The notes under the pieces: model-generated
Databases searched by the model: none
Told to the model about the DNA's origin: nothing
What the model saw: the letters and a program-made list of their open reading frames with translations, nothing else
Assembly (NCBI GenBank): GCA_035510735.1
Contig: DATKGN010000004.1
Span: 177,039-241,038, forward strand
Direction of reading: 5' to 3'
Length of the DNA stretch: 64,000 nucleotides
DNA from: Patescibacteria group bacterium
GTDB taxonomy: Bacteria > Patescibacteriota > Microgenomatia > UBA10105 > UBA927
Made by a program: the position numbers and the translations under genes
Part shown: piece by piece, positions 1 through 64,000 of the stretch
How the letters are laid out: each line of letters starts with the position of its first letter
Position numbering within the stretch: the first letter of the stretch is position 1

Positions 1-115
1 CATAGGAGAATTCGACTTTATCTTATCATAAATATATTTTCGTGGCAGGAGGGCGGAGGGTGCTATGATAATACCGGTTTTCGCGCATTAGGATTCCCTC
101 TGCTATAATCTAACC

Positions 116-652
116 ATGAACGAAGATAAAATCATTTTGGGGACAGCGTCAGGGGAAGGTAAAAATGCAGGTATTTTACATGGTGCAATCCGGAAATTAT
201 TTGAAGTAGGTTTAGGGATAATGGAAGACCCAGGTCAATCAGAAAGCGGGCCGCAAGCCGCCGTCGCAGTTGCTGAATATTTGGAGACTGTCGCTCGAGA
301 GGAACTCGATGAAGTTACGTATGTCTGTAAGACAAAGGACGGAGAAATAAAAAGATCACAACAATTTGAACAATCGGACTATACTCAGTGGCGCAAATTA
401 GCCGAAATGCTCCGTAATCCTGATCCTTATAGGGGTGACATTTTTGCGGCTGCAAAAGCCTGGGAAGTATTGCATGAAAGAGGTGCGCGGTTTGAATTAG
501 TTTCCGGAAGAGGTAATCAAGTGGCAAAAACATTAGGTTTAACTTTCGGTATGGCGGCTGACTATTTTCTTGGACAAACTGGCGTCGTGTTAGGTATTCC
601 CCACGATTTTGAGCCTAGCCATCTGCCGAATAGATATTGCTTTATCCCTTAA
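116..652 (+). CDS. hypothetical protein (178 aa)
   Basis: Long ORF with no motif I recognise. Its 3' end overlaps the next ORF by 44 nt in another frame. Confidence 0.35.
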   Translation: MNEDKIILGTASGEGKNAGILHGAIRKLFEVGLGIMEDPGQSESGPQAAVAVAEYLETVAREELDEVTYVCKTKDGEIKRSQQFEQSDYTQWRKLAEMLRNPDPYRGDIFAAAKAWEVLHERGARFELVSGRGNQVAKTLGLTFGMAADYFLGQTGVVLGIPHDFEPSHLPNRYCFIP

Positions 653-705
653 TACTGAGTATTTCTTTGAACAATTATCTATTTCAGTGCGAAACTCAAA
701 AAGTG

Positions 706-1199
706 GTATGATTTTGAGTATGGGTTGGGATCATTTACGCGATGTAATTGTAACTATAGTCAATAAAGCGGTACGACTTAAGGGAAAATACATTCAAGAA
801 CCATTGGGTTCTGTTGACTATGTTGCTATTTTCCCGAAGAGTAATGAAGAGAGAACGCAATATCTTGACTTAATGGGAGCGTTAAGCGCTAAGGTGGTCT
901 ACACCGATCACGATGGACCGCTTTACCACTTACCCAAAGCGATACAAACGGATTACGGATCAATCGATTTTATTAAAATCTGCAATGTGGATTCTATATA
1001 CAACCCGAAACGAGATCAAATCGGATACGTCGATTATCAGACGTCAGGGTATAACTTGTTGAAAGATAAGTACGGCAAAAATCCGGCTTTTTCATTTCTT
1101 TACGGAAAAGGTTGGGAAATACTCTGTTTGGCAAATCCAGATGAGGACGTGTCGGTATATATTCCAAACATCCCGTTATCAAAAGATTTGGGGTTTTGA
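706..1199 (+). CDS. hypothetical protein (start uncertain; ORF opens at 609)
   Basis: ORF 609..1199. The first internal ATG after the upstream ORF's stop is at about 706. No recognisable domain. It may be the 3' part of a gene frameshifted against ORF 116..652. Confidence 0.3.
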
Positions 1200-1292
1200 T
1201 AATACCCACCCCGATTTTTTTATAGAACATTTTTCTGTCCCGAAGCCCAAAACGTGGTATGATGAGGCTGGTTTAACTGGATAAGCCGATAT

Positions 1293-1859
1293 ATGGATAA
1301 ACTTTCTGACATGAATACAAAATCCGATTCACTCGTGTTTGTCGTGCAAAAGCATGCGGCGACGAGACTGCATTACGATTTCCGGCTTCAGATCGGTGAG
1401 ATGATGCCATCGTGGGCGGTGCCCAAGGGGCCGACTTTAGATTCGACCGTCAAGCGGCTCGCGATGGAAACAGGTGAGCATGATATGGAATATCGGCATT
1501 TCGAGGGCGTGATTCCTGAAGGATCATACGGCGCGGGCGCAGTTATGATCTGGGATGAGGGGACTTACGTTCCTGAAATTGAAACTGCTCTAGGTGTGCG
1601 GCAGCAGGTGAAAGACCCGGCTGAGGGACAACAGGTCATGAAAGAGGGATTGGCAAAAGGGGAGATAAAGTTTTTCATGAGGGGCAAGAAACTCAAAGGC
1701 TCATTTGCCCTCGTCAAAACCCACGGATTCGGACCGAAAAATTCCTGGCTCCTCATCAAACACAAAGATAAATACGTGGTTGTAGGCTACGACGCCAAAG
1801 ATAGTGATATGTCCGTCGTGTCAAAGCGGATGATAGAGGAAATTGCCGGTGGAAAATAA
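1293..1859 (+). CDS. DNA ligase D 3'-phosphoesterase (LigD-PE) domain protein, standalone
   Basis: Motif VVQKHAATRLHYDFRLQ...SWAVPKGPTLD matches the LigD N-terminal phosphoesterase signature (HYDFRLE...SWAVPKGPS). Its size (188 aa) equals an isolated PE domain. Confidence 0.7.
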   Translation: MDKLSDMNTKSDSLVFVVQKHAATRLHYDFRLQIGEMMPSWAVPKGPTLDSTVKRLAMETGEHDMEYRHFEGVIPEGSYGAGAVMIWDEGTYVPEIETALGVRQQVKDPAEGQQVMKEGLAKGEIKFFMRGKKLKGSFALVKTHGFGPKNSWLLIKHKDKYVVVGYDAKDSDMSVVSKRMIEEIAGGK

Positions 1860-1861
1860 CA

Positions 1862-2503
1862 TCACCTCATGAGATCGGCAAATACCACGAGGCGCTTCGT
1901 ATAGGTTTGCTTAGTCTGGTCCCACGCGCCTTCGCAGGTGATGAGGTTGAGGTGCGTCCCATCCTGGCTCGCGAAAATCTTTGATGTATCAACAGATTGG
2001 TCATACGTTTTACTATCCTTCACGATAAATGCGCCGATGTTTCCGAATGCATCTTCAACGCCTATCGCAGCGCCGGGTTTGAGGGATTTGAGCTGCGCAA
2101 ATACGCCGTCTTCCCCGTTTTTCCCATCAACGTGGCCCGCGATAACCGCAGTGCCTGTTTGTCCCGGGCGGGCTCCGAGTTTGTACCATCCGACATCCGT
2201 TATACTATCGGGAACCTGCATGGATCCGTCCTCTGTTACACCCATCGGAAGAATTGTTGCGTTCGTGTGGAGAAGGGGAATCATTAACCGAACTGGGACT
2301 CCGTGAAACGGGGAAATAGACGGGACGGAATCAGGAATCGGAGCCAGAGACGGAGTCGGTGTAGGTGCCTGCGCGTGAACCTCTTTACTTATCCCCAAAT
2401 ATTCCGGTTTTGTATATGCGATTCCTAACAGAAAGAATAAAATCGCAGTAATGCCGAATGAACAGATCAGTGCACTTAGGAGTTTCGTAGGTTTTTTTAC
2501 CGT
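1862..2503 (-). CDS. sortase family transpeptidase (start codon unresolved)
   Basis: TAVIAGH and LITC (catalytic Cys) motifs are present. The reading frame is open upstream to 2503 and encodes a TM anchor (LLSALICSFGITAILFFLLGIAYT), but the first canonical start (TTG) is at 2398, downstream of the TM. Confidence 0.7.
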   Translation of the reverse strand, partial: TVKKPTKLLSALICSFGITAILFFLLGIAYTKPEYLGISKEVHAQAPTPTPSLAPIPDSVPSISPFHGVPVRLMIPLLHTNATILPMGVTEDGSMQVPDSITDVGWYKLGARPGQTGTAVIAGHVDGKNGEDGVFAQLKSLKPGAAIGVEDAFGNIGAFIVKDSKTYDQSVDTSKIFASQDGTHLNLITCEGAWDQTKQTYTKRLVVFADLMR

Positions 2504-3702
2504 TTAAATGTTACGAGCCGTTTGATTTGGTGGGTTAGGAAAAACAAGGCGGACACAACAAGACCAAGCGAGAGTATCGGGAGCCATGGGAACGTTGATT
2601 TGGGTGCAAATCCCGTGTCGGGCATGCCGGGGGAATTTCCCGCAACAACGGCGGCGCTATATTGGCCGATCGCACAATTATCCGTTGCGGCCACATGGAT
2701 CCAGATGGGTTGGTTGGCCGGGAGATCATTAAGGTTGGTCGAAAACCCAGTCACTTTTGTGTTGTAGTCCCATTTTCCATCCGCGAGTCCGTATTCAACG
2801 ACGAATGTATCGATCCCTTCATACGGGCCCCAGTTCACTGAAACACTTGTCGGGCTTAACCGCTTGGTGTCAATTATTATTGGTACGGTTTTGATATCCG
2901 TTGCTGTACACACGGAGTCACCCTCAACGGATCCTGATGATTGGTTGGAATCGGACTCGGGCGAAGACGCGGAAGCTGGTATATTGCACGTTGATCCTGT
3001 AATGGAATTTCCGTCCAAGGTCACTTCGGCCGTATGTGCAAACGCTCGACCATCGAGGCTGGCGCCGGTTGCCAAGGTAACACTGGTATCAGCAATAATG
3101 GTACCGACAAGCGAACTTCCGGCATCCAAGGATGCAGTACTTGGAACATACCACCATACGTTACAGGCATTGCCGCCGCCGGAAAACACGACATTTGCGG
3201 TTGACCCTGTGGTTGTAAGTGAACTTGCGGCTTTAAAAATCCAGACGTCCGTTGGGCCGCCGTTTAATGTGAGTGTCCCGGTCAACAAAAATGCGTCCGA
3301 ACAATACACACCGGGAACAAGATTTTTACCAGCCAGATCCGTTATGACAGCGCCGTAGTCGGTGTCACAACCTTGCGCAGCAAGCGCACTATACGCAGTT
3401 CCTCTGTCCGTTTGGGCGGAATCAGCTTGGGTGTCCGCGTCATGTATGGTGCCGCCGAGAGTGACAGAACCAAAGCCGGTGTAGTTAGGGGGCGTAGTGC
3501 CGGGGCTGATACCGACGTCACCGCTTATGGTTGTTGTTCCCGTATTCGTAACCGCTGAACCGGCAATGACAGAATAACTTACAGCGCTACCGAGGGAGGG
3601 TGAAGAAGCGGCATACACCGGCGCTGCCAACCACCCCATGTGTGTCATTGCCCAGATGACTACGGGGAGTAGAGCAAACCACATCTTACCGGGCGTTTTC
3701 AT
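2497..3702 (-). CDS. secreted DUF3494 (ice-binding-like) beta-helix surface protein with Fn3-like domain and LPXTG-like C-terminal sorting signal
   Basis: N-terminal signal peptide. The repeated beta-helix pattern (AGSAVTNTGTTTISGDVGISPGTT ... NVWWYV ... GRAFAHTAEVTLDGNSIT) is typical of DUF3494. The C-terminus has MPDTG, then a hydrophobic stretch, then a basic tail (HQIKRLVTFKR). Confidence 0.65.
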   Translation of the reverse strand: MKTPGKMWFALLPVVIWAMTHMGWLAAPVYAASSPSLGSAVSYSVIAGSAVTNTGTTTISGDVGISPGTTPPNYTGFGSVTLGGTIHDADTQADSAQTDRGTAYSALAAQGCDTDYGAVITDLAGKNLVPGVYCSDAFLLTGTLTLNGGPTDVWIFKAASSLTTTGSTANVVFSGGGNACNVWWYVPSTASLDAGSSLVGTIIADTSVTLATGASLDGRAFAHTAEVTLDGNSITGSTCNIPASASSPESDSNQSSGSVEGDSVCTATDIKTVPIIIDTKRLSPTSVSVNWGPYEGIDTFVVEYGLADGKWDYNTKVTGFSTNLNDLPANQPIWIHVAATDNCAIGQYSAAVVAGNSPGMPDTGFAPKSTFPWLPILSLGLVVSALFFLTHQIKRLVTFKR

Positions 3703-4096
3703 GTCTTATCTAATTTAAGCATAGCATACCGGTACATATTTTTATATTTGTTGTTGATAGTATAATCCTATAGTATATTGACAACAAGGGGAATATGTGC
3801 TATACTTCGTTTACAGGTTTGAATTTATAAATCTGTCTATACTTCGAAGATTCAAAAAAGTCTTGCCCAGTATACATCCTTCTACTCTGTTATTTTGGTC
3901 CCATTAAACGGGAGCGCAAATCGGAATAAGATGGATAACATTCGATTTGTTGATTGAATAACAAGGGAGATTAAGATACCTCAATTATTTCTATTGTATC
4001 TTTTCCTTTATTCTAGACTGTTCTTATGTAGGCAGATTTATAGGTTCAAGCCTAAAAGGTGAGAATACCCTTCAAGAGTAATTCTCTCTAACCATT

Positions 4097-5302
4097 ATGT
4101 TCAGACAATCGTACGCAAGAAATCAATCACATCACCCATTCCGTTCCGTGGGGCGGAGAAACAGTTCTCATTTTGCGCCCAGAGCACGCGACGCTCGCGT
4201 TGAACCCACCCGCTATATCAGTAAAGCGACTGCGGTGGGAGATGCGGCACCTGAGGCGTATATCGCCACCCATCAGTTTGCTGACTTTGATATTGCGCCG
4301 GAACTAAAAGCGAATATCGTTGCCCGGGGGTATACAGCGCCTACGCCCATCCAGGATCAGGTTATTCCCTACGTTTTAAACGGACGTGATGTGGTGGGGG
4401 TCGCAAATACCGGAACGGGCAAAACCGCTGCGTTTCTAGTTCCCTTAATCGATAAAATCATGAGGAACAGGCTTTCTAAAGTCCTCGTTATCGCGCCGAC
4501 CCGTGAACTTGCCGTTCAAATCGATGATGAACTCAGACTTTTTTCTCGGAATCTTCATATCCAGTCGGCGCTTGTTATCGGCGGGGCGAGTATGGGTAAT
4601 CAGATTTGGAAATTGAAACAGCACCCGAATTTTCTTATCAGTACACCGGGACGGCTCAAAGATTTCGTGGGGCAGGGATTAATCGCACTCTCCGACTATA
4701 AAACGATCGTTCTTGACGAAGTTGACCGGATGGTGGACATAGGATTCATTACGGATATCCGGTATCTTATTTCTTTATTGCCAAAAGATCGCCAATCATT
4801 GTTTTTCTCTGCGACTGTATCAGGATCAGTAAGCGGTATCATTGCATCGTTTCTCAAAGATCCGGTCACGATATCAGTTAAGGTCAGGGAAACCTTGGCA
4901 AGTGTTGATCAGGATATCATCCGCGTGAGAAGCAAAGAAGAAAAGATGAGCATGCTCCAGACAATGCTTAAAAAGCAGGAATTTTCTAAGGTGCTTATTT
5001 TCGGCCGGACCAAGTGGAATGTCGAGAAACTTGCACGGAATCTTGCACAGAACGGATTTCTAGTCGGATCCATTCACGGAAATAAATCACAGGGCCAGCG
5101 CATGCGGGTCCTCGCCGATTTTAAACAAAACCGGCTCCAGATTCTTGTGGCTACCGACGTTGCATCCCGTGGGCTTGATATCAATGATGTTTCCCACGTC
5201 ATCAATTTTGACGAACCGCAGTCCTATGACGATTATGTGCACCGCATCGGGCGGACCGGCCGGGCGAATAAAACCGGCACCGCACTGACCTTCGTTGGGT
5301 AA
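4097..5302 (+). CDS. DEAD-box ATP-dependent RNA helicase (DEVD variant)
   Basis: Q-motif, TGTGKT (I), PTRELA (Ia), TPGRL (Ib), DEVD (II), SAT (III), HRIGRTGRA (VI). Arg-rich N-terminal tail. Confidence 0.85.
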   Translation: MFRQSYARNQSHHPFRSVGRRNSSHFAPRARDARVEPTRYISKATAVGDAAPEAYIATHQFADFDIAPELKANIVARGYTAPTPIQDQVIPYVLNGRDVVGVANTGTGKTAAFLVPLIDKIMRNRLSKVLVIAPTRELAVQIDDELRLFSRNLHIQSALVIGGASMGNQIWKLKQHPNFLISTPGRLKDFVGQGLIALSDYKTIVLDEVDRMVDIGFITDIRYLISLLPKDRQSLFFSATVSGSVSGIIASFLKDPVTISVKVRETLASVDQDIIRVRSKEEKMSMLQTMLKKQEFSKVLIFGRTKWNVEKLARNLAQNGFLVGSIHGNKSQGQRMRVLADFKQNRLQILVATDVASRGLDINDVSHVINFDEPQSYDDYVHRIGRTGRANKTGTALTFVG

Positions 5303-5316
5303 GTAACTGTATTTCA

Positions 5317-5997
5317 TTATATTTTTCCCCAGTGTGCTTTTCCCCGGCCTATGACGACGGGTTTTTCATTACCATTCCAGATTACTGCGGTATTTTCATC
5401 AATGCCAAGCCAGTTGGTCTTTACTTCTTCCGGCGCTTCATTCATTGAGCGCTCAATTTTATCTTTGAAGGTTTTGAGGCCCCAGTCAAAATGCGGCCAA
5501 ATGGTATAAGGGACAAGACCTAATGCCTTGGTCCAGCCGGGACCTTTTCCGTCCTGAAAGAATACAGAGCGGATGTTTGCCGGAATCCAACTCCCCAAAA
5601 GCATCGCACCTGCGGAACTGCCTGCGAGAGCGGCTCCCTCACGGAAGCGCGAATATATAGTTTCCCACGCGGGTGAATCTTGAATCGTCGATAACACATA
5701 CCCCGGATCGCCGCCTGAGAAGTAATACGCATTTGCTTTTCCGAGAACATCAATGACTGATTGTTTTTTCGCATCGCTTGGGGTTCGAAGCGGGATGCCG
5801 ATTGATGAAATACCGAGCTTTTCATAATAGCGGGTTCCGTCATCGACCCATTTCCACCATTTGCGTTCCTGTCCCGCAGCGGTCGGGATTATTGCGACCA
5901 TCGGGTTATGAATAGGTCGGAGAAAATACCGGTCAATATCGCGCATTGCGTCAGTAAATTCACCAGATCCTGCAAGAAGTAATGGTCCCTGTGACAT
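5317..5997 (-). CDS. peptidase S51 family (cyanophycinase / dipeptidase E-like)
   Basis: GSSAGAM nucleophile-elbow motif in a class I glutamine amidotransferase-like fold context. Confidence 0.6.
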   Translation of the reverse strand: MSQGPLLLAGSGEFTDAMRDIDRYFLRPIHNPMVAIIPTAAGQERKWWKWVDDGTRYYEKLGISSIGIPLRTPSDAKKQSVIDVLGKANAYYFSGGDPGYVLSTIQDSPAWETIYSRFREGAALAGSSAGAMLLGSWIPANIRSVFFQDGKGPGWTKALGLVPYTIWPHFDWGLKTFKDKIERSMNEAPEEVKTNWLGIDENTAVIWNGNEKPVVIGRGKAHWGKI

Positions 5998-6035
5998 AGA
6001 TAATATTTATTGTATCGTATTTATTATTCGTGGAA

Positions 6036-6542
6036 TTACGACATTTTTGTCAGCATCTTGTGGGCCCGTTTTTTTACTGTTCGTTTCCGGTAATTTTCTG
6101 AGAGGACGCTGATATTGCCGTCAACCTCTAAAATTGCCAAGTCGACATCGGCAACGTTCTGTACGCCGTGTTCCCGGACAGCCTCTGTCAGTTCTGCGTC
6201 AGCAATTTTTGCCTGGTTGAGATGTTCTTTGATTACCTTCCCTTTATAGATCAACATGAGGGGGTTTCCTTGGATGAGACCGCTTAATTTTTTGGAACGG
6301 AAAAGCAAGAATTTAAACAGATAATTAATTATAAATAATGATGTGGCGGCAATAATTCCTGCGGGGAGCGACGTGTTATTGCCCACCATGGCGTTTTGCA
6401 CCGCATTACTGATGAGAAGGATAAATACGAGATCGATAACGGATAATTGTGACAGCTCCTTTTTACCGAATAACCGAATGGCAAGGATAATAAATATGTA
6501 AACAACTGTTGCGCGCAGTGCGACTGTAAAAAGATCGTTCAT
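6036..6542 (-). CDS. DUF421 (YetF-like) membrane protein
   Basis: Two N-terminal TM helices and the LSQLSVIDLVFILLISNAVQNAM pattern typical of YetF/DUF421. Confidence 0.6.
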   Translation of the reverse strand: MNDLFTVALRATVVYIFIILAIRLFGKKELSQLSVIDLVFILLISNAVQNAMVGNNTSLPAGIIAATSLFIINYLFKFLLFRSKKLSGLIQGNPLMLIYKGKVIKEHLNQAKIADAELTEAVREHGVQNVADVDLAILEVDGNISVLSENYRKRTVKKRAHKMLTKMS

Positions 6543-6557
6543 AACAGTACAACTTAT

Positions 6558-7241
6558 CTATCGTTGGTATTTTGACGGATTGACGCTGATAACTGAACCA
6601 TTTGTGCTTGATAGGTTGAACAGTAACCGATCATGAAAAAGTCTTGTTGAGTTCGTCACAATGTTTAACGCGGTTGTAACATTTTGTTTTGCAGTATTCG
6701 GAACAAGCGTGAAAGAGGCAAGTTGAAATGTCCCGATAGCAGGAGCGCTATCTGATTGTGGTGTTAACGTCAAGCGAATATCGCCGGTTGTGTTTGAGGT
6801 GTTCATTGGCGTCATCGCAATAGTTCCGAATTGTTTTGACACGTCCGGAACTGTTTCCCGTGAAAGCTTAACGAGATTCGGGTCGAAAGTAATATCAATA
6901 CTGCCAGATGTAATCGAAGCGTCAGATGTAAGCCACACCTGTACAATGGCCGTTGTTGAAAGCGGTCCCTGAGCGGGTAAGAGATTGATACTTGCGTGAC
7001 CGATTGCGGCGTTTGTTTGTACGGTTTGCGTATTTTTGACTTGGAGAGTAACAGCCAAACTAATGATGAGCAACGCTAAAAATGTGACCCGCCACTTCAT
7101 TTCACTTGTCGGCGCCGCGCCGAGAATTTTTTTATACCATGGGACTGGGGTCACAACAGAATACGGCTCCAATACAACGGCTGGTCTTTTGGTTCCGCTT
7201 GACGATGGTGCCTGAGTAGGTGATTGTTTGTCGTTATCCAT
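6558..7241 (-). CDS. type II membrane-anchored hypothetical protein
   Basis: The ORF extends to 7346, but that would overlap the divergent LOG gene. Start at internal Met (MDNDKQ...) is preferred. Single TM (WRVTFLALLIISLAVTLQV), then a Thr/Ser/Asn-rich extracytoplasmic region. Confidence 0.4.
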   Translation of the reverse strand: MDNDKQSPTQAPSSSGTKRPAVVLEPYSVVTPVPWYKKILGAAPTSEMKWRVTFLALLIISLAVTLQVKNTQTVQTNAAIGHASINLLPAQGPLSTTAIVQVWLTSDASITSGSIDITFDPNLVKLSRETVPDVSKQFGTIAMTPMNTSNTTGDIRLTLTPQSDSAPAIGTFQLASFTLVPNTAKQNVTTALNIVTNSTRLFHDRLLFNLSSTNGSVISVNPSKYQR

Positions 7242-7328
7242 ATGATGTTTTCTCATACGTAAACGATGAGATGCGTATATTTGTATTGTATCACACGAAT
7301 TATAGTTGTCTTTGTTATAATAACCACT

Positions 7329-7874
7329 ATGAACGATCGCAATCAAATTTCAGTATTTTGTTCAGGGCGCGACGTCGACACCCGATACGTTCACGCTGCC
7401 CGGGCTTTTGCATTATTGATGATACGAAACAAATATGATTTAGTGTGGGGTGGCTCGGATACAGGACTTATGCATGTTGTCGCTTCAACGGTAAAGGCCG
7501 GTGGTGGAAGACTTATCGGCGTAACCATCAAGCGGTTTCTTCTAATTGTACGCAAAGACGCAGATGAGATGATTGTCGCACCATCGCTTGGGGAGCGAAA
7601 ACGCCTGATGATTGAAAGGGGATGTGCGATCGTGGTGTTACCCGGAGGAATCGGTACGGCAGACGAGCTTATGGAAGTATTGGAACGGAAGAAACAAGGG
7701 GAACACCATAAACCCGTTGTTGTATTAAATACTAGTAATTTTTATCGTGGTATTCATCTACAGCTTGATAAAATGTCTCGCGAGGGATTTATTCCTATGC
7801 CGCTTGAACAACTTGTATATTTCGCAGAAACACCCACGCAAGCAATACAATATATGTTGAAGTCAACAGCGTAA
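7329..7874 (+). CDS. LOG family protein (cytokinin riboside 5'-monophosphate phosphoribohydrolase-like, TIGR00730)
   Basis: VWGGSDTGLMH and PGGIGTADEL motifs. ORF opens at 7266; start chosen at MNDRNQ. Confidence 0.75.
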   Translation: MNDRNQISVFCSGRDVDTRYVHAARAFALLMIRNKYDLVWGGSDTGLMHVVASTVKAGGGRLIGVTIKRFLLIVRKDADEMIVAPSLGERKRLMIERGCAIVVLPGGIGTADELMEVLERKKQGEHHKPVVVLNTSNFYRGIHLQLDKMSREGFIPMPLEQLVYFAETPTQAIQYMLKSTA

Positions 7875-7885
7875 ATGAGCGCTGT

Positions 7886-8611
7886 TTACGATTTTAACGC
7901 CGCATCAATCTCAGTTTTGAGCTGATCATACGGCACTGCACCGACAATCGGCGTACCGTTGATAAAGAATGTCGGTGTACCTGTTACACCGCCCTGTTGA
8001 CCGGCGGTAAAATCACTGTTTACCTGTGCATTGTCTTTATTGCTGCTCAGGCATGATTGAAATTCGTCAGTATTCATGCCGAGAGTTCCAGCGACTTGCG
8101 TCAGCTTATCCGTTGTATACATGGATGTATCGGTTTCCGGAGGCTGATTTTTATAAAAGTAGTCATGCATATCCCAAAATTTTCCTTGATCGTTTGCACA
8201 TTCGACTGCATTTGCAGCGACTGTTGATGCGGGTCCCAAAAATGCATATTGCCGGAATGCAAATTTAACCTTACCGGTATCAATGTAATCTTTCTGGAGT
8301 TGTGGATACGTATTCGTAACAAATTGTTCACAAAACGGACACCGAAGATCCGCAAATTCCACAATGGTAACTTTGGCGTTTTTATTTCCCAACACCGGAA
8401 AATGCCCGACGTCCATTTTGACTTTTTGCGGCGCTGCCGATGGAGCTGCATTTGGAGCACCTTGAGCTGGTGCGCCCGCTGCGACTTGTGTGCCGCCCTT
8501 TTCCAAATACTGCACTTTGGTGTAAAGCGATCCGAGGAAAAATGCTGCAACAATAATAACTGCGACCAGAATATACATAGTGACATCTTTTTTAGCTGGA
8601 GTATTTTTCAT
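7886..8611 (-). CDS. DsbA-like thiol:disulfide oxidoreductase
   Basis: CPFC active site in a thioredoxin fold. N-terminal TM/signal. DsbA-like architecture. Confidence 0.75.
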   Translation of the reverse strand: MKNTPAKKDVTMYILVAVIIVAAFFLGSLYTKVQYLEKGGTQVAAGAPAQGAPNAAPSAAPQKVKMDVGHFPVLGNKNAKVTIVEFADLRCPFCEQFVTNTYPQLQKDYIDTGKVKFAFRQYAFLGPASTVAANAVECANDQGKFWDMHDYFYKNQPPETDTSMYTTDKLTQVAGTLGMNTDEFQSCLSSNKDNAQVNSDFTAGQQGGVTGTPTFFINGTPIVGAVPYDQLKTEIDAALKS

Positions 8612-8653
8612 ATGTAGACATCATAAAGGGTACAAATATTTTTGTAAAGTACT

Positions 8654-9523
8654 TCACAAACTTGAAATCATGCATTTAAGTGTTTTTGCAAATTTTATTG
8701 CGCTAGTTGGTGCGTATTCAAAATATAAATATGGCTCTATTAACTCAAGTTCCATTAACAATAATGTTCCGTTGGTGATGATTCCATCAACACGTGCATA
8801 GAGAAGCGGACTACCCAGTTTTTCCAGTATCCGCGCAGCCTGTCGGATAAGCGTATTACTTGGTTCAATTTTTATGACACCGCCGCGAGATATATGCGTT
8901 GGGCGAAAATCACCCTTTACTGGGCGTTTTAGAATTGCATGACTATAGTTGCCCCCTATAAACACGAATGAATATTCACCTCCAATGACGGCTTCATTCA
9001 TGAACGGCTGAACGAGAATGTCGCCCATTTTTAACAGATTGTCAAACGGTTTTTGGGAAGAATTTGTTAAATCTGTTGTAATGCGTGAGGCTCCAAAGCC
9101 ATCTGCTCCTACAGCCGGTTTAATTACAAGGTGTTTCCATCGCTTACGGTCTGCAATATCGCGTAAAAAATATTTTTCCCCTTGTTCTATATATACGGTC
9201 GGAATGATAGGAACGCCTTTATATTCAAGCTCTTTGAGATATTTTTTATTTGAATTCCACTTCAAAATCGGAAGGGGATTCCAGACATGAACGTGCATGG
9301 TTGATAATTGGGTGAGCCACGAAAGATAATCCTCAATATGTATATAATAATCCCAGCATGACCGGAGGATAAGATAGTCAAAAGAAGACCAATCCACTTT
9401 CTTGTTATTCCAAATAACGGGTTCTGGATTGAATCCGAGTTTTTCAAGCGGTTGTAGCAACAATTGATCGCTCATCGATAGCGTTGGGAGACGCTGACAC
9501 GTTACGATCCCGAGCTTTTTCAT
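8654..9523 (-). CDS. ATP-grasp domain protein (RimK / glutathione-synthetase-like)
   Basis: ATP-grasp pattern: VIKPAVGADGFG, EYSFVFIGG, ARVDGII...LLLMELELIEP. Confidence 0.6.
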   Translation of the reverse strand: MKKLGIVTCQRLPTLSMSDQLLLQPLEKLGFNPEPVIWNNKKVDWSSFDYLILRSCWDYYIHIEDYLSWLTQLSTMHVHVWNPLPILKWNSNKKYLKELEYKGVPIIPTVYIEQGEKYFLRDIADRKRWKHLVIKPAVGADGFGASRITTDLTNSSQKPFDNLLKMGDILVQPFMNEAVIGGEYSFVFIGGNYSHAILKRPVKGDFRPTHISRGGVIKIEPSNTLIRQAARILEKLGSPLLYARVDGIITNGTLLLMELELIEPYLYFEYAPTSAIKFAKTLKCMISSL

Positions 9524-9551
9524 GTACGTAGTATATAATGTGGGTAATCGT

Positions 9552-10436
9552 ATGTCGAAATATACCCGAGGGATTTTGTATTTATGTATTTCGGTTGTGC
9601 TTTATAGCATCATGCCGGTTCTCATACGGACGCTCGGACACGGACATATACCCCCGGCGTCACAGGTTTTCTTGCGATATATTGTGGCTTGTTGTGCGGC
9701 TATTCTATACTTTGTCCTTACGAAGTCAAAAGTTGTCGTAAAGAAACATGATATACCGCTTCTATTTTGCGTCGCGCTGTTTGGTTACGCCCTCGTCAAT
9801 CTTTTTTATACATGGGCGAACCTGAGTACGCAGATAGGCACCGTTCTTTTTATTTTCAACTGTTCAACCGTGTTAGGTCCGCTCCTTGGTTTCCTATTTC
9901 TCAAAGAAAAAATTAATTCGATAAAAATTGTGGCGATGACTATCGGACTTTTATCATTATTTTTTCTCTTCCGCCCCGGACCATTTGTGACGTGGGAACA
10001 GGGGGCGCTATTCGCATTTATTTCAGCGATCGGCTCATCGTTCTATGTCATCGGCAGAAAAAAATTGGGAAACTACGATTCAAAATTGATTCTCCTTACC
10101 AACACGGTCGTTGGCGTGGTGACATTAGGATTTATCGCGATTCTTACGGAGTCCTATTTCTTTACAAGAAGCGGGATTGGCTCCTTAACGCCTTCCACAT
10201 GGATTGTTACCATTCTTTTTGGGCTTGATAATTTTACGGCGTACTTATTTATGACAAAAGGATATCAACTCGTATCTGCAGGAACTGGGAGTATGGTGAT
10301 GCTCTCGGAAAATATTCTGGGCGTTTTGTTTGCGTTTTTGTTTTTTGCTGAAGTACCTACCATCACAACACTCATCGGAGGAATACTCATCCTTACCGCG
10401 TCAATGCTCGTTATACTCAAAAGTGAAAAAGTCTGA
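9552..10436 (+). CDS. EamA/DMT family transporter
   Basis: About 10 predicted TM helices and duplicated EamA-like halves. ORF opens at 9522; internal Met preferred to avoid overlap with the divergent gene. Confidence 0.7.
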   Translation: MSKYTRGILYLCISVVLYSIMPVLIRTLGHGHIPPASQVFLRYIVACCAAILYFVLTKSKVVVKKHDIPLLFCVALFGYALVNLFYTWANLSTQIGTVLFIFNCSTVLGPLLGFLFLKEKINSIKIVAMTIGLLSLFFLFRPGPFVTWEQGALFAFISAIGSSFYVIGRKKLGNYDSKLILLTNTVVGVVTLGFIAILTESYFFTRSGIGSLTPSTWIVTILFGLDNFTAYLFMTKGYQLVSAGTGSMVMLSENILGVLFAFLFFAEVPTITTLIGGILILTASMLVILKSEKV

Positions 10437-10445
10437 ATTATCCGT

Positions 10446-12257
10446 TTATCCTACCAAATCGAACGATTGAAGTTTTTCTTTTGTATCTTCAGACGGCGCC
10501 TTCAATAGACTTGCTTGTAGAGAAACCAGTTGCGCGTAGAGACCTTTCGTGTCATGGAGGAGCTCTCTGTGAGAACCGTATTGGGCAACCCTGCCGCCAG
10601 ACAATACCAGCAGATGGTTTGCGGACGCAATGGTTGAGAGTCGGTGGGCGATAATGATAGCAGTTCTTCCTTTTAGTAGTTCTTCAAGTCCTTTTTGTAC
10701 TTCAATTTCCGACTTGGAATCAAGGGAGCTTGTGGCTTCATCGAGGATGATGATTGCTGCGTTTTTGATCATTGCCCGCGCAATCGCGATACGCTGTTTT
10801 TGTCCGCCTGATAACTTTACACCGCGTTCTCCGATGGTGCTTTGATATCCTTCGGGCAGGCCCGTGATAAATTCGTGGGCGTTTGCGGCCTTTGCAGCTT
10901 TTATGACCATTTCATCGGTAGCATCGGGCTTACCGTATCTAATGTTATCCATAATGGAGCCGGAAAAAAGAAGAGACTCCTGGAATACGACGGCAATCTG
11001 GTCATGCAGCGATTTTTGTGTCACCCGTTCTATGTTTTCATTCCCAACCGTAATGGTGCCCTCCTGCGGTTCGTAATAGCGAAGAAGCAAATTGACGATC
11101 GTTGATTTTCCCTGGCCGGATTCACCGACCAGTGCAAATTTTTCTCCCCTGAAAACGGTAAATGAAATATCTTTAAGTACATCTTTGCCGGATTCATAAC
11201 GGAAGAATACATTTTTGAATTGAATAAACGGATCACGGGGTTTACAGTCCTTAATTTTAAGCGTCTGAGCTTCGGGTTTGTCATGGATTTCCGTTTGCGT
11301 TTCAAGAACCTTGAAATAGTCAGAGGAACCTGCGCTTGCCTGCTGGATTTGCTCCAAAATAAACGACATCGCAAATAAAGGAAACCGTGCTTGTTGCACA
11401 AGCTGTAAGAGAAACGTCATTTCTCCCAATGTGTATCGTTTTTGGAATGTCCAATAGACGATATAACCGAATATACCGAAAAGAATAAGGTTAAGCGTCA
11501 GTCGCCGAGCGAAATCATAGAGGTGCCATTGTCGCGTTTGTTTTTTCGTCAGTGTCTCGATTTCGTGACGGGATTTTAAAAATGCTTTCAGTTCGGCAAA
11601 CTCTGCAGCAAATGATTTAACGACACGGATGCCGACGAGACTCTCAAATACTCGCCCCTGGGAGAGATCGCTAATGGTGTTTTTCTGATCCTCTATACTC
11701 ATCCATGACGTGCTTGATCCGTGTGAAATGATGATGTAGACGGGGAACAGAATTGCCAAGAGGATAGCGATAACCGGTGAGTACCGCGCAAGAAGAATAA
11801 TGGTTACTAAGGCCGTCAGGAAAAAGGGGAGGAAATTGTTAAACATGCTTTGGATAAAGTCGGTAATTGATGTAATCCCTCTGTATAATTTATTAACGAT
11901 TTTACCGGTGATCTCATTGTCAAAATACCCGATGTGCAGGGACAAGACGTGTTCATAAAACCGTTTTGACAAGTATGTTTGGATTCTTATTGAGAGCAAA
12001 TCACCGGCCCATTGGCCGAATATGGTCAAGAGTGTGATGGATAGGTCGGTTCCTATGAATATCGCAAGAAGTGTCAGGATGTAGGAAACATTCGTCGGTT
12101 TTCCGTTCAATTGTCCCACAATGGCGTCCACGATGAGTTTTGTGATAAACGGACCAACCAAAGCAAGGACGGACACGAAGATCACAAATATGCTCATGAA
12201 AATGTACCATGGTGCGTACTGTTTGGTAAATTTAATGATGCGGAATATCGGTTGCAT
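10446..12257 (-). CDS. ABC transporter, fused permease/ATPase (type I exporter, MsbA-like)
   Basis: Six-TM N-domain; Walker A GESGQGKST; signature LSGGQKQRIAIARA; Walker B IILDEATSSLD. Confidence 0.85.
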   Translation of the reverse strand: MQPIFRIIKFTKQYAPWYIFMSIFVIFVSVLALVGPFITKLIVDAIVGQLNGKPTNVSYILTLLAIFIGTDLSITLLTIFGQWAGDLLSIRIQTYLSKRFYEHVLSLHIGYFDNEITGKIVNKLYRGITSITDFIQSMFNNFLPFFLTALVTIILLARYSPVIAILLAILFPVYIIISHGSSTSWMSIEDQKNTISDLSQGRVFESLVGIRVVKSFAAEFAELKAFLKSRHEIETLTKKQTRQWHLYDFARRLTLNLILFGIFGYIVYWTFQKRYTLGEMTFLLQLVQQARFPLFAMSFILEQIQQASAGSSDYFKVLETQTEIHDKPEAQTLKIKDCKPRDPFIQFKNVFFRYESGKDVLKDISFTVFRGEKFALVGESGQGKSTIVNLLLRYYEPQEGTITVGNENIERVTQKSLHDQIAVVFQESLLFSGSIMDNIRYGKPDATDEMVIKAAKAANAHEFITGLPEGYQSTIGERGVKLSGGQKQRIAIARAMIKNAAIIILDEATSSLDSKSEIEVQKGLEELLKGRTAIIIAHRLSTIASANHLLVLSGGRVAQYGSHRELLHDTKGLYAQLVSLQASLLKAPSEDTKEKLQSFDLVG

Positions 12258-12306
12258 TATGATAATTATCTCATGAATGTAAGATAGATGACAACGGTTG
12301 CGAAGA

Positions 12307-12693
12307 CTAGCGGGATGGCTGTTTTTTTAATTTCTTGACTAATGTTTCAAGCTGGGCCAGCGTTTGATCACTTAAATAATGTTCAAGTCCCTCGATGTCA
12401 TGTTCTATGACCCTGTCCGGGAGATGGAGGAGATGGAGAAATTCCGATAAAATTTTATGGCGCTTCTGAATCCGAAGTCCGACACTCCGACCCTTGGGAG
12501 TGAGCGTAAACCCACGGTAGCGTTCGCGCAAAATATATCCTGATATTTCGAGCTTCTTCACCATCATCGTAACTGATGCAGGTTTGACGTCCAAACGCTC
12601 TGCTATATCTACAACACGCGCATACCCTTTTTCATTCAAGAGTTCATAAATGCGTTCAAGATAATCTTCGTTTGGCGTGGTGAGATGCGTCAT
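12307..12693 (-). CDS. mntR: DtxR/MntR family metal-dependent transcriptional repressor
   Basis: HTH plus metal-binding domain pattern of the DtxR family (DYLERIYEL...VVDIAERLDVKPASVTMMVKKLE). Adjacent to an Nramp transporter. Confidence 0.7.
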   Translation of the reverse strand: MTHLTTPNEDYLERIYELLNEKGYARVVDIAERLDVKPASVTMMVKKLEISGYILRERYRGFTLTPKGRSVGLRIQKRHKILSEFLHLLHLPDRVIEHDIEGLEHYLSDQTLAQLETLVKKLKKQPSR

Positions 12694-12985
12694 AAATGTT
12701 CGTATTATATACCCATTGGCATTATTATTTTTTCAGGCTAATAAATATTTGTGTAACTATGAGAATAAAAGATAGTAAAACGTATACACGCATTGTCCAC
12801 AGTAAAATTTTAACGAACGGTTTAAGCTCAGCTTTCCCATAAGGTTTCGAGCACTTCGCATTTGCCAGACTCAAGTTGTCCGAATTAAGGATTTCAATGA
12901 CCCAGTCGTTATTTTCGACGTTAGAATTAGTCATTTTCTTTGTTGTTATCATAGCGTACCTCCTTGTAAATACTGTGTATATTTT

Positions 12986-14383
12986 TTATGAATTCGGTAA
13001 AATTCCTAAGCCCGTTAGAATCGTCATAATACCCCATATACTTCCAGCTAGAACGAGAAAAACCGTAACGCCTATTGCAAATATATTTGCTATGCGGCCA
13101 TTAACATAATCGCCCATCAGTTTTCGGTCATTCACGAGCAAGATGAGAAAGATTAATGCAGGTGGCATGGCAAGCGTCGCAATAACATTTACAACGAGTA
13201 CTATCAATGTTAACGGTGCGTGAGGAATAATTACGATTGCCGCGGCGAAGGCTGCACAAGCAATCATCACAGCATAGAAGCCTTTGGCTTCTTTAACGGA
13301 ACGATTGAGGCTGTGTGCGGCACCAGTCACCTCGCCGAATGCATAGGCGGTTGAGCTTGAAATTGTGATGGTAGCGAGCAATCCCGCTTCAAGAATCGCA
13401 AGGGCAAACAGAGTAGCTCCAATATGTCCTGCATAGGGTTCCAAGGCTTGTGCGAATTGGGCAGCAGCGAATGCGCCGCTTGAAAAGTTAGACGCATCTA
13501 CATGATGGGTAAATAGAACTGATGTTGCTACAATAGCCGCAACACCAAAAGCAGCAGCTAAAAATGCGCCGAGCGCCGTATCGATACGTGCGTGAGGAAT
13601 ATCTTTCGGAGTTAAGCCTTTATCTTTGAGCGCACTTTGTTGAAAAAACAGCATCCATGGTGTGACGGTTGCACCAATGTCCGACATGATGAACAAGAGG
13701 AGGTTCTGGTTAATTTTTCCAGGCAGCGGACTCCATGTGATGAGAGCTTGTCCTACTTGACCCCAATGCGGGTGGACGAGGATAGCAACCGGAATAAAAA
13801 GACAGTTAAATATAGATAACACGAGCGCAATACGTTCCCAGGTCCAATAGCGCCGTGAAAGCATGACGGTGATACTCAACAAAAGACCAATACTGACTGC
13901 AATCGGTGTCGGAACGCCAAAATAGCCTAAACCGGATTGGATGGCAATGAATTCGACAACCAGGGTAAGAAGATTTCCAATTGCAAGGTCAATCATTGAA
14001 AACCAGCCCCAAAATGAACCGAATCGTTCAAAGATAAGTTCAGCGTGACCGCGATGCGTAACCGCCGCCAGTCGCACCGTCAATTCCTGTACCACGAAGG
14101 CCATCGTAAAGGTTAATACGATGAAGGGGATAAAGAAGCCGATACCATATGTTGCCCCAGTAGCTGCGTATGAGAGCATGCTCGGCCCATCATTTTCTCC
14201 GAGCATAACGAGGATTCCCGGACCAATGAGTAAAAATAGAAGCAGTAAACGGCTAAAAGGGGTTTTACTTGTCCGTGCATTGCGAACACGAAGCCGATCT
14301 TTCGCCCGTTGAATATCCTCCGTAGTCACTTGCATTGATAATAAAGTTGCTTCAGAGCTTTTTTGCATACTTAATGTTACCAT
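12986..14383 (-). CDS. mntH: Nramp family divalent metal (Mn2+/Fe2+) transporter
   Basis: Nramp consensus LIGPGILVMLGENDGPSMLSYAATGATYG, 11-12 TM helices, about 460 aa. Confidence 0.85.
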   Translation of the reverse strand: MVTLSMQKSSEATLLSMQVTTEDIQRAKDRLRVRNARTSKTPFSRLLLLFLLIGPGILVMLGENDGPSMLSYAATGATYGIGFFIPFIVLTFTMAFVVQELTVRLAAVTHRGHAELIFERFGSFWGWFSMIDLAIGNLLTLVVEFIAIQSGLGYFGVPTPIAVSIGLLLSITVMLSRRYWTWERIALVLSIFNCLFIPVAILVHPHWGQVGQALITWSPLPGKINQNLLLFIMSDIGATVTPWMLFFQQSALKDKGLTPKDIPHARIDTALGAFLAAAFGVAAIVATSVLFTHHVDASNFSSGAFAAAQFAQALEPYAGHIGATLFALAILEAGLLATITISSSTAYAFGEVTGAAHSLNRSVKEAKGFYAVMIACAAFAAAIVIIPHAPLTLIVLVVNVIATLAMPPALIFLILLVNDRKLMGDYVNGRIANIFAIGVTVFLVLAGSIWGIMTILTGLGILPNS

Positions 14384-14394
14384 ACCTAATAATG

Positions 14395-14408
14395 TTAGAC
14401 AAGTCTAA
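14395..14408. promoter_or_regulatory. palindrome TTAGACAAGTCTAA upstream of mntH (candidate DtxR/MntR operator)
   Basis: Perfect 6-bp inverted arms TTAGAC/GTCTAA with 2-bp spacer, 10-25 nt upstream of the mntH start. Half-sites resemble the TTAG...CTAA core of DtxR-family boxes. Confidence 0.35.
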
Positions 14409-14438
14409 TATAGATCTATTGACGCCAACTTTGCTATA

Positions 14439-15032
14439 ATGAAGGCCATGAAGAAGAATTTCTCCGGCCCTCCGATTTTTTTGAGGCTTTTTTTATTTCT
14501 TTCCTGTGTCTTTATCATGTCTGTACTTGTGAGTCTTCCGTATTTTCTGGTTCAACAGGACCTGCGGCAAAGCGCGAATGACCCGCAAATTCAGATGGCG
14601 GAAGATCTTGCACGGCACTTATCAAAGGGCCAAGCGGTATCAGCTATTTCTTTTCCGGAATCCGTTAATATGTCAGAAGATCTCGGAGTATTTGTGAGTA
14701 TTTATGATGGCAAAGGTCAGTCTGTTGCATCGACTGCATATCTTAACGGTCAACTGCCGAACGTGCCTTTGGGAGTGTTGCTTTACGCGAAAGAACACGG
14801 TCAGAACCGAATAACTTGGCAGCCACAAGTTGGTGCGAGGGCCGCAATAGTTGTAACACCGTACCAAAACGGTACTTCATACGGCTATGTGGTTGTAGGA
14901 AGATCGCTTCGGGAAGTTGAAAAACGTGAAGACCAGATATTTTCTATTGTCAGTCTCATTTGGATTGGATTATTTTGCCTCATATCCGTTTTGTTTTTCT
15001 TTTTGCCAAAATCCACGGTGAAATCCCGCTAA
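14439..15032 (+). CDS. hypothetical membrane protein (N- and C-terminal TM)
   Basis: ORF with hydrophobic N-terminus and C-terminal TM. No known motif. Confidence 0.4.
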   Translation: MKAMKKNFSGPPIFLRLFLFLSCVFIMSVLVSLPYFLVQQDLRQSANDPQIQMAEDLARHLSKGQAVSAISFPESVNMSEDLGVFVSIYDGKGQSVASTAYLNGQLPNVPLGVLLYAKEHGQNRITWQPQVGARAAIVVTPYQNGTSYGYVVVGRSLREVEKREDQIFSIVSLIWIGLFCLISVLFFFLPKSTVKSR

Positions 15033-15038
15033 TATCAT

Positions 15039-15665
15039 ATGGTGTTCGTTTGTTTTGATCTTAACGGAACGCTTGTCACCAATCCGACGTGGCTTGAATT
15101 AAACGCTGCGCTTGGAGTTACGAAAGAAGAAGATGCTACAATCATGCGCCTATACCGCGAGAAGAAACTTTCTTACAGAGAGGGACAAAAGAGGTTAGAA
15201 ATGATATACAGGGAACGGGGGAAAGCAACAAGAAAAAATATCGAAAAAATTCTTTCCAGCTATTCCCTTCGTCCGGACGCGCGGGAAACAGTTTCTTACC
15301 TTCAGTCAAAAAATTATATTGTGGCAATTATTTCCAATTCGATTGATATATTAGTCGATGAGGTCGGGCGTGACCTTCATATCCCATATGCAATTGCTAA
15401 TAATCATTTTATATTTGATGACAGGGGACAATTACGAGAAATCGCTGTTTCCGACAATGATATCCATTTTAAATGGAAAGAGCTCCAACAATTGTGTAAA
15501 AAACTGTTTATTAAGCCAGATGATTGTTTTTATATTGGAGATGGGGAAGATGACCGGGAAATATTTTTACACATAAAACACGGAATAACTTTTCGGGATT
15601 CGTCGGTTGCGCCTATTGCATGGAAGACGATAGATAATTTTATTAATTTGAAAACGATTCTTTAA
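15039..15665 (+). CDS. HAD superfamily hydrolase (phosphoserine-phosphatase-like subfamily)
   Basis: Motif I variant FDLNGTLV. Motif IV IGDGEDD. Confidence 0.6.
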   Translation: MVFVCFDLNGTLVTNPTWLELNAALGVTKEEDATIMRLYREKKLSYREGQKRLEMIYRERGKATRKNIEKILSSYSLRPDARETVSYLQSKNYIVAIISNSIDILVDEVGRDLHIPYAIANNHFIFDDRGQLREIAVSDNDIHFKWKELQQLCKKLFIKPDDCFYIGDGEDDREIFLHIKHGITFRDSSVAPIAWKTIDNFINLKTIL

Positions 15666-16729
15666 CAAATTAACATGGCATCGCCAAAACTATAGAAGCG
15701 ATAGTGATTATTAATTGCCTCCCGATATGCGTGCAATATTAGTTCCCGCCCGGTCCGCCTGTTAGCGCCTGATGGTGCAGCCTCTGGCGGGCAGGCAAAT
15801 GCAGAAACCAACACTATAAGCGTGGATTTCGGCAAATGGAAGTTCGTGAGCATGCTGTCGATAACTTGAAAATGAAAACCTGGCGTAATAAAAAGGTTTA
15901 TATCGCCTCGGAAATTTTTAAGTACTCCGTCGTGTAATGCGGCAACTCCTTCAAGTGTTCGTACCGTTGTTGTACCTACCGCAACAATCCGTTGTCCATT
16001 CTGTTTTCCTTTGTTGATTGTGTGCGCAACTTCATCCGTAATCTCAACCCATTCGCTGTGCATCGTGTGGGATTCTAAAGTGTCTGATTTAATCGGCATG
16101 AATGTTCCTAAGCCAACATGAAGGGTGATTTCCAGAATGGTTACCCCGTTTTCCTTGAGTGTTGTAAGAATTTGTTTCGTCAGATGAAATCCGGCGGTGG
16201 GTGCGGCGACCGATCCGACATATTTTGCATAGATCGTCTGATAATCGCTGTCTTTGGGAACTTTCTTTATATACGGAGGCGTAGGGATATCCCCATACAT
16301 ATTTGCCAGATTAATGACGTCTTCGGGTGTCTGAGGGAACGTTACGGTAAACGTACCATCAGAATTTTTTTCGGTAACCCGACAGAAAAAATTTTCTGCA
16401 ATCAAAATGGTTGATCCGGTCAGAATCTTTTTTCCCGGTTTTCCTAGTGCCAACCACTGATTGTTTTCAACCGGTCGGACGAGAAATAACTCTATGCGTT
16501 TGTCCAGTATAGTGCCATGTAGGCGGGCATGAAATACTTTTGTGTTATTGATAACGACAATATCCCCCGGATAAAAATAAGAAGGGAGATCTCCGACATG
16601 ATGATGTTCAATTGCCCCTGTCGAACGGTTAAAGAGCATCAGTTTTGCATTTTCGCGGGGTTGTGCTGGTGATTGCGCAATTAACTCCTGCGATAAATCG
16701 TAATCAAAATCAGACACTAATTGCGGCAT
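15662..16729 (-). CDS. queA: S-adenosylmethionine:tRNA ribosyltransferase-isomerase
   Basis: Start MPQLVSDFDYDLSQELIAQSPA...GDIVVINNTKV is the typical QueA N-terminus. The ORF extends to 16795, but that 5' extension is probably not translated. Confidence 0.85.
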   Translation of the reverse strand: MPQLVSDFDYDLSQELIAQSPAQPRENAKLMLFNRSTGAIEHHHVGDLPSYFYPGDIVVINNTKVFHARLHGTILDKRIELFLVRPVENNQWLALGKPGKKILTGSTILIAENFFCRVTEKNSDGTFTVTFPQTPEDVINLANMYGDIPTPPYIKKVPKDSDYQTIYAKYVGSVAAPTAGFHLTKQILTTLKENGVTILEITLHVGLGTFMPIKSDTLESHTMHSEWVEITDEVAHTINKGKQNGQRIVAVGTTTVRTLEGVAALHDGVLKNFRGDINLFITPGFHFQVIDSMLTNFHLPKSTLIVLVSAFACPPEAAPSGANRRTGRELILHAYREAINNHYRFYSFGDAMLIC

Positions 16730-16791
16730 ATCACGTATTCTAGTATATCGATATTGGCGAGACCATTTTTCTAACGTGCTAGCTTTGCATC

Positions 16792-17760
16792 TCAATTACT
16801 ATGTAACAATACACGATAGAGCGCATCCAGAGGACAGGTGGCCAAACATATTCTTGTATCGGCCCCTCCATAGTAAACGCCGAGATTATTGTTGACGATA
16901 AGTGCTCCGGAGGGAAAAACGATATTGGGAATTTTTCCCTGCACCTCATAGTCCGTTTCTGGGTAGAGAAGCGGCTCCTGAGTTCTCCCTATCACCTTGG
17001 TCGGCTCGTTATTATCAAGTAGCGCCGCCTCAATGGTGAAAAATTTGTGTGACGTCAAATAGCTTTTGATGTAACAGTAAATAAAAAGCCATCCGTATTT
17101 TGTTTGGATCGGCGGCGCTCCGACTTCGACATGGTCATGCGTTGTTCTTAAAAGAGGAATGGTGTGTGTGCTAACTGACCTACGCCATCGTTTCCAATAG
17201 ATGGCGTCCCACATGTCACTTAGTTTTTCAAAATATGCGACACACATACTGGACGGCGGTTTGTCGGGATTAATAGTCAACAGTGCACAATACTTACCGT
17301 TTATCCGCTCGGGGAAAAGCGCCATTGCTTTCGCATTAAAGGGAGTAATTCGGTATTTATGATCAATGGAGATAAAATTTTTGGTTGTTGCAAGAGCTAC
17401 GGTAATACCGGTGGGTGTTGGTGGCCAGTCAGCAAGGGCAGTGTAAAAAATGTAATAGGTATCGCCGATTTTCGTGACCCGAGGATCCTCGCATCCGAAT
17501 TTTTCCCAATCATGTTCCGGTACAATGAGTTGTTTTCTTTTCGTAAATGTAACACGATCGCGGCTTATCGCGTGACCGATGGTCGAAAGTTCAAGTGTTT
17601 TTCCGCCAATTTGCTGCGGGTAGGACTGTGCGCGATATACCATGTGGCACGTATTTCCGTCTATAATCGGACATCCGTTGAATGTCGCTTCCTGTTCCCA
17701 TTCATGAGTATTTACAGGAGAAAGAATCGGGTTTTCGGGGAACCGCTTGAGGGTTACCAT
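16792..17760 (-). CDS. glycoside hydrolase family 130 protein (beta-mannoside phosphorylase/hydrolase-like)
   Basis: FPENPIL..., GCEDPRVTKIGDTYYIFYTA and YYGGAD motifs of the GH130 beta-propeller. Confidence 0.7.
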   Translation of the reverse strand: MVTLKRFPENPILSPVNTHEWEQEATFNGCPIIDGNTCHMVYRAQSYPQQIGGKTLELSTIGHAISRDRVTFTKRKQLIVPEHDWEKFGCEDPRVTKIGDTYYIFYTALADWPPTPTGITVALATTKNFISIDHKYRITPFNAKAMALFPERINGKYCALLTINPDKPPSSMCVAYFEKLSDMWDAIYWKRWRRSVSTHTIPLLRTTHDHVEVGAPPIQTKYGWLFIYCYIKSYLTSHKFFTIEAALLDNNEPTKVIGRTQEPLLYPETDYEVQGKIPNIVFPSGALIVNNNLGVYYGGADTRICLATCPLDALYRVLLHSN

Positions 17761-17773
17761 AGAAGATTATCGA

Positions 17774-19624
17774 TTAATGCAAAACCGGTCGTCCGCCGGA
17801 CGGTGTAAGTGACGCCTCTTCAGAAGTCTTGAGGTGTTCCAGAAATTCATGGATAGGTGCAGTTGCGGCACACGTCACCATATCAGCGCCGCCGTAATAT
17901 ACATGTAATTTGTCATTCATGATCACGGATCCGCACGGATAGGCGACTCCTGCTTTGTATCCTTCATTTTCATACCATTCCGTCGGCTCCAAGATTGGTT
18001 TAACCGACCGGTGCAGGACTTTTGATGGATTCTTGAGATCAAGAAGCATCGCTCCCATTTTATATTTGCTTGGATCCTGATCGCCGACCGCCTGATAGAT
18101 CAGAAGCCATCCGTCATCTGTTTTGATGGGTGGTGCGCCCACGCCGACTTTTCTGCTGTCCCAATAATGCGGTCTTGGTGAAATTTTATCATGACCGGTC
18201 AGCCACCTTGTCTTGCCGTCGAAATCAAGATCATCGACGTAATCAAGAAGGATGTTGGGAAAAATCCGATGGAATACAACATATTTCCCGTCTATTTTTT
18301 CGGGTAGTAAACATGCGTTTTTATTCACCTGGTTCGGTTTTGAGATAAGAACGGGCTTTTTCCAGTTCCAGCGATGTGAGAGAAAGTCATTGACATCGAT
18401 TGATGTTAACGCCACGCGGGGTGGGCTCCAGCCGTCATACGCAACGTACGTCATATAGACCGTTTTGCCGATTTTTGTGAGTCTCGGGTCCTCGCATCCG
18501 CCGTAGCATCCGCCGCCTGAAGCGTAGGGTGAGTATGATGTGTTTTGTGCAAACGGCGTATTACACTCAAATGGTTCCGTTGGCGTATAAATAGGTTCGC
18601 TAAGCCGTTCATCAAAGTTTGTTCCGTCGGCACTTGATGCATAGCCCAATACTGAGACGTCCTGATCTCCGATTGCGCGATATACCATGTGGACACGGCC
18701 CTCCTCATAGAGGGCTCCGGGATTAAAGACTGCGCGAGATTCCCAAAAATGATCCGCAATGGGTTTGATAATCGGGTTATCTTTTATTTTTTTCAACAGA
18801 AACGCTGGAGTACCTCTTTTATATTCACCGAGTTTATTGAAACCAGGATGAGTCAGCGCGAATAGGCCGTCTTTATCGGAAAGCCAGTATGAAATATAGA
18901 GTCCGTGGAACGTGATAACACCGACCGGGTATGCTTCCTTATTCTGCCAATCAGCAGGCGCTTCCCAAATGGGTTCAGGATAGGAGATGAGGAGCTTCTC
19001 CGGGTTTTGTTTATCAAATAGCGCGGCATTGAGGGCAACATGGTGCCCGTCTTTTATGACGTAATAGAGAAGTAAAATTCCGTCATGTGTGACCTCGACA
19101 TGAGCTACTTTGACCGGCCAGACGCCAAAAAAGTCTTTTTGCGGCGTAAGTACAGGCTCTTCTTTTACATTCCACGTCGTGAGATCGGAGGCATATGCGA
19201 CACGGATTGAGCTTTCTCCCACATACATGACTGACGAGTTGTTATATTGATAGTCGCTTACGACAACACCGGTTTCACTGATCCCTTCGGCTCTTCCGAT
19301 CCGCTGCCAACGGATGAGATCTTTTGAGGTGGCGATATACGAGCTGCAATTTTTTTCTTTCCTATATTTATACAGCAACACATACATATTCCCGACGTGA
19401 GCCATGCGGAAATCCTGTGCTTTATGCGGGTTAACATTTCTGCGTTTTTCATCAACAATTTTTGCTTTATCCGTGTGTGAAGCAAAAGAAAATCCGTCAA
19501 GACTGTGATCAGCCTGGTAAAATTTACCGTTTCCGGTGAGCGTATGATAGAGGAAGACACCGTTTTTATCCGCAATAACGCCTAAGGGAGTGGTTTCCTT
19601 TATGATGCGATGAGGGTTTTCCAT
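17774..19624 (-). CDS. double-domain GH130 family protein
   Basis: The C-terminal half carries the GH130 signature (FNPGALYEEGRVHMVYRA, GCEDPRLTKIGKTVYMTYVAYDG, YYGGADM). The N-terminal 290 aa is a second, degenerate GH130-like propeller. Confidence 0.65.
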   Translation of the reverse strand: MENPHRIIKETTPLGVIADKNGVFLYHTLTGNGKFYQADHSLDGFSFASHTDKAKIVDEKRRNVNPHKAQDFRMAHVGNMYVLLYKYRKEKNCSSYIATSKDLIRWQRIGRAEGISETGVVVSDYQYNNSSVMYVGESSIRVAYASDLTTWNVKEEPVLTPQKDFFGVWPVKVAHVEVTHDGILLLYYVIKDGHHVALNAALFDKQNPEKLLISYPEPIWEAPADWQNKEAYPVGVITFHGLYISYWLSDKDGLFALTHPGFNKLGEYKRGTPAFLLKKIKDNPIIKPIADHFWESRAVFNPGALYEEGRVHMVYRAIGDQDVSVLGYASSADGTNFDERLSEPIYTPTEPFECNTPFAQNTSYSPYASGGGCYGGCEDPRLTKIGKTVYMTYVAYDGWSPPRVALTSIDVNDFLSHRWNWKKPVLISKPNQVNKNACLLPEKIDGKYVVFHRIFPNILLDYVDDLDFDGKTRWLTGHDKISPRPHYWDSRKVGVGAPPIKTDDGWLLIYQAVGDQDPSKYKMGAMLLDLKNPSKVLHRSVKPILEPTEWYENEGYKAGVAYPCGSVIMNDKLHVYYGGADMVTCAATAPIHEFLEHLKTSEEASLTPSGGRPVLH

Positions 19625-19768
19625 ATAGACAAAATCCTGACCATAATCAGTGCTTGCACATTAAGATTACACTGTTTTTTTGACGTTGTATATAGCATAT
19701 TTTTATTACAGGATAATGAAAATTTCCGTGAGATAGATTAAGCCTCAGATGCTTGGAATAGGCCGTTA

Positions 19769-21313
19769 TTACGGATAGAATCGCGAGAACACTTCAATAA
19801 AAAGATCTGCAATTTTTCCGATTGCAACGCGATTTTCCGTCCCGACTGCGACACGGATAAATGGTTTTGTCGGAACACTTCGCAGAGCGGTGAGATAAAC
19901 GCGTGTGGTGTCGAGTCCAAAACTCGTTCCTGCGACGATTTGTATCTGTTTTTTCTTTGCAATTGTTATAACTGATTTAATGAACCGTTGGTAAGTTGGT
20001 ATAGTTTGATATTGTTTTTTCAATTCAATAGCGAGAAAACTTCCGTGAAATATCATATCTTTTGCCCAATCATATGATGGGTGATTTGTGAGCCCTGGGT
20101 ATGAGATTGAAGCAAATGGACCTTCAGGATGTAGATTAATCCACGATTGTAGACACGATGCGACGATTGAAGCATTGCGAGAATGTTTTAACAGTTTTCG
20201 ATGCAGGAGTTTTCGATTTGGACTTGGAAGCGACATCACAACTGAGTCAAGAATATTGGTACCGAGACGTTCACGATAATCAGAAAGCTTCGTACCGACT
20301 CCATAGCACCAAATAAGACCCGCCGTGACCCGATCCATACCGAATTGGTGGTATTTATTGAGGCTTTCAAAAACAATCAGGCGGACGGGGGAGCGTTTTC
20401 CGAAAACGTGCTTAAGCGGTTGGAGCATACACGTAAGGCAGGTGTTATCAATAATAAGGTATGTTTCCTCTTTCGCGTACTTGACTATAGCCGGAATGAT
20501 TACAGAAAGATCGGGGACTGAGACTCCTTCAGAGTTCGCTAGGCTATCAAAGAGAATAACGGAAGGCTTTATATTTTTAATGACGTTCAGAATTTTTGGC
20601 GTTTCAGATTCATTAACGGAAATTATTTGATCTGCAAAAGCCGTCGTGATAAGTGCTTTATTCTCAAACCAGGTGGAATTTCCAATAAGGACCTTTCTTT
20701 TAACCTTCTTTTCCAACAGCAGAAAGTTGAGAATGGTAGTGAACGCTGCCATGCCGCTTGAGGTTGCATACGCATATACAGGAAATTTAATCCAATTATC
20801 AACGTATTCCCTCACAAACGTCCGTTCGTAGCGAAACGCGTCTTCGTGGCGGTCCCGCTTGTAATCATTGATCGTTGCATAAATTGTGTTGGTTTGTCTA
20901 CCCGCTTGGGAGCGAAGCGAATGATCAAAGGACGGTGATTGCCAATCCGTGCTTGTTATTAAAGCCCCAAATAGGGCTTGGTGGGTTCGTAAGAATTCAC
21001 GGATCGATAGAATGCGCCCCGTTGATTCTACGACAAGTTCGTACGTCGGGGTACTGTTTAAGATTATTTTATATGATGCGTTAATTTGTTGGAGTTCTGT
21101 AGCACAAAGTTGAATATATTCCCGTGCGGCTGTTGCTTTGTCATTGTATGTCGAAAGAGAGATATACTTTCTTGTTTTTTTGATATCTCGCAGGAATTTA
21201 TTAAGACGGCTCATTGAGTCTATTACGAGGTAGCGTACTTCATCAAGGTCGTTTTTGCAGTCGTGGATTGCGACGGATAGCAGTTCATTATTCGTGGACG
21301 GTTCTTTTGTCAT
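19769..21313 (-). CDS. PLP-dependent enzyme, Cys/Met-metabolism (cystathionine gamma-synthase) family, with about 150-aa N-terminal extension
   Basis: ESLNKYHQFGMDRVTAGLI matches the S-x-T/N-K-Y...G-H/M-x-D...G PLP-lysine signature of the family. Confidence 0.55.
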   Translation of the reverse strand: MTKEPSTNNELLSVAIHDCKNDLDEVRYLVIDSMSRLNKFLRDIKKTRKYISLSTYNDKATAAREYIQLCATELQQINASYKIILNSTPTYELVVESTGRILSIREFLRTHQALFGALITSTDWQSPSFDHSLRSQAGRQTNTIYATINDYKRDRHEDAFRYERTFVREYVDNWIKFPVYAYATSSGMAAFTTILNFLLLEKKVKRKVLIGNSTWFENKALITTAFADQIISVNESETPKILNVIKNIKPSVILFDSLANSEGVSVPDLSVIIPAIVKYAKEETYLIIDNTCLTCMLQPLKHVFGKRSPVRLIVFESLNKYHQFGMDRVTAGLIWCYGVGTKLSDYRERLGTNILDSVVMSLPSPNRKLLHRKLLKHSRNASIVASCLQSWINLHPEGPFASISYPGLTNHPSYDWAKDMIFHGSFLAIELKKQYQTIPTYQRFIKSVITIAKKKQIQIVAGTSFGLDTTRVYLTALRSVPTKPFIRVAVGTENRVAIGKIADLFIEVFSRFYP

Positions 21314-21527
21314 GAGGATTTATTGCAGCGTGTATGGCAGTAACAATCTGCCTCATGATTATATCACCGTTATTCGTGGGTACGTCGGTACGCGTAGAGT
21401 TTTCCGAAAATTGTATTAATAATACTGTCTATTTTCAATTGTCTGTGTTTGAGTGCAAGAGCGGTGAGCATACTAATAATGTATATCGGTAGATTGTGCG
21501 AGAATTCCCGTGATATGATACAAGAGT

Positions 21528-23213
21528 ATGATTCTGCCCGATGATCAGCTTAAGACACTCCTCCTGCAAAGCAATATTCTTCCTCAGGAAAAGCTTGAAG
21601 AGATTGCCGAAAAATCAAAAGCCTCTCAAACAACGCTTGCGAACGGGCTCATTGACGCCGGAGTTCTGACGGACGAACAGATTGGTCAGGTCGTCGCCAG
21701 TAGCTTCAAAGTACCGTTTGTTGCGCTCTCAAAGACATCCATCTTCGAGGACGTTTTTCATATCATTCCTGAAAAAATCGCGCGGAAGCAAAAAACTGTG
21801 GTATTTGCCCGTGACGGTGAGGGTGTCAAAATTGCCATGGCGGAACCAAAAAACACGGATTTACTTGATATGGTAGTCAAAAAGACCAACCAGAAAGTTT
21901 CTGTGTATTACGCGACGGATAAAGATATTGATAATACCCTTCAAATTTATAAAAAAGTCCTCCAAAAAACGATTGACGAGTTATTAAAAGAGGATATTAA
22001 AAAAGCGACGACACTTGTCTCGGATGATTTGCCGATTGCAAAAATTGTTGACGTGCTTCTCGACGCTGCATATCAGGATAAAGCCTCAGATGTCCATATT
22101 GAGCCGGAGGAAAATAATTCGCTTATCCGGTTCCGTATAGACGGAGTACTTCACGACGTACTCCGGGTGCCGAAAGTTCTTCATGATCGTATTATGACAA
22201 GGATTAAAGTGCTCTCGAGCCTAAGAACCGACGAACATATGAGTGCACAAGACGGGAAAATGCGTATGGCGATGGATGAAGAGCAATTAGACATCCGCGT
22301 TTCTATCCTTCCGGTTTCAGAGGGAGAGAAGGCAGTGCTGAGGCTGTTATCCTCCCATTCGCGTGAATACTCATTATCCGATTTAGGTATGATTGAAGGC
22401 GATCTTTTGAAAGTGACTAATTCATATAATAAATCATACGGGATGATTTTATCTACCGGGCCGACCGGATCAGGAAAAACGACATCAATTTATGCCATAT
22501 TAAAAATTCTTAATACCCGGGAAAAGAATATTACAACGATTGAAGACCCTGTCGAATACCGTGTAAAAGGCGCAAGCCAGGTGCAGGTAAATGTGAAGAC
22601 GAACTTAACATTTGCCAACGGTCTTCGATCAATTTTACGTCAGGACCCGAATATAATCTTCGTCGGAGAGATCCGTGACAGCGAAACGGCAAGCATTGCC
22701 GTTAATGCCGCTTTAACCGGTCATTTGGTCCTCTCAACGCTTCATACAAATGATGCAGCAACAGCAATACCGCGGCTTACCGATATGGGCGTTGAGCCGT
22801 TTCTAGTCGCCTCTACAGTAAATCTCATAATTGCCCAACGGCTTCTGCGGAAAATCTGCGATTCATGCAAAACATCGGTAACCATGACGCAGAAAGAGAT
22901 TGAAAAGCATATTCCGCGGTCGGCGATACAAAAACATTTTGGCGCAGAACCCGTGTTAACGATCTATCAGGGAAAGGGCTGTAAAATGTGTCATCATACG
23001 GGATATCTCGGGCGATTGGGTGTGTTTGAAGTCCTTGAAGTATCAAAAGAAATACGGAAACTCATCTCTGAAAAGGCTGACGCAGATGAAATTAATAAAA
23101 AAGCGCAGGATGAAGGGATGAACACGATGCTTGATGACGGACTTGATAAAGTACTTAAAGGATTAACGACGATTGAAGAGGTGTTACGTGTGACGAAAGT
23201 GGAAACATTATGA
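21528..23213 (+). CDS. pilB: type IV pilus / T2SS assembly ATPase (GspE/PilB family)
   Basis: N-terminal GspII domain; Walker A GPTGSGKTTS; Asp and His boxes; C-terminal CxxC...CxxC zinc motif (CDSC...CKMC). Confidence 0.85.
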   Translation: MILPDDQLKTLLLQSNILPQEKLEEIAEKSKASQTTLANGLIDAGVLTDEQIGQVVASSFKVPFVALSKTSIFEDVFHIIPEKIARKQKTVVFARDGEGVKIAMAEPKNTDLLDMVVKKTNQKVSVYYATDKDIDNTLQIYKKVLQKTIDELLKEDIKKATTLVSDDLPIAKIVDVLLDAAYQDKASDVHIEPEENNSLIRFRIDGVLHDVLRVPKVLHDRIMTRIKVLSSLRTDEHMSAQDGKMRMAMDEEQLDIRVSILPVSEGEKAVLRLLSSHSREYSLSDLGMIEGDLLKVTNSYNKSYGMILSTGPTGSGKTTSIYAILKILNTREKNITTIEDPVEYRVKGASQVQVNVKTNLTFANGLRSILRQDPNIIFVGEIRDSETASIAVNAALTGHLVLSTLHTNDAATAIPRLTDMGVEPFLVASTVNLIIAQRLLRKICDSCKTSVTMTQKEIEKHIPRSAIQKHFGAEPVLTIYQGKGCKMCHHTGYLGRLGVFEVLEVSKEIRKLISEKADADEINKKAQDEGMNTMLDDGLDKVLKGLTTIEEVLRVTKVETL

Positions 23214-24262
23214 AAACAGATAACGTGACTCTTTCAAGCAGTGAAAAGTTAGGTCTTATTGGGAGTCTGGCAACCATGTTGACCGCAGGAATTCCTATTC
23301 TCGAAGTAGTTAATTCTCTCCGGGAGGACGCAAAAGGTAATCAGAAAAAAATTCTTGATACAATGATAGAAGATTTGATGCAGGGAAAGCATATTAACCT
23401 CACTCTGTCGAGATTTCCTGGAGTATTTGATAAGGTTACTGTCAACGTTATTAAAGCGTCGGAAGAGGCGGGGACGTTGGACGTTGCCCTTATTGATCTT
23501 AAGCAAACGATACAAAAAGAAATAGAGTTTAACGATAAAGTACGTTCTGCTCTCATCTACCCCGTATTCATTATTATGATATTTTTCGCCGTACTTCTTA
23601 TGATTCTTATTGTCGTTGTTCCGAAAATCAGCACCGTGTTTTCACGTTTACACGTTGTACTGCCGCTTCCGACAAGAATTATGATTTTTTTGTCTAATCT
23701 TATCCTCGATCATACACTCCTTGTTGTCGTATCCTCGATTATCGTTGTCGTCGGTGTGTATTTTTTATATAAACAACAAAAAGGTATTATTATGGAACTT
23801 CTTTTCCGGTTGCCGGTTGTTTCCAAGCTCGTCCAGGAGATTGATATAACAAGGTTTTCGCGGAGTCTCTATTTGTTACTATCATCGGGACTTCCTATTA
23901 CGGCGGCTCTTGAATTAACGAAGGATGTTGTGGTGCGGAGGAAAACTGCGCAGATTATCTCATCGTCGCGTGAGATGGTGTTTGCCGGTAAGCCCCTTTC
24001 AGAAGGTTTTCGTGCTGCAAAAGGATATATTCCTTCTATTATGATCAAACTCATGGAGGCAGGTGAAAAAACAGGATCGCTGGACCGTTCTATGCAGGAT
24101 GTTTCTGAATATTTCGACTATGAGGTAACCAATACCCTTAAGTTGTTAACCGCGCTACTTGAACCAATTCTTCTCGTTCTTGTCGGTGTGGTCGTTGGAG
24201 GTATGATGCTTTCGATAATCGGGCCTATTTATGGAATGATCGGTCAGGTCGGCGCGCATTGA
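23210..24262 (+). CDS. pilC: type II secretion system F family platform protein (PilC/GspF)
   Basis: Two GspF repeats and a 3-TM topology. ATGA overlap with pilB. Confidence 0.85.
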   Translation: MKTDNVTLSSSEKLGLIGSLATMLTAGIPILEVVNSLREDAKGNQKKILDTMIEDLMQGKHINLTLSRFPGVFDKVTVNVIKASEEAGTLDVALIDLKQTIQKEIEFNDKVRSALIYPVFIIMIFFAVLLMILIVVVPKISTVFSRLHVVLPLPTRIMIFLSNLILDHTLLVVVSSIIVVVGVYFLYKQQKGIIMELLFRLPVVSKLVQEIDITRFSRSLYLLLSSGLPITAALELTKDVVVRRKTAQIISSSREMVFAGKPLSEGFRAAKGYIPSIMIKLMEAGEKTGSLDRSMQDVSEYFDYEVTNTLKLLTALLEPILLVLVGVVVGGMMLSIIGPIYGMIGQVGAH

Positions 24263-24266
24263 TATT

Positions 24267-24746
24267 ATGAAACAACGCGGGTTCGTGTTTATGGAACTTA
24301 TTATCGTTTTTGCGGTGGTCGCCATACTTGCGAGTATTTCCGTCATCAATATATTCGGGTCAAAACGAAAGGCATCACTCACGGGGACTATAGATCCGCT
24401 TCTTGCTGATATCAAGAGCCAACAGACCAAAGCGATGGAAGGGTCCATCGCGAACGGAAGCGCTCAGGCTGCATTCGGAGTTCATTTTGCATCAAATCAA
24501 TACGTACTGTTTAACGGCGCTACGTATAACGGATCTGACAGTGCAAACGCCGTAGTTCCTCTTGATTCTCGTGTTACGTTCAGTACGATATCCTTGCCAA
24601 GTAATACTATTGTTTTCGCTTCGAAAAGTGGGGAGGTTGTAGGGTATGCGACGAATTCAAGTACCCTAACGGTAAAACAAATTGACAGCGGAGAAATTCA
24701 AACAATTAAGCTTAATCATTATGGTGTTATCACATCGGCTCAATAA
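24267..24746 (+). CDS. prepilin-type N-terminal cleavage/methylation domain protein (minor pilin)
   Basis: Class III signal KQRG|FVFMELIIV with Glu at +5. Confidence 0.7.
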   Translation: MKQRGFVFMELIIVFAVVAILASISVINIFGSKRKASLTGTIDPLLADIKSQQTKAMEGSIANGSAQAAFGVHFASNQYVLFNGATYNGSDSANAVVPLDSRVTFSTISLPSNTIVFASKSGEVVGYATNSSTLTVKQIDSGEIQTIKLNHYGVITSAQ

Positions 24747-27165
24747 CACGCGGTTTGGATCACGCGGTCAACTTCTCGTGGAGTTGCTCCTTGCTATGGC
24801 AATTTCGGCAATTATGCTTCCGGCGCTTCTTGTTGGACTCGTGGCATCGCGTCAGGGGAAAGCCCAACAAAGTGAACGTCTTGATGCCACGACACTCTCG
24901 AAAGAAGCATACGATATTATCCGTATTATCCGTGAGCAGGGCTGGTCGAATGTGTCAGCGGACGGTACCTATTACCCGGTTCTCAACGGGAATTCGTGGT
25001 CGCTTGCAACGGGGTCTGCGCAGGTTGGTGAGTTTACACGGTACCTAACGATAACGGATGTATACCGCAACGCGTCAACAGGCGCAATCGCAACGTCTGG
25101 TGGAGTACTTGACCCCTCGACGAAGAAAATCATTATCACCGTCATATGGAATTCTCCGATCGCTTCAAGCGTGAGCGCTACCTATTATCTCGCACGGACC
25201 GATAATGCAGTATTTACCCAAACCAGTTATGCGGATTTTAATGCTGGGACAAAGACGAACGTTCAGGTTGATAACCCAACTGATGGTCAGGTGCAGCTTT
25301 CCAATAACACGAAAGGACAATGGTGTAAGCCTTCATTTTCAAGCGCTACAATAACCCTTCCGGATGGGCCGCCCGTTGCGGTTGCTGCCTACGCCGATCC
25401 CAATACGACCAGTAATCCTAATAAAGTATTTGTTGCTGATTCTTCAACAGCTGCGACATCGACAAAATTGGCCTATTTGACGGTGACCGCAAATACCGAT
25501 CCGCCGGTGCCCACGCTTCAGGGGACGTTTACCATGGATTCATCTAAGTACAGTAATTCAAACCTTGTTCCTACAGGAACGGGTTTAGATAATTCATTTA
25601 TTACCAACCAAGTAAAGTATTATAAATCATCATCCGGCAAAACGTATGCGCTCCTTGCAACCACAAAGCCGGATAAAGAGATTATCGCAATTTTAGTCGA
25701 TGACGGCGATCCATCCAATGACAACACCAACAACGGTGAGTTTCAGGATCATGTCAATCACATCTATAAATACTGGACATTTTTTAATACGCGCATCTAT
25801 CAAGGCACGGGAACGCAGGATCAGGCGCCGTATGCCGGTGGGGCATCTTCCTTGGCAGTCTATCAAAATACAGGATATGTCACTTCGGGTGGATTCCTCT
25901 ATGTGTTTGATTTAAGTAATATTGACAGTAAGTCAGCTAGCAACGGGTTGGATATGGTTGGATGCCGAATAGAATTGGACGGAGATGACTGTAATGCCTC
26001 GACAAGTAAAGTCCGAAAATACGCGGCCGGGAATACCGGGACAAATTGGGGTTCTGAATCGGCAGGACAAACTGGTTGTATGGACGGCGGTAATACCGAA
26101 ATATATGCGGATAACGATATTTATCCTGTGCAGGTCGGTGGCAATACGTACGTTTATGTCGCCGTAGGAGCAGGAGTAGATCCTGAATTTAACATTGCGA
26201 ATGTTACCAGTGTTCCGACAGGAAGTTCAAATCCGACAATCAGCAATAGTAAATGCGGGACAATCGCAAATGGAAATGCAGCATGGAAACGGGTGAGTAG
26301 TTATGATTTCAACTCTGCTTCAAATACTCAGGAGACCGCAAATTCCGTGTTCGGAAGCGCGGATGGGACGCGTGCATTTATTTCGTCAAACGGCACGGTA
26401 GACGGTAATCACGACGGAAAGCCGGATAGCGATCAATTCTACGTTATCGATACGTCCGACAAAAATAATCCTAAATTTTTATCGGGAACACCCTCAACGG
26501 GGGCTCAGAGCGGGTATTACTTAGGAACGGGTGCAGATGTGCAGTTGTACCCGCGCCGGTCAGTCACAGTGTTTGGGGACTCCCGTGCGCTACTGGCTGG
26601 AATAGACGGCGTATCCGACAGCAATAATGCTGAAGAATACCAGGTACTCAATATCAGCAATCAATCGTCTCCGTCCTATTGCGGTGGCCTACAGTTTGAT
26701 CAGGGAATAAACGACATGACCTCAATTTCCGAAGCAGACGGCGACAAGTTTGTCTATATGATAGCCAATACCACGGTCAATGAATTGAAAATCATACAGG
26801 GGGGACCGGATGGAAATTATCTGGATAGCGGGACGTATGAATCAGCAATCATCAATATGAATGCGCCGGTGACGTTCAATCGTTTTGATGTTGATGAAAA
26901 TTTACCGGCAAATACGAGTATTCAGTACCAAGTTGCAATTGCTAATCCCGTCAGCGGGAGCTGCACGAATGCAAACTATGTATTTATTGGACCTGATGGA
27001 TCGAACAATACAAAATTCGCGACCGGTAGCGCCTTACCGCTTAATAACAGCGGAACGGGATATAGAAATCCCGGACAATGTCTCAAATACCGCGCATTTT
27101 TATCAACGACCAACTATAACGTGACTCCGACATTACTGGATATTACCTTTAATTTTTCTCCATGA
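24721..27165 (+). CDS. giant pilin-like protein (prepilin N-terminus plus about 750-aa Thr/Ser/Asn/Gly-rich C-terminal region)
   Basis: GSRG|QLLVELLLAMAI with Glu+5, then a large region of predicted beta-rich repeats. Start at ATG 24721 overlaps the preceding pilin gene. Confidence 0.6.
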   Translation: MVLSHRLNNTRFGSRGQLLVELLLAMAISAIMLPALLVGLVASRQGKAQQSERLDATTLSKEAYDIIRIIREQGWSNVSADGTYYPVLNGNSWSLATGSAQVGEFTRYLTITDVYRNASTGAIATSGGVLDPSTKKIIITVIWNSPIASSVSATYYLARTDNAVFTQTSYADFNAGTKTNVQVDNPTDGQVQLSNNTKGQWCKPSFSSATITLPDGPPVAVAAYADPNTTSNPNKVFVADSSTAATSTKLAYLTVTANTDPPVPTLQGTFTMDSSKYSNSNLVPTGTGLDNSFITNQVKYYKSSSGKTYALLATTKPDKEIIAILVDDGDPSNDNTNNGEFQDHVNHIYKYWTFFNTRIYQGTGTQDQAPYAGGASSLAVYQNTGYVTSGGFLYVFDLSNIDSKSASNGLDMVGCRIELDGDDCNASTSKVRKYAAGNTGTNWGSESAGQTGCMDGGNTEIYADNDIYPVQVGGNTYVYVAVGAGVDPEFNIANVTSVPTGSSNPTISNSKCGTIANGNAAWKRVSSYDFNSASNTQETANSVFGSADGTRAFISSNGTVDGNHDGKPDSDQFYVIDTSDKNNPKFLSGTPSTGAQSGYYLGTGADVQLYPRRSVTVFGDSRALLAGIDGVSDSNNAEEYQVLNISNQSSPSYCGGLQFDQGINDMTSISEADGDKFVYMIANTTVNELKIIQGGPDGNYLDSGTYESAIINMNAPVTFNRFDVDENLPANTSIQYQVAIANPVSGSCTNANYVFIGPDGSNNTKFATGSALPLNNSGTGYRNPGQCLKYRAFLSTTNYNVTPTLLDITFNFSP

Positions 27166-27647
27166 AACATAATCGCGGGTTTACGATTGTTGAACTCCTA
27201 ATTTATTCCGCCATTCTTGTCGCTTTTTTGTATATTATGACGAACATTTTTACGGAAACGCTTGATATGCAGCTTGAGTCGGAAACGGCAAGCGCGGTAA
27301 GCCAGGACAGCCGATATATTCTTTCAAGATTAAGTTACGATATTGCCCGTGCATCATCAATCACGCAGCCGGCATCACTTGGTCAACAGACAAGCTCGCT
27401 CGTCCTGCGGATTGGCCCCGCAACATATACATACGCATTATCAAACGGCAACCTATTACTCACGGACCCAATTGAGACGGGAGCGCTCAATAGTTACGGG
27501 TCAACGGTATCAAATCTCACGTTCCGCAGGTACGGGAACGTGAACGGAAAACCAAGCGTCCGTTTAACGTTCACACTCGCCAGCGTTGCACAACGAACGA
27601 GTGGCGCACAGTCAGAGGATTTTGAAGCAACGTATGGAACACGGTAA
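27162..27647 (+). CDS. prepilin-type N-terminal domain protein (minor pilin)
   Basis: MKHNRG|FTIVELLIYSAILVAF with Glu+5. ATGA overlap with the upstream gene. Confidence 0.7.
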   Translation: MKHNRGFTIVELLIYSAILVAFLYIMTNIFTETLDMQLESETASAVSQDSRYILSRLSYDIARASSITQPASLGQQTSSLVLRIGPATYTYALSNGNLLLTDPIETGALNSYGSTVSNLTFRRYGNVNGKPSVRLTFTLASVAQRTSGAQSEDFEATYGTR

Positions 27648-28032
27648 TCAAAAGAATACAGTTAGTCGATCTAATGGGCAGGCGCTTGTTGTATTATTGT
27701 TTTACATGATCATTGCTATTACCATTGCAACGACCGCGGTTGCTGTTGTTGTATCTAATTCGCTTTCAGTCACGAGAAGTGAAGACGGAATAGTCGCGAT
27801 GGATATCGCGGAAACGGGCGGTGAAAATGCCATCATCCGGCTTCTTCGTGATACGAATTATACCGGAGAAACATTAGCGATAGGGGACGGAAGCGCAGTC
27901 GCGACAGTAAGCGGTACGACAACAAAAACAATTACATCTATGGGTACTGTGAATGGTTCATCCAGAACGGTGCAAATTGTTGCAACCTTGACGAATGGTG
28001 TATTAACCGTGACGTCCTGGCAGGAATTATAA
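27634..28032 (+). CDS. pilin-like protein lacking Glu+5 (GspK/PilX-like minor pilin)
   Basis: SRSNG|QALVVLLFYMIIAITIATTAVAVVV hydrophobic N-terminus. Position +5 is Val. ORF opens at 27586. Confidence 0.5.
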   Translation: MEHGNQKNTVSRSNGQALVVLLFYMIIAITIATTAVAVVVSNSLSVTRSEDGIVAMDIAETGGENAIIRLLRDTNYTGETLAIGDGSAVATVSGTTTKTITSMGTVNGSSRTVQIVATLTNGVLTVTSWQEL

Positions 28033-28034
28033 TT

Positions 28035-28709
28035 ATGTTTAATCAAAAATATATTATTCTTTTTATAGATAGAAATCGTTTCTATCTCTGTAGCGGCGTG
28101 GTGTCAAATATCGCACTCCTTGATGTTCCTGAATCAATACTTCATGATCTGGAAATAATTCAGAAAGACGGATTTTATACACTTATTAAACAATGGGTAA
28201 AGGAATATGCGCTCATCGGCTCTCAACTTATTATCATTCTTTCAACGAGAACATATTTTGAAAAATTATTATTAACTGCTGAGCACGATCAAATAGAAAG
28301 CGATATTCTGAGATTTTTTGACACTGTTCCGTATGAGTCAATATGGACAAAAGTATATCCTGTAGATAAGGGAAAACGTGCGGTCGTACTCAATAAATCT
28401 CTTTATGAAGCGCTTTATCAGGGATTTGCCCTCCAGGGGGTAACAGAAAAGGCGATATTGCCGGAATTTGTCCTTGGGCCATTAGCAGGGAAGCAGACCT
28501 TGACTTCAGAAGCCGCAGAATATGTATTTAAAAACATTGATCTCCTCGCAAAACAAAGCCTGTTGGATATCCAGGAGAGTATCACTGCCTCTCAGCCGCC
28601 GAGAGATGAGACGGCTGTTCCTAAAAAGAAATCTAATCTTCAGGCCTTGTTGGGCGTTTTTGGTGTATTGATTCTCATATTAGCTATCTTACTTCTCACA
28701 CGACATTAA
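28035..28709 (+). CDS. hypothetical protein with C-terminal TM anchor, pilus-locus associated
   Basis: In the operon between the minor pilins and the major pilin. C-terminal TM LGVFGVLILILAILLL. No known motif. Confidence 0.4.
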   Translation: MFNQKYIILFIDRNRFYLCSGVVSNIALLDVPESILHDLEIIQKDGFYTLIKQWVKEYALIGSQLIIILSTRTYFEKLLLTAEHDQIESDILRFFDTVPYESIWTKVYPVDKGKRAVVLNKSLYEALYQGFALQGVTEKAILPEFVLGPLAGKQTLTSEAAEYVFKNIDLLAKQSLLDIQESITASQPPRDETAVPKKKSNLQALLGVFGVLILILAILLLTRH

Positions 28710-28763
28710 AAAATAGACTTACTACTTGACAAGGGGTGGTATCTCCTAGTACGGTTAAAGTAT

Positions 28764-29237
28764 ATGAAACACTATCTGCCTGTTGGGCGTCGGGGCTTTA
28801 CGCTCATCGAGTTACTTGTTGTCATCGGTATCTTGGCGGTACTTTTGGCAATTACATTGATCGCCATAAATCCTGCACGTCAATTTGCGCAGGCGAATAA
28901 TACCAAGCGTGCTAGTGATGTCAATGCGCTTTTGAACGCAATTGATCAGTACGCTGCGGACAATAAAGGTGCGCTTCCAGCTGGAATTGACACCACGGTG
29001 AAGAATATTAGCGACACCGGTGCCAATATTTGTGATGCTTTAATCACAAAATACCTGGCTGCGCTTCCGGTCGATCCATTAACAAGTAATGGAACGCCGA
29101 TATCACAGGTGAGCGGCGCATGTCCGACACCGTATGATACAAATTATACGGTCATCAAGAGCGCGAATGATAACCGCATAACCGTATCAGCTCCGGCGAC
29201 AGAGCTTGGAGTAGCGGCAATCTCGGTGACGAGATAA
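28764..29237 (+). CDS. pilA: type IV major pilin (PilA-like)
   Basis: Canonical RRG|FTLIELLVVIGILAVLLAI N-terminus with Glu+5. Followed by a strong intrinsic terminator. Confidence 0.75.
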   Translation: MKHYLPVGRRGFTLIELLVVIGILAVLLAITLIAINPARQFAQANNTKRASDVNALLNAIDQYAADNKGALPAGIDTTVKNISDTGANICDALITKYLAALPVDPLTSNGTPISQVSGACPTPYDTNYTVIKSANDNRITVSAPATELGVAAISVTR

Positions 29238-29262
29238 CAGAGAAGATTAGAGTATAAAACAA

Positions 29263-29287
29263 AAGCCCCGCGAAAGCGGGGTTTTTG
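29263..29287 (+). terminator. rho-independent terminator after pilA
   Basis: GCCCCGC-GAAA-GCGGGGC stem-loop followed by TTTTT. Confidence 0.7.
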
Positions 29288-29446
29288 GTGGCTTCACGAG
29301 ATTGCACGATACTATTTGGATCAGATATCGTGCGATTGAAGCAGCCGTGAGGGGTCTTATGTATTACGATAGTATGCTCGTTGTCCAATTGTTCGTATTG
29401 TTTAGGGGACTTCGACAGGAACTCTTTGGTTTACTCCTCAAATAGA

Positions 29447-30220
29447 TCATCGGAGCACGAGGAACGCATAGAGGACGGCAACGAGGATTCTGTAGACACC
29501 AAACGGGATAAAGGTGTGTTTCTTGACGAAGCCAATGAACCATTTAACGACGATGAGCGCGGAAATAAACGCGCCTATAAGGCCTATGCCCAATAATTCA
29601 TATTGATTACCGGTGAAATGTCTTCCGCTTTTTATAAAATCCAATCCTGTCGCCGCAGCCATAGTAGGGATGGCAAGTAAAAATGAAAATTCAACGGCAG
29701 GATCGCGTTTTACCCCTAAGAGCAATGCGCCGACGATGGTTGCGGCTGATCGTGAAACGCCTGGAATAATGGATAAGGATTGTGCGCAGCCCACAAGGAA
29801 TGCCTGCATATAACTCATATCGTTGATGTTTTGTTTATGATCTGCGGATTCTTTGTGGGTTACCTCAAGAAGAATAAGGAGCACGCCGCCGATACCTAAA
29901 CTCCAGACAACAATCCAGGGATTGCCTAATAAAACAGTTTTGATAAATTTATACAATACGAGTCCGACGATAGCGGTAGGAATAAACGCCAGTGCAACGC
30001 GAATAAATGTTTCTTTATTCAAGAGCAGCTTTTTCCAATAAAGAACCAAAACAGCCAAAATTGCGCCGAACTGGATAATAATTTCGAAACTTTTTAAAAA
30101 ATCAGTTTCCGGAAGTTTGAGAAGTGAACTTGCTAACACCATGTGCCCGGTGCTAGAGATTGGTAGAAATTCACTGATTCCTTCGATGAGCGAAAGGATT
30201 ATTGCATGAATAATGGTCAT
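29447..30220 (-). CDS. uppP: undecaprenyl-diphosphatase
   Basis: MTIIHAIILSLIEGISEFLPISSTGHM is the typical UppP/BacA N-terminus; 7-8 TM helices. The ORF extends to 30295, but that 5' extension is probably not translated. Confidence 0.85.
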   Translation of the reverse strand: MTIIHAIILSLIEGISEFLPISSTGHMVLASSLLKLPETDFLKSFEIIIQFGAILAVLVLYWKKLLLNKETFIRVALAFIPTAIVGLVLYKFIKTVLLGNPWIVVWSLGIGGVLLILLEVTHKESADHKQNINDMSYMQAFLVGCAQSLSIIPGVSRSAATIVGALLLGVKRDPAVEFSFLLAIPTMAAATGLDFIKSGRHFTGNQYELLGIGLIGAFISALIVVKWFIGFVKKHTFIPFGVYRILVAVLYAFLVLR

Positions 30221-30326
30221 AAAGCACATAATACACGAAAAGAAGAAATTTCGCAGCAGGTAAAATACGTTGCTGCATTGCTCCATAGTAGTCAATATGA
30301 TATAATTTCATTGAGCCATTCGACAG

Positions 30327-30363
30327 GCTCAGGGTCATCCTGAGCGATGTTGAACGGATGACC
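30327..30363 (+). promoter_or_regulatory. two mutually exclusive hairpins in 5' leader of RRM gene
   Basis: Hairpin 1 is GCTCAGG/CCTGAGC (30327-30345). Hairpin 2 is GGTCATCC/GGATGACC (30333-30363) and shares bases with hairpin 1. Located downstream of a TTGCTC-17-TATAAT promoter-like element (30278-30306). Confidence 0.4.
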
Positions 30364-30466
30364 TAGGAAAAAAGTGTTGGCCCACGTCTTTGAAGTTATG
30401 AGCACACTCATAACATTCTCTTTAGGCGTCGATGTCCCCTTTAAGTCCTAAGGAGAAAGGAGCAAT

Positions 30467-30733
30467 ATGGCAACTAATCTGTTCGTCGGAAATCTTCCGT
30501 ACACAATGGACAGCAAACGTCTTGAAGAAGTGTTTGCTCAAGCCGGAACAGTCGTTTCAGCGAAAGTGATCTCTGATAAATACTCAGGCCGATCACGAGG
30601 TTTTGGTTTTGTCGAAATGTCGAGTGAAGAAGAAACCAAGAAAGCGATCGAAATGTTCAACGGCAAAGATGTTGATGGACGCCCGTTGGTCGTCAATGAA
30701 GCACGACCCCGCGAAGAGCGACCGCAACAGTAA
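30467..30733 (+). CDS. RNA-binding protein with single RRM domain
   Basis: RNP-2 LFVGNL and RNP-1 RGFGFVEM octamer. 88 aa, glycine-free C-tail. Confidence 0.85.
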   Translation: MATNLFVGNLPYTMDSKRLEEVFAQAGTVVSAKVISDKYSGRSRGFGFVEMSSEEETKKAIEMFNGKDVDGRPLVVNEARPREERPQQ

Positions 30734-30757
30734 TCTTTGATTACTTTGAAAAGTTAA

Positions 30758-30787
30758 CCCAGCCCTTCGCGAAGGGCTGGGTTTTTG
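30758..30787 (+). terminator. rho-independent terminator after RRM gene
   Basis: CCCAGCCCTTCG/CGAAGGGCTGGG perfect 12-bp stem followed by TTTTT. Confidence 0.75.
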
Positions 30788-30834
30788 GTGATCTATTTGC
30801 CATCCCTACATCACTTTGATACCATACGCTTCGT

Positions 30835-31305
30835 ATGTTTCAAAGTCCTACATACGGAGCGCTTACACTCCCTCAAATACGGGAACGAATCCTCGATTTC
30901 CTTAAGAAGGACCCGAAAAAGGAATATCACATTGTCATTGGCACTGATTCTCAACCGCATAATGGGTCAGGTGTTGACTTTGTCACCGCCGTCGTCGTTC
31001 ATCGGGTGGGGATGGGCGGCATCTATTTTTGGAAGCGTGTCGTAAATAAAAAACACTACGTGCTTCGGCAGCGAATGTATGAGGAGGCGACCATGTCACT
31101 TGATATGGCAGAAACGGTCCTTACACTCTTTCAGAAAGACGGGATAACGAAGTACGACCTCGAGATTCATGTCGATATCGGTACGGTAGGTGATACGCGT
31201 GATATGATTGCTGAGATCGTCGGAATGGTGAGGGGAAGCGGATATGCTGTTAAAACGAAACCGGAAAGCTATGCAGCAAGTAAAGTCGCAGACAGGTATA
31301 CTTGA
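30835..31305 (+). CDS. DUF458 / YkuK-like RNase H-fold protein
   Basis: IVIGTDSQ...VTAVVVH...GGIYF pattern reminiscent of YkuK-family proteins. Low certainty. Confidence 0.45.
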   Translation: MFQSPTYGALTLPQIRERILDFLKKDPKKEYHIVIGTDSQPHNGSGVDFVTAVVVHRVGMGGIYFWKRVVNKKHYVLRQRMYEEATMSLDMAETVLTLFQKDGITKYDLEIHVDIGTVGDTRDMIAEIVGMVRGSGYAVKTKPESYAASKVADRYT

Positions 31306-31320
31306 AATGGAGGTGAGAAG

Positions 31321-31800
31321 ATGAATAATAAACTATTTTTTGGACTGCTTATCGTAGTCGCCGGCATATTAGTCGGATGGTTTTTATTAAGGAATACTAT
31401 GCCAGCCGGGAATAATCAATTAAATCAATCCGTAACTCCTGCACAATCGGGGAGTCAATATGCACTTGGTTATTCTGGGCCAACTGTTTCCGTAGAACCG
31501 ATGGCAAAAGGTGGCGGTGTGACAAGGGAGGTTGTTACCTATACTGATAGCGGATTCGCGCCAACGCCATTAACAGTGAGCGCAGGGACAACCGTAACAT
31601 TCGTGAATGAATCAAGTCATGGTATGTGGGTAGCGTCTGATATTTATCCGACCGATCAACTATTACCAGGGTTGAATGCCCATGGATTAGTTGCCAAAAG
31701 CGGAACGTATGAATATACGTTTACCAACGTCGGAACGTGGCGATATCATAATGACGCTAATCCACATGACGTCGGATCAATTGTTGTGGCTGCGAAGTAG
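31321..31800 (+). CDS. membrane-anchored cupredoxin-fold-like protein (no Cys ligand)
   Basis: N-terminal TM, then a beta-sandwich-like region (TVSAGTTVTFVNESSHGMWV...GTYEYTFTNVGTWRYHNDANPH) resembling plastocyanin-like domains. His-rich but no Cys. Confidence 0.45.
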   Translation: MNNKLFFGLLIVVAGILVGWFLLRNTMPAGNNQLNQSVTPAQSGSQYALGYSGPTVSVEPMAKGGGVTREVVTYTDSGFAPTPLTVSAGTTVTFVNESSHGMWVASDIYPTDQLLPGLNAHGLVAKSGTYEYTFTNVGTWRYHNDANPHDVGSIVVAAK

Positions 31801-31809
31801 TGAGGGTAA

Positions 31810-34410
31810 TTATGGAGCCGGAGTCGGGCTTCCTGTTGGTGTTGGTGTCGGGATTGGCGCACATCTGCCGCCCGGCGGCTCAGTGCCTGCAATAAAGTAT
31901 TCAGGGCGGTTAAAATAACACGGTACTGCGATAACGTCGTCAGGTTTTGCGGCAACTTCATCCGGTTTATTTTTGAGAAGCTCGGTCATAATATCATGCC
32001 AAATCGGTGCGGCTCCTGTTATCCCCGATGTTAAATACGGATTCATCGGCGCATTATTATTGTTTCCCACCCAAACCGCAACGACGACAGAAGGAGTATA
32101 TCCAATGGTCCAATTGTCGCGTTTGTCGTTTGTCGTTCCGGTTTTAACCGAAACGGTTTTCCCGCTCACTACCAAGCTTGAGTTCGGACCGAATTCAGTA
32201 ATTCTCGCGGTATTGTCGCTTAAAATATTACTCAGGATCCATGCAACTTCCGGTTTGACCGCCTGAACGGGAGGAGTAGGTGTATCTTTTTCGTATACAT
32301 GTCCCGTATAGTCAGTGACTTCGAGAATCGGGTTGAGATCAACCCTGTCGCCAAGATTCGCAAGCGTTCCAAAGACCTTTGTCATATCAAGCATTGTGAC
32401 GTCACCTCCACCTAATGTAAGCGATAGGCCATATTGGCTTGAATCTTCCCACGTGGTGATTCCCATAAGTTTTCCCTTATTGACCATTGTTTGTACACCG
32501 ATACTGTTTAACACTTTTACCGCAGGAATATTAAATGAATTCCCGAGGGCATAGCGAAGCGGTGTCGGTCCATGAAATTTGCCGTCATAGTTAACAGGAG
32601 CGTACGGGGTGCTCCCCACGTTTTGATACACAACAGGTGAATCATCAAGGATTGACGCTGCAGTAAACCCATTTTCAAGGGCAGCTGCATAGTTAACAAC
32701 TTTTATTGATGAACCGGGTTGCCGAAGACTTGTTGTGACGTTCACATTGCCGTCAATATTGGTATCGAAAAAGTCTTTACTTCCGACCATCGCAAGAATT
32801 TCTCCGGTTCTAGGGCTTGTGACCATCGCAGCACCATTGCCGACCTGAAGATTGGCAAGAGCATTTACTTGATTCGTTACGATATCCTGTACTTTATTTT
32901 GGATTGATAAATCCAATGACGTCGTGACACGAAGACCTCCCTGTTCGACAAGACGTGGTCCATACCGCTGTTCCAAAATATTTCGCACATACATAACAAA
33001 ATGCGGTGCCTGGATGGAGACTCTGGGTTCAATAAATTTAACGGGTGTTGCAAGAGCAAGTTGTTCCTGTTCGCTGGTGATATCATGATCTTCTGTCATT
33101 CGGCGTAGCACCTCTTTTTGGCGTTCAAAGGCTTTTTCGGGGTGTTCGCCGAACGGTGAATATTCAGATGGAGCGGCCGGGAGCCCCGCAAGGAGCGCCG
33201 CTTCGGCAAGATTTAGATCTCTTGCGGATTTTCCGAAATAGGCCTGACTTGCCGCCTCCACACCCCACGCAGTGCCGCCGTAGGGAACTTGGTTAAGATA
33301 CATTTCAAGAATCTGGTTTTTCGTATAGAGTCGTTCTGCCCAAAATGCTAAAAAAATTTCTTTCAGTTTTCGTGTGACGCTCACCTCAGGTGACAACAAA
33401 GCAGATTTGATAAGCTGCTGCGTGATCGTTGAGCCTCCCTGAATTTGATTATTAAAGAGTGTTTCCCGGGCCGCCCGAACGATTCCAGGGATCGAGACAC
33501 CTTGGTGATGATAAAAGTCTTTGTCTTCTATTGCGATAGTTGCTTCCTGTAAATCTTGCGGAATTTGTGTAAGCGGGAGTGGCGTGCGGTTTTGGTCAGC
33601 GTAAATTTCAAATAATAACGCCCCGTTCCGGTCAAAGATTTTAGTAGTCACTTGGAGGTCCCGTCGGGTTAACAGTTGGGGGTTGGGGAGCATTTTGAGC
33701 CATTGATAGGTGGTGTACGGGGTGAAGAAAAAAACAACCGTTACTGCGATTCCCGCGACAAACGATTTCACTTGTTCTATAAAAGGGCGCTGTAATTTTT
33801 TTCCGTGTTCGAAAATTACAATCGGTTTATTTGCAGGCTCTGAAATATTAAATTTCGGAAACGAAATTTTAGGAATTTGCAGTTTAGGTGGATTCCAGGA
33901 GGATTTAGCAATTTGTGCAAGTTCCCGTTCTTTTTCCAATTTTTTCTGTTTGAGTTTTCCCCGGAGTTCGCGATGCTCCTTTGCAGTTATTTGCATTGAT
34001 GTAAAACGCGTGCGGGTTGTTTGCCAAATTGATGACAGGAGAACAAACGGAAATTTGATGATTGAAGAGAAAATTTCTTCAGTACTGGAAAAAAATCTTC
34101 TGGACCTTTGTGACCATGAATTCCGATAGGATTCTATGCTCACTGAAATCAATATTGTTTTTTTGGGTCTCCCAGGCGGGCGCCTGTATTGAAATGATGT
34201 TGCTATTCGATCCACGAGCCGTCCGCATTGATCCGCCCCTGATTTTATCAAAGAAACGAGCGCGTTATAGGTCCGTACCGGTAGTAAAAAAACGGACCGA
34301 AAAAAGAAGCGTACAACATCACCGATTGCGATGAATATGCGCAAAATAAAAATGATCACCAATACAATAAACCCTCTTTGAGGGTAATTTTGACCGTTTG
34401 GATACTTCAT
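31810..34410 (-). CDS. class A penicillin-binding protein (transglycosylase + transpeptidase) with long N-terminal cytoplasmic extension
   Basis: GT51 motifs EDKDFYHHQG and GGSTITQQL. Transpeptidase SSIK (SxxK) and KTG. About 200 aa of charged N-terminal region precede the TM. Confidence 0.85.
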   Translation of the reverse strand: MKYPNGQNYPQRGFIVLVIIFILRIFIAIGDVVRFFFRSVFLLPVRTYNALVSLIKSGADQCGRLVDRIATSFQYRRPPGRPKKTILISVSIESYRNSWSQRSRRFFSSTEEIFSSIIKFPFVLLSSIWQTTRTRFTSMQITAKEHRELRGKLKQKKLEKERELAQIAKSSWNPPKLQIPKISFPKFNISEPANKPIVIFEHGKKLQRPFIEQVKSFVAGIAVTVVFFFTPYTTYQWLKMLPNPQLLTRRDLQVTTKIFDRNGALLFEIYADQNRTPLPLTQIPQDLQEATIAIEDKDFYHHQGVSIPGIVRAARETLFNNQIQGGSTITQQLIKSALLSPEVSVTRKLKEIFLAFWAERLYTKNQILEMYLNQVPYGGTAWGVEAASQAYFGKSARDLNLAEAALLAGLPAAPSEYSPFGEHPEKAFERQKEVLRRMTEDHDITSEQEQLALATPVKFIEPRVSIQAPHFVMYVRNILEQRYGPRLVEQGGLRVTTSLDLSIQNKVQDIVTNQVNALANLQVGNGAAMVTSPRTGEILAMVGSKDFFDTNIDGNVNVTTSLRQPGSSIKVVNYAAALENGFTAASILDDSPVVYQNVGSTPYAPVNYDGKFHGPTPLRYALGNSFNIPAVKVLNSIGVQTMVNKGKLMGITTWEDSSQYGLSLTLGGGDVTMLDMTKVFGTLANLGDRVDLNPILEVTDYTGHVYEKDTPTPPVQAVKPEVAWILSNILSDNTARITEFGPNSSLVVSGKTVSVKTGTTNDKRDNWTIGYTPSVVVAVWVGNNNNAPMNPYLTSGITGAAPIWHDIMTELLKNKPDEVAAKPDDVIAVPCYFNRPEYFIAGTEPPGGRCAPIPTPTPTGSPTPAP

Positions 34411-34483
34411 ACGGGCTGCAGTAAGCGTTTATACCACAATCTATAGGCCCTAACAAGAGGCTAATGGTATAGAGACAATCGGG

Positions 34484-36676
34484 TTATTTAATGAGGATCG
34501 GTTTATTATCCTGATGTTGACAGTCAAGACACCACTGGGATAGGCCATCATTAAGCACGGGATGAACCTGTGTCTCGACAGGATCAGTCGTGCCTGGCTC
34601 TGCGATATCCCCGGTTGATTTATCAATAATCACGGGTTGTTGCAGTTGTTCCTTTTGGGTCGGCACGGTCCCTTTGATGAAATATTCAAACCGTATCGGA
34701 CAACCAGGATCTCCCTGATCGTTTGGCGGCATTAACCCTGATACAGAACAAATTCGAGCGCCGACAACGCCATCCGGCATTGTCGGCCAAAGATCCAGCT
34801 TCCCCTGAAGCACTTTGACCATTAATTTGTGCCAAATAGGTGCTGCCCCGGTTATTCCTGAAACAAGCGCAGGATTCATGGGACTATTGTCATTATTACC
34901 GACCCAGGTTGCGACCAAAAACTGCGGAGTAAAGCCAATGGTCCAGTTGTCACGCAGATCGTCCGTTGTGCCGGTTTTCACCGATACGGCATGGTTGGGT
35001 ATGACAAGTTCAGAATCGGACCCAAATTCGGCCGTCCGCGCATTATTATCCAACAGTATGTGTGAGATAAGAAATGCCGTCTCGGGAGAGATAACCCGTG
35101 ATCCTTGGAGCAAAAGATGTGAGGGGATATCTTTGCCAAGATTTGGATCTTTATCTTCCTCCAGAACATTTCCATTTTTATCTGTCACTTTGAGAATCGA
35201 AACGAGGTCTTTACGGATTCCGCCGTTTGCAAATACCCCGAACGCTTCAGCCATATCGGTCATATGGACCTCAGCGCCTCCCAACGTCAGTGATAACCCG
35301 TATTTACTCGGATCCTTGAGCGTCGTAAGACCAAATGCGCTGGCTGATGCGATCATGGTAGTCACCGTATTGAGCTTGAGCATTTTTACCGCCGGTATGT
35401 TAAATGAATTACCGAGCGCCATACGAAGCTGAACCGGCCCGTGGAATTTGCCGTCATAATTATGCGGGCAGTAGAGCGGTTGGTTAACGACTCCGAAGCA
35501 GGTAGGCTCGTCTAAAAACATGGTGGCCGGAGTCACGATATGGTTTTCTATGCCGATGGCATAATTAATGGGTTTAATGGATGATCCCGGTTGCCGAAGC
35601 GCGGTTGTGACATTGTAGCTCCCTGAGGGCGAGGCGAAATAGTCAGTGCTGCCGACCATTGCAAGAATTTCGCCGGTAGCCGGTTTTGTGATGAGTGCGG
35701 CACCGTTTGAAACCCGATATCCTTTCAGATTCGCAACTTCAGCGGCAAGCGTTGCCTGTGCATACTCCTGAAGATCCAGATCAAGCGTCGTCGTCACTTT
35801 GAGTCCTCCGCGTTCGACCATAGCATCGCCGTATTTTTGAACCAAAAGATCTTTGACGTACATTACAAAATGTCCGGCTTTCAGTTCCGATTGCTTCTTA
35901 AAATGAAGCGGTTCATTGAGAGCCTGATTTTCCTGTGTCTGTGTAATATAGCGATCTTCAACCATACGCGTTAATACCTCTTTTTGTCGTACGGTTGCAT
36001 ATTCCGGATGGGCGCCGAATGGAGAATATAAGGATGGCGCCTGAGGAAGTCCTGCAAGAAGTGAGCATTCCGCAAGATCGAGATCCTTCACTTTTTTACC
36101 AAAATATCGTTCAGCTGCTGACTCGACGCCCCACGCCGTGCCGCCATAGGGGACTTGATTGAGGTAGAGTTCGAGAATTTTATTTTTTGAGTAAAGAGTT
36201 TCCACCCAAACAGCCAAAATCGCTTCCCTGATTTTTCTGGTGATCGTTTGTTGTGATGAGAGGAGCGCTAATTTGACCAGTTGTTGTGTGATCGTCGAAC
36301 CTCCCTGCACTTCATGTCGTGTGACCATCGCCGCGATGGCCCGAAGCACTCCTCCGACTGGATTAATGCCGGCGTGATGGTAAAAATCTTTATCCTCAAT
36401 GGATATCGTTGCCTCCTGCAGATATTTGGGAATTTCCGAAAGTGGGACTGCGGTTCTGTTTTGGTCGGCGAATATATCATAAATTAATTTTCCGTTTCGA
36501 TCGTAGATTTTGGTAGCTAGCGGAATATCATATTTTCCAAGTGATGTTGGGGACGGAAGGTCCTTCAGTATGAGCACATACACCATAAATATCATGATGA
36601 GCGGCAAAAGCCAAAATGCCCATTTGATAATTTTTAACGTTGAAGAAAATTGTTTTGAATGAAGATTTTTTTTCAT
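34484..36676 (-). CDS. class A penicillin-binding protein (second paralog)
   Basis: EDKDFYHHAG and GGSTITQQL (GT51). SSIK and KTGT (transpeptidase). Single N-terminal TM. Confidence 0.85.
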   Translation of the reverse strand: MKKNLHSKQFSSTLKIIKWAFWLLPLIMIFMVYVLILKDLPSPTSLGKYDIPLATKIYDRNGKLIYDIFADQNRTAVPLSEIPKYLQEATISIEDKDFYHHAGINPVGGVLRAIAAMVTRHEVQGGSTITQQLVKLALLSSQQTITRKIREAILAVWVETLYSKNKILELYLNQVPYGGTAWGVESAAERYFGKKVKDLDLAECSLLAGLPQAPSLYSPFGAHPEYATVRQKEVLTRMVEDRYITQTQENQALNEPLHFKKQSELKAGHFVMYVKDLLVQKYGDAMVERGGLKVTTTLDLDLQEYAQATLAAEVANLKGYRVSNGAALITKPATGEILAMVGSTDYFASPSGSYNVTTALRQPGSSIKPINYAIGIENHIVTPATMFLDEPTCFGVVNQPLYCPHNYDGKFHGPVQLRMALGNSFNIPAVKMLKLNTVTTMIASASAFGLTTLKDPSKYGLSLTLGGAEVHMTDMAEAFGVFANGGIRKDLVSILKVTDKNGNVLEEDKDPNLGKDIPSHLLLQGSRVISPETAFLISHILLDNNARTAEFGSDSELVIPNHAVSVKTGTTDDLRDNWTIGFTPQFLVATWVGNNDNSPMNPALVSGITGAAPIWHKLMVKVLQGKLDLWPTMPDGVVGARICSVSGLMPPNDQGDPGCPIRFEYFIKGTVPTQKEQLQQPVIIDKSTGDIAEPGTTDPVETQVHPVLNDGLSQWCLDCQHQDNKPILIK

Positions 36677-36907
36677 TTGATCGATTACCTTCTTTGATAT
36701 GGGTCTATTATATCAGGAACATAAAATGATGCGATGGTTTTGATTGAGGCACAATACTGTATAATAGATTACAAGAATATTTTTCCTCCTATTCTTACTT
36801 CTCGCCTTATCCCGCTCAAGAGGGACGGCGCCGAGAGCGAATTTAGGAGGACTTAAGATTTGCTAAGCCAAAACTAAGTTTTGGCAAGCAACTCTAAAGG
36901 AGGCAAT

Positions 36908-37513
36908 ATGTTCACATTACCGGAGTTACCGTATGCATTTGATGCGCTGGAACCGTATATTGATGCGCGTACCATGCAAATTCATCATGATAAACATCAT
37001 GCAGCCTATGTAAAAAATCTCAACGATGCACTAGTGGGATCGGATGCGCTTTTGGCGATGCCGATTGAATCGTTAGTTGCCAACCTCACCAAAGTCCCTG
37101 AGGCGGTAAGGACGAAAGTGAGAAACAATGCAGGTGGTCACGCAAATCATAGTATGTTTTGGGAGACGATGGCTCCGAAAGCCGGCGGACAACCCACGGG
37201 TGCGCTTCTTAAAGCTATAGAAGTCTCATTTGGCGGATTTTCCCAATTTCAGGAAAAATTTTCGAGCGTAGCACTTGGACATTTCGGCAGCGGTTGGGCA
37301 TGGTTAGTAAAAGAAAATGGGGGATTGAAGATAGAAGATAGTGCAAATCAAGATTCCCCATTAATGAATGGAAAGACGCCTATCCTGGGCCTTGATGTAT
37401 GGGAACATGCCTATTACCTTAAGTATCAGAATATGAGGGTAGATTACATAAAAGCATGGTGGAATGTGGTTAACTGGAGCGCAGTTGAAAAGCGATTCGT
37501 ACAACCGGCATAA
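36908..37513 (+). CDS. sodA: Fe/Mn superoxide dismutase
   Basis: [18 protein letters not shown]...IHHDKHH and DVWEHAYY signatures. ORF opens at 36881; Met at 36908 preferred. Confidence 0.9.
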
Positions 37514-37516
37514 TCC

Positions 37517-38257
37517 ATGAGGTTTCCTGATCCGGCACTAATAAAAAAACAACTCGCGAAGGAGCGGATTATTTTCGCCGCAACCCAACTTCAGGGAAGC
37601 CGTGAATCTCAAGAGGATTATTTTATTAATTACAACGATGAGTGTTTTGCCGTTGCAGATGGTGTTGGCAGTATACCCAATGGCGAAGTCGCTTCTAAAC
37701 TGGCCGCTGAAACGGCCATTTGGGGCTATAAACACATCCGCATGCGACCGTTTTATTGGGCGGATAAACAACTTCTAATAAAACGGATTTTCAGGTCTTC
37801 TAACCTCGCTGTTTGGCAGAAACGACGGGAAAGTGGTTTTGAAGCAGGGCTTGCGACAACTCTCTCTATTCTTATTGTGAGCGCGCAGAAGATTTGGGCG
37901 GGGAGTGTCGGTGATACGAGTATTCTTCTTTACCGTGACGGTCTTATTGATGAGCTGACGCTCCGCGATGTTAATGAGTTGGGGACAATGACGCGTGCTG
38001 TGGGGTTTCAACGTTTGGGACTCGTGCCGCATATAGCGGTTGAGAAATTGTTGCCACGGGACGTTTTTCTTCTTGCGACTGATGGAGTTATAAATTGTAT
38101 TGATGAAGAGGAGCTCCGCGCGACGTTTGATGTCGTTGGTGAAACAACACAGAGTATTACCAATGCGGTTGTGCATCTCCTTACCATGGCACAATCACGT
38201 GGGAGTACTGATAATATGACAGCGTGTTTAGTGAAACGTCTGGGAAACAGCGAATAA
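37517..38257 (+). CDS. PP2C-family Ser/Thr protein phosphatase
   Basis: SQEDYF, FAVADGVGS, LLATDGV and GSTDNMT motifs (metal-binding Asp residues). Confidence 0.8.
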   Translation: MRFPDPALIKKQLAKERIIFAATQLQGSRESQEDYFINYNDECFAVADGVGSIPNGEVASKLAAETAIWGYKHIRMRPFYWADKQLLIKRIFRSSNLAVWQKRRESGFEAGLATTLSILIVSAQKIWAGSVGDTSILLYRDGLIDELTLRDVNELGTMTRAVGFQRLGLVPHIAVEKLLPRDVFLLATDGVINCIDEEELRATFDVVGETTQSITNAVVHLLTMAQSRGSTDNMTACLVKRLGNSE

Positions 38258-38300
38258 ATAACTCTTTACAAGTTTATCGTTATAGCTCTATACTATCATT

Positions 38301-39785
38301 ATGCCTGCCGAATTTTTTGAACCAATTAGTAATAACGCTACGCCTCCAGTATATCGATACTTCAACGGAAAAGAATGGAAAGAAAGCACCAGTGGAAAAC
38401 GAACGTCTATATTGTCTCCGATAGACGGGTCAGTGGTTGGTGAACTCCAGGTGGTGACGCATGAGGAAATTGATGAGGTTATGGAAAAGGCCTTTGCGGC
38501 CCAAGCGAAATGGGAAGCGACACCCCTTAACGAACGAGTAAAAATCGTTCACTTAGCTGCTGACTGGGTCATGCATTACGAAGAATATTTAACGGCACTT
38601 TTAGCACGTGAAGTCGGAAAAACATTGAAAGAAGCAAAAAGCGAAATTAAACGAACCGCAGAACTTACTGATTATTTTGCAGATGAAGTGCAGTCAATCC
38701 GCGGTGAAACGCTTGATAGTGATAATTTCCCCGGATATGATAAAGGCAGGATTGCCGTCATAGAGAGGGCCGCGCACGGTGTCGTTTTATGTATTGCGCC
38801 ATTTAATTATCCCGTAAATCTAGCTGGTAGTAAAATTGCACCGGCACTTCTTATGGGTAATTCCGTTGTTTTTAAGCCGCCGACCCAGGGAGGAATCAGC
38901 GGACTTCATCTTACAAGAATATTTGAAAAAGCAGGTGTTCCTGAAGGTGTTATAACCTGCCTGACGGGTGGAGGCGGAGAGATTGGAGATTATTTGGTAA
39001 GCCACAAGAGAGTTGCGATGGTGGCATTCACCGGTAATTCTGATACAGGGATGGCTATAGCGAGTAAAGCGCCGATGAAGCAGTTGTTATTTGAATGCGG
39101 CGGTAATAACGCAACCATAGTTTTCCCCGATGCTGATATGAATTTAACTGCCAAGGAAATTATTAGTGGCGGATATTCCTACGCGGGTCAGCGATGTACA
39201 GCTATTAAATATGTAATGGGGACGCAGGGAGTGCTTGATCAATTATTGCCGATAGTTTTAGAACAAATGAAAGAGTCAGTTCATATGGGGGATCCGCGAG
39301 ATGCAACGACGAAAATGGTGGGCCCAGTTGTGACTGTTCAAGTAGCGGAAAACATTGAAAAAATTATTAATGAGGCAGTTACCGAAGGCGCGATTGTCGC
39401 AACGGGTGGACATCGGAAGGATGCATATATTGAGCCGACAATCCTGACGAACGTCAAACCGACAATGAAAATTGTATCTACCGAAGTATTCGGTCCGGTT
39501 ATCTCGTTTATAACGGTTAACGATATGGATGAAGCAGCGCGCATTGTGAATGGACAACGATTTGGACTTCAGGCGTGTGTATTTACAAAAGACGAGGGAA
39601 CGGGCCTCAAATATTCAAATCTCCTAAATGTCGGCACGGTTCAGATTAACGGTTCACCACAGAGGGGACCTGATCACTTCCCGTTCCTGGGAGTCAAACA
39701 GTCAGGGATCGGCGTGCAAGGTGTACGTTATTCCCTCGAGGCTATGTCCCGCCTCAAGCCGGTTGTTATTAATAAACCCCAGTAA
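38301..39785 (+). CDS. aldehyde dehydrogenase family, likely non-phosphorylating NADP-dependent glyceraldehyde-3-phosphate dehydrogenase (GapN-like)
   Basis: ALDH fold with catalytic Cys (FECGGNNATIV... AGQRCTA) and Glu. N-terminal region resembles GapN. Confidence 0.7.
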   Translation: MPAEFFEPISNNATPPVYRYFNGKEWKESTSGKRTSILSPIDGSVVGELQVVTHEEIDEVMEKAFAAQAKWEATPLNERVKIVHLAADWVMHYEEYLTALLAREVGKTLKEAKSEIKRTAELTDYFADEVQSIRGETLDSDNFPGYDKGRIAVIERAAHGVVLCIAPFNYPVNLAGSKIAPALLMGNSVVFKPPTQGGISGLHLTRIFEKAGVPEGVITCLTGGGGEIGDYLVSHKRVAMVAFTGNSDTGMAIASKAPMKQLLFECGGNNATIVFPDADMNLTAKEIISGGYSYAGQRCTAIKYVMGTQGVLDQLLPIVLEQMKESVHMGDPRDATTKMVGPVVTVQVAENIEKIINEAVTEGAIVATGGHRKDAYIEPTILTNVKPTMKIVSTEVFGPVISFITVNDMDEAARIVNGQRFGLQACVFTKDEGTGLKYSNLLNVGTVQINGSPQRGPDHFPFLGVKQSGIGVQGVRYSLEAMSRLKPVVINKPQ

Positions 39786-40898
39786 TTATTTCCCCCTGAC
39801 ACGAAGAGAGTCTGCAGTGAATGTTATTCCTAAGGGATTTATGCGGACACGTTTCGATCCTGATGAGACAACTCCCCCATGCCAGACTTTTAACCCGTGG
39901 CGTTTCGCACATTTTTTCACTGTTGGAATATCGTCTGCTGGAAGAAACAGTGCAAACCCCGCACCCATGTTAAACGTTTCATACATTTCTTTATCGCTCA
40001 GTCTGCTTACGGATTGTATATAGGAAAATTCAGGTTGGGGAGCGGGTACACTATCAATAGTGTATGTAAAGTCACGGTCAGCACGCATGAGTTTTCGCCA
40101 CCCGTGTCCGGTGATATTTACCATGTAATGGATGTCTACGTCATGGCCGAAAAGATCTGACACAAATTTTGCATATATATGCGTGGGCCGAAGAAGCGCT
40201 TCACCAAACAATGATCCGTCAGATAAACGAGTAGCATATCCTTTCTGTACGAGCCCAGCGACCGATCTTGCAAGTGTCAATCCGTTTGCGTGAATGCCGC
40301 TACTTTCCACGAGAACAATTGCATCTCCGGAGGTTAATTTGTCGCCCAACGTAAGATGGTTCTTTGGTTGTATGATGCCAACGGCAGAACCCGCCAGATC
40401 AATTGTGTCCGGTCGAAGGATATCCTTGAGCGTCGGCGTCTCACCGCCGCCCCAGATCGCGCCGCTATCACGGCACGCCGCGGCCCAGCCTGTTATCAAG
40501 TCGACAGCACGTTTTTTATCTGAAAACCAATCTGAACCGCCGACGGCAAAATATGCCGTTACTACTTGAGGCGAGGCACCCACGACGATTAAATCGTTTA
40601 CAATCATTGCAACGGTGTCCTTCGCGATTGCTCCATAATAGGATTTGCCCGTGACAGATCTCATCTCATCGGCGACGAGATTTTTTGTTCCTAAGCCCTC
40701 CATCACAAATGCACGGTAGCAGTTTTTTTCTTCCCATACATACGCGGACTCCCCCCGGCTTTTTGAAACTTCATGAACCGATGTATGCCGACCACCGAGT
40801 GACGTACGTTTTCCTTCTCTTTGGGAAAGACGTTTTACTTCGTCTAATATTCGGTAACTGACACCTGCGTCCGCATACGATATGTGTTTCTTCCTCAT
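39786..40898 (-). CDS. purM: phosphoribosylformylglycinamidine cyclo-ligase (AIR synthetase), divergent
   Basis: SYADAGV, GLGTKNLVA, VAMIVNDLIVVGASP, GGGET, SSGIHANG and MYETFNMGAGF align to PurM blocks. Confidence 0.7.
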   Translation of the reverse strand: MRKKHISYADAGVSYRILDEVKRLSQREGKRTSLGGRHTSVHEVSKSRGESAYVWEEKNCYRAFVMEGLGTKNLVADEMRSVTGKSYYGAIAKDTVAMIVNDLIVVGASPQVVTAYFAVGGSDWFSDKKRAVDLITGWAAACRDSGAIWGGGETPTLKDILRPDTIDLAGSAVGIIQPKNHLTLGDKLTSGDAIVLVESSGIHANGLTLARSVAGLVQKGYATRLSDGSLFGEALLRPTHIYAKFVSDLFGHDVDIHYMVNITGHGWRKLMRADRDFTYTIDSVPAPQPEFSYIQSVSRLSDKEMYETFNMGAGFALFLPADDIPTVKKCAKRHGLKVWHGGVVSSGSKRVRINPLGITFTADSLRVRGK

Positions 40899-41827
40899 AT
40901 CTCGAGGGATTTGCGGATAGCGTTTTCAACAGGGTATGTATATTTTTTAAAATGCCTGCCGGTAATTTTTTGATAGACTGCTATATAGCGTTTTGAAAGC
41001 GCGTTCATGAGTGTAGCGGGCATCGTCGGTGGTTTTCCATCTCCACGGTAGCCGCGCTTGGCATACCAGAGCCGTAGAAATTCTTTATCGAAATTTTCCG
41101 GTTCCAATCCTTTTTTAAACCGCTGTTCATACGTTTTGGCTATCCAAAACCGTGAAGAATCTGGCGTGTGGATTTCATCAATAAGCATCAGTTTTCCTTT
41201 ATACAACCCGAATTCGTATTTTGTATCCACAAGAATAAGACCATGCTTTTTGCAGATTCTGCTTCCGCGATCGAATAATGCGAGCGCTGCTTTTTCCATT
41301 TGTTCATACAGTTTTTTTGGAACTATTTTTCTTTTGATTATCTCTTCGCGCGTGAGGCGCTCATCATGTCCGCCTTTGCCCCCTCCGTGAGTGGTCGGCG
41401 TGATAACGGGTTTTGGGAGTTTTTGATTTTTTTTCAGTCCGTCAGGAAAATGTATACCGTAAATGAACCGTTCACCCTGCTCGTATGAATACCAAATGGA
41501 AGTTTTCGTGACGCCGGAGATATATCCACGCACAATCATTTCAATAGGAATAGGTTTTGTATCGTGGGCGATAAGAACATTTGGATGGGGGACTGATATT
41601 TTATGATTCGGGACGATATCGCTTGTCGTGTCAAACCAAAACGCGGAAAGTTGATTTAATACGGCGCCTTTGTATGGTATGTGTCCCAAAATAACATCAA
41701 ACGCGGATTGCCGGTCCGTCGTCACGATGATGCGTTTGCCGTCTTTAATATAAAAATCCCTGACTTTTCCATGTAGTTTTTTTCCGTATTTAGGAAGATT
41801 AATAGTTTTAAGCATGTTAGTTGCCAT
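40895..41827 (-). CDS. purC: phosphoribosylaminoimidazole-succinocarboxamide synthase (long form)
   Basis: KVRDFY...TDRQSAFD and ILVDTKYEFG motifs of SAICAR synthetase. Confidence 0.85.
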   Translation of the reverse strand: MATNMLKTINLPKYGKKLHGKVRDFYIKDGKRIIVTTDRQSAFDVILGHIPYKGAVLNQLSAFWFDTTSDIVPNHKISVPHPNVLIAHDTKPIPIEMIVRGYISGVTKTSIWYSYEQGERFIYGIHFPDGLKKNQKLPKPVITPTTHGGGKGGHDERLTREEIIKRKIVPKKLYEQMEKAALALFDRGSRICKKHGLILVDTKYEFGLYKGKLMLIDEIHTPDSSRFWIAKTYEQRFKKGLEPENFDKEFLRLWYAKRGYRGDGKPPTMPATLMNALSKRYIAVYQKITGRHFKKYTYPVENAIRKSLEI

Positions 41828-42329
41828 ATTTTTTCCAACCCGCGCGGGTTAACGCTATATTTTTCTCGCGGACTCTTTTCTCTAAATCGAGTTTATATAA
41901 CTGTAATCGTTTAGCGAGATGTTCATCTTTGATTGCGAGGATTTGGACAGCGAGTAGCGCAGCGTTTTTCGCGGCATTGATTCCAACGGTTGCAACGGGT
42001 ACTCCAGGCGGCATTTGGACGGTTGAATAGAGCGAGTCTGCTCCACCCAGCGATTTACCGAGTATCGGAATTCCGATAACCGGACGCGCTGTATGGGCGG
42101 CAATGACGCCGGCCAGATGCGCAGCCCCGCCTGCTGCGGCGATAAAGACGAGTACTCCTCCCATGTCGGATTTTTTTACGAACGAGACCGTATCTTCAGG
42201 GCTCCGGTGAGCAGAAAGGACCCGAACGTCAAACGGAATGTTGAATTGCTCTAATATGATAAGTGCATCCCTAACGACTGGGAGATCGGAATCGCTTCCC
42301 ATGAGTACGGCGACAGTGGGTTTAGGCAT
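41817..42329 (-). CDS. purE: 5-(carboxyamino)imidazole ribonucleotide mutase / AIR carboxylase
   Basis: VAVLMGSDSD, SAHRSP and AAGGAAHL motifs. Confidence 0.85.
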   Translation of the reverse strand: MPKPTVAVLMGSDSDLPVVRDALIILEQFNIPFDVRVLSAHRSPEDTVSFVKKSDMGGVLVFIAAAGGAAHLAGVIAAHTARPVIGIPILGKSLGGADSLYSTVQMPPGVPVATVGINAAKNAALLAVQILAIKDEHLAKRLQLYKLDLEKRVREKNIALTRAGWKKYGN

Positions 42330-43731
42330 ATTTTTTTATTGTTTTTGTAATTTCATCGACAAGGGATAGCGCACGCTCCGGTGCGTCACCGATGTGACTG
42401 GCTACATCAAGACACCCACAAATTTCATCATTCTTCAGGTATTGTTTGATAATCTTATTTTGATTGAGGAGATCTGTCATTGGATTTGGCTTTCCTTCCT
42501 GAACTGCTTCCCATGACTTCATGGAAATAGTGCGCAACAGTTCATGCATCTCCTGGCGGTTAGCGCCGCGTTTAACGAGTATAATGAGGATTGATTCGGT
42601 GGCAGCAAACGGGGCAAATTGATTGACATTATATTCAATACGCCGGGTGTTAATGACGAGACCGGAAACAATTTTTTCTGCGGTTATGAGTATTTCATCC
42701 GATGCTAAAAACGCTTCCGACATGACAATCCGTTTGTTTGCAGAATCGTCAAGTGTCCGTTCTAAATAATTTACCGTCGCGTTTCCGAGGGCGACCTCGG
42801 GTAACGATGTAACATACCGTGCGAGAGAACAAATTTTCTCAGAGTTAATCGGATTTCTCTTGAACGGCATCGCGGAAGACCCCACCTGTTTTTTCCCGAA
42901 CGGTTCGCTCCATTCTCCGACCCCGGCAGATTGCAATATACGGACATCGCCAGCGAATTTTGCGAGGGAAGAGGCGATGCTTGCAAGCGCTGAAATTACC
43001 AAAAAATCGTATTTACGAGGGGCAACTTGTGAAGTAATCAGTGATGCCGGTATGCCCAGCGTTTTCATAACGCTCACATCAAGCTCTTTAGGTGACATAC
43101 GACTGCCCGTTAGAGCTGCTTTATAGCTTGCAGAGGAGCCGACTGCTCCTTTCATACCTTTACCTTTATAGATGGAGCGCACAAAGTTGAGAAATGCAAG
43201 GTCGGTTAACAAATCCTGTGCATAAAAAGCCAGTCGGTATCCGACTGTTGTCGGTTCCGCCGGTTGCAGGTGAGTGTACCCCATGCAGGGAGTGGTTGCG
43301 TATGTGCGTATATGAGTAGCAAACAATTTTAAGAGTGTAATGAGACGGGTTTGAATTTCTTCCATCGCTTCATGGATACGAATGGCGTCCGCATTATCGA
43401 CAATATCCATACTGGTAGCACCGAGATGTATTTTTCCGCCACCAACTGGCGATTTCCCAGCAAATTCACGAATTGCGGCGACAACATCATGATTTGTTTC
43501 CTTTTCAATGGAAAGTATTTCAGCGATATCGATATCATCCTCATGACGCTTCAAGTCCTCTAGTTCGTGTTTGGAAACCAGGCCGGCTTCATGCTGCGCC
43601 TCTGCCAGTGCGACCCAAATTTTGCGCCAAATACGATATTTATTTTTTTCACTGAAAATTTCCCTCATGCGGTCGCTACCGTAACGCCAGGAAAAAGGGG
43701 ATACGTAATTGGAAAAATCTGTGCTATTCAT
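42322..43731 (-). CDS. purB: adenylosuccinate lyase
   Basis: Fumarate-lyase signature GSSAMPFKRNP. About 470 aa long form. Confidence 0.85.
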   Translation of the reverse strand: MNSTDFSNYVSPFSWRYGSDRMREIFSEKNKYRIWRKIWVALAEAQHEAGLVSKHELEDLKRHEDDIDIAEILSIEKETNHDVVAAIREFAGKSPVGGGKIHLGATSMDIVDNADAIRIHEAMEEIQTRLITLLKLFATHIRTYATTPCMGYTHLQPAEPTTVGYRLAFYAQDLLTDLAFLNFVRSIYKGKGMKGAVGSSASYKAALTGSRMSPKELDVSVMKTLGIPASLITSQVAPRKYDFLVISALASIASSLAKFAGDVRILQSAGVGEWSEPFGKKQVGSSAMPFKRNPINSEKICSLARYVTSLPEVALGNATVNYLERTLDDSANKRIVMSEAFLASDEILITAEKIVSGLVINTRRIEYNVNQFAPFAATESILIILVKRGANRQEMHELLRTISMKSWEAVQEGKPNPMTDLLNQNKIIKQYLKNDEICGCLDVASHIGDAPERALSLVDEITKTIKKYA

Positions 43732-43735
43732 ATAG

Positions 43736-44833
43736 TTATGTAACGATTTTTTTCAACTGTTTAGAATGAATTGCTTCTTTAATTTCCAGTGCAACGCGCC
43801 TGCCGGCTGACATGCTGGCTCCCCAAAGATACCCTGAATACGGACCTGATGCAATACCCGGAGATCCTGGCATACGGGGCGATACATCGATAACAACAAT
43901 ATCTTTTTTGGGCGGGCCGGAGGTGATGATCGATTGGAGTGCAAACGGACCGATGACGCCGGGTGGATAGAGAATCCTTGTGGCTTTTACAAACGCTTCG
44001 CCTAAAGCGAATGCTTTTTCAAGCATTGATTCCAGCACCGTCACTGCAATATGACCTGATTCTTCAAACGTGAGTGGTGAAGACGCAAGTACAGTATCCT
44101 GATACATAGCTGGCACCCGCAAAAATCCATCAAGATTCGTCTGTCTTCTCGTGTCCGTTCCCATAAGTTCAAGGCGGTTATTAATCTGAGAATAAAAGAA
44201 ATTAAAATTGACTGGGGTTCCAAGGATAAATTCTTCAATAACCTGGGAGTCAAGTGCTGCTTTTGAGATTTTTTTGATCCGTATCAATTCTTTACTTTTT
44301 TTCGTATAGTCCTTAAAACTCGAAACGAGAAAGAACGCTCGTTCATATGTGCGCTCCCGTTCCGCAACTTTCACAATACATAGTCTGTCAATTTCATCCG
44401 GTGAATTGAAATGCCTCGGGTACCGGATCTTGGCTGCATGTAGCACATCATATTGGTTCGGTTTAGTTTTTCGTTCCTCTATTTTTAAGAGAAATTTATT
44501 TCCGAATATCGGTATATGTATATCGTTTTCGATCGCATGATAATCAAAATTGAGATACGCTTCCAGAGATCGGTGGGGGATGAGAATCGCGTTACGTTGT
44601 TGTAATTGTTTTTGAATATTCTTTGTTAACATATCATGAAAATCGTTTACCACGATGCACGTATCGATACATCCGAGACTATTGTGACTACGGTAATAAT
44701 CCGTGTATGTTTTCTCCCGGCCCTTTTGGGCGATCACAAGGGTTGCAAATCCCTCATCTTTTGCACCGCGGCAGACGTCAAGCGCACTGTGGCTTCCGAG
44801 TACCGCGATGGTAACCTTGTTCGTTTTTTCCAT
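43736..44833 (-). CDS. archaeal-type 5-formaminoimidazole-4-carboxamide ribonucleotide synthetase-like (PurP paralog, ATP-grasp)
   Basis: N-terminus VTIAVLGSHSALDV, IPHRSLEAY, PIFGN, and C-terminal GPFALQS ... RVALEIKEA blocks parallel PurP. Confidence 0.65.
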   Translation of the reverse strand: MEKTNKVTIAVLGSHSALDVCRGAKDEGFATLVIAQKGREKTYTDYYRSHNSLGCIDTCIVVNDFHDMLTKNIQKQLQQRNAILIPHRSLEAYLNFDYHAIENDIHIPIFGNKFLLKIEERKTKPNQYDVLHAAKIRYPRHFNSPDEIDRLCIVKVAERERTYERAFFLVSSFKDYTKKSKELIRIKKISKAALDSQVIEEFILGTPVNFNFFYSQINNRLELMGTDTRRQTNLDGFLRVPAMYQDTVLASSPLTFEESGHIAVTVLESMLEKAFALGEAFVKATRILYPPGVIGPFALQSIITSGPPKKDIVVIDVSPRMPGSPGIASGPYSGYLWGASMSAGRRVALEIKEAIHSKQLKKIVT

Positions 44834-44838
44834 TGTTT

Positions 44839-45846
44839 TTAATCGATTATCATGTCTAGTTTGTTTTTTGTGATCGCGAATTTAATTTCCCTGGCAATTC
44901 TTCTCCCGGTACTCATGGGCTCATTATATGTTAACCAGGAGTATGGGGAGCCCTCAATAAACAGGTTGGTGCCGGCAACAATTCTGCATGATATTTCCAT
45001 GGCGTAAAACCGCTGATCAGGAGTGATAACCGTTTCCAAACAAAATGGGCCGATGAGACCCCGGCGGTCAATAAGTTTTTTTGATGTGGCGACTATACGT
45101 TCACCCATCGCGTATGCTTCTGGTAAAAGAGACTCGCGAAGAACGAGCGAACTGTTGCCGACAACCACGTAACTGGGATCGATGTGCATGGAATGTTGAT
45201 ATTGTGAAGGAATTCTTCCCAGCCCGTCGACATTGGTCTCATACCTCCGGTCGATACTCATAAGCTCAACCACATTGGTTAATGGTGAATAAAAATAGTG
45301 CAGATAACATGTTACACCCACGATGTATTGTTGAATAACATAACGGGAGGATTTTATTGAGCGGATTTTTTCCGTAAATTCCTTTTTATTTGCAGCGAGG
45401 AAATATCCCGATCCTCCTGCTGCGCCGAACGTTTTGACAATAACAGGGAACTTTATAGTTTTTTCCGTAAATTCCTGTGGCATCAATATGCAGGCGTCTA
45501 CAATCCACTGTCGTTGCAGCCTGCGGTCTTCTTCCCAATCGAGAACCTTTTTATTTCCGAAATAGGGAATTGTTATTCTTTTATTTCCCTCTTTCCCAAG
45601 ATACGCGACGAAGGATCCGTGGGGGATGAGGATGCAAGTTTCTTTTTTCAATTGTTTTTCAACTTTTGGAAAATCGGAGTAGCGCGTTATCCCGATAACC
45701 TTGTCGATAAACGGAAACCTTCGGTAAAAACTTGCTTTATCGTGAAGTGCGATAAGCATCGTGCGGAATCCCTCATCTTTGGCGCCTTTCATAATCTGAA
45801 GAGCACTGTGGCTTCCGAGCGTGGCGATGGTGGTATTTATTTTCAT
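44839..45846 (-). CDS. purP: archaeal-type FAICAR synthetase (formate- and ATP-dependent AICAR formyltransferase)
   Basis: Blocks [66 protein letters not shown] and RIAREIK match characterised archaeal PurP. The ORF extends to 46095, which would overlap purQ; start at MKINTT preferred. Confidence 0.75.
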
Positions 45847-45847
45847 A

Positions 45848-46651
45848 TTAGTCTTTGAAATATGATACAGCATTTTTAAATAGTTGAAGACCGGGTCCCG
45901 CTGTTGGTACCGGTAAACCTCTCCGAGTATACACCTCTTTGAGATAGGTCCAGTTGGGAAGTTGCGTAAAGAATAGTGCGCGTTCAGGGTGGGGCATAAG
46001 GCCGAGTATTTTTCCGGTCCGATCGGTGATTCCCGCAATATCATCCATGGTGCCGGTCGGGTTAGCGGGGAGATCCTGATATATGCATGTATCACCCCTC
46101 ACATATCGAAGCGCGATCATTCCGTTTTTCCTCATTTGCTCCAACGTCGTCTGTTTGGTGTACAAGCGTCCCTCTCCGTGCCCGATAGGCAAAGAAAACG
46201 TAGTTATCCCCCGAAGCCAGGGTGATGAGCTAAAATTTTTAAGATCTGTCCAGCGATCTATTAACCGTGAGGACGAATTTTGAAGAAGGGCGATGTCCTT
46301 CGTTCCGATTTTTTCACTGAGTCCTGACAAGAGACCCGTATTGACCAAAATCTGGAATCCGTTACAAATTGCAATGACGAGTTTGTCACCTGCGGTAAAC
46401 TGCAAGAGCGCTTCCCATAAATGATTTTTTAACTTATTTGCGTACGCATTACCGGCGCCCGTATCGTCGCCGTATGAGAAGCCTCCTGGAATTACGAGTA
46501 TCTGATAGCGCATTAGTGTACTGGGCCGTTCAATGCAATCGTTGATATGGACAATGTCCGCATAGCTGCCCGCCATGCGGAACCCGAACTGCGTTTCCTC
46601 TTCACAGTTCAATCCGTATCCTGAAAATATAAGCGCTTTTGGTTTTTTCAT
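45848..46651 (-). CDS. purQ: phosphoribosylformylglycinamidine synthase glutaminase subunit
   Basis: Class I GATase with catalytic ICNGFQ and His/Glu. ALIFSGYG N-terminus. Confidence 0.85.
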   Translation of the reverse strand: MKKPKALIFSGYGLNCEEETQFGFRMAGSYADIVHINDCIERPSTLMRYQILVIPGGFSYGDDTGAGNAYANKLKNHLWEALLQFTAGDKLVIAICNGFQILVNTGLLSGLSEKIGTKDIALLQNSSSRLIDRWTDLKNFSSSPWLRGITTFSLPIGHGEGRLYTKQTTLEQMRKNGMIALRYVRGDTCIYQDLPANPTGTMDDIAGITDRTGKILGLMPHPERALFFTQLPNWTYLKEVYTRRGLPVPTAGPGLQLFKNAVSYFKD

Positions 46652-46685
46652 AATTAATATATTATCGTGTTAACATATGAATATA

Positions 46686-49589
46686 CTAATAATCCCGAAA
46701 CGTGCGCTGATATGCCTCTTGCATCGTTCTGAGTGAGCATCGAATAGTCACCTTATTAGCGTTACGTATAACAAAGTATTGTCCGTCAGTCACGCTACCA
46801 ATGAGGCTTAGCACATTCCCGTGCATAATCGACTCAAACTCCTTTTTGTTTTGTGGCGCGACAGTTACAACAATCCTTCCCTGGTTTTCATTCCATAGTA
46901 TGTTTTGCGGAACTTTTGCCGTTCCGGGAACTGCGGATAGGTCGATATCCAATCCCAACATTCCGCCCAATGCGGTTTTGGCAAGTGCGATACCTAATCC
47001 TCCTCGGTACACGCTTATTGCCGAAGCGATTGCATTGTTGCTTGTCATGTTATAAAAAGCACGGTAGAGCGCTGCATTTTTTTTGCCATTCACGGGCGCA
47101 TATGCATCCTCGTGTGTTTCTCCTAAAATATAGATAAGGTCTCCCGGTAATTTAACATCGAGCGAAATACATTTGGTGACATCGGGAATTACGCCGATCG
47201 CCGAGATAAGAAGGGTTGGTGGGATGGAGATCATAACGGGTTTTCCTTCGTCATCAAAGCCTTTAAAATCATTAAACATACTGTCTTTGCCTGATATAAA
47301 CGGCGTGCCGTACACTACGGCATAATCGTAGCAGGCCTGGGCCGCACGTTTGAGCTGCCCCAACCGGACAGGGTCATTTGCGCTACACCAGCAGAAATTA
47401 TCGAGTAGCGCAATATGGTCGACGTCTCCCCCTACCACAACTGCATTTCGTATTGCTGTATCAATTGAACAGGCTGCCATGTAATAGGCGTCATAATCGC
47501 TGTAGCGTGGATATAAACCCTGTGACAGCACAACTCCTTTTTGCGAAGAGAGAACCGGGCGGGAAACGGTTGCGTCGGCATTGATGCGCCCGCGGCCCTG
47601 CAACGGTTTTAATACGGAAAATCCCTGAACCTGATGATCATACTGCTGTGATATAAATGAAAAGCCTGCAATGTTCGGATCTGACAGTTTTGAAAGAAGC
47701 GCTTCTGTTTGGGAATCAAAAAGTTTTGCGTCAACGCCCTTAAGTGTTTTGGGCGGAGCAACTGTTGTAAGCCTGCGTGGTGGGAGACCGTCATGGAGAA
47801 ATTCCATGTCGAGATCCATAACAACCTCTTTATAATAGGTAACCACACACTTGCCTGATTTGGTAAACTCACCGATAACTGTGGCTTCGACGCCCCTTCG
47901 TTTCATGAGACGCGAAAACGCCGGCCACTTATTTTTTGGAACGGCGAGCGTCATGCGTTCCTGCGACTCGGAAATCCACAATTGCCATGGTGCAAGACCA
48001 GGATATTTTACCGGAATTTTATCGAGAGTGACAATGCAGCCGCCCGATTCTTTTGCCATTTCAGCAACGGAACAGGATAAGCCGCCCGCGCCGTTGTCGG
48101 TGATACTATGAAACAATCCAATGTCGCGGGCTTCTTTGACGATCGCGTCGCTTAACTTTTTTTGTGTGATGGGGTCTCCGATCTGAACTGCAGTAGCGGG
48201 GCTGCCGGTGCTCAGGGCCTCAGATGAAAATGTTGCCCCGTGGATGCCGTCAAGCCCAACACGGCCGCCGACCATCACAATGAGGTCGTCGGGTTGAGCA
48301 TGTTTTTCATACATTTTCTTACCTTTTATTTTTCGTGGAAGCAGACCTACGGTTCCTGCAAAAACAAGCGGTTTGCCGCGGTATCTGTCGTCAAAAAATA
48401 TAAATCCCTGCGGGGTCGGAATTCCGGAACAGTTGCCTCCTGCGTTGACCCCTGCTACGACGCCGTCAAAGATGCGCCGCGCTGATAACATCGGTTGTGT
48501 CCGTTCCGTATCGCGATAGAGGATGGAGGTATTTTTTGGCGGCGCCAGGCAAAATCCGTATGTATTAATAATCGGTTTTGCCCCGAGTCCGAATCCGATT
48601 GCGTCGCGATTCACGCCGACGATGCCGGTAATTGCACCGCCAAATGGGTCGAGAGCTGAGGGACTGTTGTGCGTTTCCACTTTATGGGAAATCATAAAGG
48701 TGTCGTCAAACGTGATTGCTCCGCTGTTGTCGGTAAATACAGAAACGCAGATATCCTTTTTCCTTTTTTGTTTTCGAATAATGTCAGTTGCTCTCTTAAT
48801 ATATGTGCGAAACAACCCCTTGGGCACATCATCAATATGGTCGGCAAATATCGTGTGTTTACAGTGTTCGCTCCATGTCTGTGCTATGGACTCAAGCTCT
48901 ATATCCGTTGGGTGCCGTCCGATTTTTCTAAAATATTTTTGTATGGCCTTCATGTAAGTGAGATCAAGAGCGAGAGGGCCACGATGAGTCCCGTCATCAT
49001 TTATAATTCCCTTCTTACCGATGTTCACGAGCTCTTCGTCGGAAACGTCTAGTGACACATCATTTACCCGTTGGGTTTTTGTAAGATGTACTTTCGGGAT
49101 TTGGTACCCGGTACGGTGTCCTTTATGAAATTCTCTGGAGCTTCGCACATATGCGCTTTGAATAAGCGGATTATAGAGACTTGCGGCTACCATTTTTATG
49201 CGTTGATCGGATATGGCACCATCTACAAAAAGTATTTGTGATGTATATACACTTGGTGCATCGAAAAAATCTTTATGCAATGTATCTGCAATCATTTCTT
49301 TCGTGGTATTTCCTATATTATCCGTTACTCCCGGTAAATATCCAATTTCAATCGCCCACGTAAATTTTTTTAGCGCCAGTGGTTTATCTACTGATGCTTT
49401 TTGAGTTAACGGGTGAGTAAGAAGTGGGATAATTCGGGTGACATCTTTTGATGATAAATCGGAGTCGACCGTATAGACATCAACGACATATGTTTTTGTC
49501 ACATTAAATCCGTCCTCGCGCAATCGCTTACATAATGCAATTGCACGAGGATCCGGAACTGTTGATGCTACCTCAATTCTTATTGCCAT
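46686..49589 (-). CDS. purL: PurS-PurL fusion: phosphoribosylformylglycinamidine synthase II with N-terminal PurS-like domain
   Basis: About 80-aa PurS-like N-domain, then the PurL AIRS/AIRS_C duplicated domains. 967 aa. Confidence 0.8.
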   Translation of the reverse strand: MAIRIEVASTVPDPRAIALCKRLREDGFNVTKTYVVDVYTVDSDLSSKDVTRIIPLLTHPLTQKASVDKPLALKKFTWAIEIGYLPGVTDNIGNTTKEMIADTLHKDFFDAPSVYTSQILFVDGAISDQRIKMVAASLYNPLIQSAYVRSSREFHKGHRTGYQIPKVHLTKTQRVNDVSLDVSDEELVNIGKKGIINDDGTHRGPLALDLTYMKAIQKYFRKIGRHPTDIELESIAQTWSEHCKHTIFADHIDDVPKGLFRTYIKRATDIIRKQKRKKDICVSVFTDNSGAITFDDTFMISHKVETHNSPSALDPFGGAITGIVGVNRDAIGFGLGAKPIINTYGFCLAPPKNTSILYRDTERTQPMLSARRIFDGVVAGVNAGGNCSGIPTPQGFIFFDDRYRGKPLVFAGTVGLLPRKIKGKKMYEKHAQPDDLIVMVGGRVGLDGIHGATFSSEALSTGSPATAVQIGDPITQKKLSDAIVKEARDIGLFHSITDNGAGGLSCSVAEMAKESGGCIVTLDKIPVKYPGLAPWQLWISESQERMTLAVPKNKWPAFSRLMKRRGVEATVIGEFTKSGKCVVTYYKEVVMDLDMEFLHDGLPPRRLTTVAPPKTLKGVDAKLFDSQTEALLSKLSDPNIAGFSFISQQYDHQVQGFSVLKPLQGRGRINADATVSRPVLSSQKGVVLSQGLYPRYSDYDAYYMAACSIDTAIRNAVVVGGDVDHIALLDNFCWCSANDPVRLGQLKRAAQACYDYAVVYGTPFISGKDSMFNDFKGFDDEGKPVMISIPPTLLISAIGVIPDVTKCISLDVKLPGDLIYILGETHEDAYAPVNGKKNAALYRAFYNMTSNNAIASAISVYRGGLGIALAKTALGGMLGLDIDLSAVPGTAKVPQNILWNENQGRIVVTVAPQNKKEFESIMHGNVLSLIGSVTDGQYFVIRNANKVTIRCSLRTMQEAYQRTFRDY

Positions 49590-49591
49590 AG

Positions 49592-51766
49592 TTATAATCC
49601 GATATCGGTACGGTATTGCATACCGTTAAAACTAATTTGTTTTCCGATAAGCGCATATACCTGTGCACGGGCTTTTTCTATTGAACTCTCCCACGCAGTG
49701 ATTCCGAGAACTCTTCCGCCGGTTGTAATTGTCGTCGATTCACTCCGCGAGGTGCCGGCATGAAACACAGTCACTGTATTGTTATGCGGTTTCGCTAGCC
49801 CCACTATTTGTATGTTTTTTAAATAGTGCCCCGGATAGCCCGGTGCCGCTAAAACAACACATACGCAGGTTTGGTTGCTGAAAGATACGAGCCGCGGGGA
49901 AAGAGAGCCGTTGAGACAGGCTTCAACGATAGATAATAGATCGCTCTTAAGAAGCGGTAATTGGACCTCTGTTTCGGGGTCTCCAAATCTGCAGTTAAAT
50001 TCCAAAATATAGGGTTTTCCCTCCGCGATCATCAATCCTGCATAGAGAACACCTTGATATGGTCGACCCTCCTTTTTCATGCATTGAACTGCATATTGTA
50101 ATAACTGATATATCTTCTTTAGTTGCTGTGGAGTCGCGTTATCGGATGGCGCCATTGATCCCATGCTTCCGGTATTGGGACCAACATTACCATCTCCGAG
50201 TCGCTTGTAGTCTGAGGTTGCAATAATCGGAGCGACCCGTGTGCCGTCACTAAAGACCATAACTGACACTTCTTTTCCGACAAGTTTTTCCTGAATCACT
50301 ATTCGATCTCCCGCTCGTCCCAACGTTTTATTAATCATAAGCGATCGTATTGCATCACTTGCAGTCTTCATGCTGTCACAGACGAAAACTCCTTTACCCT
50401 GACAGAGCCCGTCCGCTTTAATGACGACATTACCGTTATATTGTCCGCTGTATGCAATTGCAGATTTCGGATCATTGAAAGTCTTTGAGGCTGGACGGGG
50501 GAGGTTGTGGCGTTTTAAAAATTCAGAGGCCCAAACTTTACTGGTTTCTAATTGTGCTGCTTCGCGGGTTGGTCCGAAGATTTGTAGGCCCTCTTGGGTA
50601 AATTTGTTGACGATTCCCAAAGACAGGGGAGCTTCGGGTCCGACGACCGTAACATCAATGCCTGCCGTCTTTGCAAATTGCAGGAGCCCATCAACATTAT
50701 CGGCGGCAATCGGTAAATTTTGGCCTAACGTCGAAGTGCCACCATTGCCCGGGGCAAAGTATAGTTGCCCAATATTTTTTGATTTCGCGAGCTTCCATCC
50801 GATAGCGTGTTCACGGCCGCCTGACCCTACAATCAATATTGTCTTTTTGTCTACGATTTTCATTATTTTTCTTTCAAATTCCTTTTTCAAAGGTAAACCC
50901 ACCCGCGCGCCGGACTTACGTACGCAAAATCCTGCGAGCGTATTGCCTGCATCTGCGCACATTCTTAAATTTTTTTGACGGAGGACCCCCCATAAATAAC
51001 CGGCAATGAACGCATCACCTGCGCCGGTTGTATCTACCGCAGAAACCGAAACCGTAGGAATATGTGTGATGCAATAGATTATGGAAACAAAACATCCGTT
51101 GGATCCGTCCGTGATAACGACAGTGGAAACGCCAAGATCATGCAGTAGTTTTGTTCCTGTTAGATTTTCTTTTCCCGTTAGCGTTTGCAATTCTTCTTTG
51201 GTTAGAAAAACGATTGCGCATCGGCGAAGAATCGGTGTGAGGCGGGTCATCCCCAGTCTGCAGTAGATAATCCCTGGGGCAAAAGAGATAATTATAGTTT
51301 TATGTAATTTAGAAATGAAAGATTCCTGCACACTCAGCTGTTTGGTATTAACGAATGAACTTACGTGCATAATTTTAGTGTGGATTGTTGATGGCGCCGG
51401 CATATCGCGTGAAGTGAGATCGCTATTTATTCCCGGAAAAATATTCAGAAGCCGATGCCCCTTTTTATCTACAAGTCCCAAAACAACACCGCTGTTACCA
51501 GATTTTTTCCGTATTAACGTTGTGTCTACATGGTCTGCCTTAAAAGCCGAGATATGTAATTTCCCCTCCGCGTCATCGCCGATTGTACCGATGAACGCGG
51601 CTTTTTGACCGAGCCGACCCAGTGCGGCTATTGTATTTGCGGCTGACCCGCCGGGTGCGCGTGTTTCGTATTCCACGAGCGCCTCGCCTTCACTTGTAAA
51701 TTGGGGGACTGTGCCCAAGCGATCAACATTCAGCGCACCGAAACCGATAATGTCGTAGGTTTTCAT
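49592..51766 (-). CDS. purD: fusion of PfkB-family (ribokinase-like) sugar/nucleoside kinase with phosphoribosylamine-glycine ligase (PurD)
   Basis: Residues 1-300 carry the GG motif (PGGSAANTIAALG) and the ribokinase anion-hole motif VDTTGAGDAFIAGY. Residues 302-724 are PurD (ILIVGSGGREHA...). No stop codon between the two halves. Confidence 0.8.
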   Translation of the reverse strand: MKTYDIIGFGALNVDRLGTVPQFTSEGEALVEYETRAPGGSAANTIAALGRLGQKAAFIGTIGDDAEGKLHISAFKADHVDTTLIRKKSGNSGVVLGLVDKKGHRLLNIFPGINSDLTSRDMPAPSTIHTKIMHVSSFVNTKQLSVQESFISKLHKTIIISFAPGIIYCRLGMTRLTPILRRCAIVFLTKEELQTLTGKENLTGTKLLHDLGVSTVVITDGSNGCFVSIIYCITHIPTVSVSAVDTTGAGDAFIAGYLWGVLRQKNLRMCADAGNTLAGFCVRKSGARVGLPLKKEFERKIMKIVDKKTILIVGSGGREHAIGWKLAKSKNIGQLYFAPGNGGTSTLGQNLPIAADNVDGLLQFAKTAGIDVTVVGPEAPLSLGIVNKFTQEGLQIFGPTREAAQLETSKVWASEFLKRHNLPRPASKTFNDPKSAIAYSGQYNGNVVIKADGLCQGKGVFVCDSMKTASDAIRSLMINKTLGRAGDRIVIQEKLVGKEVSVMVFSDGTRVAPIIATSDYKRLGDGNVGPNTGSMGSMAPSDNATPQQLKKIYQLLQYAVQCMKKEGRPYQGVLYAGLMIAEGKPYILEFNCRFGDPETEVQLPLLKSDLLSIVEACLNGSLSPRLVSFSNQTCVCVVLAAPGYPGHYLKNIQIVGLAKPHNNTVTVFHAGTSRSESTTITTGGRVLGITAWESSIEKARAQVYALIGKQISFNGMQYRTDIGL

Positions 51767-52677
51767 AGCATTTCCCTCCGGGGCGATCGGGTCTCAATCG
51801 AATGAATTCCCGTTCCCTCATTTCCAGGCCAGATTGCATGATCCCCGACGATTTCTTCCGTTAAATCCAGTCCGTTCTCCAATGCTATACTATTTGTTCC
51901 AATAATTTTCCCTTCTACAACAGAGAGCCTGCCTTCTGCAAACGCTCCTATCGTACGAATGACGAGTTCCGGTTCAAATGCTGCTTCCGCCTGACGGAGT
52001 TCTGTGAATAAGGGGTGAGTCGGTTTATCTTTCAGTGACGTTTGTTCTTGGATAAGCTTTTCCAATTCATCGTGATCAGTTGGCAGCGTGTCCCACAGAC
52101 GGCTTAGATTTATACCATTAATAATTCCCTTGGCAGGAAGACGGAAATAGGCAATTGGGGTACCCGCGTCAAGCGTCGGGATTGCAAGATGCATCATGCC
52201 ACCGATTTCTTTTCTTTTTTCCCGGACCCAAGTCCCTATAACGTTCCAGTACACACCCTCTCTTCCGCCCATTGATAATGGTAAATCGGGGTGGAGATTC
52301 AAGGATGGCAGGGTATTACACCATTCTGATCCTTTTATTACCATGTCTCCAGCCATGATATTGAGATCGGATTTTTCCCGTATTTGTTTCAAGATTGCCG
52401 TATCGTATTCATTTTTATCAGCATCCGTTGGGTTTTTCTTTATTCTCCCGTGCTGTTTAGCAGAATACATAATAAGAGGCACGTCAGAATAGTTATTCAT
52501 TAATCGCGTAAGCAACAGATCGGTCATTCTTCTCGCATCGTCTCCCACCTCTCGGGTAGAAATAACAGCTGAAACGTGCACACCGGGAAGTTCACCTAGG
52601 GTAGCGGCGTCTATGATACCTGTTACTAATTTGTATGCTTCAAAATCGATGAGTGTTGAACTTATGCTTATGTTCAT
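51763..52677 (-). CDS. formyltransferase-domain protein (PurN-like GAR transformylase candidate) with C-terminal extension
   Basis: NIMAGDMVIKGSEW...SLNLHPDLP (N-x-H) and HLAIPTLDAGTPIA (catalytic Asp region) align to the PurN/Fmt formyltransferase core. About 100 extra C-terminal residues. Confidence 0.5.
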   Translation of the reverse strand: MNISISSTLIDFEAYKLVTGIIDAATLGELPGVHVSAVISTREVGDDARRMTDLLLTRLMNNYSDVPLIMYSAKQHGRIKKNPTDADKNEYDTAILKQIREKSDLNIMAGDMVIKGSEWCNTLPSLNLHPDLPLSMGGREGVYWNVIGTWVREKRKEIGGMMHLAIPTLDAGTPIAYFRLPAKGIINGINLSRLWDTLPTDHDELEKLIQEQTSLKDKPTHPLFTELRQAEAAFEPELVIRTIGAFAEGRLSVVEGKIIGTNSIALENGLDLTEEIVGDHAIWPGNEGTGIHSIETRSPRREML

Positions 52678-52683
52678 ATGGTT

Positions 52684-53733
52684 TTATCCGAGTACTGCAG
52701 CATCAGCGCGAATTATTTTTCTCATCTTCGTATGACGTGCTACTAAAGAATTAAACAGAGACTTGTTTTGTGGATTCACGCGAACAAAGTGAGCGTCAGA
52801 ATGTTTGCTTTGTTTTTGAATAAACGATGAGACTGCATCATTGCCTCCCTTGATCCATGCGTTCAGGAGGGGAATGAGAAATTCCATATTCGGTGTTGAA
52901 ACTGCCACTTTTGCTGCCTCTAACGCATAGTGGTTGCCGTTGATTGCTATTGATAATCCACCGGCGCGGTTGATTGCCTGAAAAAGTTCGACATCAGTTA
53001 TGCTGTCTCCAATGTAGATCACATCTTTGAGTGTTACTTTCAACTGTCGAGCAAAACGTTCTGCGGCTTCAACTTTGCGTTTTCCGCCGATGACATGAAT
53101 CGCTGAGAGTATTTCCAAGCCTGCATCAGGAAGATCTTTCCAAAAAAATCGGTCTAGTCGTTTTCGTAGGAAAATACACGACTCATTATTCATAAATAGA
53201 TCTATTGTGGAAGAATTTGTTCCCTCTGAGTTCAACATCCGCAAACAGGAGGGCGTCATTGATTTAATATCTTTTTCAGTTTCGGTAATTACGTTCATTA
53301 TTTTTTTTGTCGAAAATTGACGGTGGAGTTTATCAAGCTGCAAGTCAGTTGATGCGATATCCATGTGGGGAATATTCAGGTGCGCTCCAACCGTTTCCCA
53401 TAAATATGTATACGCAGTAGATATAATCCGGATGTTCCACTCATCATGGCGAAGTTTCCTAACGCATTGCACTACTCCGGGCGTCAACCTTGCATGTTGC
53501 GCGATCTTTTTCATTTTAGCGTCGGTTACACCATGCGAAATAAAGAGAGGGATGATAAGCGCAAGTGTGTCACCTGCCTGGTACTCATCAGGACCATGAA
53601 CGGAAAGATAATCATCATATGCACTCAAAAGTAAAAACAAATTTTTGTCAATGGTCGAGGTGACATCAAGGGCAAAATCATTTGTAACGATAGGACCCTC
53701 GCCGTCAGTAAACAAAACCTTGCGGGTGTTCAT
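52684..53733 (-). CDS. HAD-superfamily-like hypothetical protein with atypical motif I, embedded in pur operon
   Basis: LFTDGEGPIV (D-x-E in place of D-x-D), IISTAY (motif II), K in GGKRK, YIGDSITD (motif IV). Confidence 0.4.
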   Translation of the reverse strand: MNTRKVLFTDGEGPIVTNDFALDVTSTIDKNLFLLLSAYDDYLSVHGPDEYQAGDTLALIIPLFISHGVTDAKMKKIAQHARLTPGVVQCVRKLRHDEWNIRIISTAYTYLWETVGAHLNIPHMDIASTDLQLDKLHRQFSTKKIMNVITETEKDIKSMTPSCLRMLNSEGTNSSTIDLFMNNESCIFLRKRLDRFFWKDLPDAGLEILSAIHVIGGKRKVEAAERFARQLKVTLKDVIYIGDSITDVELFQAINRAGGLSIAINGNHYALEAAKVAVSTPNMEFLIPLLNAWIKGGNDAVSSFIQKQSKHSDAHFVRVNPQNKSLFNSLVARHTKMRKIIRADAAVLG

Positions 53734-55273
53734 AGATGTTTTTGGGCAGTATGTCTTTTATTATTTTGATCCTTTTCGATTTTTGAACGACCGTGTTTCC
53801 ATTTATATCCACCGGCGGCTGATGTCCCGCCATGCAACCCATGCAGAATCCGCGTGTCTTCGGATCTCCCGTAATGGCTTCCCGCAAACCTTCAGCACTT
53901 AAGTATGCCAGTGATTTCGCGCCGAGCTCGATCCTGATTCTCTCAACATCTCCGTTTAAACGGGCAGCGATCAGTTCTTTTGAAGACCGTGTATTTACTC
54001 CCAAGTGGCACGCTTTATCGATTGGAGGACTGACGATGCGCAGATGAACATCAATGACGCCATAATAGTGTTTGAGTAAATAAATAAGACCCCGCGTTAT
54101 ATTTCCACGGACTATCGAGTCATCGACCAGAACGACGCGGCGCCCGTGTAATGCTTGGGCGTCAAAACAAAAATGCTCCAGCACCTTTTGATAGATACTA
54201 TCAATATCGGCAGTCATGAATGTTCGTTGCTCTGTGAGACTGACCGATTTATCCGTAATCGCCTGAAAGTAGGGAAGATCAAGCGCCCGCGCGTAGGTCA
54301 TGCCGCCTTCGATACCTGTTCCCGGGACTCCTATAACCATATTCACTTCACGTAATGAAATAGGCGCTTCACGGGCGAGGATTTTGCCACTGCGTCTCCT
54401 CACATCGTCAATAGTAGGCGACCGTTTCACTGCCCGAATGCTGCTTCGCGGCATGTGCGCTTTGCCCGCACCGTGTTGCAAATAGATATTTTCAAAAATA
54501 CAGAGAGCCCGTTGCCGTTCATGCTGTTTTGCTAAAATGATAAGACCTTTGTCGGAAATTTTAGCAATCGTGCCGGGCATTAATTCAAAATAATCGGTAA
54601 CTCCCATGGCATCCAACGCACTTGTTTCTGAAGCCGCTACCCAAACAAACTGACGTGTTATACTATCCCACAGGTGTCCGTATACAAACGGACGTAACCC
54701 CCAGGAGTCCCTCGCCACATACAGTGCGTTATCCGTGCTTACCACCAAGCTCCATGCGCCGCGTTTGGTCGATAGGACGCGGACGATTCGCTCATCCCAA
54801 TTTTGGCCGTCTGCATCACGGAGTTCTTGAGTGAATAGTAATGTGTCGCTTTGTCCGGATTGTTTCACGTTGGCGCTCTGAGAAAACTGGCCGTTATGAA
54901 CAACCATAAATGTTTCACCTGCCTGTCCAAGTTTTGTGACAATAGGTTGGACGTTATTTGTTGTAAATTCGCCGCTTGTCCCATAGCGTACCTGATAAAC
55001 CCAACTTTTTGCGCGAATTGTCTTAAGATCTTTCGCGATTGACGGGCGAAATACTTCCCGGACCATTCCTTTGTCTTTATGCTCAAAGAGCTGGCCCTTT
55101 TCACTCTTGGCGCAAAAGCCGGCGCCGTCATATCCACGAGTTTGCAATATTGACAGTCCTGCTAACCCAGTTTTGAAGAATTCAAAATCTTTTGGTGCAA
55201 ACGCGGCGACGATGCCGCAGTGGTCCTGAAGGGGTAAACGTTCAGCAACAAAAAAAGGATACGACGATTTCAT
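53705..55273 (-). CDS. purF: amidophosphoribosyltransferase
   Basis: N-terminal CGIVA nucleophile after a short propeptide, Ntn-GATase domain, PRT motif VVLVDDSIVRGNIT. ORF opens at 55324; Met at 55273 has an AGGGA RBS. Confidence 0.85.
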   Translation of the reverse strand: MKSSYPFFVAERLPLQDHCGIVAAFAPKDFEFFKTGLAGLSILQTRGYDGAGFCAKSEKGQLFEHKDKGMVREVFRPSIAKDLKTIRAKSWVYQVRYGTSGEFTTNNVQPIVTKLGQAGETFMVVHNGQFSQSANVKQSGQSDTLLFTQELRDADGQNWDERIVRVLSTKRGAWSLVVSTDNALYVARDSWGLRPFVYGHLWDSITRQFVWVAASETSALDAMGVTDYFELMPGTIAKISDKGLIILAKQHERQRALCIFENIYLQHGAGKAHMPRSSIRAVKRSPTIDDVRRRSGKILAREAPISLREVNMVIGVPGTGIEGGMTYARALDLPYFQAITDKSVSLTEQRTFMTADIDSIYQKVLEHFCFDAQALHGRRVVLVDDSIVRGNITRGLIYLLKHYYGVIDVHLRIVSPPIDKACHLGVNTRSSKELIAARLNGDVERIRIELGAKSLAYLSAEGLREAITGDPKTRGFCMGCMAGHQPPVDINGNTVVQKSKRIKIIKDILPKNIYEHPQGFVY

Positions 55274-55362
55274 CGCAATCGTATCCCTTATGTACAGAGT
55301 AAAAAAGAACGGGTGGGTTGTCAAGAGCTCAATATTGTTTAAGCTTGTGCTTTTTTGGCCAA

Positions 55363-55391
55363 TTGACAGACTTCTTTCTGACAGTTTATAG
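55363..55391 (+). promoter_or_regulatory. sigma70-like promoter for purA
   Basis: TTGACA-17 nt-TTATAG, about 35 nt upstream of the purA start. Overlaps a TTGGCCAA palindrome. Confidence 0.35.
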
Positions 55392-55426
55392 TAAATACTA
55401 TTGTTCTGCCCTTTAGGAACTTTATT

Positions 55427-56971
55427 ATGCCGATTCCTAGAGCGGGAAGCCTCAAATTCACCTTACAACAAGAACGCTTTTTGCACCCAGAAAAAGAAAT
55501 AACCAAAGACTATCAAGCGGTCTACAAAAAAAACCGTATCGTTGTCGGTTGGCCCAACGGGAAGAAAAAAGTATTTCATGAAATTTCCCGACTCCATACA
55601 GTATGCGTTGTCGGTGTTGCATTAGGCGATGAGGGAAAGGGAAGAATTATTGATAATCTTATAGGGTCGTATTTAAAAACCAAGGGCGTCTCTGGCGTAA
55701 CGGTGATCCGGTTTCAGGGCGGCAATAATTCAGGTCATACCGTTGAAGTAAACGGCGTTCATCTGGCTCTTCATCAAATACCCTGCGGTGTTATGTATAA
55801 TAATGTGACGTGCATCATGGATCGCGGGATGACCATAAATCCCGAAGATCTCGTTGATGAGATCCATATCGTAGAGAAAATAACCGGTAACACAAAAGGA
55901 AAATTGTTTTTATCCGCAGATGCAGTGCTTAATACTGATTTAGATCGGGCGGAAGAATTACTCAATCGTAAGCGTCAGGGGAAATCGGGCGGCGGGACCG
56001 GTCGTGGCATCGGACCGTCATATGCTCATCATTATGATCGGTTAGGATTTCATATTTTTGACTTACTTGGGTCAGATTGGCGGGAAAAATTAGGTGCCCA
56101 GTATGATCGTTATCAAAAAGAATTCAAACTCTACGGATTGACACTTGAAACAGTGGAGGTTCCGGATTTTAAGAAAACAAAAAAAATGCGTCGCGAATAT
56201 AAACGGATGGTAGGGTCAAGGGAAGAGTTTTTACACCGCATCGGTAGGGCACGTAAAGAATTGATCGCGAGAAAATTAATTACCAATACGTTTCCTCTGC
56301 ACGAGCGGGTCTATCAAAAAAAATCAGAAGCGGTTCTGTTTGAGGGCGCCCAATCATTAGGTTTGCATGCCTGGCTTGGGACGGTGCCGGATATCACGGC
56401 ATCCGATACATCAACGTTCGGCATACAAAGCGGGACTGCCTTTTGGAAAATGCAGAATATTGAAGACCGTATAGGAATTTTTAAAGTTCCCTATACATCA
56501 AGTGTTGGTGCGCGTCATATGCCGACACAAGCTGATGAAGCGTGGGCAACGAAAGTCCGGGATGAGGCGCATGAATATGGGACAACAACAGGAAGACCGC
56601 GCGATATTTTATACCCGGATCTCCCGCTTCTTTCTTATAATATCCGCATGTCGGGCGTCGAAATGATCATAGGAACCCACTTGGATACTTCGTGGGAGGA
56701 TGTTCCCATTAAGGTCTGTACACACTATACAGATAAAAAGGGAAATACCCTCCCGTATCAACCCGGATTGCATCATCTCGTTGGCGTGGTTCCTCATTAC
56801 ATTACCTTGCCAGGATGGGATGGGGTAAAGGTTAGGAGTGCGAAATCATTCAAACAGCTTCCTGAAAACGCAAAAAAGTTTTTGGCGTTTTTACAATTGC
56901 GGCTGGGGACTCCGATTATTGCGGTAACAACCGGACCGGCGCGGGAAAATTATATTACCACTCCATCTTAA
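55427..56971 (+). CDS. purA: adenylosuccinate synthetase with N-terminal extension
   Basis: GDEGKGRIID P-loop, GGNNSGHTVE, GTTTGRPR. About 55 extra N-terminal residues and several insertions (514 aa vs about 430). Confidence 0.85.
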   Translation: MPIPRAGSLKFTLQQERFLHPEKEITKDYQAVYKKNRIVVGWPNGKKKVFHEISRLHTVCVVGVALGDEGKGRIIDNLIGSYLKTKGVSGVTVIRFQGGNNSGHTVEVNGVHLALHQIPCGVMYNNVTCIMDRGMTINPEDLVDEIHIVEKITGNTKGKLFLSADAVLNTDLDRAEELLNRKRQGKSGGGTGRGIGPSYAHHYDRLGFHIFDLLGSDWREKLGAQYDRYQKEFKLYGLTLETVEVPDFKKTKKMRREYKRMVGSREEFLHRIGRARKELIARKLITNTFPLHERVYQKKSEAVLFEGAQSLGLHAWLGTVPDITASDTSTFGIQSGTAFWKMQNIEDRIGIFKVPYTSSVGARHMPTQADEAWATKVRDEAHEYGTTTGRPRDILYPDLPLLSYNIRMSGVEMIIGTHLDTSWEDVPIKVCTHYTDKKGNTLPYQPGLHHLVGVVPHYITLPGWDGVKVRSAKSFKQLPENAKKFLAFLQLRLGTPIIAVTTGPARENYITTPS

Positions 56972-57016
56972 ACTTACTGGAAAACGTTTCGGATAACAGA
57001 GTATAATCAGTCTTCT

Positions 57017-57625
57017 ATGAATTGGGAACAACGAAGCGAGCTCGGCGGGATCAAACGACCCGAGCCCCTAGTGGCTAATCCTAAGTATATTGCTATTGAT
57101 TTGGAGGGCACGATCATTGAGCCGTTATTTGCTCATGGACCTATGACAATTGTTGGGCGGCCGGGTTCCACAAGATTGTTAACTGAGTTAGTCAACCGGG
57201 GATTTACGAATATTGTTATGTCAGGGTCGTCAATGCCAACTGAAACATTTTTCAGTTCACTTCCTCGTTGGAAACCACTCATTAATAGGATTATTTGGGA
57301 TCCTGAATGTAAGGAAATACAAAATACGTTTATCAAAAGTGAATGGATGAAATCGTTATTTGATTCGGATGAGTCTATATATTATTCACTGGAAGATATT
57401 TTTCATGGTACTAATGGAGGTAAGTATCCACCCCTATTCGGAATCGGCGGAGGCATAATAGATGATATTCTTGCACATGTGTCACAAGAGAAAGGTAGGT
57501 TAACTGAATTGAAAGAATATGGATTTCCGATATTTGATCCCCGTCAAAAACAGGATGACAGTACACAGGAGACTTGGGTTGACAGACTGCTACAGCAGAT
57601 AGATATTAATAATTCAGTTTTTTGA
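57017..57625 (+). CDS. hypothetical protein with HAD/NIF-like DLEGT motif
   Basis: YIAIDLEGTII resembles HAD/FCP1 motif I with Glu at the second acidic position. Otherwise unknown. Confidence 0.35.
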   Translation: MNWEQRSELGGIKRPEPLVANPKYIAIDLEGTIIEPLFAHGPMTIVGRPGSTRLLTELVNRGFTNIVMSGSSMPTETFFSSLPRWKPLINRIIWDPECKEIQNTFIKSEWMKSLFDSDESIYYSLEDIFHGTNGGKYPPLFGIGGGIIDDILAHVSQEKGRLTELKEYGFPIFDPRQKQDDSTQETWVDRLLQQIDINNSVF

Positions 57626-58460
57626 AAAAACTTTTGAAGATTCGATAAAGTTTTTCTTCTGTTTTTTTGCTCTCCAATACGGCAACAACTTCTTCGTGAT
57701 TGGTCGCATTCGTACCGTCTTTGGCAATTGCGTTCGTTATCATGGAAACGCCAAGAGTTTCCAAGCCACGATTGGTTGCTGTGATAATTTCCGGGATTGT
57801 AGACATGCCAACAGCATTGGCTCCCATTGCGCGAAGCATTAGGCATTCTGCCTGCGTTTCATATGTTTTACCGGTAAGCGCAACATATACCCCCTCGTGA
57901 ATTGAGGGGTCAATGGTGCAAAATAGTTTCCGTAATCTTGGAGAATATTCCGTATTTTGCGGTTGGAAAAAATCATTGTTGCCGAAATCATGATGAGGTC
58001 CCAAAAGGGGATTGGGTTGAAATATCCCAATATGGGAAGTTATAACCATGAGATCTCCGACGCGGAATTTTGGGTTGAGGCCCCCGGCGGCATTCGTCGC
58101 AACATACAGTCTGCATCCTAAGCTCGCCACTACATTGACCGGGAACGTGACGATATCCATTGGCCTCTCTTCATGGGCAACTTCGTAGTAATGTTTTCTT
58201 CCCTGAAGTCCTAAAACAGGAACTCCCTCAAGATATCCTAGAATCATATTGCTCTCATGTCCGGGAACGGTTGAGATGGGAAAGTGGGGGATTTCTGAGT
58301 AGCTCAGTATTGCAACAGGTTTTATAAGAGATGCAAGCTTGTTCAGACCTGAACCTAAAGTTAATGTAACGGTGGGAGAAAATTTTTTCTTTTTACAGTG
58401 TTTATTGATGAAAGTAACTGCTTCATTAACTCGGGTAACATACGCGTCCTTTGTTTTCAT
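57606..58460 (-). CDS. purine nucleoside phosphorylase (PNP/MTAP family I)
   Basis: TLGSGL phosphate-binding loop, GMSTIPE and NATNHEEV motifs of trimeric PNPs. Confidence 0.8.
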   Translation of the reverse strand: MKTKDAYVTRVNEAVTFINKHCKKKKFSPTVTLTLGSGLNKLASLIKPVAILSYSEIPHFPISTVPGHESNMILGYLEGVPVLGLQGRKHYYEVAHEERPMDIVTFPVNVVASLGCRLYVATNAAGGLNPKFRVGDLMVITSHIGIFQPNPLLGPHHDFGNNDFFQPQNTEYSPRLRKLFCTIDPSIHEGVYVALTGKTYETQAECLMLRAMGANAVGMSTIPEIITATNRGLETLGVSMITNAIAKDGTNATNHEEVVAVLESKKTEEKLYRIFKSFFKKLNY

Positions 58461-58461
58461 G

Positions 58462-59925
58462 TTATTTCAAATCCCGTTTATTTTCGGTTGCACCCGCTCC
58501 TGTGACGACGATAAACTGTCCTTTTCTCTGCATTTCGGCTATTGTGTGGGCGCCGACATAGCTCATGCTGGATCGTAGACCCCCGTCAAAATCAAATAAC
58601 AGTTTTGTGACAGATCCTTTATACGGTGTCGCAATTGCCCGGCCTTCAGGAGTATAGTGAGCTCCGTTTGTCGTGCTGCCGCCGATACTTTTCCGTTTTT
58701 GAAATGCACTGGCTGACGCCATGCCGCGAACGAGTTTTTTGAGCGTTCCATTTTCAAGCATCTGCTCGCCGGGGCTTTCGCGAGTTCCGGCAAAGAGGCT
58801 TCCGATCATAACGCTATTTGCTCCGGCAACGATTGCCTTCGGCAGATCTCCGGGTTCACGAATGCCTCCGTCCGCGACGATCGGGATGGGGTTTCGTTTT
58901 TTTGCCATCATTTCTGCCACTTCCATAATTGCAGTTATCTGAGGGACGCCGACACCTGCGACGTTTCTTGTCTCACATACATACCCGGGTCCGACGCCGA
59001 CTTTTATTCCATCCGCACCATTCTCATAAATATATTTTGCGCCTTCCTCGGTTGCGATATTCCCCGCAATGATGGGTATTTTTATTTTTTCCTTATTTTT
59101 TAGGCGATGGAGCATTTCCGATGTATAGATTAATCCACCATGCGCGATATCCAACACAAGGACATCAACTCCCGCTTCGATAAGCATATGGACGCGGTCA
59201 ATATCGGGAGATTGGACGCCGATGGCAGCTCCGACTAAAAGGCGACCCATTTTATCAAATGATGCCTGCGGATATTGCGTTTGATAGGAAAAATCTTTTA
59301 ATGTATACACTCCGACCAGATGACCCTTCCGGTCAACGACGGGAATTTTCTGAATTCTGTTTGTCTTCATGACATCAATGGCTTTTGCAGTTGGCGTATC
59401 TCGGGTCACGGCAATAACTTTATTTTTGGGTGTCATAACTTTGGCAATCGGGGTCGTGAGTGGTGCTGTCAGAAAATCCCTGGGGGTAGCGATTCCGATA
59501 AATGTGCCGTCAAAATATTCACCGGGATACACAATGACATATCCGCGGTTCCGTTTCGTTTGTAAACTTATAACCTCTGCTATTGTTGTACGCTCACTGA
59601 CGAGCGGCGGATCATCCTCAATCATCCTGACTAAATCTTTTACTTTTTTTACCTCATTGGCCTGTTCTTCAGGCGTCATAAACCGGTGAATAATTCCTAT
59701 GCCTCCGTAGAGTGCCATTGTGATAGCCATACGGTGTTCCGTCACGGTATCCATGTTCGCAGAGAGAATCGGAAGTTTAATTGGCGGGAGACCTTTTGCG
59801 ATAAGTGTCGACGGGTCAAGATGTTCACTGTGACGCGAACGTATGTCGGAAAGTCTGGGTCGTATTAAGACGTCTGAATATGCTAGTCCCTGACCGGTTA
59901 TTTTATCTGGCATAGTTACTCCCAA
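58462..59925 (-). CDS. guaB: inosine-5'-monophosphate dehydrogenase
   Basis: TIM barrel with tandem CBS insert, catalytic loop GVGPGYVCETR, IIAGNIAT, GGIREPGD. Confidence 0.85.
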   Translation of the reverse strand: MGVTMPDKITGQGLAYSDVLIRPRLSDIRSRHSEHLDPSTLIAKGLPPIKLPILSANMDTVTEHRMAITMALYGGIGIIHRFMTPEEQANEVKKVKDLVRMIEDDPPLVSERTTIAEVISLQTKRNRGYVIVYPGEYFDGTFIGIATPRDFLTAPLTTPIAKVMTPKNKVIAVTRDTPTAKAIDVMKTNRIQKIPVVDRKGHLVGVYTLKDFSYQTQYPQASFDKMGRLLVGAAIGVQSPDIDRVHMLIEAGVDVLVLDIAHGGLIYTSEMLHRLKNKEKIKIPIIAGNIATEEGAKYIYENGADGIKVGVGPGYVCETRNVAGVGVPQITAIMEVAEMMAKKRNPIPIVADGGIREPGDLPKAIVAGANSVMIGSLFAGTRESPGEQMLENGTLKKLVRGMASASAFQKRKSIGGSTTNGAHYTPEGRAIATPYKGSVTKLLFDFDGGLRSSMSYVGAHTIAEMQRKGQFIVVTGAGATENKRDLK

Positions 59926-61448
59926 CGCATAGTGGCAGGAGGTTTGGTAGTGATATCATATACTACCCGTGAGATATTGGGAACCTCGTTAACGATTCTT
60001 GATGACATTTTTGCTAAGACTTCATATGGAATCCGCGTCCACTGTGCGGTCATCACATCAATGGAATCAAGTGATCGGATTGCGATAACTTCGGCGAATA
60101 CCCGTCCGTCGCCCTTAACAGCTGTTGAGTATGCGCCGGTCATGACAGCCCAGCATTCAAACACCTTGTCGTACAATCCCGCGTTTTTCATTTCCTCCAC
60201 AACGATGGCGTCTGCCACTTTGATTTGGTCTAAGCGTTTTTCCGTGACCTCACCGCGGATATTGATGGCATATCCCGGGCCCGGCCAGGGCTGTTGTGAT
60301 ACGACGTCATTTGGCAGTCCGGCCAATCTGCCGAGTTCACGTACTTCATCCTTATAAAATTCACGCACCGGTTCCAAAAGTCGGAATTGTAAATCAGCGG
60401 GGAGTCCGCCGACGTTATGATGCGATTTTATTTTTGATGCATGCTTGCTGCCTTTGGATTCTATAACGTCCGAATAGATTGTTCCTTGGGCGAGGAATGT
60501 CGCGTCCGTATGTCGCGAGGCGACTTCGCCGAAGATATCGATGTACAATTTCCCGATGGTTTTTCTCTTTTCTTCTGGATCGGTAATTCCTTGAAGCGCG
60601 GTAAGGAATCTTTTTTTGGCTTCAACAATTTCAAGATTTGCAAAAATAAGTTTTGTAAAAATATATTTGACTCTTGTATCGGTTCCGGGGCGCATCAATC
60701 CTGAATCAACATAGACCGGGATTAAATTTTTTCCGATGGCTTTGCCGATGAGAAATGCAGTGACGGTTGAATCCACGCCTCCTGAGACTGCGCAGATAAC
60801 TTTACTATTACCGACTGTTTCCTTAATTGCGGCAATACTTTTTTTCGGATCAAGCATCAGTGGTGTAAGCGTTTCCTTGCAGACCAAAACGGCAAAGTTT
60901 TTCAATAAATCCAACCCGTATTGAGTATGGTGTGCTTCGGGATGAAATTGTATGCCGAATATTTTTTCTTTCCCGTTTATAACCGCAGCGTATTCAACCT
61001 GTTTAGTGTGTCCGACTGCTGTGAATCCTTTCGGAAGCACAGTTACCGTGTCACCGTGGGACATAATCGCGGAAAATTTCTTTTTGGGTAGGGCAAATAT
61101 ACCGGGTTGTGAATCAAATATAATATCTTCAGGACCGAATTCTTTTTTGGAGTGTTTGACCGTCCCCCCCAACAGGTACGCAATGAGCTGCCACCCGTAG
61201 CAAATGCCCAGTACCGGAATTCCAAGTGAAAATACCCGCTTATCCATGGATAACGATGCGTCATGGCTGATATCGTTCGGGCCGCCCGAGAGAATAATTC
61301 CTTTCGGTTGTTTTTCTTTGATGAAAGGAAGTGCGTCTTCGGGGTTAACGTAGGAGACGGTAACGCCCAGTTGCCGCAAACGTCGTCCGATTAAATGAGC
61401 GGTCTGCGATCCGAAATCGACAACGACTATCATATATGCATTTGTCAT
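59916..61448 (-). CDS. guaA: GMP synthase (glutamine-hydrolysing)
   Basis: GATase N-domain (IVVVDFGSQ, catalytic C in GICYGWQ). ATP-PPase SGGVDS. C-terminal dimerisation domain ending PATMRWE. An alternative start at Met6 (61433) has better RBS spacing. Confidence 0.9.
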   Translation of the reverse strand: MTNAYMIVVVDFGSQTAHLIGRRLRQLGVTVSYVNPEDALPFIKEKQPKGIILSGGPNDISHDASLSMDKRVFSLGIPVLGICYGWQLIAYLLGGTVKHSKKEFGPEDIIFDSQPGIFALPKKKFSAIMSHGDTVTVLPKGFTAVGHTKQVEYAAVINGKEKIFGIQFHPEAHHTQYGLDLLKNFAVLVCKETLTPLMLDPKKSIAAIKETVGNSKVICAVSGGVDSTVTAFLIGKAIGKNLIPVYVDSGLMRPGTDTRVKYIFTKLIFANLEIVEAKKRFLTALQGITDPEEKRKTIGKLYIDIFGEVASRHTDATFLAQGTIYSDVIESKGSKHASKIKSHHNVGGLPADLQFRLLEPVREFYKDEVRELGRLAGLPNDVVSQQPWPGPGYAINIRGEVTEKRLDQIKVADAIVVEEMKNAGLYDKVFECWAVMTGAYSTAVKGDGRVFAEVIAIRSLDSIDVMTAQWTRIPYEVLAKMSSRIVNEVPNISRVVYDITTKPPATMRWE

Positions 61449-61467
61449 CCCCGACTTGATCGGGGAT
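61447..61467 (-). promoter_or_regulatory. 8-bp perfect stem-loop overlapping guaA RBS/start region
   Basis: ATCCCCGA-CTTGA-TCGGGGAT. The GGGGA purine tract of the 3' arm is the only Shine-Dalgarno-like sequence before the guaA start codons. Confidence 0.35.
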
Positions 61468-61512
61468 CCATTCTAAAACCGATTCCCGCACCAGCGGAAA
61501 TGACATTAATTG

Positions 61513-62136
61513 CTACTCTGCAAGTGCTACACTATCACCTTTTCCTATTTTTTCAACCCTTACACATGAAAACGTCTTGACACCGAGCGTTGCGACGTAC
61601 TCGAGTCCTCCCTGAAAAATTTTATCAAACATTACAGCATATCCCGCGACATTGACCCCGCGTTTCTGAAGACCGCTGACGATATGGTACCCGGTTTCGC
61701 CGGTTGCGCAGACATCATCAAGGAGGAGCACATGGTCTCCCTTTTGGACAAATGATAAATTGATGCCGGAAAACACTGTGAGAAAATCACCGCTTGTCGT
61801 GAACGACCGGATTTCTTCGCGATAAACATCTTTCCAAGTTGTGGGAATATTCTGATCTTTCCGCGAACTGTGGAGCCGGACATTGTCTCCAAGTTCCAGC
61901 GCAACGGCCGTTGCCAGATAATTTCCGGAGTGGGGGATACCGTGGACGATATCAACCTTATCGTTTTTAAATTCGTTGGCAATGATTTTGGCGGCAGCCC
62001 GAAGGACTCCTGCCTTCATCCGTAAATTAAACGAGGAAACGGAAATGTAGCCGCGGTCGGGGTCTAGAACTTTTGCATCACGCAAAAATTCACTTTTGAG
62101 GTAGGCAAGCTCGCTTTGAAGGGCCGTTGCCGTCAT
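61513..62136 (-). CDS. type I phosphoribosyltransferase (purine salvage PRTase-like)
   Basis: PRPP-binding motif VLLLDDVCATGET. Confidence 0.7.
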   Translation of the reverse strand: MTATALQSELAYLKSEFLRDAKVLDPDRGYISVSSFNLRMKAGVLRAAAKIIANEFKNDKVDIVHGIPHSGNYLATAVALELGDNVRLHSSRKDQNIPTTWKDVYREEIRSFTTSGDFLTVFSGINLSFVQKGDHVLLLDDVCATGETGYHIVSGLQKRGVNVAGYAVMFDKIFQGGLEYVATLGVKTFSCVRVEKIGKGDSVALAE

Positions 62137-62169
62137 ACGCTATTATATCACTTAGAGATAAATCAATGA

Positions 62170-62598
62170 TTATCCCGTTGTACTCAAACCATTTATGATT
62201 TGAAAAGCTGGCCGATCGCTTGTTTGAAAGATAGTTGTTGGGATGGAGTCGCCCACGTAAATATTTCGATCGACTGGTTTCCAACCTTCTCCAGGCTCAA
62301 TGCCCACCGGGCCTGTAAATATTATGCCTGCGTAATTTACAAATTGAACCCGTTCATCGTAAACATAAATAATATCCTCACCAAGTAGTATGTAACGGTT
62401 TTCTGTCAGAGGAGTATTAGGTTTTTCATGAATTTCTGCAACGTGGGAAAAATCGTCAATGACAACATCCTGTGGCCCTCGGCCAAGTGTCGTATGATGA
62501 ATACGACCATCGTTTTCAATTCTTCCGTGAAGAGTATTTTTAACTTCACCGTTCGGTCCTGGAACTATTAAACAAACCTCAACACTAGCTATTGCCAT
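62170..62598 (-). CDS. small hypothetical protein, possible dCTP-deaminase/dUTPase-like beta-barrel
   Basis: GAAAGGAA RBS before the Met at 62598 (MAIASVEV). The block GIIFTGPVGIEPGEGW weakly resembles the r-IDPGW-G motif of the Dcd/dUTPase superfamily. ORF opens at 62715. Confidence 0.35.
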   Translation of the reverse strand: MAIASVEVCLIVPGPNGEVKNTLHGRIENDGRIHHTTLGRGPQDVVIDDFSHVAEIHEKPNTPLTENRYILLGEDIIYVYDERVQFVNYAGIIFTGPVGIEPGEGWKPVDRNIYVGDSIPTTIFQTSDRPAFQIINGLSTTG

Positions 62599-62648
62599 AT
62601 AATTCCTTTCTTCGCCAATAACATATTTATTATTTGACCCCACACCAT

Positions 62649-62819
62649 CCTTACCTCCCGATCGTGCTCTACGTGCACGCGTCGGAGGGGTGGAGGTAGC
62701 GGGGTTGATCGGCAACTAAACTCATGAATAGGAATTCATTCGTTAATTTGCCATCAAAAATAGGGCGCTGAGCAAGCCCTAATAATTTTGTTATACATTA
62801 CAAGGGATCAATCGTCAAG
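62649..62819 (-). repeat. structured intergenic module, copy 1 (promoter-like TTGACG-17-TATAAC, hairpin + U-run, long-range stem, CCTTACCT box)
   Basis: About 75-80% identical to 63427..63591 with conserved blocks CAATCGTCAAG, TTATACA, AGGGCGCT..AAGCCCT, TTGATGGCAAATTAACG, GAGTTTAGTTGCCGATCAA and AGGTAAGG (minus-strand sense). Confidence 0.6.
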
Positions 62820-62826
62820 TCGAAAA

Positions 62827-63369
62827 TTATAATTGTATTCCAGCTTCAAATACTACAACTACTCTTTTAGAAACGACATTTTGATTCTCATCTCGATGAT
62901 AAATGTCTTGTGCAATATTAAAGTATGCAGGAATTAAACTGAATGCCCCTTTGCGTTTGACAATTTCTGGTTTGATCTCTTGCGTTCGGAGTATTGGCTT
63001 AGTCGAATCCGATAATTTTGAAACTACTGTATTTTTCCGACCTTCAATATCTTCATTCGTATTAAATTTTTGTTGTATCCAATCCGTTGGCTCAGTAACA
63101 ATTAAACCTCCATGGCGGTCAGGTTTTATTGTAATATTAGAATCCGTTAACGTGATTATGGCGTCACCAACTAATTGATTTGCATTAGGAATTGAAGCTA
63201 TCATAGCGCCCTCACATCCATCATATAACTCATTATCTAGGTAATGAAATGTACCATTTCCGTCAAGCAAGCCCTCTAAGTCTTGTACGGATGGAGTTTC
63301 TCCATGAAGCTTCGTAATATGCAGTGTGGCACGTATACCAATTATGTTACCCAGCTCAATGTTATCCAT
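62827..63369 (-). CDS. small hypothetical protein, dCTP-deaminase/dUTPase-superfamily-like
   Basis: AAAGGAG RBS before the ATG at 63369 (MDNIELG). ITIKPDRHGGLIVTEPTDW parallels the Dcd/dUTPase motif r-IDPGW-G-ivLE. Distant paralog of 62170..62598. Confidence 0.4.
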   Translation of the reverse strand: MDNIELGNIIGIRATLHITKLHGETPSVQDLEGLLDGNGTFHYLDNELYDGCEGAMIASIPNANQLVGDAIITLTDSNITIKPDRHGGLIVTEPTDWIQQKFNTNEDIEGRKNTVVSKLSDSTKPILRTQEIKPEIVKRKGAFSLIPAYFNIAQDIYHRDENQNVVSKRVVVVFEAGIQL

Positions 63370-63426
63370 AATGAACTCCTTTAATGCGCCGGGAAAATAT
63401 CTATATCCGCCGTATCTTAGCACTCG

Positions 63427-63591
63427 CCTTACCTACTATTCGTAGCGCGGCTCGTGCAGCGATTATTGGCGGATTGATCGGCAACTAAACTCTCCTTCGA
63501 CTTCGCTCAGGATCGTTAATTTGCCATCAAAAAAGGGCGCTAAATAAGCCCTATTAAATTTCTTATACACGACAAGAGAGCAATCGTCAAG
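63427..63591 (-). repeat. structured intergenic module, copy 2
   Basis: Same block order as copy 1. Promoter-like TTGACG-17-TATAAG, hairpin AGGGCGCT-AAATAA-GCCCT plus U-run, long-range stem TTGATGGCAA/TTGCCGATCAA. Confidence 0.6.
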
Positions 63592-63684
63592 AGTGAAACA
63601 GTTGTCATTTCCGCGAAGGCGGGAATCTTGTTGTTGAAGAGTGGATCATCGGGTCAAGCCCGATGATGACATAGAACCAAGAAT

Positions 63685-64000
63685 TTACTTCACGTAAAAT
63701 TTTTTGACGAAGGATATTTGTTCTTTCGTGAAATGAAGGTTTTCAAGAAATTTATTAATTTCTGTATTTGATTTTCCCTCTTTGTGCATACTATTAAATA
63801 TATTTAATATCATTTCCGAGGGCTCATAGGGAAATGATATCCATGCTGAAGTAGTCTTAGCAAAGTAATCGGGTTTATAAACAGAGTGCGGTTTGTAATA
63901 GAGAGTTAAGGTATAGATTTTTTTCGGGGTAAACATTTTAAGATACTCGATCGCGCGAACCATTGTGTTGCCCCGATCAGCAACATCGTCCACCAATAGT
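63685..64000 (-). CDS. phosphoribosyltransferase-domain protein (5' end beyond window)
   Basis: PRPP-binding motif VDDVADRGNT near the N-terminal end of the visible part. The ORF runs off the window edge. Confidence 0.5.
   Translation of the reverse strand, partial: LLVDDVADRGNTMVRAIEYLKMFTPKKIYTLTLYYKPHSVYKPDYFAKTTSAWISFPYEPSEMILNIFNSMHKEGKSNTEINKFLENLHFTKEQISFVKKFYVK

Follow-up and report, generated by a model that had tools for sequence, protein, structure and literature searches.

A bacterial purine operon contains two adjacent PurP genes

The DNA analyzed here (the window, 64 kb in full) carries a purine operon in which two PurP genes, termed PurP-B and PurP-A herein, lie between two blocks of other pur genes (Table 1). 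The frames of the downstream block overlap or are 4 nucleotides (nt) apart, and its order of purB, purE, purC, and purM is repeated in most related loci. The PurP genes are packed tightly between the two blocks, with 1 nt between the purQ stop codon and the PurP-B ATG, 5 nt between the PurP-B stop codon and the PurP-A ATG, and 4 nt between the PurP-A stop codon and the purB ATG. The operon is near complete for purine synthesis (purF, purD, a purN-like gene, purL, purQ, purM, purE, purC, purB, and the PurP pair), and genes for purine conversion and salvage adjoin it. Gene calls made independently on four public contigs of identical sequence gave the same products of 335 and 365 amino acids (aa), and no tRNA or Rfam match was found in the window.

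Table 1. Genes of the purine cluster in the window (Pfam/NCBIfam, family match in these databases)
Feature	Coordinates	Strand	Basis and remarks
Downstream operon block, purB-purE-purC-purM	39786-43731	-	
purM	39786-40898	-	Pfam/NCBIfam
purC	40895-41827	-	Pfam/NCBIfam
purE	41817-42329	-	Pfam/NCBIfam; class-I-type
purB	42322-43731	-	Pfam/NCBIfam; public gene calls give Lyase_1 and ADSL_C
PurP-A	43736-44833	-	365 aa; cluster II (PurP III-type) PurP, remodelled partner
PurP-B	44839-45846	-	335 aa; cluster I (Ib-like) PurP; ATG at 45846
Upstream operon block, purQ to purF	45848-55324	-	Pfam/NCBIfam
purQ	45848-46651	-	Pfam/NCBIfam
purL	46686-49589	-	Pfam/NCBIfam
PfkB-kinase::purD fusion	49592-51766	-	Pfam/NCBIfam
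PurN-like, 304 aa	51763-52677	-	Pfam/NCBIfam, weak family assignment
HAD-like, 349 aa	52684-53733	-	Pfam/NCBIfam, weak family assignment
purF	53705-55324	-	TIGR01134, E 2.6e-60, match from residue 36; true start probably later than called
Conversion and salvage genes adjoining the operon	55427-62136		
purA	55427-56971	+	Pfam/NCBIfam
202-aa ORF	57017-57625	+	No match in Pfam or NCBIfam
Purine nucleoside phosphorylase	57606-58460	-	Pfam/NCBIfam
guaB	58462-59925	-	Pfam/NCBIfam
guaA	59916-61448	-	Pfam/NCBIfam
Phosphoribosyltransferase	61513-62136	-	Pfam/NCBIfam

The host is bacterial, as the earlier note on this DNA had supposed: genes for class A penicillin-binding proteins, BacA, sortase, and type IV pili are also found in the window, and the proteins closest to those of the window come from named Patescibacteria/Microgenomates.

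Both proteins belong to the PurP family

The DUF1246 and DUF1297 domains of Pfam were matched by PurP-B with E values of 6e-40 and 3e-68 and by PurP-A with E values of 4e-41 and 2e-59; all four matches lie above the gathering scores, which places both proteins in the PurP family. In phmmer searches of solved structures, PurP-B matched 2r84 (PF1517; 1.8e-93) and 2r7k (Methanocaldococcus jannaschii PurP, MjPurP; 2.5e-88), and PurP-A matched 2r7k (3e-61). The top structural matches (Foldseek) of the AlphaFold model of PurP-A (pLDDT of 89.5) were MjPurP 2r7k/l/m, with TM scores of 0.81 to 0.83. No cluster II protein is among the solved structures in the PDB. The block-for-block resemblance of the 335-aa ORF to archaeal PurP that had been noticed earlier is thus borne out by the domain and structure matches, and all seven motifs quoted at that time are present in the translation. 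The second paralog, which had been placed upstream, does have both the N- and C-terminal domains and is the more divergent of the two, but it lies downstream in the direction of transcription, its coordinates being lower on the plus strand. PurP-A and PurP-B share 35% identity across their full length, far above chance. The NCBIfam models NF009778 to NF009783, which are named "formate--phosphoribosylaminoimidazolecarboxamide ligase" and stand for the FAICAR synthetase equivalog, scored 370 bits for PurP-B and 264 bits for PurP-A, both below the curated equivalog cutoff of 590 bits. The only name given at NCBI for the exact PurP-A protein is "DUF1297 domain-containing protein."

The two proteins carry the signatures of different PurP clusters

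We compared active-site residues using the cluster I and cluster II criteria of Brown et al. 2011 (PMC3261824), with positions 27 to 314 given in MjPurP numbering. In MjPurP, according to PMC3261824, Asn258 contacts the carboxamide of AICAR, His27 and Arg314 contact the formyl group, and Ser94 and Ser266 contact the 5'-phosphate. PurP-B has all five of these cluster I contacts as well as Lys156, Arg264, and Glu310. Its glycine-rich loop reads GAAGGSGYF; compared with the P-loop consensus (K/R)GG(K/R)G, the core AGGSG has kept the length and the GG and has lost both basic residues, and most bacterial relatives of PurP-B have AGG(K/H/R)G at this site.

PurP-A retains His27, Ser94, Lys156, Ser266, and Arg314 and has the cluster II residues His258 (His261 in its own numbering), Asp310, Arg93, and Glu255; position 264 is Leu. 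Where MjPurP has PGARGGRGYF, the loop of PurP-A is AERERTYERAFF, which is free of glycine and two residues longer. All published cluster II features are thus found in PurP-A, namely, His258, a longer, charged, and glycine-poor loop, His27 and Arg314, and a cluster Ib partner.

The same division was seen when signatures were scored on 312 ORFs from related loci (163 B-type and 149 A-type). Glu310 and the GG loop were present in 163/163 B-type ORFs, and Asn258 was present in all bacterial B-type ORFs (n = 162 to 163). The loop longer by two residues, which contains an ER motif but lacks GG, was found in 149/149 A-type ORFs; His258 was found in all bacterial A-type ORFs (n = 148 to 149) and in 120/120 archaeal cluster II sequences, and Asp310 in the 147/147 A-type ORFs that cover this position, two others ending earlier. 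The A-type signature is shared by named cluster II proteins from Ferroglobus, Geoglobus, Archaeoglobus, Bathyarchaeota, and Thermoproteota. The class-specific residues of PurP-A are invariant in archaea and bacteria alike, and the cluster I/II split had a neighbor-joining bootstrap of 100/100. Judged by these signatures, PurP-A and PurP-B are an ancient cluster I/cluster II pair and not recent duplicates. The earlier description of tandem paralogs therefore holds with respect to adjacency and family, but not in the sense of a simple tandem, and the comparison with characterized PurP that had been suggested returned PurP-specific matches, with cluster I residues in PurP-B and cluster II residues in PurP-A. 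One position sets the bacterial proteins apart: Arg264 is invariant both in cluster I and among the archaeal members of cluster II, whereas 141 of 148 bacterial A-type sequences have Leu, suggesting that the bacterial partner may not work exactly as the archaeal one does.

PurP-A and PurP-B occur together and are equally conserved

Related loci were collected from both directions. Of the 79 informative genome loci from the search seeded on PurP-A, which used a narrow cluster II alignment and returned bacterial loci only, 78 had both types; the search seeded on PurP-B found both in 67/67 informative metagenome loci. In sum, a single pur operon encoded both PurP types in 145 of these 146 informative loci. 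There was no recognized gene between the two in 104 of the 145 loci, and most of the rest had nothing but purA and/or purH between them. A one-genome-per-species scan gave at least 600 matches, of which the best 80 included Microgenomates, Anaerolineae, and Dependentiae. Among Microgenomates the pair is common, and it is also present in the other two groups. Adjacent A/B pairs were also found in two loci (L168 and L169) that are archaeal by the TBP and TFIIB genes on their contigs. The statement that PurP is rare outside archaea agrees with the literature, in which PurP was found in archaea only, among 1,403 complete genomes (PMC6486802), but not with the public genomes, in which several bacterial groups are represented among the matches. 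Our literature searches on purP in Candidate Phyla Radiation (CPR)/Patescibacteria returned nothing specific, and an earlier mention elsewhere is possible. [quoted passage not shown] 2019). The pair was most likely acquired as a unit, by inheritance or transfer.

Mean pairwise identity over 61 loci was 65.4% for PurP-A and 64.9% for PurP-B, and the conservation of both exceeded that of PurC, PurE, PurB, and PurQ of the same operons. These values indicate that PurP-A is not decaying and is kept as strongly as PurP-B. In a mirror-tree analysis of pairwise distances, A and B were more closely correlated than any other two proteins of the matrix (r = 0.78); with the shared phylogeny removed, the partial r was 0.51 for A and B and 0.53 for B and PurQ, so that this test discriminates weakly.

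The strict co-occurrence bears on the idea that PurP-A and PurP-B are noninteracting isozymes that both formylate AICAR and differ in formyl donor, nucleotide, or regulation. Both proteins keep the formyl contacts His27 and Arg314, as isozymes would, and PMC6486802 cites a speculation by Zhang et al. 2008 about another formyl source for PF1517. Isozymes would, however, be expected to be lost independently of one another, which is not what was observed in 145 of 146 loci, and PurP-A is without the glycine-rich phosphoryl-transfer loop and has an altered AICAR carboxamide contact. We therefore consider this explanation improbable.

Known IMP cyclohydrolases and PurK in the window and in related operons

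None of the genes purH, purO, purJ, and purK was found in the window, a 64-kb section of a contig that is at least 382 kb long. A tblastn search of the window with CPR PurH gave nothing, and neither the PurP proteins nor the window ORFs of at least 150 aa had a Pfam match to MGS, AICARFT_IMPCHas, or PurO. The earlier remark that no IMP cyclohydrolase is visible is thereby confirmed for the window. In a separate search of PurH homologues for matches on the 382,480-bp contig, the best 120 matches were all at least 76% identical and were PurH of the Daviesbacteria type.

In related operons, an intact, full-length purH lies beside both PurP genes in 47 of 145 loci (about one-third), and the encoded PurH has the KH catalytic dyad and the cyclohydrolase motifs. 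This persistence of the pair beside intact purH argues that PurP is no simple replacement for PurH in this lineage, and the general rule that PurP replaces PurH, from which the earlier note had started, does not hold. A canonical purH in the genome had been named as evidence against a PurP role; it is present in these sister lineages, but not in the window. Escherichia coli likewise retains both PurN and PurT for step 3, which parallels the retention of PurH and PurP. In archaea, the Archaeoglobi carry PurH2 together with both PurPs (PMC3261824).

Of the related operons, 100 of 148 are purH-less. Where purH is present in these lineages, it was seen inside the operon (48/48 loci), suggesting that its absence from the operon reflects absence from the genome. 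The 100 purH-less operons have no conserved ORF without family assignment in common. A further proposal was that a neighboring ORF supplies the cyclization step, and three ORFs in or beside the purine cluster, the 349-aa HAD-like, the 304-aa PurN-like, and the 202-aa ORF, have weak or no family assignment and could be considered for an IMP cyclohydrolase. Among 160 related loci, however, L022 alone had the 349-aa and 304-aa proteins (the window's organism itself is L002), and the 202-aa ORF was found in none (0/160). By eye, PurN-type motifs can be recognized in the 304-aa protein, which most likely acts at step 3. We know of no link between HAD phosphatases and IMP cyclization chemistry, which counts against the 349-aa candidate. 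A cyclohydrolase among these ORFs is thus very unlikely, and we rejected these candidates since they are not conserved in related operons.

The window's lack of purK raises another explanation for PurP-A, namely, that it is a PurK analogue that carboxylates the 5-amino group of aminoimidazole ribonucleotide (AIR) with ATP and bicarbonate and feeds the class-I-type PurE. The chemistry of PurP and PurK is parallel, in that the 5-amino group of an aminoimidazole ribonucleotide attacks an acyl phosphate; PurP-A differs at the residue that contacts the AICAR carboxamide; and PurK structures are among the distant fold matches of PurP-A, with a TM score of about 0.53. Yet a genuine purK adjoins the operon with both PurPs in 26 of 148 related loci, and archaea that have a functional PurK (most Crenarchaeota) or a class II PurE (Archaeoglobi) still carry both PurPs (PMC3261824). 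A PurK role would also leave it unexplained that PurP-A is absent where PurP-B is absent. Homology to PurK is at the level of the superfamily fold only (10 to 14% identity), and with real purK genes in 26 loci we rejected this assignment, which we regard as extremely unlikely.

PurP-A and PurP-B as a probable two-protein module for AICAR formylation

On balance, PurP-A and PurP-B probably constitute an obligate module that converts AICAR, with formate and ATP, in the final stage of IMP synthesis. The family and subtype of each protein, their place in the operon, their co-occurrence, and their conservation were observed directly; from these we infer the roles of the proteins, their complex, and the formyl donor. 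By analogy to M. jannaschii PurP, PurP-B would be the presumed ATP-grasp catalyst, which would convert formate and ATP to formyl phosphate and pass the formyl moiety on to the AICAR 5-amino group, yielding FAICAR. PurP-A has kept the residues for the nucleotide 5'-phosphate and for the formyl group and has dispensed with the glycine-rich ATP loop, and other invariant residues (His258, Glu255, and Arg93) surround its carboxamide site. It would be necessary for PurP-B activity, probably in a hetero-oligomer. Consistent with this, PF1517 (cluster Ib) and PF0421 (cluster II) of Pyrococcus furiosus were each without FAICAR synthetase activity alone, although PF1517 binds ATP and AICAR (PMC3261824, PMC6486802), and a heterohexamer has been proposed earlier (PMC6486802). 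Points against the module are the weak mirror-tree signal, the loss of Arg264 in bacterial PurP-A, and the missing basic residues in the loop of PurP-B. The earlier observation that the functions of archaeal PurP paralogues are distinct or unresolved agrees with both of these papers.

In purH-less operons, PurP-A would be the best candidate for ring closure from FAICAR to IMP. That one paralogue could be the IMP cyclohydrolase was already suggested by Brown et al. 2011 (PMC3261824). We tentatively put forward the possibility that PurP-A represents a third type of IMP cyclohydrolase, one that has a degenerate ATP-grasp scaffold and is complexed with a cluster Ib FAICAR synthetase; as PurP-A has no homology to known cyclohydrolases, such a role would mean a new family. 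Two observations speak against a simple form of it. If PurP-A were purely a cyclohydrolase, or the pair purely a substitute for PurH, loss would be expected beside a bifunctional purH, where the pair is kept; and the ATP-grasp Lys156 and the acidic residue 310 of PurP-A would be superfluous for a simple cyclohydrolase.

Alternatively, PurP-A could be solely noncatalytic or regulatory, with the pair performing step 9 and the ring being closed by purH, purJ, or purO elsewhere, by another enzyme, or slowly and nonenzymatically. The loss of the glycine-rich ATP loop favors this explanation, as does the co-occurrence of A and B with or without an IMP cyclohydrolase, both in the related loci and in Archaeoglobi (PMC3261824), and a cyclohydrolase gene could lie on the part of the contig outside the window. 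Nevertheless, the invariance of His27, Ser94, Ser266, and Arg314 together with Arg93, Glu255, and His258 across archaea and bacteria exceeds what a scaffold needs, the consistent location of purH inside the operon speaks against a purH elsewhere, and the lack of a shared ORF of unassigned family in the purH-less operons speaks against a separate cyclase. A solely noncatalytic or regulatory PurP-A is thus the less likely explanation, and we retain the obligate module as the preferred reading.

In the literature, PurP has been regarded as a signature enzyme of archaea, and here the whole cluster I/II pair is found in bacteria. The usual description of CPR bacteria is that they cannot synthesize nucleotides, in contrast to which the pair is embedded in complete purine operons. 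What cluster II does and which protein is the "crenarchaeal" IMP cyclohydrolase are questions posed by Brown et al. 2011 (PMC3261824). The bacterial operons constrain the answer by the strict co-occurrence from either seed, the equal conservation of both types, the lack of any other shared candidate gene in purH-less operons, and the persistence of the pair beside intact purH. If PurP-A were indeed a cyclohydrolase, the pair would be a folate-independent analogue of bifunctional PurH, and the missing IMP cyclohydrolase of Crenarchaeota, Thaumarchaeota, and Pyrococcus, sought since at least 2011, would be identified. Given the probable mesophile origin and the compact operons, the bacterial proteins should be easier to coexpress and to try in E. 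coli purH mutants than those of hyperthermophiles, which showed no activity singly.

Comparison with known systems

Bifunctional PurH (AICAR transformylase and IMP cyclohydrolase) occupies the same position in the pathway, steps 9 and 10, and its gene lies directly beside the PurP pair in related CPR operons, but not in the window. Its fold and chemistry are unrelated to those of PurP, with 10-formyl-tetrahydrofolate as the donor and no ATP. PurK and PurT share with PurP-A the superfamily fold (Foldseek TM scores of about 0.5) and the acyl-phosphate logic, at an identity of 10 to 14%.

MJ0136 (cluster Ia; 2r7k/2r7l) is the sole PurP with demonstrated FAICAR synthetase activity; it is a homohexamer that is active alone, and its genome encodes PurO as partner and no cluster II paralogue (PMC3261824, PMC6486802). 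PurP-B aligns with it end to end (E value of 2.5e-88), with the active-site residues and the GG loop kept, but is nearer to PF1517, which was inactive alone.

The closest counterpart is the archaeal pair of clusters Ib and II (PurP II and PurP III), such as PF1517 and PF0421, with adjacent pairs in Sulfolobales, Pyrobaculum, and Korarchaeum. The bacterial pair resembles it in having two subtypes with identical diagnostic residues, in their strict co-occurrence and frequent adjacency, in the linkage to purine genes, frequently beside purB, and in that a known IMP cyclohydrolase is commonly missing. It differs in its host, a CPR/Patescibacteria bacterium and a mesophile judging by the habitat types of its relatives; in Leu264 of the bacterial cluster II clade in place of the otherwise invariant Arg264; in the cluster I loop, AGG(K/H/R/S)G instead of (K/R)GG(K/R)G; and in the full-length purH beside about one-third of the bacterial pairs, whereas for the archaeal carriers PMC3261824 and PMC6486802 describe no more than a stand-alone PurH2 (Archaeoglobi) or PurO in the company of the pair.

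Two tandem PurP-like proteins in a bacterial purine operon

Both tandem open reading frames (ORFs), PurP-B and PurP-A, matched DUF1246 and DUF1297, the two PurP domains in Pfam, and all three PurP sequences with solved structures, with E values of 1.8e-93 (Pyrococcus furiosus PF1517, 2r84) and 2.5e-88 (Methanocaldococcus jannaschii PurP [MjPurP], 2r7k) for PurP-B and 3e-61 (MjPurP) for PurP-A. The seven motifs quoted in the earlier note were all found in PurP-B, to which PurP-A is 35% identical. With 370 bits (PurP-B) and 264 bits (PurP-A), both score below the NCBIfam FAICAR synthetase equivalog cutoff of 590 bits. An AlphaFold model of PurP-A, computed from 78 sequences, was confident (pLDDT of 89.5), and the structures closest to it were those of MjPurP (TM scores of 0.81 to 0.83), followed by other ATP-grasp enzymes. 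The same two products, identical in sequence, are present in the gene calls of four public contigs; NCBI names the PurP-A of the window a "DUF1297 domain-containing protein," and close relatives are named FAICAR synthetase at JGI.

The window DNA is bacterial, encoding two class A penicillin-binding proteins, BacA, a sortase, and type IV pilus/type II secretion components. An identical copy of PurP-A carries the NCBI source label "Patescibacteria group bacterium," and the relatives that rank next are found in Gottesman-, Woese-, Shapiro-, Davies-, and Curtissbacteria. Scans of the 64-kb window for tRNAs and Rfam families gave no match.

Features of the window, with coordinates and strand
Feature	Position	Strand	Length	Remark
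PurP-B	44839-45846	-	335 aa	cluster I type
PurP-A	43736-44833	-	365 aa	cluster II type
purE	41817-42329	-
purL	46686-49589	-	967 aa
pfkB::purD	49592-51766	-		PfkB-family sugar kinase (ribokinase-like, residues 9-292) fused to N terminus of complete PurD
PurN-like gene	51763-52677	-	304 aa	no Pfam hit; weak PurN match (TIGR00639, E 2e-7)
HAD/SerB-like gene	52684-53733	-	349 aa
ORF between purA and nucleoside phosphorylase gene	57017-57625	+	202 aa	shares 20 nt with the 3' end of the phosphorylase gene
Other CPR-notable genes	1293-3702, 16792-19624, 31810-39785			LigD 3'-phosphoesterase domain; sortase adjoining ice-binding-like protein; two GH130 phosphorylases; also two class A penicillin-binding proteins, Fe/Mn superoxide dismutase, PP2C phosphatase, non-phosphorylating-type aldehyde dehydrogenase

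In the direction of transcription, the tightly packed operon reads purF, HAD-like, PurN-like, pfkB::purD, purL, purQ, PurP-B, PurP-A, purB, purE, purC, and purM, with spacers of 1 nt (purQ/PurP-B), 5 nt (PurP-B/PurP-A), and 4 nt (PurP-A/purB). The operon is adjoined by purA, guaB, guaA, and genes for a nucleoside phosphorylase and a phosphoribosyltransferase. Neither purH, purJ, purO, nor purK was found across the 64-kb window (of a contig of at least 382 kb), which bears out the remark in the earlier note that no IMP cyclohydrolase was visible.

The PfkB::PurD fusion, which may couple the phosphorylation of ribose to entry into the purine pathway, was seen among the fetched loci only in L002 (the same organism) and L022. 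The PurN-like and HAD-like genes between purF and purD recur in L022 only; the former has NLHPDLP and LDAG motifs, spotted by eye, and a typical CPR PurN found no match in the window (tblastn, E ≤ 1). In PurL, about 200 residues precede the start of the PurL (TIGR01736) match, and lengths in related loci are similar (940 to 989 amino acids); these extra residues could be a fused region of PurS-like or N-terminal FGAR-AT type. The 202-amino-acid ORF has no Pfam or NCBIfam match and no homologue among 160 related loci, and its "IDLEGT" motif recalls HAD motif I.

PurP-B and PurP-A represent clusters I and II

Archaeal PurP-like proteins were divided into two clusters by Brown et al. in 2011 (PMC3261824). 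Clusters Ia and Ib have the P-loop consensus (K/R)GG(K/R)G and Asn258 (MjPurP numbering throughout), which contacts the AICAR carboxamide, and every cluster II protein has His at 258 together with a Gly-poor loop, longer by two residues and rich in charged ones; the formyl-contacting His27 and Arg314 are kept in both (PMC3261824). An alignment was built from the two window proteins, MjPurP, PF1517, and 70 full-length representatives, most without taxonomy, from a search of 1.84 billion proteins. PurP-B has the signature GAAGGSGYF, Asn258, and Glu310, and PurP-A has AERERTYERAFF (two residues longer), His258, and Asp310. This split had no exception in 312 ORFs of related loci, was found likewise in 120 profile-search sequences, including named Ferroglobus, Geoglobus, Archaeoglobus, Bathyarchaeota, and Thermoproteota proteins, and had a bootstrap value of 100/100 (as for all trees here, neighbor joining). 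Class-fixed differences from I to II are G93R, Y166F, Y208N, H210N, E230Q, V255E, E297Q, E310D, V316P, A317G, and T319P; invariants common to both classes include Ser26, His27, Tyr55, Ser94, Lys156, Arg228, Glu265, Ser266, and Arg314. By these sequence criteria, PurP-B and PurP-A are assigned to the ancient cluster I/cluster II pair, of which they are new, bacterial members.

The bacterial pair may differ in detail from the archaeal one, because Arg264 is replaced and basic loop residues are missing. All cluster I proteins and 120 of 120 archaeal cluster II sequences have Arg264, whereas bacterial cluster II proteins from related loci (L005 to L167) have Leu (141 of 148), Pro (6), or Val (1). 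Unlike the archaeal consensus, the loop of bacterial cluster I proteins has the form AGG(K/H/R/S)G, without the first basic residue, and the AGGSG of PurP-B lacks both.

The two types occur together and are widespread in Microgenomates

ORFs in all fetched loci were labeled by BLAST against the window purine proteins and a CPR PurH. Both types were present in 78 of the 79 informative genome loci obtained with a cluster II seed and in all 67 informative metagenome contigs obtained with PurP-B as the seed. Among the cluster II-seeded loci, L081 is cut at its end, and L083 (1-4000), a high-GC contig of Anaerolineales whose upstream ORFs are toxin-antitoxin-like instead of a B-type gene, is the sole informative locus in which a cluster II gene has no cluster I neighbor. 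The 13 PurP-B-seeded loci with a B-type gene only all end within about 300 nt of it or run into purA. Of the 145 loci with both types, 104 have no recognized gene between the two, and most of the rest have just purA and/or purH there.

Among 1,403 complete genomes, PurP was reported in archaea only (Cruz et al., 2019; PMC6486802). The earlier description of PurP as rare outside Archaea thus agrees with the literature but does not hold for metagenome-derived public genomes: when one genome of each GTDB species was scanned with two cluster II-specific peptide patterns, at least 600 stretches matched, with 600 of 600 confirmed by tblastn, and the best 80 of these were mostly from Microgenomates (Woese-, Gottesman-, Davies-, Curtiss-, Levy-, and Roizmanbacteria) and included Anaerolineae (L082 to L084) and Dependentiae (L085 and L086). 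GTDB record titles are not reliable as taxonomy. Purine operons of Microgenomates type are found in L009, L011, L019, and about 30 more loci whose records (binchicken co-assembly MAGs) are titled "uncultured Gammaproteobacteria bacterium"; L077, titled Methylomirabilota, is also Microgenomates-like in appearance.

Bacterial cluster II proteins formed one clade against the named archaeal ones (bootstrap 97/100), and bacterial cluster I was unresolved (16/100). Two archaeal loci also have adjacent pairs: L168, whose contig encodes TBP and TrmB, and L169, with TFIIB. Such pairs have been described for Sulfolobales, Pyrobaculum, and Korarchaeum (Brown et al., PMC3261824). The simplest reading, leaving direction and donor aside, is that the pair moved between domains as one unit. 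We found no paper on PurP in CPR bacteria and none resolving cluster II function, in a literature coverage that was incomplete, so that absence is not proof.

A possible two-protein module for AICAR formylation

PurP-A is not decaying. In the 61 loci that have complete gene sets, PurP-A and PurP-B averaged 65.4% and 64.9% pairwise identity, respectively, with lower values for PurC (62%), PurE (57%), PurB (55%), and PurQ (53%) from the same operons, and the class-specific residues of PurP-A are invariant in archaea and bacteria. With ligand contacts taken at second hand from Brown et al. (PMC3261824), PurP-A retains the contact residues for both the formyl group and the 5'-phosphate. The lysine of ATP-grasp enzymes is kept as well, and the residue at the metal position is still acidic. 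The Gly-rich loop is lost, the AICAR carboxamide-reading Asn is replaced by His, an invariant Glu lies three residues ahead of this site, and an Arg adjoins Ser94.

In published experiments, PF1517 (Ib) and PF0421 (II) each singly had no FAICAR synthetase activity, PF1517 bound ATP and AICAR (PMC3261824, PMC6486802), and a heterohexamer was suggested by Cruz et al. (PMC6486802). The correlation of A and B pairwise distances was the highest in the matrix (r = 0.78), with a partial r of 0.51 that is not clearly above other gene pairs. Co-occurrence from both seeds, equal constraint, and distance correlation fit an obligate partnership, and we lean slightly toward PurP-A and PurP-B forming an obligate two-protein module that would carry out formate/ATP-dependent AICAR formylation.

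Brown et al. raised one PurP paralogue as a possible candidate for the missing IMP cyclohydrolase and pointed to an imperfect phyletic pattern (PMC3261824). No conserved ORF of an uncharacterized family was found in common among 100 purH-less operons; therefore, the pair is the only operon-encoded candidate for ring closure. The earlier note had also allowed for a neighboring ORF supplying this step, which we reject for the HAD-like, PurN-like, and 202-amino-acid ORFs, all specific to this lineage or organism among the fetched loci. That PurP-A itself closes the ring seems less likely than not; against a role as a pure cyclohydrolase, it persists next to intact purH and retains nucleotide-site residues.

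A PurK-like role for PurP-A would rest on parallel chemistry and on a window without purK whose purE looks class I (SAHRSP and GGAAHLAG motifs, which we take to be class-I-like). We reject it, as 26 of 148 related loci carry a genuine purK next to the pair, and it is further disfavored by Sulfolobus, with a working PurK, and Archaeoglobi, with class II PurE, both of which keep both PurPs (PMC3261824).

purH beside the pair

Of the 145 loci with both types, 47 have a full-length purH (MGS plus AICARFT_IMPCHas) in the operon, usually directly next to the pair (48 of 148 with L005 to L007, three loci from a protein look-up); it was seen, apparently intact, directly beside or between the PurP genes in L007 (11094-12623) and 46 others (e.g., L017 to L021, L092, and L097). 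The earlier premise that PurP replaces PurH is therefore not simply true of this bacterial lineage. The Daviesbacteria PurH of L007 aligns with solved PurH structures and keeps the Lys-His catalytic dyad and cyclohydrolase motifs. Its best 120 homologues are all at least 76% identical, and the best 120 of PurP-A reach down to about 60%. The window operon is among the two thirds without purH, and since purH, where present in related lineages, was always seen within the operon, its absence here points to a genome that lacks it, without proving this. Escherichia coli keeps two enzymes for step 3, one folate-dependent (PurN) and one formate-dependent (PurT), and the retention of PurH together with PurP in CPR operons would be a similar case.

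Follow-up and report, generated by a model that had tools for sequence, protein, structure and literature searches.

The purine gene cluster described here raises the question of why a kinase of the PfkB family should be joined, in a single polypeptide, to PurD, the GAR synthetase. The DNA analysed (hereafter the window) is a stretch of 64,000 nucleotides from contig DATKGN010000004.1 of a Patescibacteria group bacterium.

A single gene encoding PfkB and PurD domains

The fused ORF lies on the minus strand at 49592..51766, begins with ATG, contains no internal stop codon when read directly from the sequence, and encodes 724 amino acids; in GenBank its product (HUD19384.1) is labelled phosphoribosylamine--glycine ligase only. 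Pfam places a PfkB domain at residues 9-292 (E 1.6e-45; 156.2 bits for PF00294, gathering score 25.8), followed by GARS_N (309-407), GARS_A (408-599) and GARS_C (634-723), with PF02844, PF01071 and PF02843 all found in the PurD half. These E-values are so small that chance is excluded as the source of the domain matches. Residues 310-724 (49595..50839, minus strand) form a complete GAR synthetase: the fused protein scores 469.3 bits against the TIGR00877 purD model (cutoff 288), the GGREH loop is present as GSGGREH at residues 314-320, the AF2 model of this half matches solved PurDs in Foldseek with a TM of 0.94 (rmsd 1.5 Å to 2yw2), and an unfused PurD, P0005, is 81% identical to it. An in-frame 724-residue fusion without a stop codon, a kinase half with both ribokinase-family signatures and a complete GAR synthetase half had all been claimed in the initial annotation, and they are borne out by the ORF, by these profile matches and by the motifs described below. 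It did not state the strand; its estimate of the junction, at about 50860-50870, was also sound, as the Met302 codon is found at 50861-50863.

In the AF2 model the two halves are connected by a predicted helix (residues 294-305) that leads into the first PurD strand (50846..50887, minus strand), with a pLDDT of 87-95 in the connector and a pTM of 0.85 for the whole protein. The kinase side ends in KKEFERKI and the protein continues as MKIVDKKTILIVGSGGREH. The DNA at this point reads AGA AAA ATA ATG, and with one A fewer it would read AAA TAA TG. Because the loss of a single A restores a TAATG, and because the start of unfused PurDs aligns with Met302, the fusion probably arose through loss of the stop codon at an overlapping TAATG stop/start between adjacent pfkB and purD genes. 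No promoter or terminator was found to separate the kinase and PurD halves, internal matches being at chance level, and Rfam and tRNA scans over the whole window gave no match.

The run of five A residues at the junction also allows a trivial explanation, namely that a one-base error merged two separate genes, and removal of one A does recreate the TAATG overlap. That explanation is hardly conceivable. Three contigs assembled independently from different SRA runs (L090, L091 and L092) match the fused gene, junction included, at every one of its 2175 nt, and fused orthologues at 50-53% identity have different linkers, two of them lacking the junction Met. Because three assemblies agree exactly and diverged fused orthologues exist, we conclude that the fusion is a genuine gene encoding a bifunctional protein and not an artefact; the assembly indel against which the initial annotation had warned is discounted as far as is possible without raw reads. 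The fusion is also very rare. Both of its domains come from textbook families, yet the joint architecture is almost unique: a database search of the kind that the initial annotation had proposed found PfkB-PurD in 2 of 1.84 billion cluster representatives. When genome contigs were scanned with PurD-only patterns drawn from the fusion alignment, ordinary PurDs at 41-48% identity were among the matches listed. No relevant literature was found on a PfkB-PurD fusion or on a ribokinase in connection with phosphoribosylamine.

The kinase domain

The kinase half (residues 9-292; 50891..51742, minus strand) is a PfkB fold with all catalytic motifs and belongs to an uncharacterised subfamily of archaeal type. 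The GG dipeptide, G39-G40, is encoded at 51647..51652 and is followed by Ser41; the anion hole DTTGAGDAF (residues 245-253) lies at 51008..51034, with the catalytic Asp251 at 51014-51016; and the NxxE-type motif, here T189-K-E-E192, lies at 51191..51202 (all on the minus strand). In our alignments A1 and A3 the GG dipeptide is invariant or nearly so, and among 21 family members G39-G40, N13, D15, N44, E192 and T247-GAGD251 are invariant. The absence of the catalytic Asp on proper alignment, raised in the initial annotation as a way in which the kinase claim could fail, is thus not observed. At the NxxE position Glu192 is invariant, while the first residue is Asn in most members of the subfamily and Thr in most of the fused ones. 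The predicted structure has the alpha/beta fold of ribokinases with a small beta lid; it is modelled with a pLDDT above 90 and matches E. coli ribokinase (1rkd/1rka) with a Foldseek TM of 0.88. The nearest stand-alone homologues of the domain are archaeal, at 40-46% identity, and the kinases of the gene cassettes described below, together with the archaeal ones, are 37-47% identical to it, share its invariant residues and fall in the same group in a neighbour-joining tree.

A kinase domain attached to PurD could in principle have become a non-catalytic appendage with a structural or regulatory role. A distant tandem pair illustrates that PurD can retain a kinase domain that has decayed: in P0028 the catalytic Asp is gone (DDSGTTSTF), and P0030 carries GIQD instead of GAGD. 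In the window protein and its clade, however, every catalytic motif has been kept across about 50% sequence divergence, and we regard the loss of catalysis here as highly improbable.

The identity of the substrate is a separate matter. Orthology to ribokinase was considered and rejected: the kinase scores 135-139 bits against TIGR02152 (cutoff 299.65) and 111-114 bits against NF008353 (cutoff 341), less than half of the equivalog cutoff, and Lys43 of ribokinase is replaced by Ser41, a nearly invariant Ser in the subfamily. The likeness to ribokinases noted in the initial annotation does not extend to orthology. Three alignments place Glu143 of ribokinase opposite Phe138, Thr141 or Ser145, none of which is conserved, whereas Arg105 and His134-x-x-Ser137-Phe138 are invariants specific to this family. 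The domain is probably a riboside 5'-kinase.

Neighbouring genes in the operon

The genes on either side of the fusion, all on the minus strand, belong to the same operon. Downstream by 2 nt lies the gene for PurL (46686..49589; 967 aa, identified by profile matches), which has a PurS-like N-terminal extension. PurL catalyses the pathway step that follows FGAR. Upstream, profile matches and alignment identify a divergent PurN-like formyltransferase of 304 aa, here called PurN' (51763..52677), whose stop codon overlaps the start of the fusion (ATGA). In PurN' the NLHP motif and the catalytic Asp are preserved; the canonical GxG[ST]N phosphate loop is missing, and the C-terminus is extended by about 90 aa. 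This pattern, with the catalytic Asn-x-His and Asp kept and the canonical GAR-phosphate loop absent, is common to PurN' and the PurN-long proteins; the S-[ST] residues that stand in place of the loop could still bind phosphate.

Next comes a 349-aa hydrolase of the HAD superfamily (52684..53733) of the type of AF1437, as indicated by a match to PDB 1Y8A (E 2.9e-23) and by alignment A2. Its motif I is D-G-E-G-P (DxE) and its motifs II-IV are intact. A PurF-like amidophosphoribosyltransferase is encoded at 53705..55276; it scores 205 bits against TIGR01134, below the cutoff of 350, and comparison of its N-terminus with that of the nearest relative (L001) suggests that translation probably begins at Met17 of the ORF as listed, so that a propeptide ending in LQDH directly precedes the catalytic Cys of CGIVA. 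The initial annotation overlooked the HAD and PurN' genes, which form one unit with the kinase. Further away, a PNP gene is found at 57606-58460, with genes for a PRTase, IMPDH and GuaA nearby.

The PNP gene bears on one possible role for the pair of kinase and hydrolase, the supply of pentose phosphate. The kinase could act on ribose-1-phosphate released by this phosphorylase, or on ribose, and the HAD enzyme could then strip the 1-phosphate from ribose-1,5-bisphosphate, yielding ribose-5-phosphate for PRPP and purines. A kinase followed by a phosphatase acting at the other position would make a logical sequential pair, the kinase is of archaeal type, and among NCBIfam models the Thermococcales ribose-1-phosphate kinase gives the strongest match over the 21 family members (9e-54), by a small margin over ribokinase (2.8e-52). 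The window kinase nevertheless scores far below the cutoffs of the ribose-1-phosphate kinase models (105.6 bits against 500 for NF041134 and 107.1 against 330 for NF053626). This scheme would also leave the formyltransferase without a role, and would explain neither the position of the genes between PurD and PurL nor two observations set out below, the exchange with PurN and the displacement of the kinase by an AAA_28 protein. We therefore think it unlikely.

A recurrent cassette in the place of PurN

Comparison with other genomes shows that the kinase gene closes a conserved cassette whose three products are a HAD phosphatase of the AF1437 type, a formyltransferase and the 5'-kinase itself. 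Cassettes of this kind, most of them without the fusion, are found again at the PurD/PurN/PurL node in Bathyarchaeia, in Patescibacteria and in further bacteria, and such a three-gene set has previously gone unremarked. The gene order HAD-PurN'-PfkB-PurD, with or without the fusion, is also present in L005, L002 and L094/L095, and in the last of these the PfkB and PurD genes are unfused, with a gene overlap of 14 nt. AF1437-type HAD genes are further found in L005, L095, L006 and L176 and at 80 metagenome loci. Where enough downstream sequence is available, PfkB is the next gene downstream of the HAD gene at 31 of 62 loci, with a median gap of 6 nt; at 7 of the 62 this slot holds an AAA_28 kinase, and at 23 there is no kinase nearby. 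A PurN-type gene lies directly upstream of the HAD gene at 44 of the 63 loci with enough upstream sequence. In Bathyarchaeia (L176) the order is PurF-PurD-HAD-X-Ftr-like-PfkB, facing PurQ-PurL-PurS-PurM, and neither PurN nor PurT was detected in this purine locus; the Ftr-like protein is encoded at L176 7093-8004. The protein encoded by gene X is membrane-anchored, gives a faint GH43 match and occurs nowhere else. No relevant literature was found on AF1437, on EhaR or on ribose-1-phosphate kinase in CPR.

The position of the cassette is most clearly seen in comparisons between close relatives. A blastn alignment of the window with L001 leaves one segment, 50823..53805 (minus strand), without DNA homology; it spans the 3' end of purF, the HAD gene, PurN' and the kinase domain, and at the same place L001 has 921 bp that include a canonical PurN. 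The flanking genes of the two are 81-87% identical. A second pair, L002 and L179, differs in the same way, with 73% identity in PurD and 84% in PurL. In both pairs the HAD-PurN'-PfkB block is exchanged for PurN between purF and purD; in these relatives the cassette replaces canonical PurN.

These observations bear on the idea, put forward in the initial annotation, that the fusion provides a salvage entry point or channels a substrate into the pathway. Phosphoribosylamine, the substrate of PurD, is unstable. The kinase could make ribose-5-phosphate, or could phosphorylate ribosylamine, and pass phosphoribosylamine directly to PurD, bypassing or supplementing PurF; the choice of PurD specifically as the fusion partner, the compact two-domain AF2 model and the fact that ribokinase is the closest fold would all fit. 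The constant partners of the kinase, however, are the HAD enzyme and the formyltransferase, to which this scheme assigns no role, and not PurD: the kinase is unfused in L094/L095, in L176 and in dozens of cassettes, and often does not adjoin PurD. An AAA_28 kinase can take its slot, the closest relatives manage without it, a PurF that retains its catalytic Cys is part of the same operon, and the ribokinase residues Lys43 and Glu143 are respectively lost and without a conserved counterpart. Channelling of phosphoribosylamine consequently appears quite improbable. A salvage-like entry in the broad sense may still apply, given that a riboside 5'-kinase is the probable identity of the domain.

Across the loci the HAD slot is constant, whereas the formyltransferase slot and the kinase slot are each occupied by one or the other of two unrelated folds. 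The formyltransferases are not tied strictly to the other two members. In L093, PurN' adjoins PurD and there is no HAD or kinase gene within 21 kb, so that PurN' may need no partner to act on GAR. In L110 and L121-123, HAD-PfkB occurs with a PurN that has the canonical phosphate loop and without PurN-long, and L104 has both PurN types. The proposal that PurN' is a mere stand-in for PurN, and that this explains everything, was rejected because both types are present in L104 and the HAD-kinase pair also occurs beside canonical PurN.

A more conventional reading would be nucleoside salvage, with a PfkB kinase of the adenosine, inosine or guanosine type, the HAD enzyme as a 5'-nucleotidase, and the fusion to PurD as an accident of adjacency. 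Several features are in keeping with this. The AAA_28 P-loop protein that replaces the kinase in sister operons has a weak deoxynucleoside-kinase match, adenosine kinases come close to ribokinases when scored with the family profile (3ubo, E 5e-38), Ser stands in place of the ribokinase Lys, the HAD-kinase pair is dispensable and patchy, the PNP, PRTase, IMPDH and GuaA genes are nearby, and fusions of non-consecutive purine enzymes are common (the PurN-PurD proteins P0017, P0021 and P0032). Salvage would, however, explain neither the close linkage, with translational coupling, to a formyltransferase of one fold or the other nor the exchange of cassette and PurN at one operon position; a kinase and a nucleotidase that oppose each other and are co-expressed would run a futile cycle; and the window protein reaches no more than 40-43 bits with the NCBIfam archaeal nucleoside kinase model (NF041164, cutoff 450). 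On balance nucleoside salvage is rather unlikely, if less so than the other roles considered above.

A proposed route from GAR to FGAR

The role that best fits the cassette, as suggested by its gene context, is that of an alternative and ATP-consuming route from GAR to FGAR in which the kinase acts on (formyl)glycinamide riboside. We put this forward tentatively, as a reading whose chances fall somewhat short of even. The HAD enzyme would dephosphorylate GAR, the formyltransferase (PurN' here, an Ftr-like protein in Bathyarchaeia) would formylate the riboside, and the kinase domain would re-phosphorylate the (formyl)glycinamide riboside to FGAR, which would be handed to PurL. With a phosphatase specific for the substrate and a kinase specific for the product, formyl transfer could become irreversible even with a weak formyl donor. 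The dephosphorylation of FGAR to its riboside has been reported in vivo (PMC12107509). The exchange with PurN in two pairs of relatives, the unrelated folds that occupy the same slots beside the HAD gene, and the missing GAR-phosphate loop of PurN' and PurN-long speak for the route. The loci that depart from the full set (L093, L104, L110 and L121-123), the 23 HAD loci with no kinase nearby and the potential of the S-[ST] residues to bind phosphate speak against it. Under this proposal the fusion would tether GAR synthetase to the kinase that completes FGAR, with no channelling of phosphoribosylamine. The two fused enzymes would then stand at opposite ends of the segment as proposed, unlike classic fusions of consecutive steps. 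The detour through dephosphorylation and rephosphorylation consumes ATP, and any benefit from it is a matter of conjecture.

More speculatively, and with some doubt, the cassette may represent a third GAR-transformylase system beside PurN and PurT, one that combines a low-potential formyl donor with trapping by ATP, and that might be the missing enzyme of the Archaeoglobi, Methanobacteriales, Methanopyrus and ANME-1. The donor could be formyl-methanofuran or formyl-H4MPT, used through Ftr-like enzymes, or another donor used through PurN-long. PurN and PurT are missing from Archaeoglobi, Methanobacteriales, M. kandleri and ANME-1 (PMC3261824, PMC9012536), and a divergent Ftr2 is present in several of the lineages that lack PurN and PurT (PMC9012536). 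If the cassette is a route of GAR formylation, it would address the question, posed in 2011 and repeated in 2022, of how GAR is formylated in archaea without PurN and PurT, and the EhaS and EhaT proteins of methanogens would gain a function. A third system would in addition explain the co-transcription of EhaR, EhaS and EhaT with the anaplerotic Eha hydrogenase, and the PfkB-PurD protein of the window would be its fused form. The fusion itself connects the GAR/FGAR node with a widespread, uncharacterised subfamily of PfkB kinases and with AF1437 (PDB 1Y8A), an orphan HAD protein from structural genomics.

Comparison with known systems

E. coli RbsK (1RKD) and the PfkB family share with the window kinase the fold (TM 0.88), the GG dipeptide, the cis-diol Asn and Asp, and GAGD with the catalytic Asp. 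RbsK is only 24% identical to it and differs in the points noted above, among them the Lys43 to Ser change, the family-specific Arg105 and His134-x-x-Ser137-Phe138 of the window side, and the fusion to PurD. A further comparison is with the Salmonella aminoimidazole riboside kinase STM4066 (PDB 1TYY). This PfkB kinase brings the riboside of a purine intermediate back into the pathway, and it is a homologue of the window kinase (E 1e-18), although a distant and unfused one with no link to a HAD enzyme or a formyltransferase. PurT, under the route proposed here, would offer a likeness of outcome, as one ATP would be spent on the formylation of GAR and no 10-formyl-tetrahydrofolate would be needed; PurT is a single ATP-grasp enzyme working via formyl phosphate, whereas the cassette has three proposed activities, and there is no homology between them.

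EhaR, EhaS and EhaT are encoded by the last genes of the eha hydrogenase operon of Methanothermobacter, and EhaR is presumably the HAD protein of this set. Within the operon the Ftr-like EhaS and the ribokinase-like EhaT are co-transcribed, and their function is unexplained (PMC3087415). This Ftr-like and PfkB pair parallels the Bathyarchaeial purine cluster with its AF1437-type HAD gene, the two being likened by annotation only; the window differs in having a PurN-like rather than an Ftr-like formyltransferase and a kinase that forms one protein with PurD.

The order of reactions proposed for the cassette has a precedent in the riboflavin pathway, in which a HAD enzyme dephosphorylates an intermediate, the free form is modified, and a kinase re-phosphorylates it. 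The precedent extends to the logic only, since the pathway and the enzymes differ. As for the fusion, animal GART is a trifunctional PurD-PurM-PurN protein, and in GART, as in the PurN-PurD fusions (P0017, P0021, P0032 and L110), PurD is likewise joined to an enzyme of the same operon or pathway. In the window its partner is instead a PfkB kinase, an enzyme that does not figure among the ten steps of the textbook pathway.

The fused reading frame

The kinase-synthetase fusion claimed in the initial annotation is a single 724-aa open reading frame on the minus strand (49592-51766). Pfam places a PfkB domain at residues 9-292 (E 1.6e-45) and three PurD domains at residues 309-407, 408-599 and 634-723, and the protein scores 469 bits against NCBIfam purD (cutoff 288), in agreement with the complete GAR synthetase proposed for its C-terminal half. 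Both expected ribokinase-family signatures were found, the GG motif at G39-G40 and DTTGAGDAF at residues 245-253, with the catalytic Asp251 in place. The junction reads ...KKEFERKI-MKIVDKKTILIVGSGGREH, and its Met302 codon (50861-50863) lies where the junction had been estimated (about 50860-50870). A promoter-like match, TTGAAA-17-AATAAT (10/12; 50862-50890, minus strand), falls exactly at the kinase-PurD junction; promoter- and terminator-like matches around the fusion occur at chance level, so this one is probably meaningless.

A sequencing or assembly artefact could produce such a fusion. The identical 724-aa protein is predicted from five contigs, and the three retrieved (L090-L092), each from another SRA run, show 0 differences over the 2175 nt of the gene and share the order HAD-PurN'-fusion-PurL, in which HAD is an AF1437-type hydrolase and PurN' a PurN-like formyltransferase. 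There are seven other fused PfkB::PurD proteins: five (P0001-P0004 and P0006) are 50-53% identical to the window fusion and have different linkers, the junction Met being absent from two, and the remaining pair (P0028 and P0030) are 37-38% identical. An artefact is thus excluded. When 1.84 billion cluster representatives were searched exhaustively with phmmer, only two matched across both domains; the architecture, although real, is very rare. GenBank annotates the protein (HUD19384.1) as phosphoribosylamine--glycine ligase and nothing more, and no paper found by literature search describes a PfkB-PurD fusion, which is a novel variant assembled from already known families.

The purine operon

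The host is a Patescibacterium whose named relatives are Gottesmanbacteria. The fusion belongs to a compact purine operon on the minus strand, in the order PurF-like, HAD (349 aa), PurN' (304 aa), PfkB::PurD, PurL, PurQ, two PurP, PurB, PurE, PurC and PurM, with spacings near the fusion of -29, +6, -4 and +2 nt in operon order; neither PurH nor PurO is present in the operon. Beyond it lie PurA, PNP, IMPDH, GuaA and a PRTase. The PurF-like protein (53705-55324, minus strand) has no Pfam PRTase match and reaches 205 bits against a purF cutoff of 350, and it carries a propeptide and catalytic Cys (LQDH|CGIVA); its listed TTG start is probably wrong, Met17 coinciding with the start in L001, the closest relative of the window. 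PurL (967 aa; 46686-49589, minus strand), which GenBank labels merely 'AIR synthase-related protein', has an N-terminal extension of ~200 aa before the FGAR-AT linker that is PurS-like by position, and PurQ is a separate gene. The tandem PurP paralogues, which resemble formate-dependent AICAR formyltransferases, occupy 43736-44833 and 44839-~45900 (minus strand); the 418-aa frame listed for the second (44839-46095) overlaps PurQ, its L001 orthologue has 335 aa, and its true start is probably later. PurA (55427-56971, plus strand) is transcribed divergently from the operon and has an extension of ~57 aa ahead of its adenylosuccinate synthetase match; the strongest promoter-like sequence hereabouts (11/12) is at 55363-55392. 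Elsewhere in the window are two adjoining genes of the GH130 mannoside phosphorylase family (16792-19624, minus strand) and, 3' of type IV pilus-like T2SSE/T2SSF genes, an 827-aa frame with no Pfam match (24682-27165, plus strand).

PurN' (51763-52677, minus strand; 'hypothetical protein' in GenBank) has ~14 close homologues, the next-best being PurN proteins of ~270 aa at ~30% identity. It retains the catalytic Asn-x-His (NLHP) and Asp, has S-[ST]-x and a 4-residue insertion where canonical PurN has the GxG[ST]N GAR-phosphate loop, and ends in a conserved extension of ~90 aa. It is a formyltransferase-like member of a wider 'PurN-long' family of ~270 aa. The HAD protein (52684-53733, minus strand), with a motif I of DxE rather than DxD, is a match to AF1437 (1Y8A; E 2.9e-23), an orphan structure for which a literature search found no paper. 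One subgroup of this HAD family (L153-L174) is solitary and adjoins an iron-dependent repressor; another (L125-L128) lies near a GT4 glycosyltransferase.

The two halves and their origin

The PurD half is an ordinary PurD, 81% identical to the unfused P0005 and superposing with solved PurDs at TM 0.94. The kinase half has a ribokinase fold (TM 0.88, 24% identity to 1rkd) with every catalytic motif intact, and a pseudo-kinase is highly improbable. N13, D15, G39-G40, N44, R105, H134, S137, F138, E192 and T247-GAGD251 are invariant in a 21-member alignment of the subfamily, in which Ser41 takes the position of ribokinase Lys43. Ribokinase orthology was rejected (135-139 bits; cutoff 299.65). The closest stand-alone kinases, 40-46% identical, are archaeal (Bathyarchaeia, Altiarchaeales and Thermoplasmata) and unnamed beyond 'carbohydrate kinases', and a PDB profile search, in which YdjH, ribokinases, fructokinase and adenosine kinase scored alike, gave no characterised close relative. 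A nucleoside kinase paired with a 5'-nucleotidase for salvage, with the fusion incidental, is rather unlikely, and a supply of ribose-5-phosphate from ribose-1-phosphate or ribose is distinctly improbable; the kinase half scores far under the nucleoside kinase and ribose-1-phosphate kinase cutoffs. The reading frame is truly bifunctional, its catalytically intact kinase being of an uncharacterised subfamily. No PDB chain covers both halves. In the AlphaFold2 model (102-sequence alignment; pLDDT 94.4, pTM 0.85) the two domains form a compact protein, joined through a short and structured segment in which helix 294-305 leads straight into the first PurD strand.

Removal of one A from the junction AGA AAA ATA ATG gives AAA TAA TG, a classic stop/start overlap, and Met302 aligns with the starts of unfused PurDs. 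In distance-based trees, the kinase domains from Patescibacteria group as a single clade, within which the unfused P0122 and P0124 are placed (neighbour joining, no bootstrap), and fused and unfused PurD genes are interleaved, a pattern that fits one ancestral cassette followed by repeated loss, fission or displacement by PurN. The tandem P0028 and P0030 (L003 10001-12202 and 13815-16010, with four small reverse-strand genes in between) have long branches, adjoin a canonical PurN and have no HAD. Their anion holes are degraded (DDSGTTSTF and DTAGIQDAF), P0028 having lost the catalytic Asp, and they look like decaying relics, possibly pseudo-kinases, or an independent event.

Distribution of the cassette

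L001 is closely related to the window (PurF 87%, PurD 81%, PurL 81% identity) and has only a canonical PurN between purF and purD. DNA homology ends at ~53805 and restarts at ~50823; the interval measures 2983 bp in the window and 921 bp in L001. The alternation is repeated in another, independent pair of sisters, with HAD-PurN'-PfkB::PurD in L002 and PurN-PurD in L179 (PurD 73%, PurL 84% identical), and the PurN form also occurs on the P0008 contig. The cassette and PurN thus trade places by position in close relatives.

The window gene order recurs at ~50% identity in L005, while PfkB and PurD are separate genes with a 14-nt overlap in L094 and L095 (HAD-PurN'-PfkB-PurD), and PfkB lies directly 3' of HAD in L009. 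Scanning metagenomes with an alignment of the HAD found 80 loci, a sample skewed by the HAD patterns used. Neighbouring genes were called from simple ORF finding and tblastn thresholds. Among 62 loci with sufficient sequence 3' of HAD, the next gene was PfkB in 31 (median gap 6 nt) and an AAA_28 P-loop protein in seven; among 63 with sufficient sequence on the 5' side, 44 had a PurN-type gene directly 5' of HAD. By inferred taxonomy, many of the contigs come from bacteria and have ClpP, trigger factor, EF-P, AspRS and DprA nearby as neighbouring genes. In 28 bacterial loci (L115-L166, e.g. L138 8530-9177) a conserved 215-aa PHP-domain phosphoesterase follows EF-P directly 5' of PurN-long-HAD-PfkB, and may be a fourth cassette member in that lineage.

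Some of the loci lie inside purine operons, arranged as PurL-PurQ-(PurP-PurP)-PurN-long-HAD-AAA_28-PurM (L097-L108) or PurN-PurD-like-HAD-PfkB-PurL-PurQ-PurM (L110, L121-L123). The AAA_28 protein (176-189 aa; L096-L108, e.g. L100 5287-5817 and L105 8326-8895), a weak deoxynucleoside-kinase match in the slot elsewhere held by PfkB, looks like a non-orthologous kinase displacement. The divergent PurD-like proteins (L110 8028-9986, L121 3148-4488, L104 1250-2557; ~30% identity to the window PurD) carry DGGGRGH or DGSGRGA instead of GSGGREH, adjoin a canonical PurN (in L110 as a fusion with it) and HAD-kinase, and may have an altered substrate. Three Bathyarchaeia genomes (L176-L178) have PurF-PurD-HAD-X-Ftr-like formyltransferase-PfkB facing PurQ-PurL-PurS-PurM, with a kinase 41% identical to that of the fusion; neither PurN nor PurT was detected within this locus. 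The Ftr-like gene (L176 7093-8004), of the formylmethanofuran:H4MPT formyltransferase family, lies between PurD/HAD and PfkB and is a candidate for the missing archaeal GAR formyltransferase. The HAD slot is therefore constant, while two unrelated folds fill both the formyltransferase slot (PurN-like or Ftr-like) and the kinase slot (PfkB or AAA_28).

A possible route from GAR to FGAR

The kinase thus belongs to a HAD, formyltransferase and kinase cassette at the PurD/PurL node. The initial annotation's interpretation of the physical link, a salvage entry point or substrate channelling into the pathway, is supported only in part. Channelling of phosphoribosylamine to PurD from ribose or ribosylamine is very unlikely: the kinase is mainly unfused and frequently away from PurD, AAA_28 can stand in for it, the ribokinase Lys is gone, and the operon also encodes a PurF with its catalytic Cys. 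We tentatively propose instead that the cassette turns GAR into FGAR. HAD would remove the GAR phosphate, PurN' or the Ftr-like protein would formylate the riboside, and the kinase domain would re-phosphorylate it with ATP, handing FGAR to PurL. A substrate-specific phosphatase and a product-specific kinase would make formyl transfer irreversible. This role is suggested by the phosphatase and kinase as obligate partners of a formyltransferase of either fold, the parallel between Bathyarchaeial gene order and the proposed reaction order, the interchange with PurN, and the absence of the usual phosphate loop from PurN'. Against it stand a PurN' without nearby HAD or kinase (L093), HAD-PfkB alongside canonical PurN (L110, L121), both PurN types in L104, and 23 of 62 HAD loci with no kinase.

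Among the last genes of the Methanothermobacter eha operon, ehaR presumably encodes an AF1437-type HAD. The genes for EhaS (Ftr-like) and EhaT (ribokinase-like) share a transcript with those of the eha hydrogenase, and their role is unexplained (Kaster et al., PMC3087415). PurN and PurT were not found in Archaeoglobi, four Methanobacteriales and M. kandleri (Brown et al. 2011, PMC3261824); ANME-1 shares this gap, and a divergent Ftr2 occurs in ANME-1, Archaeoglobales, M. kandleri and Methanothermobacter (Chadwick et al. 2022, PMC9012536). Dephosphorylation of FGAR to its riboside is known in vivo (PMC12107509). The chief value of the fusion lies in tying two orphans, a kinase subfamily and a HAD, to GAR formylation, which opens the question of the missing archaeal GAR formyltransferase to experiment. 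By the established thermodynamics of C1 carriers, formyl-methanofuran and 5-formyl-H4MPT donate the formyl group weakly, and the logic of dephosphorylation, modification and re-phosphorylation has a precedent in the riboflavin pathway. The price of the proposed route would be one ATP, as it is for PurT.

Follow-up and report, generated by a model that had tools for sequence, protein, structure and literature searches.

We found that a PurN-like formyltransferase (FT), a HAD-superfamily protein and a ribokinase-like PfkB kinase form a trio that is widespread in anaerobic bacteria and archaea and was previously undescribed. The genes recur as a module, some of them are fused, their products have intact catalytic residues, and the module is found embedded in pur operons. 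We give an even chance to the idea that the three enzymes act as a conserved module at the stage where PRA is converted to GAR and GAR to FGAR. The window, i.e., the whole stretch of DNA analysed, is 64,000 nucleotides long and comes from a Patescibacteria (Gottesmanbacteria-like) genome. It carries a tightly packed pur operon on the minus strand, with the order purF, HAD, FT, PfkB::purD, purL, purQ, two purP, purB, purE, purC, purM:

53705..55324, minus strand: purF (amidophosphoribosyltransferase), heading the operon; TIGR01134, E 2.6e-60, 205 bits, under the curated cut-off of 350
52684..53733, minus strand: HAD gene, 349 aa, AF1437/'EhaR' family, HAD-IB
51763..52677, minus strand: FT gene, 304 aa, PurN-type formyltransferase, 'long' variant
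50852..51766, minus strand: PfkB kinase domain, ribokinase-like, residues 1-305 of a 724-aa fusion; PF00294, E 1.6e-45
49592..50842, minus strand: PurD (GAR synthetase) domain, C-terminal part of the kinase fusion, residues 310-724; TIGR00877, E 1e-140
39786..49589, minus strand: remaining operon, purL to purM, by NCBIfam and Pfam assignments
46686-49589, minus strand: purL, 967 aa, extended at the N-terminus
45848-46651, minus strand: purQ (NCBIfam/Pfam)
44839 to about 45846, minus strand: first purP paralogue (NCBIfam/Pfam)
43736-44833, minus strand: second purP paralogue (NCBIfam/Pfam)
within 39786..49589, minus strand: purB, purE, purC and purM (NCBIfam/Pfam)

PurF has the Cys-Gly-Ile context of the N-terminal nucleophile and a PRPP loop reading DDSIVRGNIT. 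The 3' end of purF overlaps the start of the HAD gene by 29 nt, the FT gene starts 6 nt past the HAD stop codon, and the FT stop overlaps the PfkB::purD gene by 4 nt. The two ORFs that the original prediction had placed between purF and purD are indeed there. They are not chance ORFs, because both have many homologues and confident AF2 models (pLDDT 93.0 for FT and 92.6 for HAD). The gene listed there as purD turned out to be a PfkB-kinase::PurD fusion of 724 aa, which had been overlooked. The fused PurD is full-length, with GARS_N, GARS_A and GARS_C domains detected. Among the window ORFs that were scanned, no PurH, PurO, PurT or PurK was seen.

FT aligns end to end with E. coli PurN, and in this alignment its N127, H129, D170, H163 and E235 correspond to N106, H108, D144, H137 and E173. 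The predicted N-x-H...D arrangement of the PurN/Fmt fold is confirmed, and the first three residues are invariant across 54 homologues. The AF2 model has the Formyl_trans_N fold. Its PDB matches 1-16 are all PurN, with 3tqr, 3auf and 1cde as the best, and PurN ranks above PurU, sugar formyltransferases, ArnA and Fmt. Like PurN (PF00551/TIGR00639; E. coli PurN, PDB 1CDE), FT has this fold (TM 0.72-0.79), the Asn-His-Asp residues, the equivalents of His137 and Glu173, and a gene in a pur operon. However, its identity to PurN is about 18-20%, under the Pfam and NCBIfam thresholds: there are no Pfam matches, and the TIGR00639 PurN model gives 30.6 bits with a cut-off of 150.1. FT also differs from PurN in its genetic coupling to HAD and the kinase, and in the N-terminal GAR phosphate loop. 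The G-x-G-S-N loop is not kept, and the aligned residues are D11-F12-E13. Members of the Gottesmanbacteria/Levybacteria clade have an acidic loop here; other long PurNs have S-T-G-R-G/D. About 100 extra residues had been described as a C-terminal extension. The number is nearly right (92), but the residues are spread over a 32-aa insertion (193-224), small insertions (about 30 residues) and a tail of 30 aa (275-304), for which disorder is predicted over the final 14 residues. The 32-aa insertion is common to the PurNs of about 275 aa in Dehalococcoidia and others; the tail is clade-specific. Met-tRNA formyltransferase (Fmt) was rejected as an identity for FT: there is no C-terminal tRNA-binding domain, and Fmt is 48th in the fold search. 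Homology to Fmt, which the original prediction had named as a ground for refutation, is thus not what was observed, and PurN ranks first. Of the candidate roles proposed there, GAR transformylase is the best reading, given the PurN fold matches and the intact catalytic residues; the unusual formyl donor suggested with it is a possibility. Judging from the alignment and the model, GAR transformylation in this organism is most likely the work of FT.

The HAD protein satisfies the superfamily definition (Asp nucleophile, Ser/Thr, Lys, acidic pair and Rossmannoid core). Its motifs are D10-x-E12-G-P (I), S105-T106 (II), K220 (III) and G-D243-S-I-T-D247 (IV), and its conserved C-terminal helix (R338, R342) ends in L-G. 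Motifs II-IV together with an unusual D-x-E motif I had been predicted, and motif I does read D10-G-E12-G-P. The protein has a complete phosphoryl-transfer site, predicted from these residues to be Mg-dependent. The D-x-E-G-P signature is kept across 481 distinct family members, and Glu rather than Asp stands at nucleophile+2 in 459 of 464 aligned members, so the family departs from D-x-D. It comprises 310 clusters (50% identity, E <= 1e-30). The best fold match of the AF2 model is AF1437 of Archaeoglobus fulgidus, PDB 1Y8A (TM 0.77/0.85), which is also homologous in sequence (E 2.9e-23). This solved homologue had been overlooked in the original prediction.

The family also takes in 'energy-converting hydrogenase A subunit R' (EhaR), and JGI labels homologues of the HAD protein 'EhaR'. 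With this family the protein shares the D-x-E-G-P signature (D-W/G/L-E-G-P in motif I), motif IV GDSI(S/T)D (here GDSITD), the R..R..LG C-terminus and the partnership with a PfkB kinase. It differs from 1Y8A in being bacterial, with 23% identity. Hydrogenase genes were found neither in the window nor in the bacterial HAD loci, which therefore lack the Eha-operon setting of EhaR. A possible distant relative is ThrH (phosphoserine:homoserine phosphotransferase, PDB 1RKU), also HAD-IB, whose motifs I and IV read D-x-E-G and GDSxxD. ThrH transfers phosphate through a phospho-enzyme, and either an acceptor alcohol or water can receive it. In hhalign, the similarity has a probability of 74.5% and covers the N-terminal 110 columns only, with D10/E12 aligned to D7/E9. 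NCBIfam ThrH does not match the HAD protein and weakly matches one relative (P0376). ThrH also differs in its size (205 aa) and its amino-acid substrates, and it has neither the additional helical insert nor the Arg-bearing helix at the C-terminus. The D-x-E shared by the two families is a pointer toward phosphotransfer.

The distant ThrH similarity could also point to serine supply. If the HAD protein were a phosphoserine phosphatase (PSP) or ThrH-like, serine would serve PurD as a source of glycine and PurN as a source of one-carbon units. SerB is in fact the best NCBIfam match, and SerB phosphoserine phosphatases come next after 1Y8A in the fold search. However, the 48 bits of this match are far under the SerB (TIGR00338) cut-off of 144.15, the identity to PSPs is 11-14%, and the protein has D-x-E instead of D-x-D. 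Moreover, glyA and folD were not found nearby, a ribose-binding kinase would be left without a role, and methanogens are generally known to have a separate PSP. We consider serine supply very improbable.

The kinase is about equally near ribokinase (135 bits) and ribose-1-phosphate (R1P) kinases of Thermococcales and Halobacteria (about 103 bits), all these scores being under the cut-offs. Compared with E. coli RbsK, it keeps N14, D16, GG, N46 and D255; across the kinase family, K43 is replaced by S and E143 by Q or P. The E143 to Q/P and I100 to G replacements presumably leave room at C1. This would suit an enzyme of pentose-phosphate supply, in which the kinase converts R1P to ribose-1,5-bisphosphate and HAD strips the anomeric 1-phosphate, giving ribose-5-phosphate for PRPP. 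The pair would then be an ATP-driven substitute for phosphopentomutase, and FT an ordinary PurN linked to it at the pathway level only. Having Glu where the general-acid Asp would stand may likewise suit a good leaving group such as the anomeric oxygen. A purine nucleoside phosphorylase gene is present in the window (57606-58460), and an MTAP/PNP-type phosphorylase gene lies directly upstream of HAD in Altiarchaeales (L067). Kinase and HAD-phosphatase pairs acting on a sugar bisphosphate are known from HldE/GmhB in ADP-heptose synthesis. Haloarchaea offer a precedent with pentose bisphosphates, on which a PfkB R1P kinase and a HAD-type RuBP phosphatase cooperate; the two are encoded together and handle one sugar phosphate (PMC9700705). 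Unlike both of these systems, the trio has a formyltransferase as partner and comes without an isomerase, an aldolase or, as a rule, a nucleotidyltransferase. R15P isomerase, Rubisco and AMP phosphorylase were not seen beside the HAD-kinase pair, and autotrophic methanogens would have scant R1P for salvage. Nor does pentose supply explain why HAD is specifically tied to formyl transfer, by enzymes whose three folds are unrelated, and not to purF or prs. We think it unlikely.

Relatives of HAD were found in the genomes of 418 species, and the context was analysed at loci holding HAD from 80 of them. A PurN-like gene adjoins HAD in 53 of the 80 loci (48 share its strand, with frequent overlaps, and 5 are divergent), and a ribokinase-like PfkB gene in 43. 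This pattern spans Chloroflexota, Armatimonadota, Thermoplasmata, CPR and Syntrophomonadaceae, with at least four gene orders. In the AF1437 clade, too, HAD is paired with PfkB (Geoglobus and three further archaeal contigs). In Levybacteria, an AAA_28 P-loop kinase occupies the slot of the PfkB kinase. HAD is embedded in pur operons in the window and in L008, L029, L019, L065, L006, L009 and L088. The HAD/FT pair, together with a kinase, recurs inside pur operons of other CPR lineages, of Chloroflexota and of one Syntrophomonadaceae MAG; the order purF-FT-HAD-PfkB-purD in Chloroflexota (L029) places them in the same slot as in the window. The PfkB::PurD fusion is found in the window and in its relative L008. 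An FT::HAD fusion follows immediately after purF in L019, a single occurrence that may be an assembly artefact. In two proteins from three contigs (P0414 and P0418), HAD is fused to a divergent ATP-grasp domain of the PurT/PurK family, its likeness to PurT models being about 33 bits. PurT is a formate-dependent GAR transformylase, absent among the scanned window ORFs. The purine function deduced earlier from position is supported by this recurrence in pur operons and by the fusions to PurD and PurT-like domains. Most Dehalococcoidia and Thermoplasmata have the trio at a site away from any pur operon, so the co-conservation proposed as a check holds for the formyltransferase and the kinase but not for pur genes in general.

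The missing IMP cyclohydrolase had been suggested as a further role for FT or HAD. Neither PurH nor PurO was seen among the scanned window ORFs, yet two PurP paralogues are present. However, FT retains the residues for formyl transfer and HAD a complete site for phosphoryl transfer, and sequence and fold searches revealed no similarity of either protein to PurO or the PurH N-domain. The module is linked to PurD, PurF, PurN and PurT-like domains and not to PurP, and Methanobacteriales are known to carry PurO as well as ehaR. This suggestion is not supported and seems highly improbable.

Several observations count against the three-enzyme module. A CPR locus (L088) pairs HAD with a short PurN bearing a normal GGGS phosphate loop, a Chloroflexota genome (L095) retains the long PurN in syntenic position but has neither HAD nor kinase there, and HAD stands alone in 11 ANME/Methanosarcinales loci. 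To our knowledge, canonical PurN requires no partner. Genomes where FT works without the HAD-kinase pair would fit metabolite repair or salvage. Here, formyltransferases would make a dead-end phosphorylated by-product, which HAD clears, or GAR and FGAR would lose their phosphate; the kinase would return ribose or riboside to the pathway. Repair would also account for HAD being found with formyltransferases of whatever type and for a 'ribokinase' in autotrophs. No by-product of this sort is known, however, PRA levels are very low, and a role in the main line of the pathway is suggested by the fusions and by how tightly the genes are coupled in translation. Repair or salvage therefore seems improbable to us.

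In Methanothermobacter, ehaR is followed by ehaS and ehaT, whose older annotations are Ftr formyltransferase and ribokinase (PMC3087415). The archaea in which no GAR formyltransferase can be identified are Methanobacteriales, Archaeoglobi and M. kandleri (PMC3261824). The adjacency counts, the fusions and these methanogen annotations together point to HAD and the kinase as partners of whichever enzyme formylates GAR. We tentatively propose, as a possibility, that HAD and the kinase handle the 5'-phosphate carried by the ribosyl intermediate around formylation. HAD would take this phosphate onto Asp10, and it would be given back either by phospho-enzyme transfer or by the ATP-dependent kinase. 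A shunt that dephosphorylates and rephosphorylates has no obvious benefit, which counts against this mechanism. The methanogen ehaR/S/T genes might encode an equivalent system with an Ftr-type formyltransferase; this link is based on old annotations and JGI names. The trio may explain a long-missing archaeal step. A bolder reading, which we regard as rather doubtful, is that many anaerobes need three enzymes, and not one, to formylate GAR. A HAD phosphotransferase and a riboside kinase would be obligatory for a PurN-like, PurT-like or Ftr-like formyltransferase, and EhaR/EhaS/EhaT would be the 'missing' archaeal GAR formyltransferase system and not hydrogenase subunits. If so, co-transcription with Eha would suit the anaplerotic role of Eha, restoring formyl units drawn off for purines.

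These results give the structural-genomics orphan 1Y8A a testable function and raise the question of whether EhaR, EhaS and EhaT are rightly classed as hydrogenase subunits. They also provide specific candidates for a GAR formyltransferase in Methanobacteriales, Archaeoglobi and Methanopyrus, where this enzyme has been missing since at least 2011. Even if the HAD-kinase pair merely supplies ribose-5-phosphate, it would still be a new substitute for phosphopentomutase. More broadly, the trio suggests an extra phosphoryl-transfer element at the start of the purine pathway in energy-limited anaerobes and CPR bacteria.

The minus-strand pur genes of the window are tightly packed as an operon. Identical proteins are deposited under 'MAG TPA: Patescibacteria group bacterium', with the closest relatives in Gottesmanbacteria. 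In the following, HAD denotes the 349-aa protein of the AF1437/EhaR family, FT the 304-aa PurN-like protein, and PfkB a ribokinase-like kinase. The genes are arranged as follows.

55324..53705, minus strand: purF, the first gene of the operon
53733..52684, minus strand: HAD gene, 349 aa; its first 29 nt lie within purF
52677..51763, minus strand: FT gene, 304 aa, PurN-like; 6-nt gap after HAD
51766..49592, minus strand: PfkB-kinase::PurD fusion, 724 aa (PfkB residues 1-305, PurD 310-724); 4-nt overlap with FT
46686-49589, minus strand: purL, 967 aa, with about 200 additional N-terminal residues
downstream of purL, minus strand: purQ, two purP paralogues, purB, purE, purC and purM, in that order
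43736-46095, minus strand: the two tandem PurP paralogues, formate-dependent AICAR formyltransferase of the archaeal type
55427-56971, plus strand: purA, divergent from purF, extended at the N-terminus by about 57 residues
57017-57625, plus strand: unk202, an ORF of 202 aa after purA, with no family match

The original prediction placed the two ORFs between purF and purD. The gene beside FT does carry PurD, but as a fusion behind the kinase, common to the window and the related locus L008. Beyond purA lie the gene of a purine nucleoside phosphorylase, guaB, guaA and an XPRT-like gene. The scanned ORFs of the window included no PurH, PurO, PurT, PurK or second PurN. Rfam gave no riboswitch or other RNA family, either for the window or for the stretch preceding purF, no tRNA was detected in the window, and its promoter-like and terminator-like sites did not exceed the chance level.

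The archaeal-type PurP occurs here as a tandem pair in a bacterium, and the same pair flanks purA in L088, a locus from Patescibacteria (CPR). The listed ORF of the first purP copy enters purQ by 248 nt, so that the protein probably begins at about residue 84. In L088, which was found through its HAD, PurL gives a weak PurS match together with the FGAR-AT linker, which suggests a PurS-PurL fusion. The N-terminus of unk202, IAIDLEGTII, resembles a HAD motif I and is the second of D-x-E form in this neighborhood; unk202 has no relatives in the fetched loci. The PRPP loop of PurF (RGNIT) was considered as a sign of an altered 5-phosphate site and dropped, since RGNT is present in Chloroflexota PurFs and in animal PPAT too. 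The window also encodes an ice-binding-like protein (2497-3702), two adjacent GH130 mannoside phosphorylase homologues (16792-19624), two adjacent PBP1A-type penicillin-binding proteins (31810-36676) and a Mn/Fe superoxide dismutase (36881-37513).

Pfam gave zero matches for FT, and against the NCBIfam PurN model it scored 30.6 bits at a cut-off of 150.1. The AlphaFold model of FT, built from 54 homologues, has a pLDDT of 93.0, and only GAR transformylases stand at the top of its PDB matches (3tqr, 3auf and 1cde among them; TM 0.72-0.79, normalized to the target). Homology to Fmt had been named as one finding that would speak against a purine role; in the PDB ranking, PurN structures stand above PurU, sugar N-formyltransferases, ArnA and Fmt. 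In an alignment with E. coli PurN, Asn127, His129, Asp170, His163 and Glu235 of FT fall on Asn106, His108, Asp144, His137 and Glu173 of PurN. The FT family shows no variation at Asn127, His129, Asp170 or Glu235. The predicted N-x-H...D catalytic arrangement is kept, as Asn127, His129 and Asp170 match PurN. About 100 extra residues had been expected as a C-terminal extension. There are 92, but they do not form a C-terminal domain: they are divided between a 32-aa insertion (193-224), several small insertions and a 30-aa tail, the last 14 residues of which are predicted to be disordered. The 32-aa insertion recurs in the 'long PurNs', a set of proteins of about 275 aa from Dehalococcoidia and other lineages that carry the PurN annotation, and the tail is confined to the Gottesmanbacteria clade. 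The GAR phosphate loop is G11-S12-N13 in E. coli PurN, whereas in FT it is D-F-E. Members of the CPR clade have an acidic loop here, and the remaining long PurNs have S-T-G-R-G/D. FT is most likely the GAR transformylase of the window organism.

HAD is clearly homologous to AF1437 of Archaeoglobus fulgidus (PDB 1Y8A; E 2.9e-23), a structural-genomics orphan. For the model of HAD (pLDDT 92.6), the best superposition is with 1Y8A, followed by phosphoserine phosphatases of subfamily HAD-IB. Searching 1.84 billion representatives with a profile gave a family of 310 clusters at E <= 1e-30, and scanning GTDB with one genome for each species gave 418 relatives. Many homologues carry the JGI name 'energy-converting hydrogenase A subunit R' (EhaR). 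Over 481 distinct members, the signature D10-x-E12-G13-P14, S105-T106, K220 and G-D243-S-I-T/S-D247 is near-invariant, and it also takes in the C-terminal R338...R342...L-G end. Thus the D-x-E form of motif I, correctly reported in the original prediction, is characteristic of the family and not decay; the phosphoryl-transfer site is complete in all other respects. ThrH (1RKU; sequence verified) has the same D-x-E-G and GDSxxD motifs, and in a profile comparison of HAD with ThrH the motif I regions align with a probability of 74.5%. ThrH is a HAD-IB enzyme that moves phosphate from phosphoserine to homoserine (PMC1079889). A serine supply role for HAD is among the less likely readings. At the level of sequence, both ORFs are real and conserved, with intact catalytic residues.

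We examined the loci of the best 80 of the 418 HAD relatives, each from a different species. A PurN-like gene directly adjoins HAD in 53 of these 80 loci: 48 are on the same strand, often overlapping, and the remaining 5 are divergent, in Thermoplasmata. A ribokinase-like PfkB gene lies directly downstream of HAD in 43 of the 80 and within 8 kb in 49. In this set, the module occurs in Chloroflexota/Dehalococcoidia, Armatimonadota-like lineages, Thermoplasmata/Methanomassiliicoccales, CPR and Syntrophomonadaceae. Five gene orders were found: FT-HAD-PfkB, HAD-FT-PfkB::PurD, FT-PurD-HAD-PfkB, PfkB-FT-HAD, and HAD-PfkB with a divergent FT. The differing orders argue for repeated selection and not for one inherited arrangement. 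The HAD-PfkB pair is also found in the AF1437 clade, in Geoglobus acetivorans and three other archaeal contigs; in the vicinity of AF1437 itself there is no kinase or formyltransferase. A homology search with AF1437 fragments led mainly to Archaeoglobi. In two Levybacteria-like pur operons, an AAA_28 P-loop kinase occupies the PfkB slot after HAD (L006 9086-9622; L009 9110-9643). A 313-aa HAD_2 protein (9640-10581) comes next after this kinase in L009. In L001 (5622-6269) and 40 other Chloroflexota loci, the gene immediately before the PurN-like one, often overlapping it, encodes a PHP-domain phosphoesterase of 215 aa. This gene was set aside as a module member because it is upstream of FT in Chloroflexota only. 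The archaeal neighbors (Fe repressor/FeoB, HMG-CoA synthase, PcrB, thermosome, FolC-like Mur ligase) are lineage-specific and uninformative.

The module lies inside pur operons in the window, L008, L006, L009 and L088 (CPR), L029 and L019 (Chloroflexota), and L065 (Syntrophomonadaceae). L029 has the slot of the window, purF-FT-HAD-PfkB-purD. FT and HAD are fused in L019 into a single 562-aa ORF (FT profile E 1.8e-47; HAD profile E 3e-116), an arrangement seen once. HAD is also fused behind an ATP-grasp domain of 540-595 aa in two protein clusters, on three contigs.

L098 3416-6115: P0414, 899 aa, very divergent PurT/PurK-family ATP-grasp and AF1437-type HAD ('SDWEGPW')
L096 1026-3911: P0418, 961 aa, the same two domains and the same HAD motif

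The sole family matches of this ATP-grasp domain are PurT (E 2.5e-8) and then PurK, and it carries the PurT-like strings GGGEIATEIAI, KPESTTSGHGQ and NEISYRPDDAGFVTL. It has no homologue in the fetched loci. Its standalone form is a possible candidate for the GAR formyltransferase missing in archaea. The N-terminal domains of three other HAD-family clusters (P0376, P0346 and P0358) gave no informative family. The purine function deduced from operon position is supported by the recurrence of the module in pur operons elsewhere and by the PurD and PurT-like fusions. FT and HAD are two-thirds of a module genetically coupled to the PRA, GAR and FGAR steps.

Of the ribokinase residues, PfkB retains the catalytic Asp and those that bind the 2'- and 3'-OH of ribose; relative to E. 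coli RbsK, K43 is Ser throughout and E143 is replaced by Gln or Pro. Models of ribokinase and of ribose-1-phosphate kinase give PfkB equal scores. The main alternative for the pair is ribose supply, in which the kinase and HAD would convert ribose-1-phosphate through ribose-1,5-bisphosphate to ribose-5-phosphate. It has a precedent in the haloarchaeal PfkB and HAD pathway (PMC9700705), and phosphorylases are nearby, but it leaves the link to formyltransferases unexplained. We prefer a phosphate shuttle on a ribosyl intermediate because the module is tied specifically to formylation, HAD has a Glu as in ThrH, and the kinase resembles a riboside kinase and is replaceable. HAD would take the phosphate of the intermediate as a phospho-Asp10 enzyme, and the phosphate would be put back by transfer from HAD or by the kinase. 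Against the shuttle, its rationale is not clear, the PurN loop of L088 is canonical, a long PurN occurs in L095 without the HAD/kinase pair, and HADs stand alone in ANME/Methanosarcinales. Metabolite repair by HAD and the kinase is less likely. The earlier suggestion that FT or HAD is the missing IMP cyclohydrolase also ranks below both the shuttle and ribose supply.

In the Methanothermobacter eha operon, ehaS and ehaT are the last genes, after ehaR. Their earlier annotations, a second formylmethanofuran:H4MPT formyltransferase and a ribokinase, gave way to hydrogenase subunit names because of co-transcription (Kaster et al., PMC3087415). Judging from this report and the JGI names, Methanobacteriales EhaR probably belongs to the HAD family. 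Given the PurN-like and PurT-like fusions and neighbors and the Ftr-like ehaS, HAD and the ribokinase-like kinase seem to stand beside formyl-transfer enzymes of three unrelated folds. The parts of the module belong to known superfamilies. In the literature on EhaR, AF1437, MTH401-404/ftrII and GAR formyltransferase with HAD/PfkB, we found no description of the three-part set. GAR formyltransferase was not found in Methanobacteriales, Archaeoglobi and M. kandleri (Brown et al., PMC3261824). We consider it possible, though rather doubtful, that the module is an unrecognized multi-enzyme form of GAR formylation, which would also solve the problem of the missing archaeal enzyme.
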